NCBI GenBank assembly: GCA_963838315.1 | Contig: CAWIQW010000021.1 | Location: forward strand, 72,561-136,560 | Origin: an uncultured Acidobacteriaceae bacterium | GTDB taxonomy: Bacteria; Acidobacteriota; Terriglobia; Terriglobales; Acidobacteriaceae | Direction: 5' to 3' | DNA: 64,000 bases | Part shown: in pieces, positions 1 through 64,000 of the stretch | Layout: every line of letters begins with the position of its first letter | Position numbering within the stretch: the first letter of the stretch is position 1 | Notes under the pieces: generated by a model | Told to the model about the DNA's origin: nothing | Databases searched by the model: none | Seen by the model: only the letters and a program-made list of their open reading frames with translations | Translations under genes and position numbers: made by a program

Positions 1-617
1 TCGGGCAACGCTATCGGGCCATCCCGGAGCTTCGCAGTGCGCCTCAGCACCGTTTTCTAGCAGCGGCCTGTAGTGGTGCAGTTTGAACCGGCTTTGAAAG
101 GGCACAGGCTTCAGTCGCGCGACAATCCTCGCATTTTTCATTGCGGCATTGAGCCGGGAGCAGGGGCCTCTGGCGGTGAGCTGACTCTGAATTCAGAAAA
201 ATGAGGGGGGTACCCCCCCCCCTACCCAAAATGAGTTAAGTAATTGATAATAAGATGTTTACAGGCAAAGTATTCAAAAGATTGGACTTAGCCTCGAATT
301 TCGTTGTTTGGCGTGCACCTGTGAGGCGGAACCGGGTCCATAAGTTGTCAAATAACGAAGAAAAGTTTGTGACCGGAACTGGCTTTGCCTCTGGAGACGG
401 ATGCAGTTTTTCATGGTCTACGGTCGATCCATCTTATCGGCGATGGTGGTGTAAGTCTGTGATGAGCGTGCGGGAAAAATGTGATGAAAAAAGTTGGGGA
501 CTCAGCGAAACTTGCGGAGTATGTCTATGGCAATTTTCAACCCGCGCCACTTACCCCACGGCCAAAAAGTTTGCCGACTAGCGGTTTTCCGTTAAAATGC
601 GGCGATTGTAAACGCGC

Positions 618-1865
618 TTGACCGGAGACTGCGTGACTTCGCCCCGCCCCCCCGAACCTTTCCTTGATTCCCAGCAGTGGCACGCGGTGAGCGCCGCCTT
701 TCTGGGCTGGACGCTGGATGCGTTCGACTTCTTCGTTGCCATTTTTCTGGTGGGCACGCTTGCGACGCAGTTTCACGTGACGGCGGCGAAAATTATCTTT
801 ACCACGGCGGCCACGCTCGCCATGCGTCCGGCCGGGGCCGTGATTTTTGGGATGTTAGCGGACCGCTACGGGCGGCGCGGACCGCTGATGGCTAATGTGG
901 TCTTCTTTTCGGTGGTCGAGCTGCTGTGCGGGTTCTCGCCGAATTACGCAGTCTTTCTGATTTTGCGGACCATCTACGGAATTGGCATGGGCGGCGAGTG
1001 GGGCGTAGGCGCGTCGCTCGCAATGGAGAGCATTCCTCCGAAGAGGCGAGGGCTGATCTCGGGCATCATCCAGTCGGGGTATTCCTGCGGCTACATACTG
1101 GCGGCGCTCGCCACAAAATTTGTGCTGCCGTTCTGGGGATGGCGGGCGATGTTCTGGGTTGGCGGATTGCCTGCCCTGCTCGCGTTTTATATCCGCTGGA
1201 AGGTGAAAGAATCGGAGGCGTGGAAGCAGCACCGGGTCCCGGAATTCAAGTCAATTCTGAAAGCGGCGGCAGCCAACTGGAAATTATTCCTATACATGAT
1301 CGGGCTGATGGCGCTGATGAATTTTCTGTCGCACGGCACGCAGGATCTCTACCCGCATTTTCTGCAATCCGTCCACGGGTTCTCGACCTCGACGGTGGCC
1401 AACATCGCCATCTTCTATAACGTGGGAGCTTTGGTCGGGGCGCTGTTCTTCGGGCGGCTATCCGAACCTCTGGGACGTCGTCGAACTCTGGTGCTGGCAG
1501 CCGCGCTGGCATTATGTGTGATTCCGCTCTGGGCGTTCTCCAGCCGGTTGATCGCGTTGGCGCTGGGAGCATTCCTCATCCAGGTGGGAGTGCAGGGGGC
1601 TTGGGGAATCATTCCCGCGCATTTGAACGAACTGTCTCCGGCGGCGGTGCGCGGGCTGATTCCGGGCCTGGCGTATCAATTGGGAAACTTTGTGGCGTCG
1701 CCCGTCAACACGATCGAATACGCGCTGCGCGACCGCTGGGGCTATTCCTGGGCGCTGGCCGGGTTTGAGATCGCAGTTATCACGGCGCTCGCATTGGTGG
1801 TGAGCCTGGGTCCTGAGAGTAAAGGCAAGCACTTCCTGAAGCAGGATGATGGAAGAAGCATATAG
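618..1865 (+). CDS. MFS transporter
   Basis: 415-aa ORF that is hydrophobic throughout. MFS loop motif GMLADRYGRRG follows the second helix. The TTG start at 618 is unverified. Confidence 0.8.
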   Translation: MTGDCVTSPRPPEPFLDSQQWHAVSAAFLGWTLDAFDFFVAIFLVGTLATQFHVTAAKIIFTTAATLAMRPAGAVIFGMLADRYGRRGPLMANVVFFSVVELLCGFSPNYAVFLILRTIYGIGMGGEWGVGASLAMESIPPKRRGLISGIIQSGYSCGYILAALATKFVLPFWGWRAMFWVGGLPALLAFYIRWKVKESEAWKQHRVPEFKSILKAAAANWKLFLYMIGLMALMNFLSHGTQDLYPHFLQSVHGFSTSTVANIAIFYNVGALVGALFFGRLSEPLGRRRTLVLAAALALCVIPLWAFSSRLIALALGAFLIQVGVQGAWGIIPAHLNELSPAAVRGLIPGLAYQLGNFVASPVNTIEYALRDRWGYSWALAGFEIAVITALALVVSLGPESKGKHFLKQDDGRSI

Positions 1866-1950
1866 GCCGAGGCCTGGGCACAGACCTTTGCAAAGTCCGC
1901 GGACCATTTCTCAAGACCTGCAGGCAAAGCGGAGCTTTCTCCGTAACTTG

Positions 1951-2079
1951 TCAAGCAACCTTGCCGTGATGTTCCTTGCCGGTGACTTTGCGTTGTTCCA
2001 GCACAACCGCTGCGCCGAGGAACACACCGATGAGACCGAAGACGGCAAGCGCGAGGAGCGCAACCATAAGGATGGGCAT
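1951..2079 (-). CDS. small single-pass membrane protein (42 aa), below the ORF-track cutoff
   Basis: ATG at 2079 is preceded by AGGAGG (2085..2090) with a 5-nt spacer. Translation: MPILMVALLALAVFGLIGVFLGAAVVLEQRKVTGKEHHGKVA*, one TM helix plus a basic tail. A small hairpin CGGAG-CUUU-CUCCG (1930..1943) lies just past the stop. Confidence 0.5.
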   Translation of the reverse strand: MPILMVALLALAVFGLIGVFLGAAVVLEQRKVTGKEHHGKVA

Positions 2080-2293
2080 AAATCCCTCCTGAGCGGCATT
2101 CTGAGGCTAGACGCACGCCCCAGCGGTGACGGCTGTCACGGCTTTTTGTGAGGTCCCAATTCCCGTTCCAGTTCCCCTAAGAATAAAGTTCTATGGATCA
2201 CGGGTCGGCGCAACGGGAAAGACTGTTAGAGTTAGGAAACTGCACACCGACGAGCCGGATGTGCACAATGAATCCAAGGAGAAGGGCTCGCAT

Positions 2294-3700
2294 ATGCGCA
2301 TCGCAGTGGTTGGTTCGGGATACGTAGGGCTGGTAACGGGAGCGTGTTTTGCCGATCTGGGGCACGAAGTTGTCCTGGTCGACATCGACGAAAAGAGGCT
2401 GGAGGCGCTGCGCACCGGCAAGGTTCCAATTCACGAAAATTTCCTGCCCGAGTTGCTGGCCCGGCACCTCGGAAAGCGCATTAAGTTTTCCGGAGATCTG
2501 CAGGCGGCTACGCGAGCGAGCGAGGCCATCTTCATCGCGGTAGGAACGCCTCCCACCGAAAGCGGCGATGCGGATATGTCGTACGTGGAATCGGTAGCTC
2601 GGGAGATCTCGGGCGCCATCGACGACTATAAAGTGGTGGTCGAGAAGAGCACGGTCCCGGTCTACACAAATGAGTGGATTCGGACGATCATCACGCGCAA
2701 CGGGGCAGATCCGGACATGTTCGACATTGCGTCGAACCCCGAGTTCCTGCGCGAAGGCACCGCGGTCACCGACTTTCTCTATCCCGACCGGATTGTGGTT
2801 GGGGTCGATAACGAGCGCGCGGCGGAAGTGATGCGCAAAGTTTACGGTCCCCTCACCAGCGGATGGTATTACGGCCGCGGCGAAGCGATTCCCCGGCCGG
2901 ACCGGGCACAGGTGCCACCGCGGCTGATCATCACCAGCGCGAAGAGCGCAGAGTTGATCAAGCACGCATCGAACGCATTTCTCGCCATGAAGATCTCATT
3001 CATTAATGCGGTCGCTTCCATCTGCGAAACCGTCGGGGCGAACGTGCAGCAAGTCTGCGACGGGATTGGAACGGATTCGCGCATCGGGCCGCGCTTCCTG
3101 AATCCGGGAATCGGCTATGGCGGATCGTGCTTCCCAAAGGATCTGCTGGCGTTTCGCGCGGTGGCGAAAGAGGGCGGATACGATTTTCGCCTGCTGGAAG
3201 AAGTGATTCGCATCAACGAGGAGCAGCGGCGACGCTTCCTGAAAAAGGTGCGCAGCGTTCTGTGGACTCTGCGTGGCAAGAGGCTGGGCGTGCTCGGACT
3301 GGCATTCAAGGGAGGGACCGACGACATCCGGGAATCGCCGGCGATCCTGCTGGTGGAGGAGTTACTCCGGGAAGGATGCCGGATTTGCGCTTACGATCCG
3401 GCCGCGATGGAGCACGCCAGAGAAGCGTTACCGGAAGGCGTAGAGTTCGCCCCGGATCCATACCAGGCAGCCAAGGGAGCCGACGCCGTACTGATTCTCA
3501 CCGAATGGGAAGAATTCGCGAACCTCGACCTGGAAAAATTGCGCGGCGTGGTGCGCTATCCGATTGTGCTCGATGGGCGAAACTTGTACGACCCGGCGGC
3601 CATGATTGCGCGGGGCTTTTCGTATTACAGCGTAGGACGCCCGCCCGCCCTGTGCGAGGAGACTCCGGCGGGACGCTCAGGGAAAAAGGAGCGCGCCTGA
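2294..3700 (+). CDS. ugd: UDP-glucose 6-dehydrogenase
   Basis: N-terminal Rossmann motif [14 protein letters not shown], catalytic GGSCFPKD, and the C-terminal UDP-binding domain. ATG 2294 follows AAGGAGAAGG. The upstream 56 codons of ORF 2126 look non-coding. Confidence 0.92.
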
Positions 3701-3704
3701 AACG

Positions 3705-4658
3705 ATGACGACGCGACGCGCTCTGGTAACCGGCGGTTCGGGCTTTCTCGGCTCGCATCTGTGCGACGGCCTGCTGGGGGAGGGGTACCGCGTTCTGGCG
3801 GCTGACAATCTGCTCACCGGCCGCCTCGAGAATATTGCCCATCTGCGAAACGACGCGCGCTTCGAGTTCATCGAGAAAGATGTTTGCGAGCCGGCTGAAT
3901 GGGGATCGCTCGACTACGTTTTTCACTTCGCCAGTCCAGCCAGCCCGGTCGATTACGCGAAGCATGGGATCGAAACCCTGCGGGTCGGTTCGTACGGAAC
4001 ATTTCAGGCACTTGAGGCGGCTCGCCGGGCGGGCGCGCGGTTCATGATGGCCTCGACCTCCGAGTGCTACGGGGACCCGCTCGTGCATCCGCAACCGGAG
4101 TCGTATTGGGGAAACGTGAATCCGATAGGACCGCGCTCGGTGTATGACGAAGCGAAGCGGTTCTCGGAGGCTGTGACTGCGGCGTTTCATCGCTATCACA
4201 ATGTGGATACGCGGATTCTGCGCATCTTCAACACCTATGGCCCGCGCATGCAGATTCAGGACGGCCGCGTGATTCCGAACTTCATGTGGCAGGCGCTTCG
4301 CGGAGAAGATTTGACCGTGTACGGCGACGGCAGCCAGACGCGTAGTTTCTGCTATGTGAGCGATGAAGTGGACGGGATTCTGCGCCTGGCCCGTGCGGAA
4401 GAACACGCGCCGACGAACATTGGAAATCCCACGGAGTTCACGATTCTGGAGTGCGCGCGCAAAGTGATTGCGGTGACCGGATCGCGGAGCCAGATCAAAT
4501 TTGAAGCCTTGCCGCAGGACGATCCGAGGCAGCGTCGTCCCGACATCAGCAAGGCAAAGCGGTTGCTGGGGTGGGAGCCAAAGATAGATCTGCAGACCGG
4601 GTTGGAGCTTTCCCTGGAATACTTTCGCGGGGCTGTGCTGGGAAAAAAGACGCCGTAG
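3705..4658 (+). CDS. uxs: UDP-glucuronate decarboxylase (UDP-xylose synthase), extended SDR
   Basis: [12 protein letters not shown] Rossmann motif, the YDEAKR catalytic Tyr-x3-Lys, and a UXS-like sequence throughout. It starts 5 nt after the ugd stop. Confidence 0.88.
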
Positions 4659-4693
4659 CGCTCACCGGGTCTCCTGTTGCGCTGCGAGGCAGC

Positions 4694-5869
4694 TTAGCTG
4701 GATTGTTCGGCGTGGGTTCCGTCCGAAGAGACCAACGCCAGCAGCTTGAGAATTTCTTCGCGCTCCGCGGGGTCTCGGAAATTGAAGCGCACCCCCATAC
4801 CGAATCCCGGATGCGAACTCAGTACCTGTCCCTTGAGCCTGAATTTCATGTCGGCGGTGCGAATCACAATCTCAACCGCGGAACGCGCCGGAAATGGCGA
4901 CGGCATCTCGACGTAGCAACCGCCTTCACTGATGTCGGACAGCGAGCAGCGGTTCGGGATGCTGACTCCGGCGCAATAGACTTCCGCGCCTACCTTGCAG
5001 GGCAAGCGCTCTCCCTTGCGGCGGTTGTTGTCATTCGTTTCATCCGGACCGGCCGTGTCCGACTGCTCGGCAGGCTCTTTGGAGTGCTCTTCCAGGCTGA
5101 TGGGGGTGGTGATGATCTGGGTTTCCAACTCCAGCTCAGGCGCGGCGTGCCGCTCGGGTTCGCGCTCCCTGGACGGCTCCAGTTCGGCGTTTGGCGCCGG
5201 ACCATATTGCTCGAGCCAGCCTTGGATGAGGCGCTTGGAAGCCTGGGGCACGTCGATGAAGCGAACTCCGGTGCGACCAGAAAAATCCTGCCAGGCAACC
5301 TCGCCCGCCAGGCGAACCACCTGCTTCTGGCCGGGAAGGGCGAATTCGAAATAGACCTTGCGGGCATCGGGCAAGCCGTTGCGGGTAGTAATCAACGTCC
5401 CGTCCCTGCTGATGTCAACCATGGTGACGTTCACATCGGCAGCGCCTGCGTAGGAAACCTTGGCGGTGGAAATCACACCAGTTCGCGCAGAGCGGCGGCG
5501 TTCGCGGCGCATCAGGCTGCGGGCGGCGTGCAGGCTGAGCCGCGTGCGTTCCGAAGTGAGGGGCCTGTACAGCACGAAATTGGCGCCCAAGCCGAAGATG
5601 GGCCGCGGGTTATACTCGGCGTCCACCACGGCAATAAGCATGGTGGAGCGGTTTTTGAAGGAGCGGCACAAATGCCCGAGGAATTCCTCCGAGGCGGGGT
5701 CGCCGCGGTAGTCAATCACTACCGCATCAAACTGATGCTCGTCGAGGAGTTCCATTCCACGAGAGATGGAGGCCGTGTACTCCACTTCCATGCGCATCTC
5801 TGACAGGATTGCCTTCAACAGCTTGGCAGGCTCTTGATCCGGGCACACCAGGAGTATCTGCAGGTCCAT
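4694..5869 (-). CDS. response-regulator receiver fused to two PilZ domains
   Basis: REC-like N-terminus (MDLQILLVCPDQ..AVVIDY). Two PilZ signatures: RRERR...DISRDG and RKGER...DISEGG. ATG at 5869 is preferred over the TTG at 5905. Confidence 0.8.
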   Translation of the reverse strand: MDLQILLVCPDQEPAKLLKAILSEMRMEVEYTASISRGMELLDEHQFDAVVIDYRGDPASEEFLGHLCRSFKNRSTMLIAVVDAEYNPRPIFGLGANFVLYRPLTSERTRLSLHAARSLMRRERRRSARTGVISTAKVSYAGAADVNVTMVDISRDGTLITTRNGLPDARKVYFEFALPGQKQVVRLAGEVAWQDFSGRTGVRFIDVPQASKRLIQGWLEQYGPAPNAELEPSREREPERHAAPELELETQIITTPISLEEHSKEPAEQSDTAGPDETNDNNRRKGERLPCKVGAEVYCAGVSIPNRCSLSDISEGGCYVEMPSPFPARSAVEIVIRTADMKFRLKGQVLSSHPGFGMGVRFNFRDPAEREEILKLLALVSSDGTHAEQSS

Positions 5870-6044
5870 AATTGCGATCCTATGAGAGACGCGGAACCTC
5901 GACAAGTTACTGGCGTCACAACAAAACTTCGGTCATCTGGAGTACGTGAACAATCGCGGATAAGATTAAGGAGCGCTGAGAAATTGCCGGTCAGCGCGAC
6001 CGGCACGATCAGTTGTGACCGATTTTTGCCCTGAAAAGAGTGCC

Positions 6045-6443
6045 ATGAAAACTGCAAGCTGGCTGATCGGATTTGGATGCTGCGTTGCCCTGGTCGGCCT
6101 ATGCTTTCTGCCGGCAGCGTTTGGTTCCCACCCGGATTCCGCGATGCTTAGTGCGGGCGCGATGCTATTTTCCGCGGGAATGGTGATGGCGGCCGGCGGC
6201 TTCTATGTTAAAGCGCGCTATCTGTCGCCGGGCGGCGTGCCCGCTCCCAAAGCCACCAAGAAGGCCGCCAAGAAAGTCTGCAAGATGTGCAAGCGGGAAG
6301 CGGTGATTCAGTGCCGTCCACATCAGATGCCGTTGTGCGCAGACTGCCTGGGCAAACATTTCGACTTCCGCGCCTGCTGCTATATGCCCTTGGAACGGCC
6401 GGCCTCGGAGACAAAAGCGCGGTCGCAAACGACGGGCGCGTGA
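6045..6443 (+). CDS. membrane-anchored Cys-rich (B-box-like zinc finger) protein
   Basis: Two N-terminal TM helices, then CKMCKREAVIQCRPHQMPLCADCLGKHFDFRACC. ATG at 6045. Confidence 0.5.
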   Translation: MKTASWLIGFGCCVALVGLCFLPAAFGSHPDSAMLSAGAMLFSAGMVMAAGGFYVKARYLSPGGVPAPKATKKAAKKVCKMCKREAVIQCRPHQMPLCADCLGKHFDFRACCYMPLERPASETKARSQTTGA

Positions 6444-6591
6444 TCGCAGAAGCAGCTCTCAGTTGTCGGTTGTCATTTGTCAGCTCCCAGCTCTCAGGGC
6501 GGCGATTTCCCCCAGCCCGAAGAACGTCGCGCCCGCAATGGCAAATCCGGCGGTGTTATGCTGAATCACAATCACTGGAAAGAATTCCACT

Positions 6592-7827
6592 GTGCCGCGA
6601 ACAACCAACAACCCCTGGCTGGCTCTGCTGTTGTCTATCTCCGCCCTGGCATCGCTCTCCTTACTCCTGATCCCGGGATTCATAATCCGTCCCTTCCGGT
6701 ACCAGAGTAAGAACGCGCTGTCGCTCGCCATCGACGTGAAATGGATCGCACCATCTTTCACGCTGATCCTCTCCATTGTTGCGCTCCTGCTGGCGGTGCG
6801 ACTGTGGCGGAGATCCGGCATCGCGGTACGGATATTGACAGTGCTCGCGCTGCTCGTCACCCTCGGGTCCGCAGTCATGGTGCGGCAAAACTATTTCGAA
6901 TGGATGTTCCACCCGATCACCGCGGCCGGGTTCGTTTCCGTCGACAAGGCCCAACTCCCCGACCGAGAAATGCTGATGACGGTGCAAATCGGAAGCGATG
7001 CGCGCGCCTATCCCATCGCGCGGATGGCGTATCACCACATCCTGAATGACACGGTGGGAAAAGAACCGATCGTCGTCACGTATTGAACGCTCTGTCACAC
7101 CGGTCTGGTGTGGAAACGGGTTTCCGGCGGGCGGGAGTTGCACTTCTATCTGGCTGGGATCAACAACCAGAATTTCCTGATGCGCGATCGGGAGACGGGT
7201 TCGTGGTGGCAGCAGGTGACGGGGCGGGCAATTTCGGGACCGCTGGCGGGAAGCGCGCTTGAATTACAGGCCAACGACGAACTCACGTTCGGAATGTGGA
7301 AGGCGGAATCGCCCAATGGGCTGGTGCTGGCTCCGGTCGCAAATCACGAAAAAGACTATGACGAAGAGTGGGAAAAAGAAGTCGCGAAGCTCCCGGTGCC
7401 GCTGACGTTTCCGGGCCAGGGCTTGGGGGATCGCGACGTGGTGCTCGGGATCGCGCTGGCTGGGCAGGAGAGAGCGTATCCGCTGGCGCGAGTGCGCGGA
7501 GCCACTCCGATCGAAGATCGCGTCGGAGGCGTTCCCCTCGTGCTGGTCACTGGTCCGGATGGCGAGTCCGTTCGAATATTCCGCTCGCAATGGAACGGAA
7601 CCGAGATTGAACTTTATCGTGATACAGACAATCTCGATGCGGACCATCGCACGGCCAAGGGAGTTTCCTGGCAACTGGTCGATTCGCAGGGAAACACCTG
7701 GAATTTTGCGGGATGTGCAACCAGCGGCGCTGCCCAGGGACAGTGCCTGGAAAGGATCAACTACCTCAAAGATTACTGGTTCGACTGGAAGAACTATCAC
7801 CCGCAAACGACAGTCTACAGCCGCTGA
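6592..7827 (+). CDS. DUF3179-family membrane protein interrupted by a single in-frame TGA (7084..7086); candidate Sec codon or nonsense mutation
   Basis: ORFs 6592..7086 and 7108..7827 share a frame. Read-through gives PIVVTY-[TGA]-TLCHTGLVW...FLMRDRETGSWWQQVTGRAISGPLAG, which matches the DUF3179 core (YCPLC...D.eTgS.W.Q.tG.a..G.l.G) as I remember it. Confidence 0.6.
7096..7112 (+). other. SECIS-like hairpin CACACC-GGUCU-GGUGUG
   Basis: Perfect 6-bp stem. The loop starts 15 nt after the UGA and contains GGUC, as in the E. coli fdhF SECIS apical loop (from memory). Confidence 0.35.
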
Positions 7828-7848
7828 AGTGCGGGGACCATTCGCTGC

Positions 7849-8517
7849 CTAGCGAATGCTGAACCGAACACGCGCTTCGGAATCTGTGGGCACTCCGTTG
7901 CACAGCGCGGGACGGTAACGCCACTGGCGAACCGCGCGCAATACGGCTTCATCATCGCCGGAGCCGGCGCCATCCAGCACGAAGGCGCTGTGCACGAATC
8001 CGTCGGAGCCCACAATGAAACTGACGCGCACCAGCAGAGCCTGATCTTCAACCGGCAAGAGCGGGTCAGGAGTAAGCAGGGGTTCCGGTGGAACCACGCT
8101 GCCGCATTTGGGCAACGCCAGCGGTTCCGAAAATGGAGTGAACTCGGAGATGTGAGCGGGAACACGGCGCAGTCCGCTTTCCGCCTGCGGAAGCGAAGCG
8201 CGGCTGGGATTGACTCGCAACGGCTTTGCAGCCGAACACCAGGCAGCAACCCCGGCTAGCGACAGAAGCAACAGGAAGAGCACGAGCCTTCGATGCCCGT
8301 ATCCTCCGTTCGATCTTCCGCGGCTGGGGGAGTCCAAAGTTGGGTCCTTTTGTGTTCGGTCATAGACACCAGATCCCCTTTGCCTTGGCAATTTGACCGC
8401 CAGTTCTGTCAAGTTTGTAAGTGCTTGAACGCTATGACGGTTATTTCCGCTTCTAAACTTACGCCTGGATGGAGACTGCAATTGATTGCGAATGACCTGA
8501 AGGCGCGCGACATACAT
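7849..8517 (-). CDS. TonB C-terminal-domain protein
   Basis: C-terminus VSFIVGSDGFVHSAFVLDGAGSGDDEAVLRAVRQWRYRPALCNGVP...RVRFSI fits TonB_C. A hydrophobic anchor RRLVLFLLLLSLAG is present. The true start is probably internal (GTG near 8290). Confidence 0.6.
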   Translation of the reverse strand: MYVARLQVIRNQLQSPSRRKFRSGNNRHSVQALTNLTELAVKLPRQRGSGVYDRTQKDPTLDSPSRGRSNGGYGHRRLVLFLLLLSLAGVAAWCSAAKPLRVNPSRASLPQAESGLRRVPAHISEFTPFSEPLALPKCGSVVPPEPLLTPDPLLPVEDQALLVRVSFIVGSDGFVHSAFVLDGAGSGDDEAVLRAVRQWRYRPALCNGVPTDSEARVRFSIR

Positions 8518-8653
8518 CCCCCTCGCTTCGGGACTCGTGATCTATCCACATTGCTCTGTGAGCCACGTCACAGGGCGCGGGCAGTTCCGGGAGCAGAATT
8601 GAGTTGAATCTGGCGGTTGGCGGTGAGCGCAAAGGGATTTCTGGGAGGATGCA

Positions 8654-9328
8654 ATGTTTGAGCAAGAGATTGAAATGGAAAAACGGAATTCATCGATTGT
8701 TCCACTGCTTTTGATTGTGACTTTGATCGTCGCGATTGCCGGGGTATCACTTTACTTTGTGCTGGAGAGCCGGAAAGTGCTCACGAACGCGGAAGTGAGT
8801 CCAGTCCTGTTGGCCAGCATCGAGGGACAAACGCCGGTGACGCTGCATTTTGCGACCGGTTTGCTGAAAACCGAAGTGGATCAGAAGCCCCACGATCCCA
8901 ACTATCGGCTGTTGGAGAAGGAAGGTTATCTGAAGATCGGCAAGGACGTTAACTACAAAACTCCGGTGGCCCTCACTTCTAAAGGACAGGAGTGGTTGAC
9001 GGGAATTGTGGGAGTCAAGGAAGCGAAGAACAAAGACAACAACGACGAGTATACCGTGCCGGTCGCAGTGCGGAATCTGGCGGAGATCGGCAAGATCACC
9101 ATGTTGAGCCCATCGAAAGCGACTGTGGAGTACTCCTGGACGTGGAAGACGACGCCAGCCGGGGACCTGCTCGACGCTTCAGGCCCGGCGGTCAAGGGAT
9201 TCAATACCTGGGACAGGTCCACTTTGATCGACAAGTATGGAGCCAATTTTTATCATGCGGCTCCGACCAAAGTTGCCGTGCTGCTGGTGAAGGGCACGAA
9301 GGGCTGGGAGATCTCGAACGGCGACTAA
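8654..9328 (+). CDS. hypothetical membrane-anchored protein
   Basis: GGGAGGA lies 4 nt before ATG 8654. There is an N-terminal TM helix (IVPLLLIVTLIVAIAGVSLYFVL). I recognise no domain. Confidence 0.6.
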   Translation: MFEQEIEMEKRNSSIVPLLLIVTLIVAIAGVSLYFVLESRKVLTNAEVSPVLLASIEGQTPVTLHFATGLLKTEVDQKPHDPNYRLLEKEGYLKIGKDVNYKTPVALTSKGQEWLTGIVGVKEAKNKDNNDEYTVPVAVRNLAEIGKITMLSPSKATVEYSWTWKTTPAGDLLDASGPAVKGFNTWDRSTLIDKYGANFYHAAPTKVAVLLVKGTKGWEISNGD

Positions 9329-9370
9329 GTCAGCACCCTTATTAACGGGCGGACGGCAAAACAATCCCGG

Positions 9371-9424
9371 ATAGAAAGAAAAAAAGCCCTGCCCGAGCTG
9401 GATCTTCGCCAGCTCGGGCAGGGC
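9371..9424 (-). terminator. intrinsic terminator of gene 9445..11052
   Basis: Perfect 16-bp stem (9386..9401 / 9409..9424) with a 7-nt loop, followed on the minus strand by TTTTTTTCTTTCT. Confidence 0.7.
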
Positions 9425-9444
9425 CTTCCAGTTCCTGGAAAATC

Positions 9445-11052
9445 CTATTGCAACCCGTTCTGTGTGAATTTATATGCTGTATAGGCCCCCTCGGCAGTCA
9501 GATAAATGCTTGACGCTTGCCCGAGAGTGCTGTAATTGTCGACCACAATCCCGCTCGGGCCTCCACTGACGGCAGCGGTGACGAGTGGAGCAACGTCGGT
9601 CGTACGCTCCACGACACATCCCGATGCGCCCACGCAATTGGCTGTCAATCCGAAGAAAAAGTAGTCGGTTCCATCGTTGATGTTGGGGTTATAGAACTCC
9701 GTCCATGCAGTACAAGAGGCGGTAGCGTTGACCAATTGCGCCGAAAATACCGGTGTGGTGTTCATGGTTCGGCCGGTGAACCCGAAGGAATACTGCCAGG
9801 GAGTAGTGTCGGACGCGCCCGTTCCGCAGAGACGTATCACTCCATCGGGCTTCTCCATGTAGTAATCATTGCTGAACGCAGGTTGTGGAATGGCCAATGC
9901 AGTTCCACCGGAAGATCCTTCTCCGATGCGGCCCTTGGCCAGTTGCGTGAGAGTGTTGGTGTCCACCTCGACGAGAACCGCCGAAGTACCGTCATCGGCG
10001 CTGGTAACAAAAGTCGTCCCGTAGGTGAGATCGACCAGAGGCGGGGCATTGACTCCCGCGCTGCTGCTGCTGTGGGTTCCAATCGGAAGCACGGCCAGCG
10101 CCCCGGTGCTGACATTGATCTGATAAAGATTGCCGTTCGCGCTCCCGACCATCAGCATGCCTAGAATGCTGTCCAAGACCGGCGGACTAAGATGGTGGCC
10201 GCTGCTGACCGTAATCGGCCAGGGGGATCCGGCAAGCGTGGGCGTTCCCCGGAAGACGCCCGTGATTTTGTACATCAGGCCGCCATCGGCGCCAACATAC
10301 ACGGTGTCATTTGTGTAATCAATCCATGGTGAGGAAGTGGTGCTGCTGGTCGTCGCGGAGTAGGTGAGAGAAGTCATCGTGGGAGTGGCGGGAGCAGTGA
10401 TCGTCCCCTGTCCGGCAGTCCATGTGAGGACATGGAAAATCGCGGATTTGGCTGCCGATTCCACGTACGCGATCTTGGTCCCGTCCAGCGAAATGATGGG
10501 AGAGACATTGATCTTGCTGCCAGTCACAGTGCTGCCGTTGTACGCGAACATCACGGTTGGGGTGGCGCCGCAAATTCCTCCCGAACCGGCATAGAGATTG
10601 TTGACTCCGACCAGGTTGGCCTGTTTGCCGGCGATCCCGGGGGTAGTCAATCCGAAGACCACAAAGTCATTCGCGCAACTGGGCGTGGCGGCGGGATCGA
10701 ACGTGTACTTGGCAGGATACATGTTCGCGGATACACGGCCCTTGACCAGATTGATGCTCCAGTCGCGATCTTGAGCCGCGGGAGCAGTTCCGCGTTCGAG
10801 GCCACGGAAATAGTTAGTGCCGGAGCCTTGCAGACGCTGCATGAGCTGATGCTGAACACGCGGCTCCTGGTAGATCAAATTCGGATGATTGGCGAGCTGG
10901 CTGAGGCTGAACACAATGTTGTGATCGGACCAGTCTTGCGGAACTCCGACGTGCCGCGGAGCAGCCGCTTGCTGAGCCCAAAGACATGGCGTGAGGAACA
11001 GAAATCCCACGCACCAAGCTGCCATCGCACCATAGGGACGATTCGCCTTCAC
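9445..11052 (-). CDS. secreted hypothetical protein (about 535 aa, Gly/Thr/Ser-rich, possibly beta-propeller)
   Basis: GTG at 11052 has GGAGG 5 nt upstream. The signal peptide is KANRPYGAMAAWCVGFLFLTPCLWAQQ. The upstream part of ORF 9445..11370 looks non-coding. Confidence 0.65.
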   Translation of the reverse strand: MKANRPYGAMAAWCVGFLFLTPCLWAQQAAAPRHVGVPQDWSDHNIVFSLSQLANHPNLIYQEPRVQHQLMQRLQGSGTNYFRGLERGTAPAAQDRDWSINLVKGRVSANMYPAKYTFDPAATPSCANDFVVFGLTTPGIAGKQANLVGVNNLYAGSGGICGATPTVMFAYNGSTVTGSKINVSPIISLDGTKIAYVESAAKSAIFHVLTWTAGQGTITAPATPTMTSLTYSATTSSTTSSPWIDYTNDTVYVGADGGLMYKITGVFRGTPTLAGSPWPITVSSGHHLSPPVLDSILGMLMVGSANGNLYQINVSTGALAVLPIGTHSSSSAGVNAPPLVDLTYGTTFVTSADDGTSAVLVEVDTNTLTQLAKGRIGEGSSGGTALAIPQPAFSNDYYMEKPDGVIRLCGTGASDTTPWQYSFGFTGRTMNTTPVFSAQLVNATASCTAWTEFYNPNINDGTDYFFFGLTANCVGASGCVVERTTDVAPLVTAAVSGGPSGIVVDNYSTLGQASSIYLTAEGAYTAYKFTQNGLQ

Positions 11053-11343
11053 ATCTGCCTCCAGTTGCTGTTGATTTTTTGCTATTGTAGCCGCTTTTAA
11101 ACGCGAAAGGGAGGTAACTGATTTTAGACGCGGATCGTGCGCCGGGAAGCACTCTGATGGTCTGGCTCCCGACAGAAAACCAGGCCTGCGAATCGGACCC
11201 CTTCGACTCTGAACGGTGGTCGCCTTGGGGGATTGCCGCGCTCCACTTCCGGATGGCATGGCACGGGGAGAGCCTCGACAGGACATTTCCGATTCCCCGC
11301 TCCTTATGGAACAATGCAACCATCGGGGCGCTTGTACTCTTTC

Positions 11344-12090
11344 ATGACCTTCACGCCAAACAGCCTCCATCTCGCTCTGCTTTCAGCCGCGATCCTGGGC
11401 TTTCATCATGGATTCGACTATGACCACATCGCCGCGATCACAGACATCACCAGTGTTCAACTCGACCGCTGGCGGGGCATGCGGCTGGGACTGCTCTACG
11501 CGATGGGTCACGCCGCAACCGTGTCCGTGCTGGGGAGCGCAGTGATTGTTTTCCAACTCTCGTTGCCGCGCGGCATGGACCGCATCGCGGAACGCCTCGT
11601 CGGAATAACCCTGCTGGTACTTGGGATCTACGTTCTGGGTTCGCTCTTTAAAGGAAATCCCGCGCCACGCAGCCGATTTCACATTTTGGCGAAAGCTCTG
11701 CGCTGGGTGCATTGGAAGATGAAGAGTTACTGGCACGAGCATGAGATACCCGCGCCCGAAGACAAGACCTGGAATTACGATCCGAAGTCTGTCGTAATTA
11801 TCGGAGTGGTGCACGGGCTAGGAGCGGAAACGCCCAGCCAGTTAATGATTTTTCTCCTGGCGGCAAACCTTGGCGGAATGAGCAAAGGCTTTCTGGGTCT
11901 GGGCATGTTTATTAGCGGCCTGCTGGTAATGAATACAATCATGACGGCGTTGGCCGTGGGCCTTTTCGGCGTCAGTTCGCGGCTGCCCCGCTTCCAGATT
12001 GTGGTGACTGCACTCACCGCAATTTACAGCCTGGCGGTCGGAGCGTTGTTCCTCTTCGGGTCTTCCAGTCTTCTGCCACCTCTGGGATAA
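11344..12090 (+). CDS. nickel/cobalt transporter, NiCoT/NicO family
   Basis: HX4DH signature (HHGFDYDH) in the first helix, then GHAATV, VVHGLGAETPSQ, and multiple TM helices. Confidence 0.8.
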   Translation: MTFTPNSLHLALLSAAILGFHHGFDYDHIAAITDITSVQLDRWRGMRLGLLYAMGHAATVSVLGSAVIVFQLSLPRGMDRIAERLVGITLLVLGIYVLGSLFKGNPAPRSRFHILAKALRWVHWKMKSYWHEHEIPAPEDKTWNYDPKSVVIIGVVHGLGAETPSQLMIFLLAANLGGMSKGFLGLGMFISGLLVMNTIMTALAVGLFGVSSRLPRFQIVVTALTAIYSLAVGALFLFGSSSLLPPLG

Positions 12091-12242
12091 GGCGACTGGC
12101 AGGGGTTTCCACAATAACCATCCCGCAGTCACGAATTCGGAAGATTGCTCAACTAATTACCTGAACAAGCAATAAAATCTAGTCAGATACGCGGCCCTAG
12201 TAATACAATGCCGACGTAGTTACCCGAGGGGGTACTCTTTAA

Positions 12243-12485
12243 ATGACCAACATTGCCAAGGCTATAGCCCGGCTCCGCGAGGAACGCCGGGATGCACAGA
12301 ACCAGGTCCAGAAACTGGGGGAAGCTATTTCGGTCCTCGAAAAGCTAACCCGGGGTTCGGGAATCAGCATGAGCACCGGTATGCCGCGAGCGAAGCGTAT
12401 TCTCTCCGCGGCCGGTCGCCGGAGAATTTCGCTGGCGCAGAAAGCGCGCTGGGCGAAACTCAGGCAGACCAAGAAAGCCGCCTGA
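12243..12485 (+). CDS. small basic coiled-coil protein, hypothetical
   Basis: 80 aa with a GAGGGGG RBS-like element upstream. The N-terminus is a helical heptad region. The C-terminus is Lys/Arg-rich (AQKARWAKLRQTKKAA). Confidence 0.5.
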   Translation: MTNIAKAIARLREERRDAQNQVQKLGEAISVLEKLTRGSGISMSTGMPRAKRILSAAGRRRISLAQKARWAKLRQTKKAA

Positions 12486-12631
12486 AGATCGGCGGGCCAC
12501 AGTCTCGTGATTCGTGCTTCGCGAGACTGAAGTCCGCCACTTTCGGGCCGGGAATCGACCCACACTTCTCGCTCTTACCTCCAACGGGCCCACCTTCCGA
12601 ACCCACGGAGCCAGCAGACAGAACAGCCAAG

Positions 12632-14029
12632 CTAGGCGTGTCCTCCGCCAAGCTCGCGCACAATACTGCCTACGAAGGCTTTCGCGTCTCCGAAGAGCAT
12701 GAGGTTGTTATCCAGGTAATAGAGCGGGTTATCGATTCCGGCAAACCCGGGATTCATGCTGCGCTTGATGACCATGACGGTGTGCGCCTTATCGACGTCG
12801 AGAATGGGCATGCCGTAAATGGGGCTGGAAGCATCGGATCGGGCAGCGGGATTGGTAACGTCGTTGGCGCCGATGACCAGCGCGACATCGGTTTGCGGGA
12901 AGTCGCCGTTGATCTCATCCATCTCGATGAGCCGGTCATAAGGAATGTCCGCTTCGGCCAGGAGCACATTCATGTGTCCGGGCATACGGCCGGCAACGGG
13001 ATGGATCGCGAAGCGGACATCGACGCCACGCTTGGTCAAAGCGTCGTAAAGTTCGCGTACCTTGTGCTGCGCCTGCGCCACAGCCATGCCATACCCCGGA
13101 ACCACGATCACGCGGTTCGCGGCCGATAGAATCGCAGCCGCTTCTTCGGGCGTCGCGCTGCGCACCGGCTTCGCTTCTTCTCCGGCGGCGGCTGCCGCCT
13201 GCACCTGCCCGAACGCTCCAAACAAGACGTTGGTGAAGGACCGATTCATGGCCTTCGACATGATGATCGAGAGGATGAGTCCCGAGGAACCATCGAGCGC
13301 GCCGGCGATGATCAGCAACTTGCTGTCGAGCACGAAGCCCATGGCCGCGGCTGAAAGTCCGGCATAGCCGTTCAACAGCGAAATGACGGTGGGCATATCG
13401 GCTCCCCCGATCGGGATGATCAGCAGCACGCCGAATGCAAGTGCGATCAGAACCATGAACGGAAACAAAGAACGGTGTTCAGGGTGCACCACGAGCGTCA
13501 CGGCAATCACTAAAGCAACGGCAAGCAGCAAAAAGTTGACGAGGTTCTGTCCCTTATAAGTCAGGGGACGCTGCGGCAGGATCTCCTGTAGCTTGCCGGC
13601 CGCCATCAGGCTGCCCGTCACGGTCAGGCCACCGAGGATGACCTCAATCGAGAGCACGGACATCATGAAGCGCGAAATGTCGGGGGTGCGCAGATAAAAT
13701 TCCGCCGACCCGACCAGCGTGACGCAGAGCGCTCCGAAGGCATGGCTAAGGGCGGTTCGCTGGGGGACCGCGGTCATGGCGACGCGGCCGAGCGGCACTC
13801 CGATGATCGCACCGAGCACAAGCGCAATCGCGATCATGCGGTAGTCATGCAGGCCGTTGCGCAGAAGAGTGCCGACAATCGCCAGCAGCATGCCGGATTC
13901 CCCGGCCCAGATGCCGTGGCGCGCCGTGGTGGGCGAACTCATCCATTTCAGCGAGAGTATGAACAAAACGCTCGCGATCAGATACAGAATTTCAATGGCG
14001 ACTTGACTGCCTGCGAATTCAGGACTCAT
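12632..14029 (-). CDS. pntB: NAD(P) transhydrogenase subunit beta
   Basis: Polytopic N-terminal half plus a C-terminal NADP(H)-binding domain (VPGYGMAVAQAQH...GANDVTNPAA). Its ATG overlaps the stop of the upstream gene. Confidence 0.93.
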   Translation of the reverse strand: MSPEFAGSQVAIEILYLIASVLFILSLKWMSSPTTARHGIWAGESGMLLAIVGTLLRNGLHDYRMIAIALVLGAIIGVPLGRVAMTAVPQRTALSHAFGALCVTLVGSAEFYLRTPDISRFMMSVLSIEVILGGLTVTGSLMAAGKLQEILPQRPLTYKGQNLVNFLLLAVALVIAVTLVVHPEHRSLFPFMVLIALAFGVLLIIPIGGADMPTVISLLNGYAGLSAAAMGFVLDSKLLIIAGALDGSSGLILSIIMSKAMNRSFTNVLFGAFGQVQAAAAAGEEAKPVRSATPEEAAAILSAANRVIVVPGYGMAVAQAQHKVRELYDALTKRGVDVRFAIHPVAGRMPGHMNVLLAEADIPYDRLIEMDEINGDFPQTDVALVIGANDVTNPAARSDASSPIYGMPILDVDKAHTVMVIKRSMNPGFAGIDNPLYYLDNNLMLFGDAKAFVGSIVRELGGGHA

Positions 14030-14331
14030 GATTTGGCCGCGGGACGGCTGGATTTGAACATCTTCAACATACGATCGGTAATCAGGAAACCGCCCACGAT
14101 ATTGCTGGTGGCAGCGACCACCGCGATGAAACCGAAGATGGCGGCCAGTTGGCTCTTGTGCTCGCCCACCAGCACGATCGCGCCGACCACGGCAATCGCA
14201 TCCAGAGCATTGGTGAGAGACATCAGCGGCGTGTGGAGGAGCGGCGATACGCGCCGGATCACCTCGAAGCCGATAAATCCGGCCAGCACGAAAATGAAAA
14301 GTGCGTTAATCAGGTTCGAACTGCTGTTCAT
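14026..14331 (-). CDS. pntA: NAD(P) transhydrogenase subunit alpha part 2 (membrane)
   Basis: 101 aa with three TM helices. It is PntAB-like and sits between pntAA and pntB. Confidence 0.9.
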   Translation of the reverse strand: MNSSSNLINALFIFVLAGFIGFEVIRRVSPLLHTPLMSLTNALDAIAVVGAIVLVGEHKSQLAAIFGFIAVVAATSNIVGGFLITDRMLKMFKSSRPAAKS

Positions 14332-14382
14332 CTTTACTCTTTCCTCCGTTTGAAACTTCCGACGTCCTTCGCGAACACGTCT

Positions 14383-15555
14383 TCAGCCTTGCGTGGCCAA
14401 CGCGGGTAGTTTGAATAGCTCGCGTACCCGCGGTTGCTGAATTTCGCCGCCGCTGGTAACCAGAGTCTCACGCACAATTTCGTCCTCCAGATTCAGATTC
14501 ATCTTCTGATCCTTAATAAGGTGCGTAAGGAACGACGTGATATTTCGGGAGTACATCATGCTCGCGTGATAAGGCACACCACTGGCCAGGTTGATGGCGC
14601 CAACGATGGTCACTCCGTGTTTGACTGAAGTCTTACCAGCTTCGGTAATGTCGCAGTTGCCGCCGCGTTCGGCGGCCAGGTCGACAATCACGGAGCCCAG
14701 CGCCATGCCCTTCACCATCTCCTCGGTAACGAGGATGGGCGCTTTTTTACCGGGGATGACGGCGGTGGTAATAACCACGTCGCTCTCCTGCACAACCTTC
14801 CCGAGCAACTCGCGCTGGCGGCGGTAGAAATCTTCATCCTGCGCGCGGGCATATCCGCGGGCATCCTGAGCATCTTTCGCCTCAATCGGCAGTTCGACGA
14901 AGCGACCGCCCAAACTCTGTACCTGCTCCTTGGCCGCCGGCCGCAGGTCGTAGGCGGAAATCACCGCTCCCAGACGGCGTGCGGTCGCCAAAGCCTGCAA
15001 TCCCGCCACGCCACAGCCGATCACAAACACGCGCGCGGGCGTCACCGTACCAGCCGCGGTGGTAAGCATCGGAAAGATGCGCGGGTGTGAGTCGGCGGCC
15101 ATCAGCACGGCCTTGTATCCACAGACGGTTGCCATGGAGGAAAGCGCGTCCATGCTCTGCGCGCGGGTGGTGCGAGGCATCAACTCCACGGAAAACGAGG
15201 TGACTCCGGCCTGCGCGATCGCCTGCACGGTTTCCAGCGAGCCAAACGGGCGGAGAAACCCGACGAGTATCTGATTCCGCCGGTACAACGGAACATCCTG
15301 CTGTCCGTTGACATCATTGGAGCCGTAGCAAAGCACCTGCGCGATGATGTCGGCGGCGGCAAACACGGCAGCCCGATCCGCGACAATCTTGCCGCCTTTC
15401 TCGACATAGAGGGAATCGGGATAGCCGGCTTCGAGTCCGGCGCCCGATTGAATATGAATTTCAAACCCGGCTTTGGTCAGCGTCGGAAGAATCGACGGCA
15501 CCAGAGCAACCCGCCGCTCGCCTGGATAAATCTCTTTTGGAATACCAATGATCAC
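14383..15555 (-). CDS. pntA: NAD(P) transhydrogenase subunit alpha part 1 (AlaDH-like dI domain)
   Basis: MIIGIPKEIYPGERRVAL... and the VIGCGVAGLQA Rossmann motif. GTG start. Confidence 0.92.
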   Translation of the reverse strand: MIIGIPKEIYPGERRVALVPSILPTLTKAGFEIHIQSGAGLEAGYPDSLYVEKGGKIVADRAAVFAAADIIAQVLCYGSNDVNGQQDVPLYRRNQILVGFLRPFGSLETVQAIAQAGVTSFSVELMPRTTRAQSMDALSSMATVCGYKAVLMAADSHPRIFPMLTTAAGTVTPARVFVIGCGVAGLQALATARRLGAVISAYDLRPAAKEQVQSLGGRFVELPIEAKDAQDARGYARAQDEDFYRRQRELLGKVVQESDVVITTAVIPGKKAPILVTEEMVKGMALGSVIVDLAAERGGNCDITEAGKTSVKHGVTIVGAINLASGVPYHASMMYSRNITSFLTHLIKDQKMNLNLEDEIVRETLVTSGGEIQQPRVRELFKLPALATQG

Positions 15556-15690
15556 GTAATCCCGCCTGTCTGCCGATTTTTCCTGTCTTGCAGTTTCAAT
15601 GTCGCGTCAACCCGACCGCCACGAACCGAGGATTTTAGTTGAGCGGATGAAAGCGGCGCAAATAATGCTCTTATCGAAGACTGCGAAAGT

Positions 15691-16347
15691 TCAAAGTGCG
15701 AGGTCGAGCAGCAGTCCTTCCGCTCCGCTGCGCGCGTCGATGTCTTTACAGTTTCGCACAATCCAATCTGCTCCAGCCTCTTGGAGTTCGCCTCGCGCCA
15801 TGGTTGTAGTGAACGCGATCACACGGCAGCCCGCGGCTTTTCCCGCCAGAATTCCCGCCGGCGCGTCTTCTACGACAACGCAATCAGCCGGAGCACAGTT
15901 GAGCGCGGCGGCGGCCTTCAAATAGGGCTCGGGGTGTGGCTTCCCAATCTTCACATCGCTGGAAGTAATCATCGTCCTGGGAACCGGCAGGCCGGCGGCA
16001 CGCAGCCGAACCTCAGCCAGCGGACGCGTACACGAGGTCGCAATCGTCCAGCGATCCGCAGGCAGACTATCCAGCAGTGCGCGAGCTCCGGGCAACAGGA
16101 CGACGCCGTCAAGGTCGGCCATTTCCCTGCGCTCCACTTCACGATCTTCCAATTCGATATCGGCGTCCGGCAGCAGTTCCCGAATCGTCGTGCGGCTGGG
16201 GCGTCCGTGCGCCATCTGTACGACCGCCTCGGGTTCAAGCCCGCGCTCGATCGCCCATGTGCGCCACACGCGCGCGACGGCGGGAGTGGAATCGATCAAT
16301 ACACCGTCCATGTCAAACAGCAATCCGCAGCAGCGAGTGGTTGTCAT
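15691..16347 (-). CDS. HAD-superfamily hydrolase (beta-phosphoglucomutase/phosphatase-like)
   Basis: Motif I LLFDMDGVLIDS, a later S/T motif, and VVEDAPAGILAGKAAG (motif IV). Confidence 0.85.
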   Translation of the reverse strand: MTTTRCCGLLFDMDGVLIDSTPAVARVWRTWAIERGLEPEAVVQMAHGRPSRTTIRELLPDADIELEDREVERREMADLDGVVLLPGARALLDSLPADRWTIATSCTRPLAEVRLRAAGLPVPRTMITSSDVKIGKPHPEPYLKAAAALNCAPADCVVVEDAPAGILAGKAAGCRVIAFTTTMARGELQEAGADWIVRNCKDIDARSGAEGLLLDLAL

Positions 16348-16381
16348 TTAATTTTTGCGCGATTGGAGTGCAAAACAGTGA

Positions 16382-16400
16382 GGCCCTCTTGCGGAGGGCC
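16382..16400 (-). terminator. possible terminator after tRNA-Lys
   Basis: 7-bp stem GGCCCTC/GAGGGCC with a 5-nt loop. On the minus strand it is followed by CACTGTTTTGC, a weak U-tract. Confidence 0.35.
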
Positions 16401-16418
16401 ATTTCAAGCCGGTTGAAT

Positions 16419-16494
16419 TGGTGAGCGCGGCAGGAATCGAACCTGCGACCCACGCCTTAAAAGGGCGTTGCTCTACCAACTGAGCTACGCGCCC
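16419..16494 (-). tRNA. tRNA-Lys (anticodon UUU)
   Basis: The reverse complement folds as a cloverleaf. Acceptor GGGCGCG/CGCGCTC, D-arm GCTCAGTTGGTAGAGC, anticodon loop CTTTTAA, T-arm GCAGGTTCGATTCCTGC. The CCA end is encoded. Confidence 0.93.
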
Positions 16495-16761
16495 TCACCT
16501 GTCGCAATTGCCGGAATAAAAAACACTCCCTGACTTCTGCCCGACTACCAGGACCCTTTCTGCTCCGACGTCCGTGGCAGTCTCAGTTGGTTTTTTATGG
16601 CCAGCGGGGAACAGTATAACAGCTTCCTGGCGCTTCCTCTGGATCGCAGAGACCGCCGAAGGCGCAATTTGGGCGGACGCACCGATCGTTTGAATAAAAA
16701 TAGCGGCGTCCGCCGGAAGCTGGTATGACCTGCCATGGCAAACGCGATACACTCTGCATGA

Positions 16762-17487
16762 ATGCGGCTTCATCCATTGTCAAAGGCGCGGGTTGCGCTC
16801 GCTCTCTGCGCGCTTCTGCTGCCTGCAATTGCGCACGCGAGGAAAAAGCAAATGCCCGCCGTGCGCTGGGCCTCGGGCGCACCCGGCTGCACGTTCGAGC
16901 GCGGAGACGATGGCCGCTATCGCTGGACCATGAGCGATCAGGACCTGGAGGTTACTCTGCTGGTTGATTCCCAGGAGTTGACCAAAAGCCGGCGCCGCTT
17001 CTATGGCGTCCTCGGGTTGTACGTCACTGTGACCTACAAAGGCGCGGGCAAATTTGAGTTCCCCGCCGACCTGCGCATGGATTTCGTTCGCCATCATGAC
17101 GTGATGGAAGCTTACGAGGACCCCACCGAACTGCAGAATCGCCTGCAGAACGACGTGGACACAAAAATCTTCGTGACCGAGCGCGAAATCAAGAAGCACC
17201 CCGAACAGGCTGAAGAAAAAACCGCGCTGCTGCGGCAATACCAGAAGGAAGCCGCTATATTCATCGAATTTCTGACGTCACAATATATCCAGCCCGCCAC
17301 GCTCACCCCCGGCAATCCCGAAACCCACGGCTGGGTTTTCTTTCGGACCAGAAATAAATGGATCGGACCTTGGAAAGAGCACGAGGATTTCATCCTGAAC
17401 GTGTGGATGAAAGACAAGATCTGGCAGTTCCCATTTTCGCTGCCTCCCTCGCCGGGCGACCTCATCCTGCGGAAACCGGAGGACTAG
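16762..17487 (+). CDS. secreted hypothetical protein
   Basis: Signal peptide MRLHPLSKARVALALCALLLPAIAHA. I recognise no domain. Confidence 0.55.
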   Translation: MRLHPLSKARVALALCALLLPAIAHARKKQMPAVRWASGAPGCTFERGDDGRYRWTMSDQDLEVTLLVDSQELTKSRRRFYGVLGLYVTVTYKGAGKFEFPADLRMDFVRHHDVMEAYEDPTELQNRLQNDVDTKIFVTEREIKKHPEQAEEKTALLRQYQKEAAIFIEFLTSQYIQPATLTPGNPETHGWVFFRTRNKWIGPWKEHEDFILNVWMKDKIWQFPFSLPPSPGDLILRKPED

Positions 17488-17552
17488 GCAAAGTTCTGTG
17501 CGTTTGCTCTCCGTGCGGATTTCCACGCCAGTTGTGTTACATTCCCTAGCTC

Positions 17553-17720
17553 ATGGAGTCCGCTTCAAAACCGGCATCCCAGCAGCCCTCCGTGGTGCTC
17601 TACTGTCCGGTCTGCGCGACGGAAGTTACCGATCCGCTGACCTGCGGCGACTGCTCGGCAATCATCTGCCGGCGCTGCGGAACTCCGCTGGAATCTTCCG
17701 ATGAACTGGCCATGGGCTAG
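17553..17720 (+). CDS. small zinc-ribbon protein (55 aa), below the ORF-track cutoff
   Basis: Translation: MESASKPASQQPSVVLYCPVCATEVTDPLTCGDCSAIICRRCGTPLESSDELAMG*, with three CxxC pairs. It ends 5 nt before the permease ATG. No clear SD. Confidence 0.45.
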   Translation: MESASKPASQQPSVVLYCPVCATEVTDPLTCGDCSAIICRRCGTPLESSDELAMG

Positions 17721-17725
17721 CTTGC

Positions 17726-19159
17726 ATGAACCCCGCTCCCGTGTCCGCGCCTCCCGAGATATCAGCCACTAGCGAAAAGCCAAGCCTGGTCCGCGGACTG
17801 AGTCTGCTCGACTCGGTGTTGCTGCTGGTGAGCGGCATCATCGGCTCGTCGATTTTCCTGACCGCCAAGGACATTGCAGTCCCGCTGCCCAATCCCAAAT
17901 TGTTCTTTCTGGTGTGGGTGCTGGGTGGATTGATTTCGCTTTGCGCCTGCGTCGCCTTCGCCGAACTGGGTTCGATGTTCCCTGATTCCGGTGGCCAGTA
18001 CATTTATCTGCGCGAGGCCTACGGCGACCTCGTCGCCTTTCTCTATGGCTGGATGCTGTTCGCGGTCGCCAATGGCGGTACGATCGCCGCGCTTTCCGTG
18101 GCCTCGGCGGCCTACATGGGTAACCTGCTCCCTGCCATTTCTGAAAAGCACGTAATTTTCTCTGCGGCTGGCGTCGTATTCACCCGGACACACTTCGTGG
18201 GGCTGGCGCTCATCGTCATTCTGACCCTCGTCAACGTCTTCGGACTGCGCTGGGGTGCGCTTCTGCAAAACGTTTCGACATGGACAAAGTTCGCGGCCAT
18301 GGCCGTCTTTGTCGTGCTCGGATTCGCCATCGGCAAAGGCCACTGGTCTGACTTCAGCGCGCAGGCGCCCGGCGGAATCACCATGGGACTCAGTCCCGGC
18401 CAGTTGATATCCGCACTCGGCGTGGGAATGATCGCCGTCTTCTGGGCGTATGACGGATGGGTCTACATCACCTGGGTTGCCGGTGAAGTGAAAGAGCCAA
18501 GGCGCAATGTGCCGCTGGCCATGGTGTTGGGAGTGTTGGCCGTAGGCGCGATCTATCTCGCGATGAACATGACCTATGTCTACGCGATGCCTCTCAGCGA
18601 AGTGGCGAAGTACGAAACCATCGCGCACGCGGCGGCAACGGCTCTGTTCTCCCCGGGCGCAGCGAATTGGCTGTCCGCGATGATCGCAATTTCCTGTTTC
18701 AGCGCCGCGGCCACCTGCACACTGTCAGGCGCGCGCGTTTATCTCGCCATGGCACAGGATGGCGTTTTCTTCCGCCGCATGGCGGTCATCCACCCCAAGT
18801 GGCGCACCCCCGCCTTCAGCCTCATCGGACAGGGCGTCTGGGCCGCGCTCCTCACCATGACCGGACGCTACGACCAGCTCTACACCTATGTCATCTTCGG
18901 CATGGTGCTCTCGTACACGCTCACGGTGATCGGCCTTTTTCTGCTGCGCTGGAGAAGGCCGGACATCCCACGCCCCTATCGCTGCACCGGCTACCCATGG
19001 CTGCCGGGAATTTATGTTCTGATCGGCGTCGCATGGACGCTGAACACGATCATCACTCGTCCTACCGAAGCAGTCTGGGGCGCGACGATCGTGCTGCTCG
19101 GAGTGCCGGGGTATCTCTACTGGAAGCACGGCCGTCGTAAGATATCCACTACCCAGTAG
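17726..19159 (+). CDS. APC-family amino acid permease
   Basis: 477 aa with about 12 TM helices and APC-type N-terminal motifs (GSSIFLT..., GGQYIYLREAYG). Confidence 0.88.
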   Translation: MNPAPVSAPPEISATSEKPSLVRGLSLLDSVLLLVSGIIGSSIFLTAKDIAVPLPNPKLFFLVWVLGGLISLCACVAFAELGSMFPDSGGQYIYLREAYGDLVAFLYGWMLFAVANGGTIAALSVASAAYMGNLLPAISEKHVIFSAAGVVFTRTHFVGLALIVILTLVNVFGLRWGALLQNVSTWTKFAAMAVFVVLGFAIGKGHWSDFSAQAPGGITMGLSPGQLISALGVGMIAVFWAYDGWVYITWVAGEVKEPRRNVPLAMVLGVLAVGAIYLAMNMTYVYAMPLSEVAKYETIAHAAATALFSPGAANWLSAMIAISCFSAAATCTLSGARVYLAMAQDGVFFRRMAVIHPKWRTPAFSLIGQGVWAALLTMTGRYDQLYTYVIFGMVLSYTLTVIGLFLLRWRRPDIPRPYRCTGYPWLPGIYVLIGVAWTLNTIITRPTEAVWGATIVLLGVPGYLYWKHGRRKISTTQ

Positions 19160-19189
19160 GCAATACTTCCGCTTTCTCAGGAGATTTGT

Positions 19190-20590
19190 ATGTCGATATC
19201 ACCATTGAAGGTCCCGCGACTCATCCTGATGTCAGTCCTCACCGCTGGGGTGATCGGCATCCTCGGCGTCGCTGCCGCAGCGCAGCAGCAGCACATCACT
19301 GGCTCTTTTTCCGATGGCGCCACCTACGTGATCGACTACCCGGCGAACTGGAACGGCAGTCTTGTTCTTTACAGCCACGGCTATGTCGCGCCCGGATCGC
19401 CCAACCCGGCCTACGATTATGGCGATGGCGACACGGCTTACTACCTGTTTGTTCAGGGATATGCGTTTGCCGGCTCCTCCTACGCGAGCACCGGTTGGGC
19501 TGTGCAGCAGGCCATTCCTGACCAGATAGCAACCCTCGAGGTTTTTGTGAGCCTGTTCGGCACGCCCACCACGACCATCGCCTGGGGACATTCCATGGGC
19601 GGTCTGATCACGGCTGCGCTTGTCCAACAGTATCCGGCACGCTTCAATGCGGCGCTCCCCATGTGCGGAGTCGTGGCCGGCAGCGTTGGCTTCTGGAATG
19701 AGGCCCTGGACGCCGCCTTTGCCTTCAACACACTCTTGGCGGGCAACTCGCTGCAAGTGGTCGACATTGCGAACCCGGCGCAGAATTACGATAACGCCGC
19801 AGCATTCCTGGCCGCAGCTCAGGCAACCCCGCAAGGACGCGCCAGAGTTGCACTGGTGGCCGCGCTGGACGATATCCCGGGCTGGTTTGATCCCTCTTCC
19901 CCCGAGCCGGCCCCCACCGACTACGCTACCCGGGAAACAAATCAGTTTTACTGGCTTGCCTATTCAGATTTTCTTTTTGCGTTCGACCTCCGCGCGGAAT
20001 TGGAAGGGCGCGCCGGAGGCAATCCTTCGTTCAACTCGGCCACAAACTACGCCATGCAACTTCAGCATTCGGCCGATTACGCCGAAGTCCAGGCTTTATA
20101 TTCCGCGGCCGGACTGAACCTGAACGCCGACCTCGCGACGTTGAAAAAGGCCCAGCGTATTAATGCGGATCCGGGCGCGTTGAGTTACCTGACCGATAAC
20201 ATCATCTTCGATGGCCAGATCCATGTGCCCGTGCTCACGATGCACACGACCGGCGACGGTCTGGTTCCGGTCGAAGACGAGCAGGCATATTCGAAAGCAG
20301 TGAGTGAGGCCCACGATAGCGCATTCTTGAAGGAGATCTTCGTCCACCGTGCGGGACACTGCGAATTTACTCCCGCAGAAACCATCACTGCGTTCGAGAC
20401 GATCCTGACCCGTCTCAAGACCGGCAAATGGGAGAAACTTGCAGCCCCGCAACTGAACGGTGAAGCGCTCGGCCTCGGCTCCACGTACAACGTGCTCGAC
20501 ATCAACGGATCGCTCGTCGACACGGCGCCGGAATTCCTGACGTACCAGCCCCCGCAGTTTTTGCGAATTTACGATACTTTCACGCAGTAG
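19190..20590 (+). CDS. secreted alpha/beta-hydrolase-fold protein
   Basis: CAGGAGA RBS and a signal peptide. Nucleophile elbow GHSMGG, with candidate Asp (HTTGDGLVP) and His (RAGHCEF). Confidence 0.7.
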   Translation: MSISPLKVPRLILMSVLTAGVIGILGVAAAAQQQHITGSFSDGATYVIDYPANWNGSLVLYSHGYVAPGSPNPAYDYGDGDTAYYLFVQGYAFAGSSYASTGWAVQQAIPDQIATLEVFVSLFGTPTTTIAWGHSMGGLITAALVQQYPARFNAALPMCGVVAGSVGFWNEALDAAFAFNTLLAGNSLQVVDIANPAQNYDNAAAFLAAAQATPQGRARVALVAALDDIPGWFDPSSPEPAPTDYATRETNQFYWLAYSDFLFAFDLRAELEGRAGGNPSFNSATNYAMQLQHSADYAEVQALYSAAGLNLNADLATLKKAQRINADPGALSYLTDNIIFDGQIHVPVLTMHTTGDGLVPVEDEQAYSKAVSEAHDSAFLKEIFVHRAGHCEFTPAETITAFETILTRLKTGKWEKLAAPQLNGEALGLGSTYNVLDINGSLVDTAPEFLTYQPPQFLRIYDTFTQ

Positions 20591-20645
20591 CGGGCTGGCG
20601 GATTTCCTCGAACTGATGGCGCGACGTGAAGCAGTAGGGGCCGTG

Positions 20646-21842
20646 CTACACCGGCGTCGCCGTCTTCCTCTTTGGATTAAAGAACGGCAGCGGCACCACC
20701 GTCGCAGTAGTCTTCCGGCGCTGCGCCTCGATCGTCAATTCCATCTGAAGTTTTGTTCCGTTCTTTGCATACTCCGTGCTCACGCTGGCGAGCGCGATCA
20801 ACTTCTTCAACAGCGGAGAAAACGCCGTCGTAGTAGCCTTCCCCGCCTGCTTATCGCCCGAGTAAACCGGAACCGCCACCCGCGACGCCTGGCTGGGTGC
20901 GGCCGGAGACAGTCCGAATTTGTCGAACTGCTCTTCCACTTCCACCCAATCGACTTCCAGACCGACCAACTGCCGAGCTACTCCCTGCTTGTTGTCCCGC
21001 GCCAGGGCGCGCTTGCCGATGAAGTTCTCTTTATCGAGATGCACCATTTTTCCGAAGCCCAATTCATAAGGCGAATATTTCTGCGACGCGATCAGCGCCT
21101 TCTTCGAACTGATGTAATCGACTTCAATCAGCAGAAGCCCGGCCTCGACGCGCGACACATCCAGCGCCAGCATACCGGCCGCGTGAATGTCGAACTGCTT
21201 TCCTTTGTCCATCAACGCGTCCCAGACCTTCACCGCTTCGTTCCACGGAATCCAGATCTCATAGCCGAGATCGCCCGTGTATCCGGTGCGTGAAATATCG
21301 ACGGGAACGCTCGCGATCTTGCCACTCGTCTTGCGGAAATACTTCAGGTTGGCGATGTCAGCATCGGCAACCGTCTTCAGCAGTTTCGCTGATGCCGGAC
21401 CCTGCAGCGCGAGCGCCGCAGTCTGCTCCGAAATGTCGTCGATCTGGACATCCATGTTCAGGCCATTCTGTCGGAACCAGCGCAAGCTGGGATCGGCCGC
21501 TGTCCAGCGATATTTATTTTCTTCGAGGCGTGTGATTGTTCCATCGTCAATGACCTTGCCTTCTTCGTCGCACCAGCAGGCATAAATCACTTGCCCCACA
21601 GCCACTTTGCCAATGTCCCGCGTGATCACGCGATTGACAAGCTTGGTCGCATCTTTCCCCGTGATCAGGTATTTGTAGAGCGGCGAGATGTCGATCAGCG
21701 CGCAGGCATTGCGGATCGCGTTGTACTCGTGCTCGTGGTGCACCTCGTACACGCTGACCGTGTAATACCCTGACCACTCGCGGTAATTCAGGCTCTGGCA
21801 GAGCGCAAACGTTCTCTCGTGAAAAGCGGTTCCGATAGGCAC
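20646..21842 (-). CDS. aminomethyltransferase (GcvT) family protein, THF-dependent
   Basis: GcvT-like sequence throughout (NACALIDISPLYKYLITGKDA..., QGPASAKLL, GYTGDLGYEIW). GTG 21842 with GAGG upstream is preferred over the TTG at 21980. Confidence 0.85.
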   Translation of the reverse strand: MPIGTAFHERTFALCQSLNYREWSGYYTVSVYEVHHEHEYNAIRNACALIDISPLYKYLITGKDATKLVNRVITRDIGKVAVGQVIYACWCDEEGKVIDDGTITRLEENKYRWTAADPSLRWFRQNGLNMDVQIDDISEQTAALALQGPASAKLLKTVADADIANLKYFRKTSGKIASVPVDISRTGYTGDLGYEIWIPWNEAVKVWDALMDKGKQFDIHAAGMLALDVSRVEAGLLLIEVDYISSKKALIASQKYSPYELGFGKMVHLDKENFIGKRALARDNKQGVARQLVGLEVDWVEVEEQFDKFGLSPAAPSQASRVAVPVYSGDKQAGKATTTAFSPLLKKLIALASVSTEYAKNGTKLQMELTIEAQRRKTTATVVPLPFFNPKRKTATPV

Positions 21843-22099
21843 GGCGATCCTCGCTCTAAGTCTCCCTGTGTGTTCCTCGAAATCCCGAGTCAGTCTCACC
21901 TCTCGGCGAGACACGGAACGCAATAAGGAATACGAAATCCCGAAGGCTGGATTATATGCAGCGGCATTGGCGCGGGGCAAGCCGTGCGTTGCAATGACTG
22001 CGAGTCAGCGATTGCGTGTAAGTGGAGACAAAACGGTAGTTTCTCGATAAAATGACGAGTCACTTTCCGCTGGGCTCACCGCGTAACCTAGGTCAACTT

Positions 22100-23704
22100 A
22101 TGGCAAGCGTTTCGAATGGCAAGAAGTATGACGTTATTGTCGTGGGCGGAGGCCACAACGGCCTCACCAACGCCGCCTACCTGGCGAAAGCGGGAAAGAA
22201 AGTTCTCGTGCTCGAGCGGCGTCACGTGCTCGGCGGCGCGGCCTGCACGGAAGAAGTTTTTCCTGGCTTCCGATTTTCCGTCTGCTCCTATGTCGTCTCG
22301 TTGCTGCGACCGGAAATTATTCGCGACCTCGATCTGCCCCGCCACGGGTTGGAGATCCTGCCGCTCGACGGCACGTTCACTCCCATGCCCAACGGAGACT
22401 ACCTCTGGCGCGTGAACGACCACGGCAAGACCCACCGTGAAATCGCCCGCCACTCGCGCGTCGACGCGGAAGCCTACGACGAGTTCGGTAAAGCGATGCA
22501 GGCCATGTGCCGCTTCGTGAAGCCGATCCTAAGCATGATTCCGCCCGACCCGTCGACTTTGAACCCGAGAGAACTGATGAAGCTGCTTTTTATCGGGCGG
22601 CGTTTTCAGGGCATGTCGAGCGAAGACAAGTACAACCAGGTGCAGTTGATGACCATGAGCGCCATCGACTTCCTCGATCAGTGGTTCGAGACCGACGTGC
22701 TCAAGGCGACCATGTCGGCATCGGGCATTATCGGCACGTTCCTGGGTGTGCGCTCGCCGGGCACGGCTTATGTTTTGCTTCATCACTACATGGGCGAGAT
22801 TGACGGCGCATTCCGTGCCTGGGGATTTGCGCGCGGCGGCACCGGAGCCATCTCCGAAGCAATCGCCGGCGCGGCCCGCGAAGCCGGAGTGGAGATTCGC
22901 ACACAAGCCGCCATCGCCAGAATCATGGTGAAGAACGGACGCGCTTATGGCGTGGCCCTGGCCAACGGCGACGAGATCTTGGCCGACGTGATTTCCTCCA
23001 GTGTCGATCCCCGCCTGACCTTCACCAAAATGATCGAGCCCGGCCACCTGCCCGATGAATTCATGGAAGGCGTCCGGCGCTACAAGTTTCGTGGCTCGTC
23101 CGGAAAAGTAAACATGGCGCTCGACGGCCTGCCCAATTTCAAATGCATGCCCGGCGTCGGCGCGCACCTGCGCGGCGCGATGTCGATTTCACCCAGCGTC
23201 GAGTACATGGAGAAAGCCTACGACGAGGCCAAGTATGGCCACTGGTCGTCCAATCCATACATCGACATGGTGATTCCGACTCTTACCGATACGTCGCTCG
23301 CGCCGCCGGGAAAACATATTCTCTCCTGCTTCGTGCAGTACGCGCCTTACAAACTGGCGCCCGGCCTCGACTGGGACACGGAGAAAGAAAAATTCGGCGA
23401 TAACGTAGTCAACACCATCGCGCAATATGCGCCCAATATCAAAGACATCATCCTGCATCGCCAGGTCGTGACCCCGCTCGATCTGGAGCGCGAGTGGGGA
23501 CTGAGCGAGGGCAATATTTTTCAGGGTGAGCTCTCGCTCGAGCAATTATTCTTCCTGCGGCCCGTGGCGGGATGGGCTCAGTTCCGGTCGCCCATCAAGA
23601 ATTTATACATGTGCGGATCGGCCACGCATCCCGGCGGAGGAATCATGGGCGCTCCCGGCCGTCTGGCTGCTCTCGAAATTCTCAAAGACGGGAAGGCCGC
23701 ATAA
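22100..23704 (+). CDS. FAD-dependent oxidoreductase, phytoene-desaturase (CrtI)/PYROXD2-like family
   Basis: KYDVIVVGGGHNGL dinucleotide-binding motif and the C-terminal CGSATHPGGGIMGAPG motif typical of COG1233 proteins. Confidence 0.85.
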   Translation: MASVSNGKKYDVIVVGGGHNGLTNAAYLAKAGKKVLVLERRHVLGGAACTEEVFPGFRFSVCSYVVSLLRPEIIRDLDLPRHGLEILPLDGTFTPMPNGDYLWRVNDHGKTHREIARHSRVDAEAYDEFGKAMQAMCRFVKPILSMIPPDPSTLNPRELMKLLFIGRRFQGMSSEDKYNQVQLMTMSAIDFLDQWFETDVLKATMSASGIIGTFLGVRSPGTAYVLLHHYMGEIDGAFRAWGFARGGTGAISEAIAGAAREAGVEIRTQAAIARIMVKNGRAYGVALANGDEILADVISSSVDPRLTFTKMIEPGHLPDEFMEGVRRYKFRGSSGKVNMALDGLPNFKCMPGVGAHLRGAMSISPSVEYMEKAYDEAKYGHWSSNPYIDMVIPTLTDTSLAPPGKHILSCFVQYAPYKLAPGLDWDTEKEKFGDNVVNTIAQYAPNIKDIILHRQVVTPLDLEREWGLSEGNIFQGELSLEQLFFLRPVAGWAQFRSPIKNLYMCGSATHPGGGIMGAPGRLAALEILKDGKAA

Positions 23705-23707
23705 CTC

Positions 23708-25297
23708 ATGGCCAAGACGTGCGACATCCTCATCGTCGGTGGCGGACACAACGGTCTGGTCACGGCCTTCTACCTGGCCAAGGCGGGATTCAAGCCGCTC
23801 GTTCTCGAAGGCCGCGCGCAAGTCGGTGGATGCGCCATCACCGACGAATTTCATCCCGGCTTCCGCTGCTCCACCCTCGCCCATAATACCGGCCCACTTC
23901 ATCCGGGTGTGATGCGCGATATGCAATTGGCGCGTCACGGCCTGAAACTGGTCACGCCCGAAGTCAACACCGTGTCGTTGACTCCGGATGGCCGGGCGCT
24001 CGTTTTATATTCCGATGCAAAGAAAGCCGCGCAGGAAATCGCGCATTGGTCGGCCAAAGACGCCACAGCATACGGAGACTTCGGCGCCGCTCTCGCCAAG
24101 ATTGGCAAGGTCATCGGCGAGGCGCTCGCGCTAACTCCGCCTAATATCGACAATCCCTCCAGCGGCGATCTCTGGGGAATGCTCAAGACGGGCCGATCCG
24201 CCCACAATCTCGGCAAGAAGGATTTGTATCGCGTTCTGCGCTGGGGGCCGATGGCCGTCGCGGACCTCGTCGCCGAATTCTTCGACACCGAGCCCCTGCG
24301 CGCCACCATCGCCGCGCGCGGAATCTTCGGAACGTTTCTGGGCCCGTGGTCAGCGGGTAGCGCCCTGGTGCTTCTGTTGCGTGCCGCCGCCGATCCAAGT
24401 CCCGCCGGCGGAGTTCAGTTCCCTGTCGGAGGCGCAGGAGCAATCACCAAAGCAATGGCCGCGGCGGCTATGGAAGCCGGCGCGGAGATTCGCACGGACG
24501 CGGCGGTTGCAGAAATTCGCGTGAAAGACGGAGTCGCCACCGGTGTGGTCCTCAGTTCGGGAGAAGAAATTTACGCCAAGGCCGTCGTGTCGAACGCCGA
24601 CCCGAAGCGCACTCTCATGCGACTCGTCGATCCTGCCCACCTAACCCCTGACTTCGTACAGAAGATCAAGAACTACCGCTCGCTGGGAACGGTCGCAAAA
24701 ATCAATCTGGCCCTCTCAGCGCTTCCCGAGTTCCCCGCACTCAAGGCAAAGGGCAATGGCAATCTGCTTCAGGGCCGCATTCAGATCGGCCCCGAGATCG
24801 ACTACCTGGAGCGCGCTTTCGACGAATCCAAGTATGGCAATTTTTCGCGCGCGCCTTACCTTGAAATCGCGTTCCCCTCTCTCTCTGATCCCTCGCTCGC
24901 TCCCGCGGGAAAGCATTTAATGTCCGTTTACATGCAGTACGCTCCTTACAACTTGAAGAACGGCGACTGGGAAACGCAGCGCAGCGCGCTCGGCGAAACC
25001 GTAGTCAAGACGATCGCGCAATACGCGCCCAATCTTTCGCAAGTCGTCCTCCACCAGCAGATCATCACCCCGAAAGATCTCGAAGAGACGTACGGACTCA
25101 CCGGTGGACAGATCTTCCACGGCGAACTGGCGCTGGATCAGTTCTTCACCATGCGCCCCCTGCTCGACTGGGCGCGCTACAAAACGCCAATTGACCGCCT
25201 CTTCCTCTGCGGAAACGGCACGCATCCGGGAACTGGGCTGACCGGAGGCTCAGGGGTGAACGCCGCACGGGAAATATTGAGAGCGCTGAAGAAGTAG
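23708..25297 (+). CDS. FAD-dependent oxidoreductase, CrtI/PYROXD2-like (tandem paralogue)
   Basis: CDILIVGGGHNGL and CGNGTHPGTGLTGGSG. It is collinear with the upstream paralogue and starts 4 nt after its stop. Confidence 0.85.
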   Translation: MAKTCDILIVGGGHNGLVTAFYLAKAGFKPLVLEGRAQVGGCAITDEFHPGFRCSTLAHNTGPLHPGVMRDMQLARHGLKLVTPEVNTVSLTPDGRALVLYSDAKKAAQEIAHWSAKDATAYGDFGAALAKIGKVIGEALALTPPNIDNPSSGDLWGMLKTGRSAHNLGKKDLYRVLRWGPMAVADLVAEFFDTEPLRATIAARGIFGTFLGPWSAGSALVLLLRAAADPSPAGGVQFPVGGAGAITKAMAAAAMEAGAEIRTDAAVAEIRVKDGVATGVVLSSGEEIYAKAVVSNADPKRTLMRLVDPAHLTPDFVQKIKNYRSLGTVAKINLALSALPEFPALKAKGNGNLLQGRIQIGPEIDYLERAFDESKYGNFSRAPYLEIAFPSLSDPSLAPAGKHLMSVYMQYAPYNLKNGDWETQRSALGETVVKTIAQYAPNLSQVVLHQQIITPKDLEETYGLTGGQIFHGELALDQFFTMRPLLDWARYKTPIDRLFLCGNGTHPGTGLTGGSGVNAAREILRALKK

Positions 25298-25405
25298 GCC
25301 CGCATCAAGCCGCCCGCCCGCGGGCCTCTAGCATCGCAGCCCGTTACTATAGAAACTCCCCCCGCGATCGATGCACCGCACCGTGGCGCTACACTCAGAT
25401 TATCT

Positions 25406-26263
25406 ATGCACAATTCCGCCATTCTCCTCGTCTCCTGTCCCGATCGCAAAGGTGTGGTCGCCTCGATTTCGGATTTCATCTTCCGGCACAACGGCAACAT
25501 CCTCTCCAACGACGAGCACGGAGACGAAGAATCCAATCTCTTCCTCACTCGCGTCGAGTTCGACACATCGGCGTTCGCTTTCGATGTCTCGGAATTCGCC
25601 CAACGCTTCGCCCCCATCGCGCGCGATTTTCAAATGGACTGGCGGCTGGCGCGCTCTTCAGACCGGCCACGCATCGCCATCTTCGTGTCCAAGTACGATC
25701 ACTGCCTGCAGGACCTGCTTTATCGGCACCAGAGCGGCGACCTGCACTGCGACATCTCGCTGATCGTATCCAACCATCCGGACAATCAACGCATTGCCGA
25801 CTTCTACCATGTCCCTTATGTTTTCCTGCCCGTCACCAAAGAGAACAAGCGCGAGATGGAGCAGAAGCAGATTGCCCTGCTGCGCGAACACCAATGCGCT
25901 CTCGTCGTGCTGGCCCGCTACATGCAGATTCTTTCCGAGGAGTTCATCTCCAGCATAGGCTCACCCAACATCGTCAATATCCACCATTCCTTTCTGCCAG
26001 CGTTCGTTGGTGGAAAGCCCTACCATCAGGCCTTTCAGCGCGGGGTGAAGCTGATTGGCGCGACCGCTCACTACGTCACTCATATCCTCGACGACGGTCC
26101 CATCATCGAACAGGACGTCGTCCGCATCTACCATCGCGACACCGTCGAAGATCTCGTCCGCAAGGGCCGCGACATCGAAAAGGTTGTGCTTTCGCGAGCC
26201 GTCCGGTGGCATGTGGAAAATCGTGTGCTGCTTTATGGCACACGCACTGTAGTATTTCAATGA
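25406..26263 (+). CDS. purU: formyltetrahydrofolate deformylase
   Basis: N-terminal ACT domain (AILLVSCPDRKGVVASISDFI) plus a formyltransferase domain (NIHHSFLPAFVGGKPYHQA, ATAHYV). Confidence 0.92.
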   Translation: MHNSAILLVSCPDRKGVVASISDFIFRHNGNILSNDEHGDEESNLFLTRVEFDTSAFAFDVSEFAQRFAPIARDFQMDWRLARSSDRPRIAIFVSKYDHCLQDLLYRHQSGDLHCDISLIVSNHPDNQRIADFYHVPYVFLPVTKENKREMEQKQIALLREHQCALVVLARYMQILSEEFISSIGSPNIVNIHHSFLPAFVGGKPYHQAFQRGVKLIGATAHYVTHILDDGPIIEQDVVRIYHRDTVEDLVRKGRDIEKVVLSRAVRWHVENRVLLYGTRTVVFQ

Positions 26264-26420
26264 TCCGGGCCCGAAACCGCTGTCTGGCAAGGGAAGCCGC
26301 CCGTCGGGGCGGTACGTTCACCTCCGTAACCGACTAACCAATTGCGCGACCCTGCGCTTTCGGTTTTACTTAAAACGCCATTTTTTTGACCGGATTGGCC
26401 GGTTCCAAAGGAGCGTACTT

Positions 26421-27281
26421 TTGGTTGAAGACCCCCGATGGGAGCTAGCTCTGCTGGCCACCGTGCAGGCCTTTTACCAGCGGCTACTCAGCGAACAGAT
26501 TGGCGGACCGCTTCCCACCCCTGCGGAATTGACCCGCGACGCGCTGAGCCAGGCTAAGGACGTTCGTTCGACGCTCCAGAAGATGCACCTGTGGAATCAG
26601 TTGCTCGACATGGCCATCACTCCCGCCATGCTGCGTTTGGGAATGACATCCGACCTCGATGCGGAAGTGGCCGAGGCTCTGCTGCGCTATTTCGCGCGCC
26701 ATCGTGACGACTCGGCGGCCAACCGCGACAAAACCGACCTCGTCGCGACTTTCCTCTATCGTCACCCGCGTGTGCCTGGCCAGTGGGCGCGGCACGGTTA
26801 TGGCCTGGACGGGTCCATTCCACTCTCCCCGCTGGAAATTGCGCTTCTCGAAATTCTGTCCGAGTCTGACGTTCCCGAACTCTCGGAGCTGGACGTGCAG
26901 CTATTGCGCGAATTTGACCCTCTGCTCGAGCAGGCAAATCGCTTTCAGGATTTCACGGAACTCATGGACTCGGGCATCATCTCAAGGGTTCGTGAACTGA
27001 AGGCGGCACTGGGCGAGTCGATTTATCATCCCGGAGTTTTAGCTACGCTCGCTCCTTACAACGCCGCGTTCGGCGATCGTTTTCACACCCTGTTCGCTGC
27101 CGCTGCCGACGAGATCAGGAATTTCGCAGGGCAGCTCGAACAAGTCGGCGGCAGCATTCTCACTACCCTTGAAGGAGTCGAAGATTACGGTCGATCACGT
27201 TGCCGCGTTCGGATGAGAAAACCCTGCTGCAAGTCGATTACGTTGCGGCCCTGGAAAAATTTCGCCGCGTTTCACGTCTGA
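26421..27281 (+). CDS. hypothetical protein, N-terminal part of an apparently frameshifted gene
   Basis: AAGGAG lies 7 nt before TTG 26421. The sequence is plausible up to ...TTLEGVE (about 27182), then a Cys/Arg-rich nonsense tail. Confidence 0.5.
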   Translation: MVEDPRWELALLATVQAFYQRLLSEQIGGPLPTPAELTRDALSQAKDVRSTLQKMHLWNQLLDMAITPAMLRLGMTSDLDAEVAEALLRYFARHRDDSAANRDKTDLVATFLYRHPRVPGQWARHGYGLDGSIPLSPLEIALLEILSESDVPELSELDVQLLREFDPLLEQANRFQDFTELMDSGIISRVRELKAALGESIYHPGVLATLAPYNAAFGDRFHTLFAAAADEIRNFAGQLEQVGGSILTTLEGVEDYGRSRCRVRMRKPCCKSITLRPWKNFAAFHV

Positions 27282-27904
27282 AGAAGGAACTCGAGCGCAG
27301 GCCGCCTATTCGTCGCGCACGAACCGCGTCCCAGCCACTGCCTCATGCGGTCGGGGCTGGTGGCGCCGCGGCTGCTCCCGCCCGGGAGGTTTTGTACGCA
27401 CCATCCGCCATCACTCCGCAGGCGTTGTCGTCGGAAGAGACCAAACTCCGCAGAGTGGAAGAATCGATTCGCGTCTTCGTGCGTGTGGCCGATCCCAAAT
27501 GCCGCCAGATCGTCCCCATGCGCTATTTCAATTTGACTCTGAACGAGGCTGAGGTGGAAGCCTACACCGCCGACTATCTCGAACAATCGAGCCCCACCGC
27601 GGATGTCGCCCGCATTTTACTGCGCATGGTCGCCTTGACCGCCCGCCTGACTACCGAGATGCAAGAACTCAGGCGCTCCTCCCATTCCAGCAAGGTGTGG
27701 AAGTTGCACGCCGACTCGCTCGTAATTCTCATCGAAATGGCCACCCGCCTCGCCGAGGTGGCAGGCCGATCTCCCTCGGTCAATGGCAATATCTCACTCG
27801 CCAGAGAAGCCGAAACCACCGCCAGTGGTAGCCCCCTCGCCGCATCTCTCGAAAAGCTGCGTCAGCGCGCTGCCGAAGCAGCCAAGCTGATTCGCGAGAC
27901 GTGA
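27200..27904 (+). CDS. hypothetical protein, C-terminal part of the same gene
   Basis: It has no ATG start, overlaps the upstream ORF by 82 nt in another frame, and reads naturally from DEKTLLQVDYVAALEKF onward. Confidence 0.5.
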   Translation: MPRSDEKTLLQVDYVAALEKFRRVSRLKKELERRPPIRRARTASQPLPHAVGAGGAAAAPAREVLYAPSAITPQALSSEETKLRRVEESIRVFVRVADPKCRQIVPMRYFNLTLNEAEVEAYTADYLEQSSPTADVARILLRMVALTARLTTEMQELRRSSHSSKVWKLHADSLVILIEMATRLAEVAGRSPSVNGNISLAREAETTASGSPLAASLEKLRQRAAEAAKLIRET

Positions 27905-27954
27905 TAAAGCTGACAACCAAAGCGGCGGGACCAACCATGAAATGAGCCCAACTC

Positions 27955-28380
27955 TTAGGGAGTTCGGACTCTTGCCGCGATCGTAGCCCCGAGCATTCGG
28001 AAGTGACCCAGGTTCCAGGTATAGATCTTCGTAGCGCGAGCTTTTAAAGCGCACTGACCCAATAAGGCATCATAGACTGTCCCGCCCACGACGCCTTCAC
28101 TCGCAGCTTCACGAATCGCCTGTCGATACTCTGGGACGTCCAGCGAAATCAACTCCAGTCGTTCCGCGACGGAATCGAGACACAGTAAAGCCTGATCAAC
28201 GCTGAAGCCCAGCTTTCCCGGCAACCGGGTTAGAGTCGCATAGAGTTCCGCAAGGCTGTGCGCTGCGCAACACGCATTGTTGCGGTCGGCACGGGCAAGA
28301 ACGGCAAAACTCTTCTCGTAGTGTTCATGGCCGTCCAGGAAGGACGCGACCAGAACCGACGTGTCGAAAAATGATCTCAA
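27955..28380 (-). CDS. vapC: PIN-domain toxin VapC
   Basis: FFDTSVL (Asp), SLAELY (Glu), TVYDALL (Asp) and TWNLGHF. A 4-nt overlap with the upstream antitoxin gene. Confidence 0.85.
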   Translation of the reverse strand: MRSFFDTSVLVASFLDGHEHYEKSFAVLARADRNNACCAAHSLAELYATLTRLPGKLGFSVDQALLCLDSVAERLELISLDVPEYRQAIREAASEGVVGGTVYDALLGQCALKARATKIYTWNLGHFRMLGATIAARVRTP

Positions 28381-28649
28381 CGCTTCTTACCCAATATTTG
28401 CCGTTCTCGCTCCTTGCGAACCTTGCGGATCGTCTCGTCGACCACGGCAGCCTTCAACGGGCCGGTTCGAAACACCAGGATGCCCTGCCTCTTGTAGGCC
28501 GTCGCATTGCCTCGCACTGGACGCAACACGATGTGATCCTCGAACGATTCCATCTCCAGAGACTCTCCGGGTTCGAGTTGTAACTGCTCGCGAACGGGCT
28601 TGGGGAGCACCAGACGCCCGGCCCGATCGACGCTGAGAATGGCATTCAC
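28377..28649 (-). CDS. vapB: AbrB/SpoVT-type antitoxin VapB
   Basis: (M)NAILSVDRAGRLVLPKPVREQL is a typical looped-hinge-helix N-terminus. GTG start at 28649. Confidence 0.8.
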   Translation of the reverse strand: MNAILSVDRAGRLVLPKPVREQLQLEPGESLEMESFEDHIVLRPVRGNATAYKRQGILVFRTGPLKAAVVDETIRKVRKERERQILGKKR

Positions 28650-28679
28650 AATGCCATTTTACCATAAATGATGCCATTT
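28638..28679. promoter_or_regulatory. candidate vapBC operator: palindrome plus a direct repeat of the same half-site
   Basis: AATGGCATT-cac-AATGCCATT (28638..28658) is centred on the vapB GTG. ATGCCATTT is repeated at 28651..28659 and 28671..28679, a 20-nt period. TGgTAAAAT is a -10-like element on the minus strand (28656..28661). Confidence 0.45.
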
Positions 28680-28726
28680 ACTTTGGCACACAGAGTGGAA
28701 GAAGAAGCGGGGCTTAAAACACTGGC

Positions 28727-28767
28727 ATAAAAAACGAGAGGGACGAGCGCCAGGCTCATCCCTCTCG
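28727..28767 (-). terminator. intrinsic terminator of rne
   Basis: 9-bp stem CGAGAGGGA/TCCCTCTCG (28735..28767), followed on the minus strand by TTTTTTAT. Confidence 0.7.
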
Positions 28768-28805
28768 ATGTTATCTCCGGGTAGCGCGAAACCGCACCCC
28801 CGTTT

Positions 28806-31646
28806 TTAGTGAATGTCGAATTGCTCCTGGTGCAGAGCGGGATCCGACTTCACGATAATCGTCTTCTTCGTCAGCTCTTCCATTTCATTGAGCAGGCGAG
28901 CGTTGCCGGCCTTGAGCGCCTTGGCAACTTCCGGATTCACCCGCAACATCACGTCGCTATGCTCCAGATGCTGCGAAATCTTGCGCATTTCCACGTAGAT
29001 TTCGTTGCAGATGGTGTTCACGGCCTTCACAAAGCCGGTGGACTGGCAATAGGGGCACGGTGATCCAATGGTGCGCTCGAGCGATTGCTTTACCCGTTTG
29101 CGCGTGATCGCCACCAGCCCGAAATCGTTAAACTGCAGCACCTTGGAGGGCGCACGATCCGCGCGCAGCGCCTCTTCCAACGCCTGCATCACTTTCTGCC
29201 GGTTGCGGCGCTCGTCCATGTCAATGAAGTCGATGATGATGATTCCGCCCAGGTCGCGCAGCCGGATCTGCCGCACAATCTCGCGGATCGCATCCACGTT
29301 GGTCTTCACGATCGTGTCTTCCAGCCGCGAGGTCTTGCCCACGTACTTGCCCGTGTTGACGTCGATCGCGACCAGCGCCTCCGTCTGGTTGATGACAATG
29401 TAGCCGCCGCTCTTCAGCCAGACTTTCGATTTCAGTGCCTTGTTGATTTCTTCGTTCAAGCCGAACTGCTCAAACAGCGGCGTCTCCTTCGTATAGAGCT
29501 TCACGCGCCTGACCAGTCCGGGTTGGAAGCGGTTGGCAAAACGCAGGATCCGCTCGTATTCAGTTTCGGTATCAACCCAGATCACGGAGAAATCGGAACT
29601 CACCTGATCCCGGAGCACGCGCTCCACCACATTCAGATCGTGGTAGATCAACGCTGGAGATTTGCTAGCTTCCGAGCGCGACTTGATTTCGTTCCACAGG
29701 TTTTTCAGGAAGCGGATATCAGCCCGAAGTTCCTCGTCGCTGGCGCCCGCCGCCGCCGTGCGGACAATGAAGCCACCGCCGCCATTCTCGCGCTCGCTCT
29801 GGATGATGTGCTTCAGCCGCTGACGTTCGTCCTCGGATGCAATCTTGCGCGACACGCCAGTGTGGTTCACTGTGGGCATGAAGACAAGAAAGCGTCCCGG
29901 CAGCGCGATATGACTGGTAATGCGCGCGCCCTTCTTCCCGATTGGCTCCTTCGCAATCTGGACCAGGATTTCCTGGCCCTCTTTCAGCAGTTCGCTAATC
30001 TGGGGCACCACGGTATTCTCGCGGCTGCGGAAGCGCCTGCGTTGGCCGCCACGTCGCCCTCCGCGCCGGTCCGTGCCGCGTTCGCCGCCACGTCGCTGCG
30101 TGCGCTGCAGCAGTCTTGCTTCAGGCGCCGGTCCGCGAACCACCGCGCTGGCATCCACTGTCCCGTCGCCGATTGCCTCCGCCTCCAGCAAAGCTTCGGC
30201 TTCGGCCTGCGCTTCTTCCAGTTCCAGTTCTTCGGCCTCGCGTTCTTCGGCTTCCAGAACGGCCTCGGGAATTTCGCCACTCTCCCCGGCTTCGGCAGCC
30301 GGAGTTGAAATCGTCTCTCCCACGCCCACCGGCAGCAGTTCTCCTCCAGCGGCTCGCGTCTCTTCTTCTACTTCTTCAAAGCCGTCATCGTCGCCGGGTT
30401 CTTCCCCGTACGCCACGAGATCGGCTTCCTCTTCCTCAATCTCCTGCTCCTCGACGTTGCCGTGAGACGCCTCATGGTGAACTTCTTGCGGAATCTCGCG
30501 GGTTGCCGTGTCTGGTCCGAGGGCCGCGGCAAAATCCGCCTCATGCGCGATTTCGTATTCCGCGGTTTCGTCGTCCGGTTCGATCTCAGCCGCAGGCTGC
30601 GCTTCCTGGCGGAATTCCGCCATTTGCGGAGCCGCGCCTGCCGCGGCTGACGGCTCTCCACGGCCGCTCGAACGCGCTTCTTCGTATGTGGCCGCCGCGG
30701 AGACATGATCCTGCAAGGCCTGATCCTGCGACTCATGCTCATGTTGTTCGTGGAGCGGCTCTGTTGCCTCGACCGCGAAAATCGGCTCGTCTTCCGGGAA
30801 ATTCGCAAGGATCGACGGTTCCACCGGCTGTTCCGGCGTCGATTCCAAAGAAAATGCCGAGGGCGCGCTCTGCGCCTGCCGCTGGTACTTTGAGATCGAT
30901 TCGCCCGGCAAAATTATCGGCTGATACCCGGGGGGAGGACCGTAATCATAGTCGCGACCGGGACGGGTCGGCGGCGTCCCCCGCTGAAAACGCGAGGAGG
31001 ATCCACCGCGTGGTTCAAACCCCGCAGACCGATCAGACCGTTCGCCTCGATCGCTGCGTACGTCACTTCGGGGTTCGCTCGTTCTGGAATCAACGCCCGC
31101 GTCGCTCGTTCTCGCATCGACGCTTCGCGGCTCTACTCCCCGCGCTTCCGGCCGGCCCGCACCGCGCCCGCCATTCTCAGGACGTCGACCGCGGCGGCGC
31201 CGCCTGCCGCGAAAATCACGGCTTTCTCGCGAAGGCTCCGCCGCATTCCCCGGTTCCGCAGCGGCAGTTTCAAATCCGTCTGCTTCGTCGGTGACGGGCT
31301 CGGCGAGTTGCGAAGCACCGGCATTCTCCACGGGACGCCGCTGCATCCCTTCGTTCTGCTGCTGCTGCACAGGGCGATTCGCCGGGATGGCTTCATCCAG
31401 GTCTTCGTCCTGCTGTTCCAGGTCCATGAAATCGGAGACATACAGGAAGGCGTCGCGTTCGAGGCCTACATCCACAAAAGCCGACTGCATGCCTGGCAGC
31501 ACGCGGGTTACCCGGCCCTTATAAATCGAGCCTGCTAAGGTGTATTCGTTTTCGCGTTCGAGGTAAATTTCCGCTAACTGATCGTCTTCTGTGATCCCCA
31601 CTTTTGTTTCGTGAGGTGTGGCGGATACAAACAATTCCTTGTTCAT
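28806..31646 (-). CDS. rne: ribonuclease E/G family endoribonuclease with a large internal disordered insertion
   Basis: S1 start AGSIYKGRVTRVLPGMQSAFVDVGLERDAFLYVSDF. S1 resumes about 470 aa later at ISELLKEGQEILVQIAKEPIGKKGARITSHIALPGRFLVFMP. Then the DNase-I-like and Zn-link regions (CPYCQSTG). Confidence 0.9.
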   Translation of the reverse strand: MNKELFVSATPHETKVGITEDDQLAEIYLERENEYTLAGSIYKGRVTRVLPGMQSAFVDVGLERDAFLYVSDFMDLEQQDEDLDEAIPANRPVQQQQNEGMQRRPVENAGASQLAEPVTDEADGFETAAAEPGNAAEPSRESRDFRGRRRRRGRRPENGGRGAGRPEARGVEPRSVDARTSDAGVDSRTSEPRSDVRSDRGERSDRSAGFEPRGGSSSRFQRGTPPTRPGRDYDYGPPPGYQPIILPGESISKYQRQAQSAPSAFSLESTPEQPVEPSILANFPEDEPIFAVEATEPLHEQHEHESQDQALQDHVSAAATYEEARSSGRGEPSAAAGAAPQMAEFRQEAQPAAEIEPDDETAEYEIAHEADFAAALGPDTATREIPQEVHHEASHGNVEEQEIEEEEADLVAYGEEPGDDDGFEEVEEETRAAGGELLPVGVGETISTPAAEAGESGEIPEAVLEAEEREAEELELEEAQAEAEALLEAEAIGDGTVDASAVVRGPAPEARLLQRTQRRGGERGTDRRGGRRGGQRRRFRSRENTVVPQISELLKEGQEILVQIAKEPIGKKGARITSHIALPGRFLVFMPTVNHTGVSRKIASEDERQRLKHIIQSERENGGGGFIVRTAAAGASDEELRADIRFLKNLWNEIKSRSEASKSPALIYHDLNVVERVLRDQVSSDFSVIWVDTETEYERILRFANRFQPGLVRRVKLYTKETPLFEQFGLNEEINKALKSKVWLKSGGYIVINQTEALVAIDVNTGKYVGKTSRLEDTIVKTNVDAIREIVRQIRLRDLGGIIIIDFIDMDERRNRQKVMQALEEALRADRAPSKVLQFNDFGLVAITRKRVKQSLERTIGSPCPYCQSTGFVKAVNTICNEIYVEMRKISQHLEHSDVMLRVNPEVAKALKAGNARLLNEMEELTKKTIIVKSDPALHQEQFDIH

Positions 31647-32026
31647 TGCTACTCCGGTTATTGCTCACCGGACCAGAAGCACAAGGCTTACGGAAGGATC
31701 ATAGCTCAGCGCCGCTCGTTGTCATTGTTATGCCATGAGCGGGCCAGTTCCCGGCGTCACGCCGGGAGCTGCACTGCAGTGAATTTTTCTTAATCGTCTG
31801 CACTGATCGCGTTAAGCCACGTTGCCAGGCTTGTGGCCACTCTCTCTCAACTCCCGAGGGGGCCGTTTCCCGCCTGACCGGCTTCAATCCTGTCCGGCCT
31901 CGACTTCGCCGGTAATCTGCCCTACTTTTCGCGAGGGCGGCTCGTAATTAATCTTGTTACCTGCAATCTTGTTTCAGGGCGCCGTCTCGCTTGCGAGAAA
32001 CAACCGCCCAACTCTGCCTCTCCGAT

Positions 32027-33121
32027 TCAGTTCACAAACCGGCGCATCCTGACGTTCATCACGATCCCCAGCGCCAAAAACATGAAAAGAACGGAAGAAC
32101 CTCCATAACTCATCAGCGGCAGAGGTATTCCGGTGACGGGCATAAAGCCGACCACCATGCCGATATTGACCAGGATGTGAAAACTAAGCACAGCCACCAC
32201 ACCCATTACCAGAAATGCCCCGGCACGGTCGGGCGCCGTTTGCGCATTCTGCGTCAAACGCATCAGCACTATGAAGTATAACAGCAGAACCCCCAGAGCT
32301 CCTACAAACCCGTGCTCCTCGGCAAATGCGGCAAAAATGAAGTCGGTCTGCGGCACCGGAAGAAACGCCAAGTGTGTCTGCGAACCCTGGCTGCTGCCCC
32401 AAATGCCTCCCGAACCCACCGCGATCAGGGATTGATTAACTTGGTACCCGGAGCCCTGACGGTCCGCATCCGGATCTCGAAAACTCGCCAAACGCTCTTT
32501 TTGATAAGGCTTTAATATCTTGATCCAGGCCACCGGCAACAGCAGCCCCAGAATCAGCATGACTACCAGTGCCTGCTTCCAGCGAAGTCCGCCTAGAAAA
32601 AGTCCCATGATGGCCACCGGCAGGTATGTCAGTGCTGTCCCCAGATCCGGCTGCTTCAACACCAGAAGCATGGGGAAGCTCACGATCGCGCCCGCTTTCA
32701 GAAAATCTGGCCAGGAAAGGTCGCGCTGCTGGAGGTCCGCGAAATACTTTGCGACCGCCAGGATCAGAATCAGCTTCACCCACTCCGAAGGCTGAAAGTG
32801 GCCGCCCGCCGGCATCTTGATCCAGCGCTTCGCGCCCAGGTATCGCTGCCCAAACAAAAGCACCGCAATCAGCGACGTAAGCGCAACTACGTACATCCAG
32901 TGAACCTGTTCAAGCAGGAGTTGATAGTTGACGAGGCTGACCAGGAACATGGCCGCCAATCCGCCCAGAATCCAGTAGATCTGCTTGAGGTAGAGGTGGG
33001 ATTCGGCGAACTTGGTGTTCTCGGTCGCGCTGTGGATCTGCACCACGCCCAGCGTGCAAAGAAGCAGCACGAAGGCTAACAGCACCCAGTCGAAATCCCG
33101 GTAGGATACGTAGCGCGACAT
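32027..33121 (-). CDS. rodA: SEDS-family peptidoglycan polymerase RodA
   Basis: FtsW/RodA/SpoVE-like polytopic protein (DWVLLAFVLLL..., QPSEWVKL, TDFIFAAFAEEHGFVG, PLPLMSYGGSS). It is not in a dcw context. Confidence 0.88.
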   Translation of the reverse strand: MSRYVSYRDFDWVLLAFVLLLCTLGVVQIHSATENTKFAESHLYLKQIYWILGGLAAMFLVSLVNYQLLLEQVHWMYVVALTSLIAVLLFGQRYLGAKRWIKMPAGGHFQPSEWVKLILILAVAKYFADLQQRDLSWPDFLKAGAIVSFPMLLVLKQPDLGTALTYLPVAIMGLFLGGLRWKQALVVMLILGLLLPVAWIKILKPYQKERLASFRDPDADRQGSGYQVNQSLIAVGSGGIWGSSQGSQTHLAFLPVPQTDFIFAAFAEEHGFVGALGVLLLYFIVLMRLTQNAQTAPDRAGAFLVMGVVAVLSFHILVNIGMVVGFMPVTGIPLPLMSYGGSSVLFMFLALGIVMNVRMRRFVN

Positions 33122-33173
33122 AAGATCAGTCGCCCACCACAGAACTCATAGAAAACAACTCACTGGAGAAAAT

Positions 33174-33890
33174 TCACTGACAGGGATCCGTTGGGCATGA
33201 AGGACTAACCGGGCCTTCCCCACCGTGGCCCAGCCAGACCCACGCCGCCGCTCCACCGATGACGGCCGCACCGCCAATAACGGCCGCTTTCGAACTCAAC
33301 AGCCCTCCATGCGCCGCCGGAGCCGCGCCTTCCTGTTTTCTTTTTTTCTTCTTTTTTCCGTCATCGCTGGTATCGTCGCGCGTGGTCTGTTGCCCTTGCG
33401 TTACGGTCGTGGTTCCCTTGTCGTCCTGCACGGTAACGTCGCCTTTGTTGGCGGCAATCTGCACCTGTCCATTCACATCAACTACTTGGAACTCGGTCCA
33501 GGAAGCGCCCACTGGCTTGATGGTCACGTCACCAGCGTGGGCCGCCAATCCGCGCGAGGTCGTCACGCGAATGCCACCGTGCTCAATTTCAACCGCCGGA
33601 CCCTCGAATTGCACCAGCGAATCGGCCATCACCATCACGCTTGATCCGTTGGCCTGGATGCTCGCTGTGGAATCGGTACGCGTCTGCAGCATGTCTCCGG
33701 AGAATACAGCCGCCGACTTCGGCACTTCGCTCCCGTTCAACCACGCGGAACCGGTCGTGTACAGCATTGCCGACGCGGTTTCCCCCGCCAGCATGTACAT
33801 CGGGAACAGGACCACCAGCCAACAACACACCGCAGCGCGAAATTTTGACTGTGTCATGAGTTGAGACGACTCCCGCATGTCAGATTGCAA
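33174..33890 (-). CDS. secreted hypothetical protein (FecR-like beta region, Lys-rich linker, C-terminal hydrophobic segment)
   Basis: The signal/anchor is MTQSKFRAAVCCWLVVLFPMYMLAG, from the alternative ATG at 33857. Features include DDGKKKKKRKQEG and AAVIGGAAVIGGAAAWVWL. Confidence 0.55.
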   Translation of the reverse strand: MQSDMRESSQLMTQSKFRAAVCCWLVVLFPMYMLAGETASAMLYTTGSAWLNGSEVPKSAAVFSGDMLQTRTDSTASIQANGSSVMVMADSLVQFEGPAVEIEHGGIRVTTSRGLAAHAGDVTIKPVGASWTEFQVVDVNGQVQIAANKGDVTVQDDKGTTTVTQGQQTTRDDTSDDGKKKKKRKQEGAAPAAHGGLLSSKAAVIGGAAVIGGAAAWVWLGHGGEGPVSPSCPTDPCQ

Positions 33891-33913
33891 TCATCCTAAG
33901 CGTGCAAACGGTT

Positions 33914-35460
33914 TCAGGTCAATGCGTTTGTGTAGTTCGGTGCACTTACGGTAACGGGCGCGAGCGCCGCACCCGACTCAACCGCGGCACACTGCGCATC
34001 CAATCGACCTTCAAGCATCTCGCCCGCCAGGCCGACTACTTTCACATCCATCCAGCGGTTCGCGATATGACGTCCCGAAACTCTCATCTTCAAATAATTG
34101 TCCGTCAGCGCTTCCGTGGATTCCGCATCGCCCGTCTGCAGCGTGATGGCTTCGACCTTCGTTCCCATCAGCGATTGCATGAACTCCACTTTCTTCCGCG
34201 ATGCGATCTCCCGCAGGACGCGATTTCTGTCCCGCGCCAACGCCACGGGAACCTGCCCGGCCTGCTCTGCCGCCGGAGTTCCGGGTCGTGCCGAATAAGT
34301 GAATACGTGCAGATACGTGAACGGAAGTTCCTCCACCATCTGTCGCGTCTGGGCAAACTCCGCCTCGGTCTCACCCGGAAATCCCACCATCACATCTGCG
34401 CCGATAGCCGCGAATGGCATCGCCCGGCGCATTTTCAGAATCTTCTCGCGATAATGCCACGGCCGGTACTTGCGATGCATCCGCCGCAAAACCGAGTCGC
34501 TCCCCGATTGCATGGGCACGTGAGCATGCTTGGCAATTCGCGGAGAGCAAGCGACCAGTTCAATCAGTTCATCGCTCCAATCCATGGGCTCGACCGAACT
34601 GATTCGCAGTTTCTCAAGCGATGTTTGGAGAGAATCGCGCGGATGAGATTCACCAGCCGTGCATCGCCAGATGCCAGGGTTACCTGACCGCTGAAGCCTG
34701 ATGGCTGATGGCTGAAATCCCTTCCCCACCGCCCCAGATTGATTCCCGAAATCACCACCTCGCGGTAGCCCGCCGCAACCAGCGTCCGCACCTCCGCAAG
34801 CACGCGCTCTTCCGGCAACGACCGGCTCTGCCCGCGTACATACGGAATCACGCAGAACGAGCACCGGTTGTCGCATCCATCCTGCACCTTAAGGTTCGGC
34901 CGCGTGCGCTCGTTCGCCGCTTCGAATACCGGAGCCGCCATCAATTCGGTGTGGGCAAAAATATCGCCTACGATAATGTCCGCCGGATAGGAACCTTTCC
35001 TCGCTTCCTCGCGAGGCTGCCCTGCCCTTTCGCGTTCGTTGCGAACGGGTGGGAACTCCTCCGCCACTCCTAGAAGCTTCGCGAGCGGGACGAAGCCGAT
35101 GGGCCCGCTCACCAAGATGGATTGTCCGCTGTCGCAATCTCGGCCACCTGGTGCTTGTGCGAATTCCCCACGACCCAGGTGACGCCCGGCAGCGCCGCCA
35201 GTTCCTCCGGCGCCCGCTGCGCGTAGCATCCCGTCACCAGAATCCGGCAATCCGGATTCACTCTCCGCAACCGCCGTATCGAGGCCCGCGCATCTTTGTC
35301 GGCGCCTTCGGTGACCGTGCAGGTATTAAGGACGACAATTTCGGCGTCCCGCGCCAGCGCATGCCCGCTCCAGGCCGCGCTCCAGAAACTGCCGTTCCAG
35401 CGCCGCTCCGTCCGCCTGTGTCGCGCGACAACCAAAATTTTCTATGTAGAAGCGAGCCAC
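33914..35460 (-). pseudogene. mtaB: MiaB/MtaB-family radical-SAM methylthiotransferase, disrupted by three frameshifts
   Basis: Pieces lie in different frames. VARFYIENFGCRATQAD.. runs from GTG 35460. Next come ..ALARDAEIVVLNTCTVTEGADKDA.. and ..LKVQDGCDNRCSFCVIPYVRGQSRS.. Last is ..LEKLRISSVEPMDWSDELIELVA..GFPGETEAEF.. Confidence 0.8.
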
Positions 35461-35605
35461 GCTCCTATACTAAACGAGTGGATACCGCGGCGGGTGTTTA
35501 CCGCCACGCGCGACCAGGTTCTAGTTGACGTTGCGGCTGCCGTTCGACAGTGCGGGTGCTGGCCATCTCGACCGCGCGCTCCGCATTCGCCGAGGTGCAC
35601 TGCTT

Positions 35606-36007
35606 ATGAAACGGCGCATTCTTCTCGTCGACGACGATCTCGCCATTCTGCTGACCCTTAAGGCTGTTTTGGAACTCCACGATTTTGAGGTGGAAACTGC
35701 GGCCAGCACAAAAGAGGCCTTCGCCCGCATGGAGTCGGGCGTCTATAACATGGTCATCAGTGATTTGCACATGGAGACCGAAGAGGCCGGTCTGGAAGTC
35801 ATCCGAGCAGCCCACCGCCAGAGCTATGCCCCCGCGACTGCCCTGCTAACGGCGTTTCCCCCAACCGACGAATACCGGGAAGGAGGCGCTTTGTCGGACA
35901 GGCGTTTCCCCCGGGAACTCTCGAGCGCCGACCGCCCGGATTCCCTTCTAGTCAAGCCGCTCGGCGACTGCGCACGATCTGCTTCGCCAGATCGAGGCGC
36001 CTGCTGA
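35606..36007 (+). CDS. single-domain response regulator (CheY-like); C-terminus possibly frameshifted
   Basis: MKRRILLVDDDLAILLTLK...MVISDLHM...ALLTAFP. After LLVKPL another frame reads TAHDLLRQIEA, which is more typical of a receiver helix 5. Confidence 0.7.
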   Translation: MKRRILLVDDDLAILLTLKAVLELHDFEVETAASTKEAFARMESGVYNMVISDLHMETEEAGLEVIRAAHRQSYAPATALLTAFPPTDEYREGGALSDRRFPRELSSADRPDSLLVKPLGDCARSASPDRGAC

Positions 36008-36065
36008 TTCGCCAGCAGGCGACCAACCGTAACTCCGCAGCACGGGCTCGGCTCAGTAGGTCGCC

Positions 36066-36376
36066 TCAGGCGCTGGCGACTTGCCGCCCTTGCTGGAAAC
36101 ATCGCGGCACAGACCGGCCGTCCTTGGGTCGGACGGAACGGAACTGTGGTCTCCTTGCCACACTGGGAACAATTCGTGCGCGTTTCGGTCTTCGTATAGG
36201 AGTGCCCATGGGAGCACCCATGGTCCCAGCACCGCTACTCGCTTGCCCTTGCAGTTCTTGCAACGTTTCGGCTCGTTCTTGAACTGCTTGTCGCGAAAGA
36301 ACAGTTGTTCGCCGGCCGTGAACACGAAATCCGTGCCACAGTCCACACACTTCAGAATTTTGTCTTGGAATTCCAT
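36066..36376 (-). pseudogene. double zinc-ribbon protein (CxxC-x-CxxC, twice), disrupted by at least three frameshifts
   Basis: Frame 1 reads MEFQDKILKCVDCGTDFVFTAGEQLFFRDKQFKNEPKRCKNCKGKR. The second ribbon, TNCSQCGKETTVPFRPTQGRPV, is in another frame. The final C-R-D-(C)-F-QQGRQVASA* needs two more shifts. Confidence 0.65.
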
Positions 36377-36785
36377 TGGAAGAGGCACTCCCATTCCCCG
36401 TCCTGCGCGGCACGGTAGACCCGAATGGGAAGCGATCCGGTTCACGACGTGGGCAGGAGATTTACATCCCCCTCGTACTGCCCCTGGACTCGGCCCGCCA
36501 TGCAAGTGGATTCGCATGGATTGATGCTTGTCTCGCCGTTAAATGCGTGCAACCCTGAGTTGGAGAATGGGCCCCTCTCCCGAAGTGTGGCCGCGATCAT
36601 CCAGTCCTTGAAACTTTTTCTCGGTGGACTCAGCCGCAAAACGCTTTCCATTTCGCGTTTCCGCCCGTCCGAAATCCAGCCGTTTTTATTGGACTGCCCC
36701 CACTCGCCCCCCGACGGGGGACCGTTCAGTTATGGCAAGCTTGTGTTACTAAGTCAAGAAGAATGTGCAGAAATTTTCCTGCTTG

Positions 36786-39700
36786 CTAGAAATTCAGCCG
36801 CATGGATAATTGCACCTGGCGCGGTGCATAAGCGCTCGTAGCCTTCATAAAACTTGTAGGCTGCTGATAATAAGCCGGATAGTAAGTGTCCCCTGCCAAT
36901 TGTGTATATTTTACGAACTGTCCCGCCGAATCGTAGAACCCACTATCGGAAACCGTGTATCTCTGATTATCGCGATTGAAGAGGTTGTAGGAATCTCCCA
37001 TCAACTCCATCCGCCAATGTCCCGCGAGCTTGATTTTTCGCACCAGGCGTAAATCCATGGTCGCATAGTCGGGTCCTTGAAATGCATTTCGCCCGTATCC
37101 CGAAAGACGGTCGTTGTCTGTGTTTCCGTCCTGATTCGGATCGCCGGAGACCGAAGCATTAGCCGGACGCCCTGACCCGTAAGTCATAATTCCTGAAACT
37201 CTCCAATGGTTAAACACCGGCGCCAGAATCGTACGGCCCGAAGCAAATAAATGCGGCTCCTCGATCAATGCGATCGTCAACCGGTTCCGCTGATCGGTCA
37301 CGCTCGGCCCCCGTTCACTATTCGCCGCGTATGAATTTTGCACGGTCGCGGGTTGTCCGGCCACCAGCGCATCCTGGCCATCGTCGATCGCGTGCGCCCA
37401 CGTGTAGGAAAGGCGGAAACTCATCCCGCGGGACATCCGCTTGTTCAGCGAAACCGTCAACCCGTGATACACGCTCGAGGCCGCGCTCTCATACTGGTCG
37501 ACCGCGCCCAGCTGCGCCATCGGCCTCTGCAACACATTAATGCACGGAGGGAATGGACAGCTGATGGCATAACTGTTTTGCCACGTCGCAAACGACTCGA
37601 CGTTATAAAACGCATTTTGAAAAGTTGTCCCTGTAGGATCGAAGATGGGATAGCTATAGAGATTCGGCGCCGGAAGATTCACATCGCGCGCCCGGATCAT
37701 GTCAATCCCGTGCACATACAAATAGGAAATTTCGCCGGTTACGCCATCGCCGAATTCCCGCTCAAGGCGCAAGCTCGCTTGCAGCACTCTCGGCGTTTTG
37801 AACAGAGGATCGAAAGCTGCAACCTGGCTCGTCGCATATTGTTGCCAGGCCGCCGGCAGCGCGCATGTCGAGGGTCCCCGCGCGCAATTCACCGCCGCAC
37901 TGGGATACGCCGGAAATACCAGGTTGTCGTAGTAATTCGTGTTATCGAGCGAGATAAATTGGTCGGAGATGCCGTTGTTACTCATCACCGTGGACTGATA
38001 GATCTGGGGAATCCTCGTGTAGAACATCCCCACTCCCGCCCGCACCGCCACTGGCCTCTGGTCGCCGATCGCATAAGCCAGCCCGAACCGGGGCGCAAAG
38101 TTCTTATCGGGCGCCGGTATTCTCCCCGTCGCAGGCCATTGCGGGTTCGCAATCATCCCGGCTCGCCCGAAGGTCTGCAGGTCGTAGCGCACACCCAGAC
38201 TGCCTGACAGACGCGACGTGACTCGCACCGTATCCTGCACAAACGCCGCATAGTCGTTGCTATCGGGATGCGTCACCGGATCGCCGAAGTTTTGCTCGTA
38301 GTAACGCGGTACGCCATGCGCCCACGCTCTTAGCGGAGATAACTCCAGCCCCCCATGCATGGGAGCGAATGTCCATGGGTTCACCGAAATGTAGTCGTAG
38401 ATGTATTCGCCCGAGTAGAGCGACGGAAAATAGTTGTAATCCCAGGTCCGCATCGCATCCGCGCCAAACTTCCACTCATGCCGTCCCCGGCTCGCGCTCA
38501 CCGTTTCTGCCAGGTGCAGCCTGTGCTCGCGCGTCTGCCTCGGCAAAATCGAAGACTCTCCCAGATCGCCGATCCAGTCATAGATTTTCGCGTTGGGCGT
38601 GAACGAGTTCGCAAACGATCGCTCCGCGTCGCTCGAGAATTGCGCTCGCAGGTGGCTCGTCCACCTGGGCGTCAGGCTGCTCAGCAGCGTCAACGTTGCG
38701 CTCTCGGTCGCCACCTTCTCTTCCCCGTTCCCGCCGATGGAGTCATTGGTGATCGGGCTCCCCGGATCGAAAAACACATTGTTCATGCCATCCGAGCGCG
38801 ACATGCTCAGCCGCACCGATAACAACTCATGCTCCGCCAGCACGCGGTCCAGTTTCAGAAATCCAGTCTCCCCCAGCAGCCGCGCCGGAAACGTACCCCC
38901 ACGCGTCGAAAGCTGCGCCGCCGACGCCATGACCAGCGGTTCGTCGCACGCCACCCCTCCGATCGCGGGATCGCAAATCGCGTAATCCGGGGGAGTCGGA
39001 TAAGTCCCTAACTGCGGCACCACCGCGGTCTGCCCGTTATCGAACTCCACCACCGTCGGGATATGAAGAATGTGCTGGTCGTAGCCAGCAAACACAAACA
39101 TCTTATTGCGCTCGATCGGCCCGCCCAGCGTAGCCCCGAACTGGTGCTGTACGTTGCTCGGATCGAATCCCAGGAACGCCGGCGCCGCCCCTCCCAGTGC
39201 GCTGTCCCGCAGCTTGTAAAAAGAGCTTCCATGCCACGTGTTCGATCCCGACTTGGTCACTACATTCACCACCGCGCCGCCCGACCGTCCCGATTCCACC
39301 CCATAGCTGTTCGACGACACTCGGAACTCCTGCACCACCTCATCCGAAAACTGATAGGGCGCTCGATACCGTCCCACCGCCTGCGCGTAAAATCCGTTGT
39401 TGCTGTCGGCCCCGTCCACCAGGTAGCTGGTGTTGTATCCCCGGATCCCGCCATAAGAAAGATCGCCATTGGATCCCGAAGTCAGATCCCGCGGATCCTG
39501 TGTCACTCCCGGCGTCAGTAGCAGCAGATCGGTGAAGCGCCGCCCGTTCAACGGCAGATTCGCGATTTCATTCTCATCCAGCCGCGCCGAAGCCGCGGTC
39601 GGACTGGTATCCACCGACGGGGCAGCCGCCGTCACCGTAACCGTTTCTTTGGGGCCGCCCACGGAAAGCTTGAACGTTAACTGCGCCGCGGCTCCCACCT

Positions 39701-40169
39701 CCACCCGAATCACCGGAGAAATCTGCGGCGACATGCCCTCCGCCTCCGCTCGCGCCGAATAGTTCCCCGGCGGGAGCAGGTCCACCACAAACCGTCCCAT
39801 CATGTCGGTGGCCGTGTGGTAGCGCACTCCAGTCTCCACGCAAATTGCCACAATGTCCGCATTCGTCACCGCCGTTCCCTGCGCATCCAGCACGCTTCCA
39901 CGCAGCGCCCCGGTCGACGCGTCCTGCGCCCACGACACGTCCACAATAAAAAGAGCAGGCAGGAAAATTCCAGCGCAAAGGATTAAACAGAAGAGACAAA
40001 TCCGCGACCAAAGGCTGCGGGAGGTCGTGCGCAGCTTGCCGCGCCAAAGAACCTGGCAGCAGAGAATCCGGCAACATAGAATGTCACAACGAATCTTCTC
40101 CCAGTTTAGGCTGTCAAAATTAAGACGTTTGCGAATCGAAACCAGAAGTGACGGCGTGCCCCGTTCCAT
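36786..40169 (-). CDS. TonB-dependent receptor with an N-terminal CarboxypepD_reg domain
   Basis: GALRGSVLDAQGTAVTNADI...PPGNYS (Cna-B/CarboxypepD_reg-like). Plug motifs NGRRFTDLLLLTPGV. A long beta-barrel ends in ...QLSMRLNF (terminal Phe). The true start is probably downstream of 40169. Confidence 0.88.
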   Translation of the reverse strand: MERGTPSLLVSIRKRLNFDSLNWEKIRCDILCCRILCCQVLWRGKLRTTSRSLWSRICLFCLILCAGIFLPALFIVDVSWAQDASTGALRGSVLDAQGTAVTNADIVAICVETGVRYHTATDMMGRFVVDLLPPGNYSARAEAEGMSPQISPVIRVEVGAAAQLTFKLSVGGPKETVTVTAAAPSVDTSPTAASARLDENEIANLPLNGRRFTDLLLLTPGVTQDPRDLTSGSNGDLSYGGIRGYNTSYLVDGADSNNGFYAQAVGRYRAPYQFSDEVVQEFRVSSNSYGVESGRSGGAVVNVVTKSGSNTWHGSSFYKLRDSALGGAAPAFLGFDPSNVQHQFGATLGGPIERNKMFVFAGYDQHILHIPTVVEFDNGQTAVVPQLGTYPTPPDYAICDPAIGGVACDEPLVMASAAQLSTRGGTFPARLLGETGFLKLDRVLAEHELLSVRLSMSRSDGMNNVFFDPGSPITNDSIGGNGEEKVATESATLTLLSSLTPRWTSHLRAQFSSDAERSFANSFTPNAKIYDWIGDLGESSILPRQTREHRLHLAETVSASRGRHEWKFGADAMRTWDYNYFPSLYSGEYIYDYISVNPWTFAPMHGGLELSPLRAWAHGVPRYYEQNFGDPVTHPDSNDYAAFVQDTVRVTSRLSGSLGVRYDLQTFGRAGMIANPQWPATGRIPAPDKNFAPRFGLAYAIGDQRPVAVRAGVGMFYTRIPQIYQSTVMSNNGISDQFISLDNTNYYDNLVFPAYPSAAVNCARGPSTCALPAAWQQYATSQVAAFDPLFKTPRVLQASLRLEREFGDGVTGEISYLYVHGIDMIRARDVNLPAPNLYSYPIFDPTGTTFQNAFYNVESFATWQNSYAISCPFPPCINVLQRPMAQLGAVDQYESAASSVYHGLTVSLNKRMSRGMSFRLSYTWAHAIDDGQDALVAGQPATVQNSYAANSERGPSVTDQRNRLTIALIEEPHLFASGRTILAPVFNHWRVSGIMTYGSGRPANASVSGDPNQDGNTDNDRLSGYGRNAFQGPDYATMDLRLVRKIKLAGHWRMELMGDSYNLFNRDNQRYTVSDSGFYDSAGQFVKYTQLAGDTYYPAYYQQPTSFMKATSAYAPRQVQLSMRLNF

Positions 40170-40304
40170 ACCAATCCCCTCGCGTTCGAGACTAGGAACC
40201 GGAGGGGATTCCTGAAATCCTTAACCTCTATATAGCAAACTGCGCGCCGCGAAAATGTGACCGGCGCACAAGAAAAATGTTCGGTTTCCCAAGAAAGCAC
40301 AGAC

Positions 40305-40356
40305 TGTAGCGCCGGCGCCTCGCCGGCCGCCCCGAGCGCGACCCGCGCTCGGTGCC
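40305..40356 (+). repeat. REP-like double-hairpin element, copy A
   Basis: TGTAGC-GCCGGCG-cct-CGCCGGC-cgcc-CCGAGCGCG-acc-CGCGCTCGG. A near-identical architecture occurs at 47553..47600. Confidence 0.5.
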
Positions 40357-40459
40357 ACCAGCAGAAATCTCTCCTAAATCCCGGCCACGTCCTACCCTGA
40401 TCACCCCCGTTCCCCGCATCTAATTCCACATGCTACCCTCATCACCGGAGAACAGAACC

Positions 40460-41455
40460 ATGGTGAAGCCCTTCGCCAAGCTGCCAGCGCCGCTTCTCTC
40501 GATCTTCACTCTGACGATCTTGCTTGGCATGCCCCACGCCGCCCGCGCCGCCGATCACGGCACCATCGTTCGCGAGGCCATCATCTACCTGTCGCCCGAT
40601 TCGAACTCTCACAAGCTGGCCCAGGCCGAGCGCGGACGTGAAATCATTCTCCTCGACAAAAGCCGCAACTGGGTTAGCGTCGAAGCGCTCCTCGGCTACG
40701 CCAATAACCCGGACCCTTACTTTGTCGAAGACGAAGAAGCCGACCAGAAAACCGTCACCGGGTGGATTCTCGACCTTGGCGTAGTCTGGCCTTCCACTCC
40801 CAATGGCGACCGCATCATCTTCGGCTGCGCCGTAGACTCCGAAGACGAGGCCAGCCGCAGCCACGGACGCCGCGGCGCCGCCCAGGACGCGCTCCGCCTC
40901 TACCGCCGCGTCTACGACATTTTTCCCAACTCGCCCCTCGCCGCCGAGGCGCTCTATCGCGCCGCCGACATCAAGTGGCAGATCGACAAAGCCGACTATT
41001 CCTCCCGCCCCTCCGCTCATCAAAAGGAATCCTTCTACCGCCAGCCCATCGACGAACAACAGATGAAGCTGGTCATGAAGAAGTTCCCAGGCACGAAATG
41101 GGCCGAGTTAGCCAGCTACCACCTTATCGACAACAAGCTCTGCGGAGACTGGCAGGGTTCCTCAAAATGTCCCGACAAGGAAGCCGACATTTACGAAAGA
41201 TACGTGAAAGAGCACGCCCAGTCGCCTTCGGCTCCCGAAGCCCTATACAACGCTGCTTCCCGGCGAGCGGCGCTGATCGAGATCTACAAGACGGAAGACC
41301 AATCCAAGAAGTCCGACAAATCCAAAGAAGAAGCCATCACCCTTGCCCAGCAGCTAATCTCCCAATACCCGCAAAGCGACTGGTCTTCCCGCGCACAGAC
41401 CCTGCTCTACCTGGTCCAGCAAGGCATCCCCACTTTCGGCAACACGGTCCAATAA
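40460..41455 (+). CDS. secreted SH3b plus TPR-like (YbgF/BamD-like) protein
   Basis: Signal peptide MVKPFAKLPAPLLSIFTLTILLGMPHAARA. SH3-like GTIVREAIIYLSPDSNSHKL...WVSVEA. Helical repeats (AEALYRAADI.., APEALYNAA..). Confidence 0.6.
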   Translation: MVKPFAKLPAPLLSIFTLTILLGMPHAARAADHGTIVREAIIYLSPDSNSHKLAQAERGREIILLDKSRNWVSVEALLGYANNPDPYFVEDEEADQKTVTGWILDLGVVWPSTPNGDRIIFGCAVDSEDEASRSHGRRGAAQDALRLYRRVYDIFPNSPLAAEALYRAADIKWQIDKADYSSRPSAHQKESFYRQPIDEQQMKLVMKKFPGTKWAELASYHLIDNKLCGDWQGSSKCPDKEADIYERYVKEHAQSPSAPEALYNAASRRAALIEIYKTEDQSKKSDKSKEEAITLAQQLISQYPQSDWSSRAQTLLYLVQQGIPTFGNTVQ

Positions 41456-41460
41456 ATATT

Positions 41461-41537
41461 GTCATCCGAGCGAGGCTGCAACTTAACAAAAACTGAAGAT
41501 GTCATCCTGAGCGTAGCGGCAACTTCGCAACGCGAAG
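41461..41537 (+). repeat. tandem pair of GTCATCC(T)GAGCG-type intergenic repeats plus a hairpin
   Basis: GTCATCCGAGCGAGGCTGCAACTT at 41461 and GTCATCCTGAGCGTAGCGGCAACTT at 41501. A hairpin CTTCGC-aac-GCGAAG lies at 41523..41537. A third core, GTCATCCTGGGCG, is at 60708..60720. Confidence 0.4.
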
Positions 41538-41655
41538 TCGCCGAGGAGTCGAACGATCCCTACTGGCACACGAAGCCTGGCTTCTTCCCGCAGCGAACGC
41601 ATAACTCAAACGTTCCCGAAATGTTATGCTGGTTCCCTTCCAGCCAGGGCACAAC

Positions 41656-43644
41656 ATGAAAACCAACGCGTTCCTGCTATCGTCAATCGCCATACTCCTC
41701 GGCTTCTTTTCGTCCGCACCTGTAGCATCCGCTCAGCCGACAACAACGGCCGCCCCCATCACGATCAAAGTGACAGACCAGAACGGAGCCATAATCCCAA
41801 ACGCGCAAGTCGAGATTCTTCCAGCGCCCACTCCCGAGAAGCTGCACACCTCTCAGGAGGGCAAGCTAACCGTCACTCTGAATCCCGCCGCGTACTCATT
41901 AACCGTGACTCAACAGGGCTTCACGAAGTTTCATAGGTCGCTCCTGGTTCAAGCCTCAACCAGCCAGACCGTCAGCGTCGTCCTGCAGATTGGGAGTTGT
42001 CCCCCGGATTGCATCGTCGTGGAAAGCGAGCTTAATGGGCCTGAGGTGATCGACAGCCCCTCGCTCACCGGTGAAATCTCCCCCGCTCCCGCCTCCAATT
42101 TCGACGGCACCTCGTGGTGGAACCACGTCAAATTCCTGGCCGATGACAAACTCGAAGGCCGCGACACTGGCAGCCGGGGCGAGCGCGAAGCGCAGAAATA
42201 TGCCGTCGAGCAACTCAAGAAAGCAGGCGCAGAGCCCGCAGGAGTCAAAGGTTTCTACCAGCCCGTCAACTTCGTCTCCCGCCAGATCGTCGAAAAAGAT
42301 TGCAGCCTCACGCTAGTTCACGACGGCAAACGGGAGCCGCTCGTCCTCGGAGAAGACGCCATCATCGGCACCCGCGTCATGCCTGCGCCCGAAGTCAGCG
42401 CGCCTCTGGTTTTCGCCGGATACGGCCTCAAAGTTCCCGAGAACAATTACGACGACTTCGCCGGCCTCGACCTCAAGGGCAAGATTGTTGTCATCTTCAG
42501 CGGATCGCCCGCCCAGCTTCCCGGAGCGCTAGCCTCGCACTATTCAACCGCCGCCGAGCGCTGGAAGACCCTCCGCGCCGCCGGAGCAATCGGCATGGTC
42601 TCGCTCATCAATCCCGCCTCCATGGATATCCCATGGTCGCGCATCGCGCTCAATCGCGCCCACCCCTCCATGGATCTCGATTACGCCGAGTTCAACGAAA
42701 CCGAAGGCGAAAAATTAACCGCCACCGTGAATCCGGCCAGCGCAGAGAAACTCTTCGCCGGCTCCGGCCACACTTTCGCCGAAATCGCCGCCCTCGGCAA
42801 AGACCGCAAGCCCCTCCCGCATTTTCCGCTCGCTGTTTCGCTGGAAGCCAAAACGCAGGTCGAAGTCACCAAAATAAAATCCGCCAACCTCGTCGCCAAA
42901 ATCCCCGGCAGCGACCCCGCACTGAAAGAGGAGTACGTCGTCCTCTCCGCCCACCTCGATCACATCGGAATCGGCGAGCCCATCAACGGCGACCGCATTT
43001 ACAATGGCGCGATGGACAACGGTTCGGGCAGCGCGCTGGTCCTCGACATGGCGTCCAGTTTCAAACAGCATCCCGAGAAGCTGCGCCGCTCGATCCTGCT
43101 GGTATTGGTCACCGGAGAGGAAAAAGGTCTGCTGGGCTCCAAGTATTTCGCCGCCCATCCAACCGTCCCCGCCGACTCCATGGTCGCCGACATCAACGTG
43201 GATATGTTTCTGCCCATCGTCCCGCTCAAGATCCTGACCGTCGAAGGCCTGCAGGAGTCCGACCTCGGTGACCGCGTAAGCCGGATTGCCATGTCGCTAG
43301 GTGCGAAAGCCCAACCAGATCCCGAACCCCAAAGAAATCTCTTCATCCGCAGCGATCAATACAATTTCATCCGCCACGGCGTCCCTTCGATCGCCATGCA
43401 TCTCGGGTACGAGCCCAACTCCCCCGAGCAAAAGCTGTTTAAGGATTGGCTTACCCAGCGCTACCACGCTCCATCCGACGACGTGAATCAACCCGTCGAC
43501 CTGGCCGCCGCTGCCAAATACGAAGAGATCGTCCGCCGCTTGCTCATCAACGTAGCCGACGACACGCAGCCTCCGCGCTGGAAACCCGACAGTTTCTTCC
43601 GCCGCTACGCAAACGAACCGGCGCCAGCGCCCATGGTTCACTGA
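41656..43644 (+). CDS. M28-family metallopeptidase with N-terminal CarboxypepD_reg-like and PA domains
   Basis: Signal peptide MKTNAFLLSSIAILLGFFSSAPVASA. Also ITIKVTDQNGAIIPNAQVEI, and the Zn-ligand motifs GAMDNGSGSALVLDMA and VTGEEKGLLGSKYF. Confidence 0.85.
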   Translation: MKTNAFLLSSIAILLGFFSSAPVASAQPTTTAAPITIKVTDQNGAIIPNAQVEILPAPTPEKLHTSQEGKLTVTLNPAAYSLTVTQQGFTKFHRSLLVQASTSQTVSVVLQIGSCPPDCIVVESELNGPEVIDSPSLTGEISPAPASNFDGTSWWNHVKFLADDKLEGRDTGSRGEREAQKYAVEQLKKAGAEPAGVKGFYQPVNFVSRQIVEKDCSLTLVHDGKREPLVLGEDAIIGTRVMPAPEVSAPLVFAGYGLKVPENNYDDFAGLDLKGKIVVIFSGSPAQLPGALASHYSTAAERWKTLRAAGAIGMVSLINPASMDIPWSRIALNRAHPSMDLDYAEFNETEGEKLTATVNPASAEKLFAGSGHTFAEIAALGKDRKPLPHFPLAVSLEAKTQVEVTKIKSANLVAKIPGSDPALKEEYVVLSAHLDHIGIGEPINGDRIYNGAMDNGSGSALVLDMASSFKQHPEKLRRSILLVLVTGEEKGLLGSKYFAAHPTVPADSMVADINVDMFLPIVPLKILTVEGLQESDLGDRVSRIAMSLGAKAQPDPEPQRNLFIRSDQYNFIRHGVPSIAMHLGYEPNSPEQKLFKDWLTQRYHAPSDDVNQPVDLAAAAKYEEIVRRLLINVADDTQPPRWKPDSFFRRYANEPAPAPMVH

Positions 43645-43660
43645 TCTACCGGCATTTTTT

Positions 43661-44902
43661 ATGCTGCACGACCTTTTAAGCGAGTCCTACAACGCCATGC
43701 GCCACGACCGCCGGCGTGCGGCCCTCACCATGCTCGGCATGGCGTGGGGAATCGCCACCGTGGTCATGCTGCTCTCCTATGGAGACGGTTTCGGCCGGGC
43801 CATTACCAACATCATGGCCAACTTCGGCACGAAACTTTTCATCCTCAAGCCCGGACGCTCGACCATGCAGGCCGGAGGCCAGAAGGCGGGAACACTCGTT
43901 CGCTTCACGCTCGACGATGTGGATCTGCTTTCCAGCAATATCCCGCAGATCAGCCACATCACTCCCAGTTGCTCCAAACAGGCGACCATCCAGTACGAAA
44001 ACCGCTCCTACAGCATGGACGTCAATGGCGAGTATCCGAATACCCTCGCCATCCGCGTTCTTACCGTCGCCCAGGGACGCTTCTACAATGCCGAGGATCA
44101 GATCCAGCGCGCCCGCGTCGCCGTCATCGGCTCCGAGACCAGGGAAAAACTCTTCTCCGGGCGCAACGCCATCGGCGAGCGCATCCGGATCGACGGCATC
44201 GCCTTTGAAGTAATCGGCGTGCTCGCCGCCAAAATGCAGCAAGGGAACGACAACGACAATCGCGTCGTCTACGTGCCCTTCACTACCATGGGCGACCTGA
44301 AAGACACGCACTATCTCGACACCATCTGGTTTAACTACCAGGCTCCCGACTACGGACGGATCGAACAGTCGGTGCGCTATATCCTGGCGGACCAGCACCG
44401 GTTCAATCCTGGGGATCGGCGCGCTGTCCTGATCATTAACGTGATGGAGCAGGTCCACCTGTTCGAAATGATCGCGCTCGGCCTGAAGGTCCTGCTGGGA
44501 TTCATCGGCACCCTCACCCTCGGCATCGGCGGAGTGGGGCTCATGAACATCATGCTGGTTTCAGTAACGCAACGCACCCGTGAGATTGGAGTCGAGAAGG
44601 CCCTGGGAGCGCGCCGCCGCCACATCTTCCTCCAGTTTCTGGCCGAAGCCCTCACCATTACTTTCGTCGGAGGGCTGTTCGGAATAATCCTCGCCTATGT
44701 GGTTGCATTCACCGTCGGCCGCCTTACCCTGTACAGTGCGATGGCCAAGAATGCTGAGGCGGGAGACATTCGGCTCATTATCGATCCTTACATCCTGTTC
44801 GTGGCGATTTTGATTCTCAGCGCAGTAGGATTAATCAGCGGGATGGTCCCTGCCATTCGCGCTGCGCGCCTCGATCCGATCGAGGCCTTACGCTACGAAT
44901 AA
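43661..44902 (+). CDS. MacB/FtsX-type ABC transporter permease (no ATPase partner in the window)
   Basis: N-terminal TM helix, periplasmic MacB_PCD-like region, and a C-terminal FtsX domain with VTQRTREIGVEKALGARRRHI. Confidence 0.85.
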   Translation: MLHDLLSESYNAMRHDRRRAALTMLGMAWGIATVVMLLSYGDGFGRAITNIMANFGTKLFILKPGRSTMQAGGQKAGTLVRFTLDDVDLLSSNIPQISHITPSCSKQATIQYENRSYSMDVNGEYPNTLAIRVLTVAQGRFYNAEDQIQRARVAVIGSETREKLFSGRNAIGERIRIDGIAFEVIGVLAAKMQQGNDNDNRVVYVPFTTMGDLKDTHYLDTIWFNYQAPDYGRIEQSVRYILADQHRFNPGDRRAVLIINVMEQVHLFEMIALGLKVLLGFIGTLTLGIGGVGLMNIMLVSVTQRTREIGVEKALGARRRHIFLQFLAEALTITFVGGLFGIILAYVVAFTVGRLTLYSAMAKNAEAGDIRLIIDPYILFVAILILSAVGLISGMVPAIRAARLDPIEALRYE

Positions 44903-45039
44903 AGCAGCGTAGATTGCAACCTGGCGGCAGACTGATAAACTCCTTTGTCTTCTTGAACAATCCCACGCAACATTCGCAACACATTGGGGTTATTCTTGGC
45001 AGACGAGAGTGAAGTCAATTGGGATAAGGAGACTCAAAA

Positions 45040-45576
45040 ATGAAAAAGCTGATTGGCATCTTGGGAATTTGCTTCCTGTTTTCTCTCTCGGCTGCGGCAC
45101 AGCATGAGAGCCATCAAGGCGGCGGCCGGCCCGAAGTCGGTGGCGGACGCCAGAACATTCCATCTCACGGTCCCGCCCGCCTCAAGACTCCTGCCCCGGT
45201 TCAGGAAAACCGGCAGTTCAGCGAGAAGCAGGGCCATCCTAACGCTCCCCACGTGGACCGGGGTAAGACATGGGTGGGGCATGACACCGGTCGCGACGAC
45301 GCTCATTACCACCTGGATCATCCGTGGGAGCATGGCCGCTTCACCGGCGGATTTGGACGTGGCCACGTGTGGCGGCTCGGCGGAGGAGGTCCCAACCGCT
45401 TCTGGTTCGGCGGATTCTACTTCTCGGTTGCTCCGTACGACATCGGCTTCTGCGATGGATGGCTGTGGGATTCCGATGAGATCGTTATCTACGAAGACCC
45501 CGACCACATCGGCTGGTATCTGGCTTACAACGTCCGCCTCGGAACCTACGTCCATGTGATGTATCTGGGAGCATAG
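45040..45576 (+). CDS. secreted His/Gly-rich hypothetical protein
   Basis: AAGGAGA RBS and signal peptide [21 protein letters not shown]. Competing ORFs in other frames lack both. Confidence 0.6.
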
Positions 45577-45740
45577 TGGCGGAGTTCAGGGTCTCGTGTG
45601 CGATTGGCTTAGGTTGGGTGGTGACGTGGCCGTGGCCCCTGCAAAGCGGGCCGCGGACCCGCCACCACCCAATCATGCCCCCGGCGGGAGTTTCCCCTTC
45701 GGGCTGGCGCAGAATGCCCCGCAATGGGACAATAGAAAAT

Positions 45741-46592
45741 ATGCTGAAATCTCTTACCGCAGCGGTCCTATTGGCCGCCGGGACCATGTTGGTGGCCAAT
45801 AGCAGCGCCCAGCAGACTCCGGCAGCGACGACTCCCACAACCACTTCGAAATCCACGGCCAAGAAGCCGGCAAGCGCAACGAAGAGCGCCGCAGCGCCTG
45901 CCGCATTCAAAAGCCGGAAAGAAAAGTTCAGTTACGCGCTTGGAATGAACATCGGCGGCGGGCTGGGTGCGAACCTCAAGAAGCAGTCCGTCGAAGTTGA
46001 TCCCAACCTCGTCGCCGAGGGCCTCAAGGATTCCATGGCCGGAGGCAAGATGCGGTTGACGGAAGACGAAGCAAAAACCGTGTTGACCGAAGTCCAGAAC
46101 GAAGTTCGCCAGCAGCAGCAGGAAAAGGCCAAAGAGGCGGCGGACAAGAACAAGACCGAGGGCGAGAAATTTCTGGCCGAAAACAAGGGCAAGGAAGGTG
46201 TCGTGACGTTGCCCAGCGGCCTCCAGTACAAGATCGAAAAAGAAGGTACCGGACCGAAGCCGACCGCGTCCGACACGGTAGTCTGCAACTATCGTGGCAC
46301 GCTGCTCGATGGCACGGAATTTGATAGCTCCTACAAGCGCGGACAGCCCGCCACCTTCCCCGTCAGTGGCGTCATCAAAGGCTGGACCGAAGCGCTCCAG
46401 TTGATGCCAGTCGGGTCGAAGTGGCAGCTCTTCATCCCTTCCAGTCTCGCTTATGGCGACAAAGGGGCGGGCGGCGAAATCGGCCCGGGCGCGACCCTGA
46501 TCTTCGAAGTCGAACTGATTTCGATTCAGGATAAGCCAAAGTCCGAGGACAAGAAGGAAGAGAAGGAAGAAAAGCAGGAAGAGAAGAAATAG
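45741..46592 (+). CDS. FKBP-type peptidyl-prolyl cis-trans isomerase (FkpA/Mip-like), secreted
   Basis: Signal peptide MLKSLTAAVLLAAGTMLVANSSAQ, a helical dimerisation region, and the FKBP core YRGTLLDGTEFDSSYKRGQPATFPVSGVIKGWTEALQLMPVGSKW...IPSSLAYG. Confidence 0.9.
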   Translation: MLKSLTAAVLLAAGTMLVANSSAQQTPAATTPTTTSKSTAKKPASATKSAAAPAAFKSRKEKFSYALGMNIGGGLGANLKKQSVEVDPNLVAEGLKDSMAGGKMRLTEDEAKTVLTEVQNEVRQQQQEKAKEAADKNKTEGEKFLAENKGKEGVVTLPSGLQYKIEKEGTGPKPTASDTVVCNYRGTLLDGTEFDSSYKRGQPATFPVSGVIKGWTEALQLMPVGSKWQLFIPSSLAYGDKGAGGEIGPGATLIFEVELISIQDKPKSEDKKEEKEEKQEEKK

Positions 46593-46609
46593 CGATCCTG
46601 CAAGTCAAT

Positions 46610-46642
46610 GAGCCGCGAGCGATCGACTTTCGCTCGCGGCTC
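46610..46642. terminator. hairpin between convergent genes (possible bidirectional terminator)
   Basis: Perfect 12-bp stem GAGCCGCGAGCG/CGCTCGCGGCTC with a 9-nt loop. The flanking U-tracts are weak. Confidence 0.55.
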
Positions 46643-46683
46643 GTAATTCACCCCTCAGACTCGCACGCACACCCCGCAAATTG

Positions 46684-47415
46684 CTATGCGCTCTGGTGGC
46701 TTGCCTCCATCTGCAGCGCCCCGGGAAAAAGCACATTGTTTTCCAGATGAATGTGCTGGTGCAAATCCTTCTCGAAGTTGCTCAGGGCCGTGTAAAGCGC
46801 GCGGAAGCTCGTGCATGCGTCGGTGGGCGGAGTATAGTCTCCGCTCGCCTTGCGCAGGGTTCGGAGAGCGGCGCCTGCATCGTCGTGCTCGTGTTCCATC
46901 ATGCGCACCGGATTGGCCACCGTGCCAAAGAGCGGGGGAAGAACAGGCTCATGCTGCAGCACGGATTCCTCCATGCGCTCGATGTATGGGAACAGGATGT
47001 TCTCCTCTTTCATCAGGTGCAGCATCAGTTCCTGGCCCAGCCCATGAAAAGCACTGTGAATGGTCCCCAGTTCGGGATGGTTCTCGCCATGTTTGGAGTG
47101 AACTTTGTCCAGCAGGCGTTCGATCTCGGGGATCTGCGTGCGCACGTATGCGTGGTGGGTCTTGACGATGTGGGAAATCAGCTCCGCCAGCGATCCTGAT
47201 TTCAGCTCGCGCTCGCTGGGACGGCATGGTTCAGCCAGGGCGGATTCCAGCGACCGCAGCACCTGTTCCACATCCAGGTTAGCGGCAGCGCAGGCCTCTT
47301 CCAACGGACGGTTGCCGCCACAACAATAGTCGATGCCCAACTTTTCAAACACAGGAATGGTCTGGGGCGTTTCGATCGCGTAATCTCGCACCGTCTTGGT
47401 GATCGTCAAAGTCAT
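46684..47415 (-). CDS. ric: iron-sulfur cluster repair di-iron protein (RIC; ScdA/YtfE/DnrN family)
   Basis: N-terminal ScdA_N motif (FEKLGIDYCCGGNRPLEEAC), then hemerythrin-like His/Glu motifs (HHAYV.., LMLHLMKEENILFP, MEHEHDD, HIHLENNVLFP). GAGGAG RBS. Confidence 0.88.
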   Translation of the reverse strand: MTLTITKTVRDYAIETPQTIPVFEKLGIDYCCGGNRPLEEACAAANLDVEQVLRSLESALAEPCRPSERELKSGSLAELISHIVKTHHAYVRTQIPEIERLLDKVHSKHGENHPELGTIHSAFHGLGQELMLHLMKEENILFPYIERMEESVLQHEPVLPPLFGTVANPVRMMEHEHDDAGAALRTLRKASGDYTPPTDACTSFRALYTALSNFEKDLHQHIHLENNVLFPGALQMEASHQSA

Positions 47416-47484
47416 TTCGCTTCTCCTCGCAGCTCAAGGGCTGCCTCTGCCAACGACTCTAGGGGATAGCAAATCGTCCGACGA

Positions 47485-47496
47485 TGACTTTTGTCA
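47485..47496. promoter_or_regulatory. candidate Crp/Fnr-family binding site TGAC-N4-GTCA upstream of ric
   Basis: Perfect palindrome TGACTTTTGTCA. On the minus strand its centre is 29.5 nt upstream of the first base of a TAGAGT -10-like hexamer (47456..47461), which is class II (-41.5) geometry. Confidence 0.4.
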
Positions 47497-47552
47497 CGGG
47501 AGCGAAAGTTTCGGGTCTCGGATCTCGAGCCGCGAGCTGCAAACCGCCAGAT

Positions 47553-47600
47553 CGTAGCGCCGGCGCCCCGCCGGCAGTCCCGAGGGCACCCCGCCCTCGG
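47553..47600 (+). repeat. REP-like double-hairpin element, copy B
   Basis: CGTAGC-GCCGGCG-ccc-CGCCGGC-agtc-CCGAGGGC-acccc-GCCCTCGG. Same first hairpin as copy A. The second hairpin keeps its pairing with different inner bases. Confidence 0.5.
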
Positions 47601-47692
47601 ATCGAGTACGCGGGGTCAAGGTCCAAATCGAAAAAAGAGTAGCGGCTCGGGGCAAATATGAAAGCTCAAGGCTCGAGGCTCAAAGCTCGTGG

Positions 47693-48412
47693 CTATTCTC
47701 CCCCATCCAACTCTGCCTCCAGAGCCTTCACATCTGTAATCACCACGCGCCGGCCGTCCATCTGAATAAACTTCTCGGATTGAAAGCGGCTCAGGTTGCG
47801 GGACACCAGCTCGCGCACCGTCCCGATCTGCGCCGCCAGTTCCTGATTGCTGGCGGGAAGCGTAATCTCGACTCCCCCATCGACCGGCTTGCCTTCGTGC
47901 CTCGCCTGCCTCATCAGAAACGCCGCCAGCCGGTTTCGGACCGTGGTGAAGGAAAGTTCTTCGATAATGCCAACCAGCTTACGCAGCCGCGCTCCGACTA
48001 CGCGCAGGATCTTCAGCGCCACTTCTGGGTGCGCGATGCAAAGGGCATGAAAATCCTGCTTGCCGATGAACAAGAGCGTCGCATCCTCGACGGCGGAAGC
48101 GGACGCCGGATAGTTCCCGCCATCGAACACCGGCAATTCCGCGACGGATCCGCCCGGCCCATCGATGCTTAACACCTGCTCGCGACCGCCCGCCGAAGTC
48201 TTGAAAATTCGAATATGGCCGGACTCGACTACGTACATGCCGGCGCAAGGTTCGCCTTCGCTGAATATGATCTCGCCGGCCGTAAACTTGCGCGGCACGG
48301 CTCGCTGGGCAAGAAAAGCGAACTCGGCATCGGAAAGACCCGCAAACAGACTCACATGAGTCAGTGTTCTTGCGACATTCGGTCTGGCATCGGCCGTCCG
48401 CTGCAACGTCAT
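47693..48412 (-). CDS. Crp/Fnr-family transcriptional regulator
   Basis: cNMP-binding-like beta-roll ([28 protein letters not shown]) and a C-terminal HTH ([23 protein letters not shown]). There is no N-terminal Cys cluster, so it is not a classic FNR. Confidence 0.88.
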
Positions 48413-48418
48413 TCGGAC

Positions 48419-48424
48419 ATTCTA
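48419..48424 (-). promoter_or_regulatory. -10-like hexamer TAGAAT 6 nt upstream of the crp-family ATG (leaderless-type)
   Basis: The minus strand reads TAGAAT-gtccga-ATG. There is no SD. Confidence 0.35.
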
Positions 48425-48457
48425 CCCAACGCCGAGATGCCGATTCCAAAATTTGGC

Positions 48458-48463
48458 TATAAT
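48458..48463 (+). promoter_or_regulatory. consensus -10 hexamer TATAAT 7 nt upstream of the sodC ATG (leaderless-type)
   Basis: TATAAT-cccgtcc-ATG (ATG at 48471). There is no SD. Confidence 0.35.
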
Positions 48464-48470
48464 CCCGTCC

Positions 48471-48989
48471 ATGAAAAACAACTTTTTGTTTGCTCTTGCT
48501 GTGTCGTCGCTCCTGGCTGCCCTCGCCTCGGCGAGCGTGGCCAAGACTGTGGTTCACCTCCAGGACGCTCAGGGGAAGAGCGTAGGCACGGTCACGTTAT
48601 CGGAAGAGAAGTCGGGCGGCGTGGCGATGGACCTGAAGCTGGAAAATCTCCCGCCCGGCGAACACGCCATTCACTTTCATCAGAACGCCAAGTGCGACGC
48701 TCCCGACTTCAAGTCGGCCGGCCCCCATTTCAATCCTGACGGCAAGAAGCACGGCCTGGAAAATCCCGAAGGTCACCATGCGGGCGACCACGCCAACTTC
48801 ACAGTCGGCGCCAACGGCAAGGCCAAGCTTAAGACCGAAAGCAAGGACGTCAACCTGGGCAGCGACAGCCATTCGCTCTTCAGCAACGGCGGCACGGCGA
48901 TCGTAATTCACGCGAAAGCGGACGATCAGAAGACCGATCCATCGGGGAATTCAGGCGACCGCATCGCCTGTGGCGTAATCACGAAATAG
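48471..48989 (+). CDS. sodC: Cu/Zn superoxide dismutase, periplasmic
   Basis: Signal peptide [21 protein letters not shown]. Metal ligand motifs [26 protein letters not shown], and [10 protein letters not shown]...[12 protein letters not shown]. Confidence 0.92.
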
Positions 48990-49011
48990 TCGCCGCAACC
49001 GCCAGCCCCCG

Positions 49012-49941
49012 ATGCCGATGCCACGCTTTTTCGACGAAGACGAAGTGCGTGCGCGTCTGCGCATGCCTGATCTGATCGACGCCATGGAGCGTGCGCTGGT
49101 CGAGTTCTCCGCTGGACGCGTGCAACAACCGGTACGCACCGTCCTCGGCTTCGGCACCGAGGACGCCCTCTTCGGATTGATGCCGTCCTACGTAGCATCG
49201 CTCCCCGCATTGGGCGCCAAGCTGGTCACGGTCTGCGGTGGGAATACAGCACGCGGCCTCGATACGCACCAGGCCGTCATCGTCATGCTCAATCCCGTGA
49301 CGGGCGTGGCCGAGGCCGTTCTCGACGGGCGCTACATTACGGAAGCCCGCACCGCCGCGGTGTCAGCCGTTTCCGCGCGTCATCTGGCTCGTGCGGATGC
49401 TCGGGTGCTGGGGATAATCGGCTCGGGTGTGCAGGCGCGCAGCCATCTGGAGGCGCTAAGGCACGTGCGTGAATTTAGCGAAGTGCGCGCGTGGAGTCCG
49501 ACTCGGGAGCGGCTTCGCGCTTTTGCAGCCGAAACCGGAGTTCGAGCCATGGACACAGCTGAGGCCGTCGTGCGCGCAGCCGATGTCGTGGTCACGGCGA
49601 CCGCGTCACCGGTTCCCGTGATTCAAAGCGAGTGGGTAGCTGACGGCACGCACGTAATCGCCGTAGGTTCCTGCCGGCCCACGCAGCGCGAACTCGACCC
49701 GATCCTGGTTCAGCGCTCCCGGCTGATCGTCGACTCCCGCGCAGCGGCGTTAAAAGAAGCGGGCGATGTAGTCATGGGAATATCCGAGGGCCGCTGGACG
49801 GCTGAGCACATCGCCGCCGAACTTGGAGAACTTCCAACTCGCCAGAACGACCGCGAGATCACGGTGTTCAAATCGCTCGGACTGGCGGTCGAGGATCTTT
49901 TCGCCGCGCACCTCGTGTTGTCGGCAGAAACCCCCTCGTAA
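49012..49941 (+). CDS. ornithine cyclodeaminase / mu-crystallin family protein
   Basis: OCD_Mu_crystall-like sequence (..ITEARTAAVSAV.., LGIIGSGVQARSHLEAL, VVTATAS, ITVFKSLGLAVEDL). Confidence 0.85.
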   Translation: MPMPRFFDEDEVRARLRMPDLIDAMERALVEFSAGRVQQPVRTVLGFGTEDALFGLMPSYVASLPALGAKLVTVCGGNTARGLDTHQAVIVMLNPVTGVAEAVLDGRYITEARTAAVSAVSARHLARADARVLGIIGSGVQARSHLEALRHVREFSEVRAWSPTRERLRAFAAETGVRAMDTAEAVVRAADVVVTATASPVPVIQSEWVADGTHVIAVGSCRPTQRELDPILVQRSRLIVDSRAAALKEAGDVVMGISEGRWTAEHIAAELGELPTRQNDREITVFKSLGLAVEDLFAAHLVLSAETPS

Positions 49942-50010
49942 CAACTCGGCCAGCGCAGCGGAGACGAGGCAAGCCCCGTCTCGACCCAGCTCCATCGGCC
50001 GCTCCCCGCG

Positions 50011-53000
50011 CTACTTCCCTTCCGGTACGTAGATTGCAGGCACATTCAACTTATTCACAGTCTCATTCAGCGCCACCAGATCCTTGGCCATCAGTTCGCG
50101 CGACTGCGCAAGCAAAGGTTGCGCCTGCTTTTGCAGTTCGTCGTAAACCTCAAGTTGCTGTTGCGTGGGCGCGGCATCCGCCGAATCCACGCTGAAGAGC
50201 AGCGAGTGCAAGCGCTCGTCGATGTGCACGGGATAGTTCAGATTCGCCTCCGAACTCTTCGCGTTGACTTGCAATAGCTGCGACTCCAGATCGAGGCTCT
50301 TTTTGTCGACCTCCCGGGCCGCCGAAATAAATGAAGCGTAACGTGAGTCGTCGCCGAAGCGTTTCGTGAGCGTGTGGATTTGCGAACGCACATCGCGGAT
50401 CCTCCCGATCGCCTCATGAATCTCCGAAACCTGCATCACGATCTTGCCTGCCAATTCCGCCTGCTTCTGCAAATCCTCGTTCGACACCTTCACGCGCGCA
50501 TCGACTTTGAGTTCCAGCGGCGCAGTGTACGACTTGCCGTCCACAGTAAGCCGTACCTGGTACGCACCGGGAAGCACCATGAAGCCGCGGTTGCGGAACT
50601 CGGCTCCTGGTTCGCCCGCCATCGGAACTGGCCCTTGCGAGCGCAGATCCCATGCAAAACGGTTCAGGCCCGCGCTCGCCGGAATCTTCGTCTCCGGCGG
50701 AGTCTGGTCGGGCCATTCGGGCGGCGAGTCGGCTTCTTTCTTTTCTTCGTTCGAGAAGTGGCGCACCAATTTGCCCTGGGCGTCGAGAATATCCAGATCG
50801 ACGACTCCTTTGGGCGCGGACGGGAGATAGTAGTACACAATCGCGCCACTAGGCGGATTCTGTCCCACCGGTTGGCGGCGCTCGTAGAAATCGGGCCAGC
50901 GCATGCGATAGGTCACTCGCGGCTTGTAGAGCACTGCTTCGCTGGACGCTTGCGCCGTCGCGGCGCGTAGCGGAGTAATGTCATCGAGAATCCAGAAAGC
51001 CCGGCCATGGGTCGCGACCACCAGATCGTCATTCTTCACAATCAGGTCATGGATGGGAGCGTTCGGCAAGTTCAGCTGCAGCGATTGCCAGTTCGCGCCG
51101 CCATCGAATGAAACGTAGAGACCGGTTTCCGTGCCTGCGTACAACAGGTTCTTGCGCACGGGATCTTCGCGCACCGCGTGCGTGTACGAGCCATCGGGAA
51201 TCCCGTTCGTGATCTTCGTCCACGACTTGCCGAAATCGGTCGTCTTATAAATGTACGGCCGGAAGTCGTCGAGTTTGTGCGTATCAACCGCCGCATAAGC
51301 CGTGCCTGCATCGTGCGGAGAAGCCTCAATAATGCTGACCAGGCTCCAATCCGGAATGCCCTTCGGCGTCACGTTGGCCCAGTTCTTTCCACCGTCCCGC
51401 GTGATGTGAATCAGCCCATCGTCGGTCCCCGCCCAGAGCAAGCCCTTCTGGACAGGCGACTCCGCAATGGCAAACACCGTGTCGTAGTATTCGACCGAGG
51501 TATTGTCCTTGGTGAGCGGTCCGCCGGACGAAACCTGCTTGCTCTTATCATTGCGCGTCAGGTCGGGACTGATCGCCTGCCACGTCTTGCCCTGGTCTGT
51601 CGTCTTGAAGACACGCTCCGCGGTGGTGTAAATCACGTGCGGATCGTTGGGCGAGATGAGGATCGGCTGCGTCCACCCCAGACGGTACCTCATGTCTCCG
51701 ACGCCGTGGCCAGCAGCATCCATCGGCCACACCGTGACGTCCTGTTCCTGGTTGCTGTGGCGATCAAGGCGCGTTACGGCGCCCCCTCCCGATCCCGCAT
51801 AAATAATGTCCGCGTCCTCCGGATCGGGCTGAATATAGCCGCTTTCGCCGCCACCCGCGTCAAACCAGTGCTGGCGGCCGATATATCCATCGTCGGCGCG
51901 GCTCGCGATCCCGATCGTTGAATTGTCCTGTTGCGCGCCGTACACGTCATAGAGGAACCGGTTGTCGGCGGCTACGTGGTAGAACTGCGCCGTGGGCTGG
52001 TTGTATTGCGTGGACCAGCTCTTCCCGCCATCCACCGAAATCGTCGCGCCCCCATCGTTTCCATTGATCATGCGATTCGGATTCTGCGGATCGATCCAGA
52101 ATCCGTGATGATCGCCATGCGGAGCCGGCAGAAGACTCAGGCTTTTCCCGCCGTCGCTGGAGCGAAAAGCCCCCGTATTCAGGATGTAGACGGTATCGAT
52201 GCTCTTCGGGTCAGCAAATATGTGCGTAAAATACCAGGCGCGCTGCGTCATGCGCTGATCGTCGTTGACGCGCGACCAGTTCCCACCCCCATCATCGGAG
52301 CGGTAAAGGCCGCTCTCCTTAGACTCGATGAGCGCATACACGCGGTTGGAATCGCCGCCCGAAACGCTTACTCCGATGCGCCCCAGAATGCCTTCCGGCA
52401 GGCCGTTGCCTTCGAGATGCTTCCACGTATTGCCGCCGTCGGTTGAGCGATACAGTCCGCTGCCCGGCCCGCCGCTTTCCAGACTCCAGGGCGTGCGCTG
52501 AATCTGATAAAGCGCGGCAAACATCACGTTCGGATTGTGCGGATCGACGCTCAGGTCGATCGCTCCGGTCTTATCGTCTTTGTAGAGGATCTTGTCCCAC
52601 GTCTTGCCGCCATCGGTTGTCCGATAAACACCGCGCTCCGGATTAGGACCATAAGCGTGGCCGAGAGCTGCGACCAGCACGTGATCCGGATTGCGCGGAT
52701 CGATCCACACGCGCGCGATGTGCTGCGTGTCTTTCAGTCCGATGTGTTGCCAGGTCTTGCCGCCATCGGTGGTTTTATAAACTCCATCGCCATAGGAAAT
52801 ATTTCCGCGGAGGCACGACTCGCCGGTGCCCACGTAGATCACGTTCGGATTCGATTCCGACACCGCGATCGCGCCGATCGATGAAATGACGCTGCCATCG
52901 GAAATCGGCTGCCAGTCCACTCCCCCATCGGTCGTGCGCCACACTCCGCCCGAGACGGCGCCAAAATAGTAGGTATAGGGATTGCCGGGAACGCCGGTAA

Positions 53001-53145
53001 CGGCCAGCACGCGGCCGCCGCGATAGGGCCCGATGCTGCGCCACTGCATCCCCTTGAACTGGGATTCGCTATATGGCTGCGCCACCGCGCAGATCGCGAA
53101 GAACACCACCAGAACACACCCCACCCACAAACGCACTGCTTTCAT
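50011..53145 (-). CDS. large secreted BNR/Asp-box (sortilin/VPS10-like) repeat protein
   Basis: Signal peptide MKAVRLWVGCVLVVFFAICAVAQ. At least 10 Asp-box motifs (TTDGGKTW, STDGGNTW, SVDGGKSW, TRDGGKNW, and others). ATG 53145 is preferred. Confidence 0.8.
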   Translation of the reverse strand: MKAVRLWVGCVLVVFFAICAVAQPYSESQFKGMQWRSIGPYRGGRVLAVTGVPGNPYTYYFGAVSGGVWRTTDGGVDWQPISDGSVISSIGAIAVSESNPNVIYVGTGESCLRGNISYGDGVYKTTDGGKTWQHIGLKDTQHIARVWIDPRNPDHVLVAALGHAYGPNPERGVYRTTDGGKTWDKILYKDDKTGAIDLSVDPHNPNVMFAALYQIQRTPWSLESGGPGSGLYRSTDGGNTWKHLEGNGLPEGILGRIGVSVSGGDSNRVYALIESKESGLYRSDDGGGNWSRVNDDQRMTQRAWYFTHIFADPKSIDTVYILNTGAFRSSDGGKSLSLLPAPHGDHHGFWIDPQNPNRMINGNDGGATISVDGGKSWSTQYNQPTAQFYHVAADNRFLYDVYGAQQDNSTIGIASRADDGYIGRQHWFDAGGGESGYIQPDPEDADIIYAGSGGGAVTRLDRHSNQEQDVTVWPMDAAGHGVGDMRYRLGWTQPILISPNDPHVIYTTAERVFKTTDQGKTWQAISPDLTRNDKSKQVSSGGPLTKDNTSVEYYDTVFAIAESPVQKGLLWAGTDDGLIHITRDGGKNWANVTPKGIPDWSLVSIIEASPHDAGTAYAAVDTHKLDDFRPYIYKTTDFGKSWTKITNGIPDGSYTHAVREDPVRKNLLYAGTETGLYVSFDGGANWQSLQLNLPNAPIHDLIVKNDDLVVATHGRAFWILDDITPLRAATAQASSEAVLYKPRVTYRMRWPDFYERRQPVGQNPPSGAIVYYYLPSAPKGVVDLDILDAQGKLVRHFSNEEKKEADSPPEWPDQTPPETKIPASAGLNRFAWDLRSQGPVPMAGEPGAEFRNRGFMVLPGAYQVRLTVDGKSYTAPLELKVDARVKVSNEDLQKQAELAGKIVMQVSEIHEAIGRIRDVRSQIHTLTKRFGDDSRYASFISAAREVDKKSLDLESQLLQVNAKSSEANLNYPVHIDERLHSLLFSVDSADAAPTQQQLEVYDELQKQAQPLLAQSRELMAKDLVALNETVNKLNVPAIYVPEGK

Positions 53146-53237
53146 GAACGCCCCCTGTAATGAAGACAACCATAGTAAACCCAGCAACCCCATGCACGCG
53201 ATGCCGCGTGCGCCAGGCCGCTAATCGGCATCGCCAT

Positions 53238-54080
53238 TTACATGTCGGAAAAAAGAAACTCCAGGGCCTCGGGAAAGCGCGCAGCCCAGGCCGCCTCGGA
53301 GTGAGACGCGCCCTCCTCAATTCGTACTTTCAACCAGCTTTCGCCCAACTGGGCCTGCTGCAGAATGCTGGCCAGTTGGCGCGCGTCATTGGTGATTTTC
53401 TCGTCCTTCACCGGATCGCCAATTTCATGCGTTCCCATGCCGAGATACAAGCGCAGTGGCCATTCCTCAAACTTGCGGGATTCGGCGAGAATTCTTCGAT
53501 TCGCCACGAATAAAGACGGGCTTTCGATCAGCAGCCGTCCAAAAGTGTTGGGCATCGACAGTTGCGTATATAAAGTGATCAGCCCTCCCAGCGAAGAGCC
53601 GCCCAGCCCGGTATTCCGGGCACCCGTCAGCACCGGGTACTGCCCTTCCACCAGGGGCATTACCTCGCGCTTCAGGAACTTCGGATAGTGCTTGCCTTCC
53701 ACGACCGGCACTTTGGGATCGCGAGACTTGTAGGGTAGATATTCGCGCACCCGGTTCTTTCCCGTATTGTCGATACCGACGATGATGAGCGGCGGGATCT
53801 TTTTCTCGGCGATCAGGCGACTGGCCGTCTCGCCCACTTGCCAGTGAACTCCGGCAAAGGCGGTCGCCGCTTCGAACAGATTCTGCCCATCATTTAAATA
53901 CAGCACCGGATAGCGCGTCCCGCCGACCTGGTCATAGCCCGGCGGCAGCCATACTCGCAGCAGGCGGGTATTCCTGAAAATCCGGCTGCTCAGTTCGTGG
54001 ATCCGCAACGTGCCGCCGGCAATGGGCACGACCGCTTCGGGAGAACGCCTGGTCTTCTTCAGAGGTATCAGTCGGGCCAT
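53238..54080 (-). CDS. esterase-family alpha/beta hydrolase (enterochelin-esterase-like fold)
   Basis: RYPVLYLNDGQNLF and the nucleophile region LGGSSLGGLITLY. Confidence 0.75.
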   Translation of the reverse strand: MARLIPLKKTRRSPEAVVPIAGGTLRIHELSSRIFRNTRLLRVWLPPGYDQVGGTRYPVLYLNDGQNLFEAATAFAGVHWQVGETASRLIAEKKIPPLIIVGIDNTGKNRVREYLPYKSRDPKVPVVEGKHYPKFLKREVMPLVEGQYPVLTGARNTGLGGSSLGGLITLYTQLSMPNTFGRLLIESPSLFVANRRILAESRKFEEWPLRLYLGMGTHEIGDPVKDEKITNDARQLASILQQAQLGESWLKVRIEEGASHSEAAWAARFPEALEFLFSDM

Positions 54081-54116
54081 GAAGAGGGAGATTATCGCAG
54101 CATGATTGAAAGATTG

Positions 54117-54590
54117 TCAGCTTGGATCAGGAATTGCGTCTCGGTTCCACCAGATCAGCCCTGCCAGCATCGTGATGATCGAGATCAAAGCCAGCGAACC
54201 AAGACACAGAATGCACCACACTCCCAGTACGTGCCCTTCGATATAGGTCAGGTAGAGAGCAAAAGCTGAACCCAGTGCGGCCGCGCCGAACAGCATCGCC
54301 GGAGTGTCGCGGCGTTCCCGATAGACGGTCGCCAATCCCGCCAGGGCGCCATAGCCGAGCATTCCAATCAGGGCCACCGGGACGCCGAGAATGGCTGAAT
54401 ACTGGCTGCGGTTAACGATGTCACAACTGAACGTCGCACCGATATCGCAGTATGCCGTCTTCGAGGGCGCGTAATGACGCTGCAACGAGATCGACGACAC
54501 CGCGATTCCGCAGACCGCCAGAATCGCCACCATGCTCATCAATCTCTGGGAAAATCCTCTCCCCGGGTTAACGTTCATGGCAGTGAACAT
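54117..54590 (-). CDS. vitamin K epoxide reductase (VKOR) family protein
   Basis: Four TM helices, loop cysteines YCDIGATFSCDIV, active-site CxxC in a TM helix (VWCILC), and SAILGVPVALIG. Confidence 0.8.
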   Translation of the reverse strand: MFTAMNVNPGRGFSQRLMSMVAILAVCGIAVSSISLQRHYAPSKTAYCDIGATFSCDIVNRSQYSAILGVPVALIGMLGYGALAGLATVYRERRDTPAMLFGAAALGSAFALYLTYIEGHVLGVWCILCLGSLALISIITMLAGLIWWNRDAIPDPS

Positions 54591-55006
54591 CCTGTGCGGT
54601 CACTCAACTCCTCGAGGGTAAAAATGCGTTCCACCCTTTCACCCGTAGGCGGAAACTCCCAGGTGGGGTAGTGGTGCACATTCCGCTCTTTGCAAACTTC
54701 CGAAGTCGCGTGAATATCGCCCTTCACGCCGCACTCCACGTAGGGCACATACTCGAACGAGGCGGCGAATTTTTCTTTTTGCTCCTCGCAATGAGGACAC
54801 CAGTAGGCTCCGTACATCTTCACTCCACGATCGCCCAGGCAGTGCGCGAAGCCGTCGTACCGGTGCTGAGTGCGGTTGCCCAGATAGTAGGCCAGCGCGA
54901 ATGCGGCCACAATACCCATCCCATAGATCACGCGCCGATTCCGCTTGCCGGGCGCTGGTGCCGCCTCCGTGCTTCCATTCCGGCGCTCCTCCTTCTGTCG
55001 CGACAT
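54575..55006 (-). CDS. membrane-anchored thioredoxin-like protein (VKOR partner)
   Basis: TM anchor VIYGMGIVAAFALAYYL, then KMYGAYWCPHCEEQKEKF, a Trx-like CxxC as in the Trx domain of VKOR fusions. It overlaps the VKOR start by 16 nt. Confidence 0.7.
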   Translation of the reverse strand: MSRQKEERRNGSTEAAPAPGKRNRRVIYGMGIVAAFALAYYLGNRTQHRYDGFAHCLGDRGVKMYGAYWCPHCEEQKEKFAASFEYVPYVECGVKGDIHATSEVCKERNVHHYPTWEFPPTGERVERIFTLEELSDRTGCSLP

Positions 55007-55065
55007 GGAGTTTTTATATCACGAGTTGAGACGGGACCATCTGTGTATTGCGGACTAACAGAGCT

Positions 55066-56019
55066 TCACACAGCCACACGCAGCGCCGAGTGCAGCACGT
55101 CAATCCTCTGGCATTCCAGCGTCAAAACTTCCCCATCCACCATCACATCGACTGGCTCGTCTAACTGAAACTCAACTTGCCTCGCCGCCTGGCGCTCGGC
55201 CAGCGGATGCCGGGTATGCGTGCCGTCATAAAGAGTAGCAAGATTCCGGATCAACCCCACGCGTCCGATCGGCCCCCATCGAACATACTCGATCAGTCCA
55301 TCATCGGTGACAGCATCGGGAGCAATCATCATCGTCCCTCCCGTAAACTTGCTGTTGTTGAAAGTCAGGAACAGGCAGGGGCGCGAATCGAACTTACCCT
55401 CGCCGTTCACGCGAACGGGAAACGGCCGGCGCTTCAACCGCGCAAGACAGAGAAAAATCGACATCAAATAGCCCGTCTGGCCGGACCCGCGAAATCGCCG
55501 GTGCCGCAGCGCCGCCACATCGGCCGCAAATCCCATGCTTAACAGGTTCGTGTAGTAGATCGTGCCGGTTTTGTGTGTCAGACGCAAAACATCACAAGGC
55601 CGTGCGCGTCGCAACTCCAATGCCCGCACAGCGTGCTCGATACCAGTGGCATCGGCCCCTGAACCAGGCTCTTCAAAATCGCGCAGAAACGAATTCCCCG
55701 TTCCCAGCGGAAGAAAGCCGAGCGTAGGAATTTCGCCTTCCTGCGCCGTCGTCTGAGGCCCACCTGCCAGTTGCGAGTCGGGGAATAGCCCGTTGACGAT
55801 CTCGAACGAAGTGCCGTCTCCGCCGACGGCAATAAACTTGCGATAACCGCGACTGTAGGCGCCGCGGGCAATCTGCGTTGCTTCCCCCGGGGCGCCCGTC
55901 TCCGCCGTCTCAATCGCAAGCCCGCTCTGGCGCAGCCGTTCCAACGCGGAGGCTATGCGCTCGCGGCCGCGGCCTCCGCCCGCCGCCGGATTGATGATGG
56001 CTAGAAGCGTTTCGTTCAT
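55066..56019 (-). CDS. diacylglycerol-kinase-family lipid kinase (YegS/BmrU-like)
   Basis: AIINPAAGGGRG and FIAVGGDGTSFEIVNG, the DAGK catalytic-domain signature. Confidence 0.85.
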   Translation of the reverse strand: MNETLLAIINPAAGGGRGRERIASALERLRQSGLAIETAETGAPGEATQIARGAYSRGYRKFIAVGGDGTSFEIVNGLFPDSQLAGGPQTTAQEGEIPTLGFLPLGTGNSFLRDFEEPGSGADATGIEHAVRALELRRARPCDVLRLTHKTGTIYYTNLLSMGFAADVAALRHRRFRGSGQTGYLMSIFLCLARLKRRPFPVRVNGEGKFDSRPCLFLTFNNSKFTGGTMMIAPDAVTDDGLIEYVRWGPIGRVGLIRNLATLYDGTHTRHPLAERQAARQVEFQLDEPVDVMVDGEVLTLECQRIDVLHSALRVAV

Positions 56020-56046
56020 AGCGCGGACTTCGACCGGGACTGAGAA

Positions 56047-57756
56047 CTAGATCTCTACAACCTGCTCGCGATTGGCGGTCGCTCCGATTTCCGCCGCCAG
56101 TTCTCCCCGCTTGATTTTCATCGATGCGGTGCGTGGAAAATCCTTTTCCCATATCACGTATCCGCCGATGCGCTTAAAGTCTGGAAGGGTTCGGTTGCGG
56201 CGCACGATCTCTTCGCGCAGTTCTTCGTCCCATTTCTGGTTCTGCTCAAGCCGCACCACCAGAACCAGCATCTCGTTCCCGAGCGTCTTCTGCGGCCACA
56301 AATAGTTCGCCGCGAAAATGCAAAATTCCTTGATGGCGATCCCATCAAATACCGACTCGATATCCTCGGGATAAATATTTTTCCCACCCTCCGTCACGAT
56401 CATGTTCTTCTTGCGCCCAAACAGTTGCAGGTGCCGGTGTTTGTCGAAGCGTCCCTGATCGCCCGTCAGCAGCCAGCCTTCGACAATGGTCTGAGCCGTC
56501 AGTTCCGGATCATCCAGATAGTGCGACATGACGGATCGGCTGAGCACAGCCACTTCGCCGATCCCGTCCGAATCCGGATTCAGGATGCGTACCTCCGTGC
56601 CCGGCAATGCCTTGCCGACAGTGTCGGCGCGAAACGGCTTCAGGTCGTTGAGCGTCACTGCCGTGCAAGCCTCGGTGAGTCCATAGCCGCACGTGACCGG
56701 AATTCCGAGATCGTAGAAAAATTGCAAGGTCGAGGGATCGGTGAACGCGCCGCCCACGATAAGCGCGCGCAACTCCCCTCCAAAGGCTTTATGGACCTGC
56801 GGCAAAAGACGCCGGCTGAGTTCAACCCTGGGACGTTTTCGCGTGAGCATCCGGTTCAGACCGATCAACCGGTCCAGCATCCAGCGCTGTTTCGGCAGCA
56901 GCAGGTCGAACTTGGCACGCAGCCCGCGCTCCAGGTTCTTTAGCACCATCGGCACCAGGCTCACATACGTGATGCGGTAGCGCACAAAAGCGTCGCGCAC
57001 AAACTCAGGCCGCAGAGTCCGCAAGTGCACAACGCAAGCCCCGCACACAAACGGTCCAATGAAGCCGACCATGAAATCGATCGCGTGATTCGTGGGCAAA
57101 ATGCTCAGGTAGCGCACGCCCGGCCAGAACGGATACCACGCCGTCAGCGCCGCGCACTGCTCGAGATAGGCGTCATGCGTGAGCACGCAGCCCTTCGGGC
57201 GTCCGCCGGTCCCCGACGAATATACGATGCAAGCTGTGTCTTCGCGCTGCCGCGGCGCAAATATCGGATCGCCCTTCCGCCGGAATTCTTCCCAGCGGAA
57301 TGCCCCATGCAAATCGACGCCCGCCGGAGCCTCCGTCACCAGCACCATCGAAGTTGTACGTTTCGCAAATTCCGGAGACTGCGTGATCGCCCGCCAAAGG
57401 TAGTACTCGACGATCAGCAACTTGGCCTTCGAATGCGCCAGCAGTTGCAGATGCTCAGCGGCAGAAAGCTTGTAATCGAGCGGCACGAGCACGCCACCGC
57501 AGAAGAAAATCGAATACGCGGAGATCAGCCACTTTGACTGGTTGGTCATGATGATCGCAGCGCGATCGCCCGCCTTGAAATCGGCGTCCTGCAGCGCCCG
57601 GCAAAGCGGCCGGGCCATTTCCTTGAAGTCGGAATAAGTCAGCCGAACCTTCTCGCGGTCGCGATCGGCTTCAATCAGACATGTTTCAGTTGGCCAGCGA
57701 TCAAGAGCGGCGGTAAGAGCAGCGCCCAGGCTGGCATATTGATGGAGATCAAGCAT
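56047..57756 (-). CDS. acyl-AMP-forming ligase (long-chain acyl-CoA/ACP synthetase family)
   Basis: AMP-binding motifs [27 protein letters not shown], and [11 protein letters not shown]. Confidence 0.88.
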
Positions 57757-57769
57757 TCAGGTCTTTGTT

Positions 57770-57898
57770 CACCACAGAGACAAAGAGGCACAGAGAAAAA
57801 AGAAGTGTATCAGAACGTAATTTCCCCAATTGACCGGACGTGTGGGGCGCATCAAGAAAGATCAGAGATTTTCTCTGTGTCTCTGTGCCTCTGTGGTG
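57770..57898. repeat. MITE/REP-like element: 30-nt imperfect terminal inverted repeats flanking 69 nt
   Basis: The left arm is CACCACAGAGACAAAGAGGCACAGAGAAAA (57770..57799). The reverse complement of the right arm (57869..57898) is CACCACAGAGGCACAGAGACACAGAGAAAA. They match at 27 of 30 positions. Confidence 0.5.
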
Positions 57899-57908
57899 AG
57901 AAGTTGTG

Positions 57909-58151
57909 TCACAGCCGCGCCTGAATTCGCCCGGCCAGCGTGCGGAAATCCGATACGCCCTGCAATTCGTAATCCGGCAATTCGATGCGGAAGTGGTGCT
58001 CGATCCGCGTCAGCAGATCGAGCGCCTGCAAGCTGTCGATTCCCAGCGTCTTGAAGAAGTCGTCGTCCGGCGTGAGTTTTTCCCGCGGAACCTTGAAGTG
58101 ACTCGCGGCAAGGTTCAAAATCTCGTCGAGGGTTTGATCCGTGGTCGGCAT
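57909..58151 (-). CDS. acyl carrier protein
   Basis: 80 aa with the phosphopantetheine attachment motif LGIDSLQALDL. Confidence 0.85.
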   Translation of the reverse strand: MPTTDQTLDEILNLAASHFKVPREKLTPDDDFFKTLGIDSLQALDLLTRIEHHFRIELPDYELQGVSDFRTLAGRIQARL

Positions 58152-58203
58152 AACGTAGCGCGGCGCCTTTCAAATTGCGAACTGCAAATTACAAAGTACC
58201 AAT

Positions 58204-59007
58204 CTACGGCAGGTATGGCTGCGGCCCTTCATTCTCCACAAACTTCCGCAGACCTGCTTCGACTGCCGGTTGCGAATAAAGCTCGCAAAAAATGTCGATC
58301 TCTCGCTTCAATTCTTCATACGGAATCGGCTTGACGAATTTCTTCGCCGCCGCGGACGTGGCGCGATCAAACTTCCCCACCTGGCTGGCGGTCGCACGCG
58401 CCACTCGCAGAGCTTCGCCCTCCGCCGCAATCTGGCTGACCAACCCGATCTGTTGCGCCTTCATGACGTTAAAGCTGCGCCCGGTCAGCAGCAGGTCCCG
58501 CACCACCGCATTGCCAAGATCCCGCTTCAGCCGCGGGATTCCGCCGAACCCCGGAATAAGCCCCAGCCGCAATTCCGGAAAACAAAAGCGTGCCATTCGA
58601 TCCGCAATAATAATGTCGCAGACCAGCGCCAGTTCGAACCCGCCGCCGAACGTAACTCCGTGGACCGCCGCGATAGTCGTCAATGGAAGCGCATCGAGCG
58701 CGTTCATCACCGCGTGAATGCGCTCCAGAAACTCGCGCACGCCACGCGCGGCTGCGGATTTCTCCATCCCTTGCGCACGCTGGTACAACTCACGCAAGTC
58801 CGCGCCCGCCGAAAATCCCGCCGCCTGCGTCGAATGGAGAATGAGCGCGTGCGCGGCTTCCGTAAGGCCCGGCAACGCACGCACAAACTCTTCCAATTCC
58901 TCCAGCACAAGCGACCCAATCTCGTTGCACGGCTCGCGATGCAGCGTCAACTCAATCGCCCCGTTCACGATCTGCCACGAAATAGTCTGGCCTTTGTGCT
59001 CCCTCAT
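58204..59007 (-). CDS. enoyl-CoA hydratase/isomerase (crotonase) family protein
   Basis: FSAGADLRE and the oxyanion-hole region VHGVTFGGGFELALVCD. A 4-nt overlap with the upstream ligase gene. Confidence 0.88.
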   Translation of the reverse strand: MREHKGQTISWQIVNGAIELTLHREPCNEIGSLVLEELEEFVRALPGLTEAAHALILHSTQAAGFSAGADLRELYQRAQGMEKSAAARGVREFLERIHAVMNALDALPLTTIAAVHGVTFGGGFELALVCDIIIADRMARFCFPELRLGLIPGFGGIPRLKRDLGNAVVRDLLLTGRSFNVMKAQQIGLVSQIAAEGEALRVARATASQVGKFDRATSAAAKKFVKPIPYEELKREIDIFCELYSQPAVEAGLRKFVENEGPQPYLP

Positions 59008-60659
59008 GCGGTGGCGGCTGCCCCATACATCGCGTCAATCTCTTTGCGGAAACGCTTTGCGATCAAGTCGCGCTTCAACTTGCCGTTAGCCGTCAGCAGC
59101 CCGCTCTCGGGCGTGAAGGCCGCTTCCACAATGCGGAAGGCGCGCACCTGTTTGTAGTGTGGGAGATCTTGGTTAGCACGATCCAGAGCGGCCTGTGCCT
59201 GCTCAGCGCTCACTTTGCCGGTTACCAGCGCTGTCAGAAATCCACGCCCGTTCCCCACGACGACCACCTGAGTCGCTCCCGGCAACTGCTGCAGAATCTT
59301 ATCCTCGATCGGTTCTGGAGCGATGTTGTGCCCCGATCCCAGAATAATAAGGTTCTTGATGCGCCCCACGATCTTCCAGTTCCCTGCCGCATCGACCTCG
59401 CCCTGATCGCCGGTATGGAACCACCCGTCGCGTACGACTTTCGCTGTCTCATCGGCGCGATTCCAGTAGCCGGGGAAAATGTTCGGGCCGCGGACCACGA
59501 TCTCTTCATTCTCAGCCAGCTTCATCTCCACGCCAGCAATGGCCGGTCCGGCGCGCCCTGGCACTACTTTTCCACCGGGATCATCCATCGTGCAGATCGC
59601 GGTCGTTTCGGTGAGCCCGTACACCTGCAACACAGGAATTCCCAGCATCATGAAAAACAGTTGCGTCTCGATGTTGAGCGGCGCCGACCCGCAAATCAGC
59701 GCCCGCAAGCGCGGACCGATCATCTTTTTGCGTATAGTCGGAAACACGAGCCGGTTCGCCATCATAAGCCAGAGTAAGTCCCCGGCGCGCGGCTTACCGT
59801 CATGCTTGCGCGCCCACGCGCCTTTCGCTTTGCTATAGACCTTGAGCGGAAATCCGCCCGTTTTCCAAAGCTGCTCATCGACTGCTTTCCGCATGCGCTC
59901 CAGCAATGCCGGTACGTTCAGGAAATAATCGGGAGCCGCGGCGCGCATGTCGGCCGCAATTTTTCCAAGATCGGTATTCAAAGTGAGCTCGCTGCCGCGC
60001 AGCAAGCACGTGAGCAGCATGATCCAGGAACCCGCAAAGCAAAATGGCAGGTAATGAAAAACTGCCTCCTGCCCCGAACTTCTCTTCATGAGCTGATCGA
60101 GCCGCCCGGAGGTGCATCCCAGCATGTGGGCGACATTGCCCGCATTCAGCATCACGCCCTTCGCCTCGCCCGACGTGCCCGACGTATAAATGATGGCGAC
60201 GACATCGGGTTCCACAAGAGCGGGCATGACGCTGTCCGCCGGCTCGCGCCCGGCAACAAAAACGTTGTCGAAACAAAAGTAGGGAGGGGCATCCGGCCAT
60301 TCCTGCACGATCGCCTCGCCCAGCGCCTTGTCCCCGCAGGCAATCACCGAGGGCCAGCAATCTTTCATCATGGCCACCAGTTCCGACGGTGCCTGCCGCG
60401 CATACAATGGGACCGCAGTAAGACCTTCCGCCATGATCGCCAGATCCATCGCGACCCAGCGCATCGAATTGTTGGCAAGAAGCGCGCACCGGTCGCCCTT
60501 TTTCAGGCGCAGCCGCCGGAGATAAGCGCGAGCCACCTGCACCGAAGCCAGCAGATCCCGTCCAGTGAAAGAAACTGGCTGATCGGCATGCAGTTCCTGC
60601 AACACCACAGCCTCGCCGTTGCTTTCCATGCCTGCCAGAATTTCTTCAAGAAAAGTCAT
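59004..60659 (-). CDS. acyl-AMP-forming ligase (long-chain acyl-CoA/ACP synthetase family)
   Basis: AMP-binding motifs IIYTSGTSGEAKGVML, VYGLTE, TGDQGEVD, and GHNIAPEPIE. Confidence 0.88.
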   Translation of the reverse strand: MTFLEEILAGMESNGEAVVLQELHADQPVSFTGRDLLASVQVARAYLRRLRLKKGDRCALLANNSMRWVAMDLAIMAEGLTAVPLYARQAPSELVAMMKDCWPSVIACGDKALGEAIVQEWPDAPPYFCFDNVFVAGREPADSVMPALVEPDVVAIIYTSGTSGEAKGVMLNAGNVAHMLGCTSGRLDQLMKRSSGQEAVFHYLPFCFAGSWIMLLTCLLRGSELTLNTDLGKIAADMRAAAPDYFLNVPALLERMRKAVDEQLWKTGGFPLKVYSKAKGAWARKHDGKPRAGDLLWLMMANRLVFPTIRKKMIGPRLRALICGSAPLNIETQLFFMMLGIPVLQVYGLTETTAICTMDDPGGKVVPGRAGPAIAGVEMKLAENEEIVVRGPNIFPGYWNRADETAKVVRDGWFHTGDQGEVDAAGNWKIVGRIKNLIILGSGHNIAPEPIEDKILQQLPGATQVVVVGNGRGFLTALVTGKVSAEQAQAALDRANQDLPHYKQVRAFRIVEAAFTPESGLLTANGKLKRDLIAKRFRKEIDAMYGAAATA

Positions 60660-60733
60660 CGCGATTTATAAATCGTCTTTCTCCCAGAAAGTGTAACGCC
60701 CGGAAATGTCATCCTGGGCGCTGTGGGTGACTT

Positions 60734-62146
60734 TTACCCGTACGCCGTCACCAGCTCTTTCAGCGTGTCGCTCATCGGAGGCAGATAATCTTCCCAACTC
60801 CACTCTCCTCGCCGGGTGGGAAACTCGGGATAGCGCCGCTGCACTTCTTCTTCAAAATACACTCCCATGCGCGCCATCAACTTCAAATTGCGGACTACCG
60901 TGCGCCCGATCCCGTCCGCAATTCGTTCCCCCTCGCGATCGAGGATTTCGAGCGCCGCCAAAGTCCGCTCTTCGAGATCGGGATCGTCCACGTGCATCAG
61001 CAACTCCCGGTGCCCGCGGTCTTTCATCAGATTACGGATGCGTTCATCCATTGTTATGCCCGCCGATGGCACCAGCGCCGGCATGGATGTCACAATTCCG
61101 TGATAGCGCGACGAAACCATCATGCGGCACGCGCGCAGAATGCTCACCATTTGGTACATGTTGTAATCTTCGGACGTCAGCACCGGCACTCCGCCGCCTA
61201 ATTTCTCCGCGATCCGTTTGCAGGGACGCGCATCCAGCCGCTCCGTCGCCGCCATGACCACGAAAACATTTCTCTTTTGCCGGAATGCTGCGACCGCGTT
61301 CGCGATCGAAGTGAGGTAATACTCGTAAGCCCGGTCCGCCTCGGGCCCCGAATGATGGAAATACGGCCCGCGATAATGACTCTTCTCGTAAGCACCCGTA
61401 ACGCTGCGCAGCGCAGCCTTCGCGATCGAAGCTTTCACCGGCCATTCAAACGGATTGATCGGACAAACCACCAGCACCGGAGTCTTTCCATCCCATCCGA
61501 CATCGCGCAGCGCCTTCTGCCCATACTCGGCGCCCAGCGGCTCGAATGTCCACGCGGTATCGGTGCCAAGTTCGGTGGGAACCCCAAGTTCGCGCAAAAG
61601 TTTTCGCGACTCCTCGTTGCGCGTGATTACCAGTGAATTCTTGCAATATCGGCCGCACATCTTCGCGACCAGCGGATCCATCTGTCCCGCCTCGGCGCCA
61701 TATCCCACGGAAAGTTTATTCTCCGCCGCGGCAATACCGAGCGAGCCGATCATCATGGTGGCCAGCGCGTTCGCGAATTTTGACTTGAACATCGAGCCTT
61801 CGCACGCTACCACTCCATGATGCTTCGGAACCTCATTCGCTAAAAATGGCGGGAAAATATCCGGCAAATGCACCTGCGACGTCCCCTCAAAATAACCGCG
61901 CGAACGGTCGAAGTTGAAGGTCATCATGGTGAGGTCAACGTGCTCCGGCCCAAGAATTCGCCGTACTTGCCGCAGCATCTCCTCCACGCGCACATCCGAC
62001 CCAGTGTTCCGTGTCCCGTTATAGCCGGCAAAGAGCAGCTTCAGTTTCTCGCCCGGCCGCCAGGGCTCGCCCTTGCCCATCATCCACTGCACCTTCTTGC
62101 CTTCGATGATGCCGGACACCCACGCTTCCAGAAAGAAGTCCATCAT
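60734..62146 (-). CDS. polysaccharide pyruvyl-transferase-family protein (assignment tentative)
   Basis: [18 protein letters not shown] near the N-terminus and [13 protein letters not shown] near the C-terminus resemble PS_pyruv_trans motifs. ATG 62146 overlaps the upstream stop (ATGA). Confidence 0.6.
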
Positions 62147-63282
62147 GCGGCAGACCCCCCGGCCTTCGTGCTCGTAGGCCACGCCTGGTACGGATAGGCG
62201 AAGTTATGCTGCCGGCTGAAGCGCAGCAGCGGAAAGCTGTATTGCGAAAACGGTACCGGCTTGCGTCCCATTTCCGTGGTCACGCGCGTGTTATCGAACA
62301 CCGTGTTCCAGGTCAGGTAAGGCAGAAAGACTTTCATGAGCGCCGCGCCGTGGCCCACGTTCCCCTTGCGATTCGCTAGAAAATTGACTGTCGATGTAAA
62401 CGGTTTTTCCAGGATCGGCAGAAATACCGGACCGCGCTTGTTCTGCTCTTTTGCCAGAGCGGCCGTCAACTCCCGAAAACTCTGCGAGTCTCGGCCCGAA
62501 GATAAATGATACGTGTCGTAGTTCGGGCTTTCCTTCATGTGCAGCGTCGCGATCGCATCGGCCACAAAGTCCACGTTGACAATGTCGATCTTGTCATGCG
62601 GACGGAACGGCAGCACCGCCAAACCCGCCAGAAAGACGAACGAGCGCACCATATCGAACTGCGTGGTCTCCGGATAACGGCTGTCTCCGAGCACGATGCT
62701 GGGCCGGAAAATGGTCAGCGGCACTTCCGGCAGCAACTCGCGCACCATGTGCTCGCAAAATTTTTTCGTGCGCGCATACGGATCATAATCCGACCTGTCC
62801 CACTCGATCGATCGATCTTCCGTCACCACTTCATGGCTGCGCTTGCCCGCGACCGCCACCGTGCTCACGTTCGAAAAACGCCGCAAGCCGTGATAATACT
62901 GCGATTGCCGCCCCAACTGTATGACTTCCAGCGTGCCGCGCAAATTCACATTCAGGCAGGCTTTTTCCGACTTGCGATTCAGCGAGGCGGCACAGTGGAT
63001 GACCGAGTCGGTGGTGTGTACGAGCCGGTCATAGTCCGCGCGATCCAGCCCAAACTTCGGATCAGTCAAATCACCGCGAAAAATTCGGATCTTCGCCTGC
63101 AAATATTCGTAGAAAGTGGGGAACGCCATGTGCAGTTGCAGGGCATTCCAAAGCCGTACCTCCGCGTCGCGCGCATCGCGGCCGCGCACCAGGACATTAA
63201 TAGTCGCATCGTGCTGGCTGAGCAGGTTGGCGGCGACGTGCGCGCCAATGTAGCCGGTCGAACCGGTCAGGAATATCGCCAC
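62143..63282 (-). CDS. SDR thioester-reductase / fatty-acyl reductase-like protein (NAD_binding_4 type)
   Basis: [16 protein letters not shown], then VIHCAASLN, then the Tyr-x3-Lys region YARTKKFCE. This is typical of terminal reductase (male-sterility) domains. Confidence 0.8.
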
Positions 63283-64000
63283 GTTGCTCCGTTTGTCCCG
63301 GTCTTTATGCCATTCCCGTTATCGTTGACCGCTGGCATCTGCAGCACTCGCGGTTCGCGCGCTTCCAGCGGACGCCCCTCGATCAGCGGATAGGTCCACC
63401 GCCGCAGCGCGGGAATATGAATATCGATCCAGTACTCCCACCAATCCAGGCCGGCCGTATCGTACGCGAATATTTCCTTTTCTTCCGGCACCAGCGCCTG
63501 CGAAAGCTTTTCGACATTATCGGCAACAAAATCGTGCTCGTTGTGAAGAATAAAAGGCTCGAAAAGCTCGATCAGTTTCTCCACCCGCTCCAGATTGCGC
63601 TCGGCCTTGGCCAGCGCCTTGCGCATCGTCGAAGGCGCCATGACGCTTTGAATCGAGCGGATAATCATCTTCTGCGCCGGCGCCGACATCCGGTTATAGC
63701 GCTCCTTCGACACCGGAATCGCATCCATGCGCAGACGCAGCCAGTTTTCCAGGCCTTCCTGCGCGCGATAATGCCGCCGGTGTCCGAGGGACGTGAGTTC
63801 AATCGACCGTCCCATATCGCAGGGATTCGTAACCGACGTCGCTAACTGGTAGAGCGGATCATGCCGCCGTTCGACCAGGGCCGCCGCGATCAGCGTCATT
63901 CCCGCGCACACCGCGTCCACCGGAATAATGTCCAGCCGCTTGCGTTCGTTCGAAGGCAATTGGCGGAAAGATGTCCCCAGCAGATACGACAGCGATGCCG
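63267..64000 (-). CDS. fatty-acyl reductase-like protein, C-terminal part (5' end outside the window)
   Basis: The frame is open to the window edge. ..[21 protein letters not shown].. resembles the end of an NAD_binding_4 domain, followed by a helical C-terminal region. It overlaps the next gene by 16 nt. Confidence 0.6.

What the first reader, a model, noticed from the sequence alone, without database searches (positions are those of the whole stretch)
6592..7827. DUF3179 gene with one in-frame TGA at the first Cys of its CxxC motif plus a SECIS-like hairpin: candidate new selenoprotein
ORFs 6592..7086 and 7108..7827 are in the same frame and are separated only by TGA 7084..7086. Read-through gives ...KEPIVVTY-[TGA]-TLCHTGLVWKRVSGGRELHFYLAGINNQNFLMRDRETGSWWQQVTGRAISGPLAG... 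This matches the DUF3179 (PF11376) core as I remember it (..YCPLC......F..sG...nl.m.D.eT.S.W.Q.tG.A..G.l.G). The TGA sits where the first Cys of the CxxC pair is expected. That gives a U-x-x-C arrangement, the classic Sec/Cys redox-motif substitution seen in bacterial selenoprotein families. Nine nt after the TGA there is a perfect 6-bp hairpin CACACC-GGUCU-GGUGUG (7096..7112). Its loop begins 15 nt after the UGA and contains GGUC. That is close in distance and loop sequence to the E. coli fdhF SECIS apical loop (from memory). I am not aware of DUF3179 being a described selenoprotein family. The competing explanation is a simple TGC/TGT-to-TGA nonsense mutation, making this a pseudogene.
Basis: partly seen in the sequence, partly recalled or inferred. 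Interest (0 to 1): 0.8.

Follow-up and report, generated by a model that had tools for sequence, protein, structure and literature searches.

The report
Known-family selenoprotein gene, misannotated
The in-frame TGA is almost certainly a real selenocysteine codon in a membrane-anchored DUF3179 protein of soil Acidobacteria, but DUF3179 was already catalogued as a selenoprotein family, so this adds a large unannotated branch and not a new family.

Summary

It is not a pseudogene:
- All 80 orthologues from Terriglobia genomes (53-74% aa identity), plus 5 more distant ones, carry TGA at this site. Both halves of the gene stay open and conserved.
- The 18 nt forming the hairpin (CAC ACC GGT CTG GTG TGG) are identical in 81/81 sequences. 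These are the only five of 139 conserved degenerate codons with no synonymous variation.
- Four of five Cys-form genes encoding the same or a nearly identical peptide lack the hairpin.
- In full-length homologues the site is Cys in 66 of 77 (CxxC). It aligns exactly with the Sec of the published reference DUF3179 selenoprotein.
- The hairpin meets the bacterial SECIS consensus apart from borderline spacing, and shares GGUCUG with E. coli fdhF.

The "new family" claim fails. Two reviews list DUF3179 (UxxC/T) as a selenoprotein family, citing Zhang & Gladyshev 2007.

Still untested: selA, selB, selC and selD are absent from this 64-kb window and the rest of the genome could not be searched. Sec use is reported in Acidobacteria. 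The protein's function is unknown; a weak Rieske-like fold match is only a lead.

The parts
6592..7827 (+). Complete DUF3179 selenoprotein gene: GTG start at 6592, Sec-TGA at codon 165, true stop TGA at 7825-7827. 411 codons.
   Evidence: Translation. Pfam PF11376 at E=6.7e-62. tblastn matches in 80 genomes span query residues 1-411 across the TGA. The frame is open on both sides in all orthologues.
6616..6882 (+). Three hydrophobic segments (about residues 9-33, 51-71 and 76-97), interpreted as an N-terminal three-helix membrane anchor.
   Evidence: Kyte-Doolittle 19-residue windows peak at 2.27-2.34. The AF2 model of Cys-form homologue P0125 has three long N-terminal helices at 10-38, 47-84 and 88-108. 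The topology, with the domain outside the cytoplasm, is inferred and was not tested.
6916..7809 (+). DUF3179 domain (residues 109-406), built from two internally duplicated beta-rich modules. Only the first module carries the His/UxxC site.
   Evidence: Pfam match coordinates. The consensus of 40 full-length homologues shows the motif series repeated twice. AF2 secondary structure.
7033..7038 (+). His148-His149. His148 aligns with the only invariant His of the family (H160 in P0125), 17 residues before the Sec.
   Evidence: The invariant column list of alignment A1. The mapping to window numbering was done by hand from the aligned motif HH..ND..G..P...TY[C/U]xxC.
7084..7086 (+). Sec-encoding UGA (residue 165).
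   Evidence: TGA in 80/80 orthologous loci and in 5 more divergent homologues. Cys in 66/77 full-length homologues. Aligns with the U of reference selenoprotein MDJ0986319.1.
7084..7095 (+). U-T-L-C redox or metal motif (TGA ACG CTC TGT).
   Evidence: Codons +1 to +3 vary only synonymously among 81 sequences: ACG/ACC/ACA/ACT, CTC/CTT/CTG/CTA, TGT/TGC. This stretch is therefore translated and under amino-acid selection, although it lies before the GTG at 7108 that gene callers use as a start.
7095..7113 (+). bSECIS hairpin: 7-bp stem (7095-7101 paired with 7107-7113) and 5-nt apical loop GGUCU (7102-7106).
   Evidence: RNAalifold consensus on 81 sequences, -9.6 kcal/mol. Positions 7096-7113 are 100% identical in 81/81. 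The 7095 U-to-C change in 3 sequences keeps the pair, U.G becoming C-G. GGUCUG is shared with the verified fdhF SECIS.

Best explanation
Coordinates 6592-7827 hold one gene for a 410-residue membrane-anchored DUF3179 selenoprotein.

How the recoding works:
- UGA 7084-7086 is recoded as selenocysteine.
- The signal is a minimal bacterial SECIS lying inside the coding sequence just downstream: a 7-bp stem at 7095-7113 with apical loop GGUCU.
- By analogy with E. coli fdhF, this hairpin is bound by SelB·GTP·Sec-tRNASec, which delivers Sec to the ribosome paused at the UGA.

What it produces: a U165-x-x-C168 pair in place of the family's CxxC.

What is shown and what is inferred:
- Shown: the TGA and hairpin are conserved and coupled across the clade; the flanking codons are translated; the site is a Sec/Cys pair; the position matches the catalogued DUF3179 selenoproteins.
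- Inferred: SelB-dependent decoding; the presence of selABCD elsewhere in the genome; extracytoplasmic location of the domain; the role of the U-x-x-C site, possibly acting with the invariant His148, as a redox-active selenenylsulfide or a metal-binding centre.
For: 1. Conservation of the TGA. It is present at the homologous codon in 80/80 Terriglobia genomes at 53-74% aa identity and in 5 more divergent homologues at about 38-45%. All 120 best database hits are C-terminal fragments covering 55-58% of the query, meaning gene callers stop at the same place everywhere.

2. Both halves are under selection. There are 235-267 open codons after the TGA. Median identity to the window is 51% for the N-terminal part and 60% for the C-terminal part.

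3. The stretch between the TGA and the next possible start is translated. Codons +1 to +3 show only synonymous changes.

4. RNA-level constraint.
   - Of 139 conserved degenerate codon columns, only +4 to +8 (His-Thr-Gly-Leu-Val, the hairpin) have zero codon entropy. The median elsewhere is 1.21 bits.
   - Four-fold sites are near saturation, with a median of 34% identity between the window and its orthologues.
   - Gly +6 is GGT in 81/81, although GGT is the rarest Gly codon at most other conserved Gly columns.

5. The hairpin goes with the TGA. Cys-form genes encoding the same or a near-identical peptide (CTLCHTGL[V/I]W) use GGC CTC GTC or ATC and cannot form the hairpin, in 4 of 5 cases.

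6. Divergent TGA forms keep the hairpin through compatible changes. A-U becomes G.U in L087, and the lower stem is extended in L086 and L090. The loop always begins GGU.

7. Sec/Cys pairing. Cys occupies the site in 66/77 full-length homologues, and the site aligns with the U of MDJ0986319.1.

8. Published bSECIS consensus (PMC13188914). Loop of 3-9 nt, stem of 4-16 bp, G in the first two loop positions and MFE <= -7.5 are all met.

9. TGA is an ordinary stop codon in these genomes. About 45% of ORFs in the window end in TGA, and 24 of the 81 DUF3179 genes themselves end in TGA. A local signal is therefore needed for recoding.

10. Sec decoding is reported in Acidobacteria: PMC1794560, and Occallatibacter riparius with three selenoproteins in PMC12013277.
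Against: - No selA, selB, selD or tRNA-Sec was found in the 64-kb window or in 60 of the 80 orthologous loci scanned for tRNAs. The rest of the genome could not be searched.
- No Rfam family matches the hairpin, even at E <= 10.
- The hairpin's folding energy is not exceptional against shuffles (z = -0.47).
- There are 15 nt between the UGA and the loop. That is one short of the 16-37 nt consensus if intervening bases are counted, and 18 if counted from the U.
- The core hairpin is invariant in the 81-sequence set, so it gives no true compensatory covariation.
- One Cys-form gene (L083, a fragmentary contig) has an equivalent hairpin.
- There is no experimental evidence of selenium incorporation.
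Confidence: 0.9

Rival explanations
1. Pseudogene: a TGC/TGT-to-TGA nonsense mutation inactivated a Cys-form DUF3179 gene.
For: Gene callers split or truncate the gene everywhere. No Sec machinery is present in the window.
Against: The same TGA is in 80/80 species-level genomes and in 5 more distant homologues. Both halves are intact and conserved. Codons after the TGA change only synonymously. A hairpin under strong RNA-level selection accompanies the TGA.
Confidence: 0.01
2. Split gene: translation ends at the TGA and restarts at GTG 7108, giving a 164-aa membrane protein and a 239-aa soluble protein. The hairpin would serve coupling or re-initiation.
For: This is how every database annotates it. 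GTG 7108 is invariant.
Against: The seven codons between TGA and GTG 7108 (T-L-C-H-T-G-L) are conserved at the amino-acid level, with synonymous-only variation at +1 to +3. They complete the family's CxxC motif, which is continuous in Cys-form homologues. GTG 7108 is invariant because it lies inside the stem. A split would remove both residues of the family's best-conserved motif.
Confidence: 0.02
3. UGA is read through by a decoder other than Sec, for example an acidobacterial allo-tRNA suppressor or a SelC*-type tRNA-Cys with a SelB-like factor. That would insert Cys, Ser or another residue.
For: Mukai et al. (PMC5389517) report allo-tRNAs in Acidobacteria that may act as nonsense suppressors, and tRNASec-like tRNA-Cys in other phyla. 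The Sec machinery of this genome was not seen.
Against: In that paper SelC* tRNAs were found in Firmicutes, Thermodesulfobacteria, Nitrospirae and Proteobacteria, not in Acidobacteria. Many of the allo-tRNAs there are associated with toxin-antitoxin or mobile elements. The site is the catalogued Sec position of the family. The hairpin fits the SelB-type SECIS consensus and shares the fdhF loop motif. Keeping a costly UGA plus hairpin across more than 80 species merely to insert Cys is not parsimonious.
Confidence: 0.04
4. Sequencing or assembly error in this window.
For: None specific.
Against: The identical codon occurs in 85 independently assembled sequences from many projects.
Confidence: 0.005

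Closest known systems
DUF3179 domain-containing selenoprotein family (PF11376, motif UxxC/T). Listed in PMC9312934 and PMC13188914 and credited there to Zhang & Gladyshev 2007 (PMC1976440). Reference protein MDJ0986319.1.
   Same: Same Pfam family. Sec is at the same alignment column, VTF-U-PLT against VTY-U-TLC. Same UxxC/T motif class. A SECIS-like hairpin lies directly downstream of the UGA.
   Different: Only 27% identical to the reference. This one is UxxC and the reference is UxxT. It has a three-helix N-terminal anchor instead of a single signal-like hydrophobic segment. It belongs to a large clade in soil and peat Terriglobia that none of the three DUF3179 papers in the searchable library mentions. 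That clade is truncated in every database entry seen.
E. coli fdhF SECIS (the experimentally defined SelB-binding element)
   Same: A hairpin inside the coding sequence immediately 3' of the UGA. The apical loop starts GGUC and the hexamer GGUCUG is identical (the fdhF sequence was verified).
   Different: 15 nt from UGA to loop against 18 in fdhF. No conserved long lower stem: RNAalifold finds only the 7-bp upper stem. From my own knowledge, and not tested here, the fdhF upper stem has a bulged U that contributes to SelB binding, and this stem has no bulge.
Cys-form DUF3179 proteins (for example P0125, P0130, P0132)
   Same: Same architecture (TM helices plus two modules). Same local peptide YCTLCHTGLVW, 44-51% identical over the C-terminal 246 residues.
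   Different: TGC in place of TGA. In 4 of 5 cases the downstream codons (GGC CTC GTC or ATC) abolish the hairpin.
Rieske [2Fe-2S] domains (for example PetC3 5cxm, 8hn2, 1fqt)
   Same: Weak but repeated Foldseek similarity of a roughly 90-residue beta module: probability 0.9-1.0, target TM-score 0.46-0.64. The conserved His and CxxC(H) are spaced somewhat like the Rieske ligand boxes.
   Different: No hit reaches E <= 0.001. The Pfam Rieske family is not matched. The ligand pattern is H-x16-[C/U]xxC-H and not CxH...CxxH. Which residues superimpose could not be checked.

Membership tests
Pfam PF11376 (DUF3179) | Score above the curated gathering threshold across the domain | tested here: met
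   210 bits against a cut-off of 27, E=6.7e-62, profile positions 7-292 of 292.
DUF3179 selenoprotein family (UxxC/T) | In-frame TGA aligned with a conserved Cys in homologues (a Sec/Cys pair) | tested here: met
   Cys in 66/77 full-length representatives, within a CxxC motif.
DUF3179 selenoprotein family (UxxC/T) | Sec at the same position as in catalogued members | tested here: met
   The BLASTP alignment to MDJ0986319.1 places residue 165 on its U (E=2e-31). The reference sequence comes from the PMC12013277 supplement.
DUF3179 selenoprotein family (UxxC/T) | TGA conserved in orthologues, with both flanks under purifying selection | tested here: met
   80/80 orthologues plus 5 distant homologues. 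Flanks open and conserved. Synonymous-only change at codons +1 to +3.
DUF3179 selenoprotein family (UxxC/T) | Sec-decoding machinery (selA, selB, selC, selD) in the same genome | not testable with these tools
   Absent from the 64-kb window. Phylum-level support comes only from the literature.
DUF3179 selenoprotein family (UxxC/T) | Selenium actually incorporated at the site | not testable with these tools
   This needs 75Se labelling or mass spectrometry.
Bacterial SECIS consensus (bSECISearch model as given in PMC13188914, Fig. 2 legend) | Apical loop of 3-9 nt and upper stem of 4-16 bp | tested here: met
   Loop GGUCU is 5 nt and the stem is 6-7 bp.
Bacterial SECIS consensus (bSECISearch model as given in PMC13188914, Fig. 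2 legend) | At least one G in the first two loop positions, mostly G followed by G or U | tested here: met
   The loop begins GGU in all 86 TGA-type sequences.
Bacterial SECIS consensus (bSECISearch model as given in PMC13188914, Fig. 2 legend) | [quoted passage not shown] | tested here: inconclusive
   There are 15 intervening nt (7087-7101), or 18 counted from the U of UGA. The counting convention was not stated in the text read. fdhF has 18 intervening nt.
Bacterial SECIS consensus (bSECISearch model as given in PMC13188914, Fig. 2 legend) | Minimum free energy <= -7.5 kcal/mol | tested here: met
   -7.7 for the 6-bp hairpin alone, -9.5 for the 7-bp form and -13.6 for UGA+45 nt.
Rfam SECIS families | A covariance-model hit | tested here: not met
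   No SECIS family matched at E <= 10 on 7040-7200. From my own knowledge, Rfam's bacterial SECIS models are lineage-specific, so this says little.
Rieske [2Fe-2S] domain | Sequence-family match and the CxH...CxxH ligand boxes | tested here: not met
   Pfam finds only DUF3179 at E <= 0.01. The motif is HH-x15-[U/C]xxCH. The structural similarity is weak, with E >= 0.015.

The most novel reading that the evidence does not exclude
Each DUF3179 module may be a diverged Rieske-type beta fold. In the first module, the invariant His148 with U165-x-x-C168(-H169) would form an extracytoplasmic metal or iron-sulfur-like centre. In that case this widespread Terriglobia clade would carry a selenocysteine-ligated metal site in a protein family that has no assigned function.
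Probability: 0.15. Interest if true: 0.55.

Novelty: new member of a known kind. Interest (0 to 1): 0.3.

Why it matters
- **Annotation.** One gene is recorded as a truncated fragment in every related database entry seen: all 120 best hits, and many 50%-identity clusters. The same error therefore probably affects a great many Terriglobia genomes and soil metagenomes. Those organisms' use of selenium is undercounted as a result.
- **A test case for SECIS recognition.** The element is very small (7 bp plus GGUCU), is frozen across more than 80 species, and sits entirely within six codons. That makes it a clean natural minimal bSECIS for studying SelB recognition outside Proteobacteria and Firmicutes.
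- **No new family or mechanism.** DUF3179 has been catalogued as a selenoprotein family since 2007.

Tried and rejected
- **Rfam.** At gathering thresholds on the whole window, and at E <= 10 on 7040-7200, nothing was found except a tRNA and a chance CRISPR-DR hit.
- **NCBIfam.** No model matched.
- **PDB by sequence.** No hit at E <= 1.
- **Sec machinery in the window.**
  - ARAGORN finds only tRNA-Lys and tRNA-Arg.
  - A Pfam scan of 30 ORFs, including all those of SelA, SelB or SelD size, finds none of them.
  - tblastn with a Treponema SelD and two Occallatibacter selenoproteins against the window and all loci gives no hits.
  - No tRNA-Sec was found in 60 orthologous loci.
- **A second selenoprotein in the window.**
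  - The same-frame TGA between 14383..15555 and 14026..14331 on the minus strand is only the pntAA/pntAB gene boundary.
  - A scan of every TGA with at least 60 open codons on both sides plus a SECIS-like hairpin gave only off-frame noise.
  - The GGUNU-loop hairpin after an in-frame TGA occurs only at the DUF3179 site in the 644 kb of sequence held.
- **Operon context.** The only recurrent neighbour is a convergent TonB_C gene, in 52 of 80 loci, so there is no functional clue.
- **The search of protein representatives.** It was then run on the C-terminal 246 residues.
- **P0193.** This is the homologue with 'W' at the site; it could not be traced to a contig.
- **Literature.** A search for 'Sulfotelmatobacter' with 'selenocysteine' found nothing.
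Full report
**1. The observation**

- ORFs 6592..7086 and 7108..7827 share a frame, and TGA 7084-7086 is the only interruption.
- Read-through gives ...KEPIVVTY-U-TLCHTGLVWKR....
- With Cys substituted at the TGA, the 411-residue product matches Pfam PF11376 (DUF3179) at E=6.7e-62, 210 bits against a cut-off of 27, over residues 109-406.
- The hairpin CACACC/GGUCU/GGUGUG lies at 7096-7112, 9 nt after the TGA, and its loop starts after 15 intervening nt.

**2. It is not a pseudogene or an error**

- The 120 best hits among 5.8 billion proteins are all 227-256 aa and cover only the C-terminal 55-58% of the query. Gene callers stop at the same point everywhere.
- I fetched 80 orthologous loci from species-representative genomes. 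All are Terriglobia/Acidobacteriaceae/Ca. Sulfotelmatobacter-type MAGs, apart from two odd bin labels, and they are 53-74% identical.
- All 80 have TGA at the homologous codon, in the invariant context TY-U-TLC-HTGLVW.
- The frame is open for 235-267 codons after the TGA. Both halves are conserved, with median identity to the window of 51% for the N-terminal part and 60% for the C-terminal part.
- Five further homologues at about 38-45% identity also have TGA there.
- TGA is otherwise a normal stop codon in these genomes. About 45% of the window's ORFs end in TGA, as do 24 of the 81 DUF3179 genes themselves.

**3. The stretch after the TGA is translated**

Codons +1 to +3 (Thr-Leu-Cys) lie before GTG 7108, the start that annotators use. 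Across 81 sequences they vary only synonymously: ACG/ACC/ACA/ACT, CTC/CTT/CTG/CTA and TGT/TGC. This argues against a split gene that re-initiates at 7108.

**4. The hairpin is under RNA-level selection and goes with the TGA**

- The 18 nt CAC ACC GGT CTG GTG TGG (7096-7113) are identical in 81/81 sequences.
- Of 139 codon columns with a conserved, degenerate amino acid, only the five hairpin codons (+4 to +8) have zero codon entropy.
- The next lowest columns are -1 (TAT in 80/81), +3 (TGT in 78/81), and then 0.34 bits. The median elsewhere is 1.21 bits.
- Four-fold sites are only 34% identical (median) between the window and its orthologues, so synonymous sites are close to saturation.
- Gly +6 is GGT in 81/81, although GGT is the rarest Gly codon at most other conserved Gly columns.
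- RNAalifold returns one conserved structure, a 7-bp stem (7095-7101 with 7107-7113) and loop GGUCU.
- The three sequences with TGC instead of TGT change the basal U.G pair to C-G.

Controls with Cys-form genes that encode the same or nearly the same peptide, CTLCHTGL(V/I)W:
- Four of five use CAC AC(A/C) GGC CTC (GTC/ATC) TGG and cannot form the hairpin.
- The fifth, L083, is a fragmentary 2-kb contig. It forms an equivalent hairpin with a swapped closing pair (ACG...CTC) and loop GGCCU. This may be a relic SECIS after a Sec-to-Cys change, or it may be chance. I could not tell which.

The more divergent TGA forms keep the element with structure-compatible changes:
- CAC becomes CGC in L087, so A-U becomes G.U.
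- L086 has one internal mismatch, offset by a longer lower stem.
- L090 has 8 bp.
- The loop always begins GGU.

**5. Comparison with the SECIS definition**

The published bacterial consensus (PMC13188914, Fig. 2 legend) has four requirements:

| Requirement | This hairpin |
|---|---|
| Loop of 3-9 nt | Met (5 nt) |
| Stem of 4-16 bp | Met (6-7 bp) |
| G in the first two loop positions | Met (GG) |
| MFE <= -7.5 kcal/mol | Met (-7.7 to -13.6) |
| 16-37 nt from UGA to loop | Borderline (15 intervening nt, or 18 from the U) |

- The E. coli fdhF SECIS, which I verified against 5,419 of 5,426 E. coli genomes, shares the hexamer GGUCUG at its apical loop and has 18 intervening nt.
- Rfam has no matching family.
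- The folding energy alone is unremarkable (z = -0.47). The case rests on comparative evidence.

**6. Sec/Cys pairing and family membership**

- A full HMMER scan of 1.84 billion representatives found 4,749 relatives.
- Among the 77 listed representatives whose alignment covers the site, the residue aligned to the TGA is Cys in 66, within CxxC. It is Ser in 8, and one entry has 'W', probably a TGA read as Trp.
- The closest Cys forms read YCTLCHTGLVW.
- The reference DUF3179 selenoprotein used in the recent catalogues is MDJ0986319.1, with ...IAVTF-U-PLTQTG.... It aligns to the window protein at E=2e-31, with its U exactly on residue 165.

**7. Novelty**

[quoted passage not shown] They cite Zhang & Gladyshev 2007, the Olavius symbiont metagenome study (PMC1976440).
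- What is not in those papers is this large Terriglobia clade. 'Acidobacteri*' does not appear in either review.
- The one acidobacterium analysed by deep-Sep, Occallatibacter riparius, has the AhpD-like, deiodinase-like and FdhA selenoproteins, but no DUF3179.
- This is therefore a new, unannotated branch of a known selenoprotein family.

**8. The Sec machinery is the main gap**

- The window has no tRNA-Sec, selA, selB or selD, and neither do the short orthologous loci. That is expected for 64 kb out of a genome that is probably about 5 Mb (two orthologue-bearing chromosomes are 5.4-5.5 Mb).
- I could not search the rest of any of these genomes.
- Support comes from the literature:
  - Sec decoding with 3 families and 4 selenoproteins in Acidobacteria (PMC1794560).
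  - O. riparius listed as a Sec user (PMC12013277).
  - Sec-containing hydrogenases from Acidobacteriota MAGs (PMC13582414).
- Mukai et al. (PMC5389517) describe suppressor-like allo-tRNAs in Acidobacteria. I keep non-Sec decoding as a low-probability rival.

**9. What the protein may do (inference)**

- Hydropathy shows three N-terminal transmembrane segments.
- An AF2 model of the Cys-form homologue P0125 (pLDDT 94.5, pTM 0.90) shows three N-terminal helices followed by two beta-rich modules.
- The 40-sequence consensus shows the two modules are an internal duplication. Only the first carries the invariant His (window H148) and the CxxC.
- Foldseek against the PDB gives no hit at E <= 0.001. 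Rieske [2Fe-2S] domains nevertheless dominate the top of the list: 5cxm_A at E=0.015 with target TM-score 0.64, then 8hn2, 3gce, 1fqt, CntA and TPADO.
- I read this only as a lead. The U/CxxC site, with the conserved His, may be a redox-active pair or a metal site on a domain outside the cytoplasm.
- Gene neighbourhood gives no help. The only recurrent neighbour is a convergent TonB_C gene, in 52/80 loci.

**10. Verdict**

- It is a genuine selenoprotein gene with a minimal, deeply conserved SECIS (confidence about 0.9).
- The family is already known, so the finding is of modest interest.
- Its value lies in correcting annotation and in providing a clean natural minimal SECIS.

Noticed in passing
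window 12632-15555 (- strand): This is a pntAA / pntAB / pntB transhydrogenase cluster. The 390-aa and 101-aa ORFs share a frame and are separated by a TGA, which looks like a second interrupted gene. It is in fact the ordinary pntAA stop followed by the small membrane subunit pntAB (MNSSSN...).
   Followed up: yes
window 7839-7858: A perfect 8-bp hairpin, CATTCGCT-GCCT-AGCGAATG, lies 11 nt after the DUF3179 stop codon, between it and the convergent TonB_C gene (7849-8517, - strand). It may be a shared terminator, although it has no T-run and the terminator scan did not call it.
   Followed up: partly
L083 (metagenome contig, Cys-form DUF3179), codons after TGC: This Cys-form gene keeps a 7-bp hairpin equivalent to the SECIS, with a compensatory closing pair (ACC/CTG becomes ACG/CTC) and loop GGCCU. 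The gene is called in two pieces on a 2-kb contig. It could be a fossil SECIS after a Sec-to-Cys conversion, or it could be chance.
   Followed up: partly
AF2 model of P0125 and alignment A1; corresponds to window 6916-7809: The DUF3179 domain is an internal duplication of a module of roughly 130 residues. The best PDB fold matches are weak but repeatedly Rieske [2Fe-2S] domains. Only the first module keeps the invariant His and the CxxC.
   Followed up: partly
L056 and L065 (genome-contig loci): Two MAGs are labelled Candidatus Deferrimicrobiaceae and Verrucomicrobiia, yet they carry the same TGA-type gene and the identical hairpin at 55-56% identity, like the Terriglobia loci. This suggests mis-binned contigs or horizontal transfer.
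   Followed up: no
P0193 (113-aa database protein): This entry reads TY-W-TLCHTGLVW. The TGA was probably translated as Trp by a gene caller using a TGA=Trp genetic code. No contig could be retrieved for it.
   Followed up: partly
window 7852-8517 (- strand): A TonB_C-domain protein convergent with the DUF3179 gene is the only neighbour that recurs, in 52 of 80 orthologous loci. The two ORFs upstream (4571-5803 and 6015-6443) have no Pfam match and are poorly conserved in position.
   Followed up: partly
window 16419-16494 (-) and 51584-51658 (+): tRNA-Lys(UUU) and tRNA-Arg(GCG) are the only tRNAs in the window. Rfam confirmed only the first at its gathering threshold.
   Followed up: no

Follow-up and report, generated by a model that had tools for sequence, protein, structure and literature searches.

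What does an eight-gene operon with two acyl-activating enzymes, an ACP, a crotonase and two reductases make in an acidobacterium? The operon described here provides a testable candidate for the route by which aerobic Acidobacteria form the ether bond of their lipids; in some relatives it adjoins a gene suspected of making the soil "brGDGT" lipids used as climate proxies. The window, i.e., the whole stretch of DNA that was analysed, comprises 64,000 nt of an uncultured Acidobacteriaceae bacterium. Most likely, the operon converts fatty acids via fatty alcohols to a phosphorylated precursor of a membrane lipid, probably with an ether linkage, and the route has not been described before; no published description of this operon was found in a literature search. 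The operon, its genes and its co-directional neighbours are as follows.

55066..64000, minus strand: eight-gene operon, co-directional and tightly packed (ORFs and Pfam)
63267..64000, minus strand: 3' part of the first operon gene, a HAD-like–FAR fusion (Sterile, PF03015, E 3e-11)
62143..63282, minus strand: TR, stand-alone thioester reductase (NAD_binding_4, 2e-46)
60734..62146, minus strand: PYR, 470 aa, PF04230 (PS_pyruv_trans, 7e-10; 39.7 bits, cut-off 25.3)
59004..60659, minus strand: LIG1, ACSL/FadD11-like acyl-activating enzyme (AMP-binding and AMP-binding_C_3)
58204..59007, minus strand: ECH, crotonase-fold enoyl-thioester hydratase (ECH_1, 2e-39)
57909..58151, minus strand: ACP, 80 aa (PP-binding, 4e-13)
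56047..57756, minus strand: LIG2, second acyl-activating enzyme (AMP-binding, 2e-63)
55066..56019, minus strand: YegS/BmrU-type lipid kinase, last core gene (DAGK_cat and YegS_C)
54575-55006, minus strand: thioredoxin-like protein, neighbour (Pfam)
54117-54590, minus strand: VKOR, neighbour (Pfam)
53238-54080, minus strand: esterase PF00756, just 3' of the operon (Pfam)

The original prediction of eight co-directional minus-strand genes in this order was confirmed by ORFs, Pfam and direct reading, as were the overlaps between them. ATGA overlaps connect PYR to TR (62143..62146) and LIG1 to ECH (59004..59007, the LIG1 stop overlapping the ECH start), TR overlaps the FAR stop by 16 nt (63267..63282, from the ORF ends), and the remaining intergenic gaps measure 27–152 nt. 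A TTG ORF at 57862..58173 (103 aa) was rejected as ACP, as it lies in another reading frame. Within 55066..64000 no ketosynthase, acyltransferase, thioesterase or aminotransferase is encoded, and the view of a single operon lacking KS, Spt and aminotransferase genes was borne out by a gene order that is conserved across loci. The frame of the first gene is open up to base 64000 and therefore runs past the window end. Its assignment as a FAR reductase was correct, but "partial FAR" was an incomplete view, since the full-length protein of 770–860 aa (identical contig L001; orthologues L004, L002 and L079) is a fusion of a HAD-like domain (PF12710), NAD_binding_4 (PF07993) and Sterile (PF03015). 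Motif I of the HAD-like domain reads [FW]R[AV]EG[ST]L in place of DxDGT; the domain has lost its nucleophile and, as a point against the scheme proposed below, is given no role in it. The thioredoxin-like, VKOR and esterase genes are conserved beside the operon in Terriglobales and in the nearest metagenome loci (L126, L166), whereas all other lineages examined lack them there; they are probably outside the pathway.

A PYR relative is encoded in at least 583 species-level genomes. The operon was looked for in 80 of these loci and in 80 metagenome loci (~160 in total), in addition to the identical contig. Gene order is identical in 80/80 species-level genome loci, where PYR is 78–95% identical, and is kept in nearly all sufficiently long metagenome loci (PYR 48–78%), so that it is retained from Terriglobia (78–95%) through to a Myxococcota clade (about 50%). 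Because of this recurrence the operon is confirmed as real and very widely conserved, far beyond chance. A lack of joint conservation had been named beforehand as the observation that speaks against a common pathway; instead, the genes were found together across loci. Within the operon, conservation is highest for PYR, ECH and ACP, and the ~90% identity of PYR across Terriglobales species looks like housekeeping-grade constraint. The carriers belong to Terriglobia, Blastocatellia, Myxococcota and Bdellovibrionota, the first three being the aerobic bacterial groups in which alkyl ether lipids are known (PMC13159169). Genes 5' of HAD-FAR vary among L004, L079, L002 and L111. The HAD-FAR gene is therefore the 5' boundary, with nothing conserved upstream in general, and the 5' neighbours in relatives revealed no known polyketide, siderophore or EPS pathway.

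The catalytic motifs of the operon proteins are intact, the HAD-like domain excepted. Both TR and FAR retain GxxGxxG and YxxxK, and in TR the motifs GxTGYxG and YxxxK are invariant in 16 diverse orthologues, at a score of 137.8 bits against TIGR01746 that is below the cut-off of 213. LIG1 has all adenylation motifs and FadD11 as best NCBIfam match (195 bits). LIG2, ~29% identical to LIG1, always follows ACP, a pair retained even in Pseudobacteriovorax, and is likely an acyl-ACP (or acyl-CoA) ligase. The phosphopantetheine-attachment Ser of ACP (in D/N-S) is conserved, and the catalytic Glu pair of ECH (GGGFELAL ... FPELRLG) is invariant in 15 orthologues. The kinase contains the GGDG motif and scores 103.7 bits against TIGR00147, below the cut-off of 118.65.

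The predicted pyruvyl-transferase-family protein also held up, with a PF04230 score above the cut-off. On its sequence, PYR is a distinct, roughly 470-aa subfamily of the polysaccharide pyruvyl transferase family. Its AF2 model (pLDDT 96.8) has a GT-B-type two-Rossmann fold. The invariant residues are R176, D196, D305, H349 and D367; R347 and R369 are almost invariant. R176, R347-x-H349 and R369 are spaced like R148, R306-x-H308 and K328, the experimentally defined PEP-binding residues of CsaB. PYR gave no sequence match to Pvg1p (5ax7), the one solved pyruvyltransferase, and Pvg1p is absent among the 50 listed fold matches of the model; therefore, the putative correspondence to the PEP site of CsaB is one of motif spacing only. 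Two fusions are informative: FAR–PYR in Pseudobacteriovorax (P0274, NRA66965.1, 1014 aa) and PYR–LIG1-type ligase (P0190, 967 aa). They functionally tie an alcohol-forming and a carboxylate-activating enzyme to PYR.

It is tempting to propose that the operon produces a phosphorylated alkyl (ether) glycerolipid precursor from a fatty acid via two rounds of carboxylate activation and reduction, a reading to which we assign a probability of roughly 45%. In the first round, LIG2 would load a fatty acid onto ACP and FAR would reduce it to the fatty alcohol. With phosphoenolpyruvate as donor, PYR would then add a carboxylate-bearing three-carbon unit to this alcohol; the resulting O-alkyl enolpyruvate would supply the ether bond together with a new carboxyl. 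PYR, whose role had originally been left unexplained, would thereby receive a concrete candidate function. In the second round, LIG1 would activate this carboxyl, the crotonase would hydrate the 2-alkoxyacrylyl thioester to an O-alkyl-glyceroyl thioester, and TR would reduce the latter to O-alkylglycerol. Phosphorylation by the kinase would yield alkylglycerol phosphate, which an acyltransferase, where present, could convert to an ether analogue of phosphatidic acid. Addition of a pyruvyl unit is the obvious way in which an alcohol becomes a ligase substrate, and it would also explain the presence of two ligases and two reductases. The scheme starts from the gene set, catalytic motifs, cross-phylum conservation, two fusions, and acyltransferase and Tes neighbourhoods, all of which were observed; we infer the identity of the substrates and of the product, the use of PEP as donor, which of the reductases acts first, and the chemistry leading from enol ether to glyceryl ether.

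Variant loci and neighbours bear on this scheme. In 12 loci, all non-Terriglobales, an AGPAT-type acyltransferase (HX4D) follows the kinase, the same logic as in alkylglycerol salvage, where alkylglycerol kinase acts before acylation. Counting against the scheme, neither the Terriglobales operon nor the window encodes this enzyme. In L084 the round-1 genes are replaced by a single FAAL-ACP-TR protein whose best NCBIfam matches are fatty acyl-AMP ligases. Together with the ACSL/FadD11-like LIG1 this protein points to fatty substrates. A homologue of tetraether synthase (Tes) lies upstream on the same strand in 17 loci (7tol E 1e-59; NF045702 as best hit, 314-332 bits). The distance is 0.26-0.37 kb in six of these loci, ~1.1 kb in L166 and 2-5 kb in the remaining ten, among them the nine closest relatives of the window. 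The window itself has no such gene and, as a point against the scheme, linkage was seen in only 13/96 loci having enough upstream sequence. In the literature, acidobacterial Tes homologues have been put forward as candidate enzymes that link alkyl chains to give membrane-spanning lipids (PMC8941075). The original idea that a fatty acid is loaded onto a dedicated ACP, reduced and built into an alkyl/ether or phosphorylated lipid thus fits the fusions, the acyltransferase, the taxa and the Tes neighbour, the ether being the inferred part.

Some loci fit the scheme poorly. The Pseudobacteriovorax locus, cut by a transposase and the contig end, shows FAR-PYR, ECH, ACP and LIG2 and no LIG1 or TR. 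L084 has no crotonase. PYR homologues below ~45% identity occur in unrelated contexts, next to NRPS/PKS genes or patatin, or alone. Also counting against the scheme, the best-known bacterial monoethers are 1-O-alkyl, and a 2-O-alkylglycerol is predicted here.

The alternative that survives best, although we regard it as unlikely, is an ether-lipid pathway of the elb type, its ether bond being formed independently of PYR. LIG2, ACP, reductase and (where present) acyltransferase would act like a split ElbD and by its mechanism, and PYR, LIG1 and ECH would serve in head-group modification or in the synthesis of an accessory building block. The original comparison with ElbD was upheld at the domain level for ElbD and the elb operon: ElbD combines FAR-like, ACS, ACP and AGPAT domains, ElbB is of the HAD-like type, and the NAD-epimerase family is represented by ElbA and ElbE (PMC9131029), so that the overlap extends over all of these domain kinds. 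The literature describes split elbD variants as well as DAG kinases and acyltransferases in the neighbourhood, and the operon is found in both Myxococcota and Acidobacteriota. However, conservation is as strict for PYR, LIG1, ECH and the kinase as for the elb-like parts, PYR and ECH being, with ACP, the most conserved of all, and in the fusions PYR is joined directly to FAR or to a ligase of the long-chain type.

The known PF04230 enzymes act on sugars and form cyclic pyruvate ketals, which counts against the enol ether on a lipid proposed above. A long-chain diol lipid carrying a pyruvate ketal would retain this chemistry for PYR and is a somewhat weaker contender. LIG2 and ACP would carry a 2-enoyl or 3-hydroxy fatty acyl group, the crotonase would yield the 3-hydroxyacyl thioester, FAR would reduce it to a 1,3-diol, and PYR would form a six-membered pyruvate ketal as on a sugar 4,6-diol; LIG1 and TR would then reduce the ketal carboxyl to an alcohol for phosphorylation by the kinase. 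Both fusions are compatible with this, the minimal set of Pseudobacteriovorax would be accounted for, a KR-type SDR in L084 could stand in for the crotonase as 3-hydroxyacyl source, and the KAS III that is encoded between ECH and ACP in L107, L131 and L136 also speaks for it. Yet the core operon contains no source of a 2-enoyl or 3-oxo precursor: there is no acyl-ACP dehydrogenase, and KS and KR are missing in most lineages. Moreover, ketal formation and phosphorylation would leave no hydroxyl for the AGPAT-type acyltransferase, the crotonase is translationally coupled to LIG1 rather than to LIG2 or ACP, and we know of no report of such a lipid.

It is improbable that the genes form an "NRPS-like" cluster of ligase, ACP and reductase whose product is a secondary metabolite or signalling lipid derived from a fatty aldehyde or alcohol instead of a membrane lipid. 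The A-ACP-TR logic is typical of such clusters (TIGR01746, CAR-like matches) and one PYR homologue adjoins an NRPS/PKS cluster, but the breadth of occurrence, the invariant presence of the operon in the genome loci and the PYR identity described above argue against it, as does the Tes neighbour. The lipid kinase and AGPAT-type acyltransferase point to phospholipid assembly, and comparison of upstream neighbourhoods revealed no conserved tailoring, export or regulatory genes near the operon. That PYR pyruvylates a cell-surface polysaccharide or LPS, with a lipid or acyl substituent provided by the rest of the operon, is suggested by names (PS_pyruv_trans in Pfam, a weak CsaB match in NCBIfam, the database annotation "WcaK-like") and is very improbable, as comparison of ~160 loci showed no conserved association of the operon with a glycosyltransferase, flippase, polymerase or sugar-nucleotide gene, PYR forms a separate subfamily, and its fusion partners are FAR and a fatty-type ligase.

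In comparison with known systems, the proposed O-alkylglycerol pathway is related in domain content to Myxococcus xanthus elb (ElbA-E), which likewise has aerobic Myxococcota and Acidobacteriota carriers. ElbD is a fused multifunctional enzyme with an AGPAT domain, whereas the operon has separate genes, HAD-FAR excepted, and in Terriglobales no acyltransferase; PYR, the second ACSL-like ligase, crotonase and lipid kinase are four strictly conserved extras. Like CsaB, Pvg1p and WcaK, PYR passes the Pfam gathering score and has a GT-B-like two-domain fold and R...RxH...R/K spacing. In contrast to these enzymes it never occurs with glycan genes, and some organisms have it as a fusion with FAR or a fatty-type ligase; its acceptor would be a lipid alcohol and its product an enol ether or lipid-diol ketal. 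Carboxylic acid reductases and NRPS-like A-ACP-TR proteins share the logic of ligase, carrier and NAD_binding_4 reductase, which is fused in L084, but the parts of the operon are split, ligase and reductase each occur twice, and the context is one of kinase and acyltransferase. Tes/GDGT-MAS, an archaeal radical SAM enzyme, has its clear homologue upstream in the 17 loci and is no member of the core operon in most lineages. In the eukaryotic ether-lipid pathway (FAR1, GNPAT, AGPS), a FAR with Sterile domain provides the fatty alcohol of the ether chain, as it would here, and alkylglycerol kinase salvage follows the same downstream order of phosphorylation and AGPAT-type acylation. The operon differs in having no AGPS or GNPAT homologue, and its C3 backbone is proposed to derive from PEP, not DHAP, with the ether predicted at C2. 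A chemical analogy for the proposed PYR step may be seen in MurA/MurB, where alcohol and PEP give an enolpyruvyl ether and phosphate before the C=C bond is processed; the fold is unrelated, and in the operon crotonase hydration after thioesterification would take the place of flavoenzyme reduction.

The operon comprises eight co-directional genes on the minus strand, running from position 55066 to the end of the window according to the ORF listing and Pfam.

Genes of the operon in the window (assigned by Pfam)
55066-56019, minus strand: YegS/DAGK-type lipid kinase
56047-57756, minus strand: AMP-binding ligase (LIG2)
57909-58151, minus strand: acyl carrier protein of 80 aa (ACP)
58204-59007, minus strand: crotonase (ECH)
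59004-60659, minus strand: second ligase, with an AMP-binding_C_3 domain (LIG1)
60734-62146, minus strand: protein of the PS_pyruv_trans family, 470 aa (PYR)
62143-63282, minus strand: NAD_binding_4 thioester reductase (TR)
63267-64000, minus strand: 'Sterile' domain of a fatty-acyl reductase (FAR), open frame

Two ATGA overlaps and one 16-nt overlap were described for these genes in the original prediction, and all three match exactly; the other intergenic gaps measure 27-152 nt. The same description had the stretch lacking a ketosynthase, an acyltransferase, a thioesterase and an aminotransferase, which is borne out by the ORF and Pfam listing. A TTG-initiated ORF at 57862-58173 (103 aa) was discarded as the ACP gene, as its frame differs from that of the ACP. 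The genes 3' of the operon encode a thioredoxin-like protein (weak, slightly sub-threshold match to PF00085), a VKOR-family protein and an esterase. The first two overlap by 16 nt (54117-55006) and are likely a disulfide-bond-forming pair. Because all three are kept beside the operon only in Terriglobales and their nearest relatives, they were not counted as core and were dropped as pathway genes. After the esterase follows a secreted-type protein of 1060 aa with Sortilin-Vps10/BNR repeats (50011-53193, minus strand), which is found in 19 of 80 genome loci at 81-93% identity and has no visible tie to the lipid genes.

The first gene of the operon is cut by the window end, and the window itself holds only its Sterile part. 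An identical ENA contig of 12.8 kb (L001) added 2.4 kb on the 5' side and ends within the HAD part, so that genes further 5' were read in relatives. In L001 and many orthologous loci the gene encodes a 770-860-aa protein with an N-terminal HAD-like domain (PF12710) followed by NAD_binding_4 and Sterile domains (HAD-FAR). The reductase part of L001, L004 and L002 matches PF07993 (5e-52 to 8e-53) and PF03015 and carries GVTGFIGK and YTYTK, the GxxGxxG and YxxxK signatures of a FAR with a C-terminal Sterile domain. In L001 the HAD part is out of frame with the rest of the gene (86-514 versus 424-2382, an offset of 338 nt), whereas it is in frame in the orthologues (336 nt); this is probably an assembly error, a real frameshift being the alternative. 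Since the genes upstream of HAD-FAR are unrelated among L004, L079, L002 and L111, HAD-FAR heads the conserved unit. No polyketide, siderophore or exopolysaccharide pathway was found 5' of it in these four loci, any of which would have spoken against the original prediction.

FAR and the HAD-like unit form one protein in the acidobacterial clade; in the myxobacterial clade the HAD-like unit has a gene of its own upstream. In either form, [FW]R[AV]EG[ST]L stands at motif I in place of DxDx(T/V), so that the catalytic Asp nucleophile is missing, and the fold still matches PF12710 (up to 1.4e-23). By motif reading, RxEG(T/S)L takes the place of DxDGT at the following sites.

HAD-like domains or genes with the altered motif I
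L004, 6379-7300: HAD-like domain or gene
L079, 6542-7300: HAD-like domain or gene
L133, 1320-2006: HAD-like domain or gene
L089, 6069-7010: HAD-like domain or gene

Judged from its motifs, the HAD-like domain looks like a conserved pseudo-phosphatase. Activity as a phosphatase, or as a glyceryl-loading enzyme of the FkbH kind, was ruled out by the replaced nucleophilic Asp.

Relatives of PYR turned up in a scan of species-level genomes, at least 583 of which encode one. The best-matching 80 (PYR 78-95% identical) are all Terriglobales/Terriglobia-type MAGs, and in 80/80 loci the order is HAD-FAR, TR, PYR, LIG1, ECH, ACP, LIG2, kinase. A scan of metagenomes, for which a diverse alignment of PYR served as the seed, gave 80 further loci (PYR 48-78% identical to that of the window) with the same order wherever the contig is long enough. 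Loss of synteny would have undermined the original prediction; instead, the gene order is kept across these loci as far as the contigs reach. Clustering split the loci into a large Acidobacteriota-like group and one rich in GC, which by database names belongs to the Myxococcota (Nannocystaceae, Myxococcales); other relatives carry the names Bdellovibrionales, Pseudomonadota, Blastocatellia and Acidobacteria. Conservation is highest in PYR, ECH and ACP, at ~85-95% between species whose kinases are 65-78% identical. Among the window (60734-62146) and loci L002-L039, PYR is unusually conserved, with ~88-95% amino acid identity against 60-80% for the ligases, kinase and neighbours. The operon is real and uncharacterised, is shared by three phyla or more, and suggests a mechanism.

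The enzymes surrounding PYR retain the hallmarks of their families. TR matches PF07993 (2e-46) and TIGR01746 (137.8 bits, under the cut-off of 213), and its GSTGYIG, which retains GxTGYxG, and YARTK are invariant, in keeping with a thioester reductase. ECH belongs to the crotonases (PF00378, 2e-39), reaches no NCBIfam equivalog cut-off, and keeps GGGFELAL and FPELRLG with both hydratase glutamates in 15 of 15 orthologues. The ACP retains its Ser, and the adenylation motifs are complete in both ligases, of which LIG1 is ACSL/FadD11-like and LIG2 is similar to FadD3/MenE-type ligases (NCBIfam). The kinase belongs to the YegS/BmrU/DAGK family (DAGK_cat, PF00781, 1e-23; YegS_C, PF19279, 2e-23; GGDG motif) and scores slightly under the TIGR00147 subfamily cut-off (103.7 bits versus 118.65).

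PYR is a member of PF04230 (39.7 bits; cut-off 25.3), and the related proteins P0134 and P0190 cover nearly the whole profile (E 4e-14 and 1e-15). It is not a CsaB, since it reaches 56.8 bits against the CsaB equivalog TIGR03609 (NCBIfam; cut-off 213). Rather, PYR represents a distinct subfamily of ~470 aa with 239 clusters (50% identity, E<1e-30, exhaustive representative search). Mutational work on CsaB defined R148, R306-x-H308 and K328 as PEP-binding residues (PMC10435577). PYR has R176, R347-x-H349 and R369, of which R176 and H349 are invariant in the family and R347 and R369 nearly so; the likeness to CsaB lies in motif spacing, not in an alignment. In Pvg1p the PEP-binding residues are R217, R337-x-H339 and K361. 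The Pvg1p structure (5ax7) gave no match with the single PYR sequence or a 55-sequence profile, the search for solved relatives returning noise. The AF2 model of PYR (pLDDT 96.8) has a two-Rossmann GT-B-type fold. Foldseek returned generic GT-B folds (TM ~0.5) that are uninformative on the donor, and 5ax7 was not among the 50 matches listed.

Glycan genes do not occur as conserved PYR context in the ~160 loci; its partners are FAR, the ligases, ACP, crotonase and kinase. PYR is fused to FAR in Pseudobacteriovorax (P0274) and to LIG1 in P0190. Distant homologues (<45% identity) lie beside an NRPS/PKS cluster or a patatin. Together with those in Endozoicomonas, Schlesneria and deltaproteobacterial MAGs, these contexts show that distant PYR members are not tied to the operon. 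In Schlesneria paludicola (L087, JH636435.1) a lone PYR (10001-11446, 54% identical) is divergent from an SdsA-type alkyl sulfatase gene and directly followed by PEP carboxylase. SdsA-type alkyl sulfatases liberate fatty alcohols, and anecdotally these neighbours agree with a fatty alcohol and PEP as PYR substrates.

In the closest genome (L002, PYR 95%), a 728-aa radical SAM protein is encoded ~4 kb upstream of the operon on the same strand. It matches the sequence of the archaeal tetraether synthase structure (GDGT-MAS, 7tol) over nearly its full length (E 1e-59).

Homologues of tetraether synthase (Tes) upstream of the operon
L002, 148-2334, plus strand: Tes homologue with Zn_ribbon_HMPTM domain and matches to 7tol and NF045702
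L111, 4162-6357: further Tes homologue

The other Tes-bearing loci are L141, L109, L017, L033, L028, L015, L019, L076, L003, L005, L014, L166, L128, L143 and L122. In NCBIfam the best match is to NF045702 ('tetraether lipid synthase Tes'), with 314-332 bits, under the equivalog cut-off of 450. Of 96 loci whose upstream sequence spans 2.5 kb or more, 13 have a Tes homologue there, and four further loci carry one at a contig edge; its strand is that of the operon in every case. The homologue is separated from HAD-FAR by 0.26-0.37 kb in L109, L111, L141, L122, L128 and L143, by ~1.1 kb in L166, and by 2-5 kb in the other ten, among them nine that are most closely related to the window. [quoted passage not shown]

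Clustering of neighbouring ORFs for conserved partners was noisy, with spurious antisense ORFs, and yielded only an acyltransferase, a KAS III and Tes; none of these is found in the window. The acyltransferase is a membrane-anchored AGPAT-type protein with HX4D that follows the kinase in 12 loci. A FabH-like KAS III sits between ECH and ACP in three loci (L107, L131 and L136). In L131, toxin-antitoxin modules split the operon, whose genes are interleaved with PemK/MazF, PIN, UPF0175 and an aspartyl-protease-like ORF.

Lineage-specific sites of L131 (also in L107 and L136)
L131, 9590-9967: lineage site
L131, 11700-12065: lineage site
L131, 16053-16900: lineage site

In L084, which carries no crotonase gene, one FAAL-ACP-TR protein replaces the first ligase, the ACP and the reductase, and the locus also encodes a KR-type SDR and a membrane protein. 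The latter (4534-5256) is a 240-aa multi-pass protein between TR and the SDR, has no Pfam or NCBIfam match, and belongs to the cluster with the PYR-LIG1 fusion.

With a probability of roughly 0.65-0.7, the operon encodes a dedicated pathway that turns a fatty acid via a fatty alcohol into a phosphorylated, probably ether-linked membrane-lipid precursor. Its genes are most economically read as activating and reducing a carboxylate twice over. This would account for two ligases and two reductases yet one ACP, for a PEP-type transferase that some organisms fuse to an alcohol-forming reductase and others to a fatty-type carboxylate ligase, for a true hydratase that is translationally coupled to the fatty-type ligase, and for a lipid kinase with an AGPAT-type enzyme behind it. 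The substrates and all later details of the pathway are what we infer. LIG2/ACP and FAR would convert a fatty acid to a fatty alcohol, which PYR may condense with PEP to an O-alkyl enolpyruvate, creating the ether bond and a new carboxyl group. LIG1 would then form a 2-alkoxyacrylyl thioester, which would be an enoyl thioester and therefore a crotonase substrate. Its hydration would give an O-alkyl-glyceroyl thioester, which TR could reduce to O-alkylglycerol, and the kinase and the acyltransferase might lead on to alkylglycerol phosphate and an ether analogue of phosphatidic acid. The L084 locus suggests that TR is paired with the PYR-LIG1 round, the assignment of the reductases to the rounds being uncertain. 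We consider the specific PEP enol-ether route, and with it a glyceryl ether built in a categorically new way, less likely than not, yet a realistic chance. At the same odds, the operon may represent a new, 'oxygen-independent-of-radical-chemistry' route to glyceryl ether lipids, in which the glycerol backbone is built on the fatty alcohol from PEP, and not taken from glycerol phosphate or DHAP. As a blend of the general pathway and the PEP enol-ether claims, this best overall explanation has slightly less than an even chance of being correct.

In the main rival reading, a long-chain 1,3-diol arises by way of the crotonase, and PYR carries out on it the ketal chemistry usual for its family. This reading agrees with the minimal gene set of Pseudobacteriovorax and with the KR of L084; however, it has no source for the enoyl or 3-hydroxy precursor, and a ketal would leave no hydroxyl for the acyltransferase. 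A PKS/FAS cluster does not fit, as neither a ketosynthase nor an acyltransferase occurs in 50000-64000 or in most related loci. A sphingolipid (Spt) cluster fails on the aminotransferase-class gene, absent from the operon and not conserved beside it, and the analogy to Caulobacter-type sphingolipid or ceramide-phosphoglycerate synthesis was dropped, as there are no Spt or related genes.

Few proxies for palaeotemperature and pH on land are as widely used as branched GDGTs, and Acidobacteria are their best-supported aerobic source. Low O2 induces brGDGTs in E. aggregans and S. usitatus. Several features recommend the operon as a concrete candidate, accessible to tests, for the ether-lipid pathway that is being sought: hundreds of soil and peat Acidobacteria, and also Myxococcota, carry it; it combines a fatty-alcohol-forming reductase with a phospholipid-type kinase and, in other lineages, an acyltransferase; and it lies directly behind a Tes homologue in several lineages. 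If the PEP route is true, the operon and the neighbouring Tes would supply the missing aerobic path by which Acidobacteria form the ether bonds of their membrane-spanning lipids (precursors of brGDGTs), and the operon, if confirmed as an ether-lipid pathway, would be a genetic marker for finding producers in metagenomes. Apart from brGDGTs, a large and unstudied subfamily of the 'polysaccharide pyruvyl transferases' (~240 clusters at 50% identity) would gain its first function related to lipids, and a recurring two-ligase/two-reductase architecture would be accounted for.

No description of this gene set was found in the literature searched, and searches for a pyruvyl transferase with ether lipids, FAR, crotonase or DAG kinase returned nothing relevant. 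According to recent work, the ether route of aerobic Acidobacteria is still unsettled, and ether-producing members mostly do not have Ger/PlsA (PMC13159169). No PlsA/Ger-type reductase or Mss radical SAM domains were found among the scanned neighbour genes. Among Acidobacteria, the myxobacterial ether-lipid operon elb occurs only in subdivision 4, and bacterial Tes homologues are unvalidated (PMC8941075, PMC13274423). Compared with the eukaryotic ether-lipid pathway, the first half (FAR) is alike, whereas AGPS and GNPAT are absent from the operon; alkylglycerol salvage is alike in the use of a kinase and then an acyltransferase. The closest system is elb, nearly all of whose domain families recur in part of this operon. 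The proposed sharing of ligase, ACP and reductase with ElbD, which consists of FAR-like, ACS, ACP and AGPAT domains, holds at this level. ElbB is HAD-like, and ElbA and ElbE are NAD-epimerase-family proteins; the operon has a HAD-like domain or gene (PF12710) and TR (NAD_binding_4/Epimerase), which may correspond to ElbB and ElbE. In contrast to elb, there is no ElbD-type fusion and the domains are on separate genes; the AGPAT, a domain within the ElbD fusion, is absent from the window and a separate gene in the 12 other loci; and four additional conserved enzymes are present. Strictly speaking, the operon is thus no elb cluster, the likeness being one of domain content. By this analogy, it was rated as a putative elb-like bacterial ether/alkyl-lipid cluster and, if the proposed pathway is true, it may illuminate the chemistry of the elb system.
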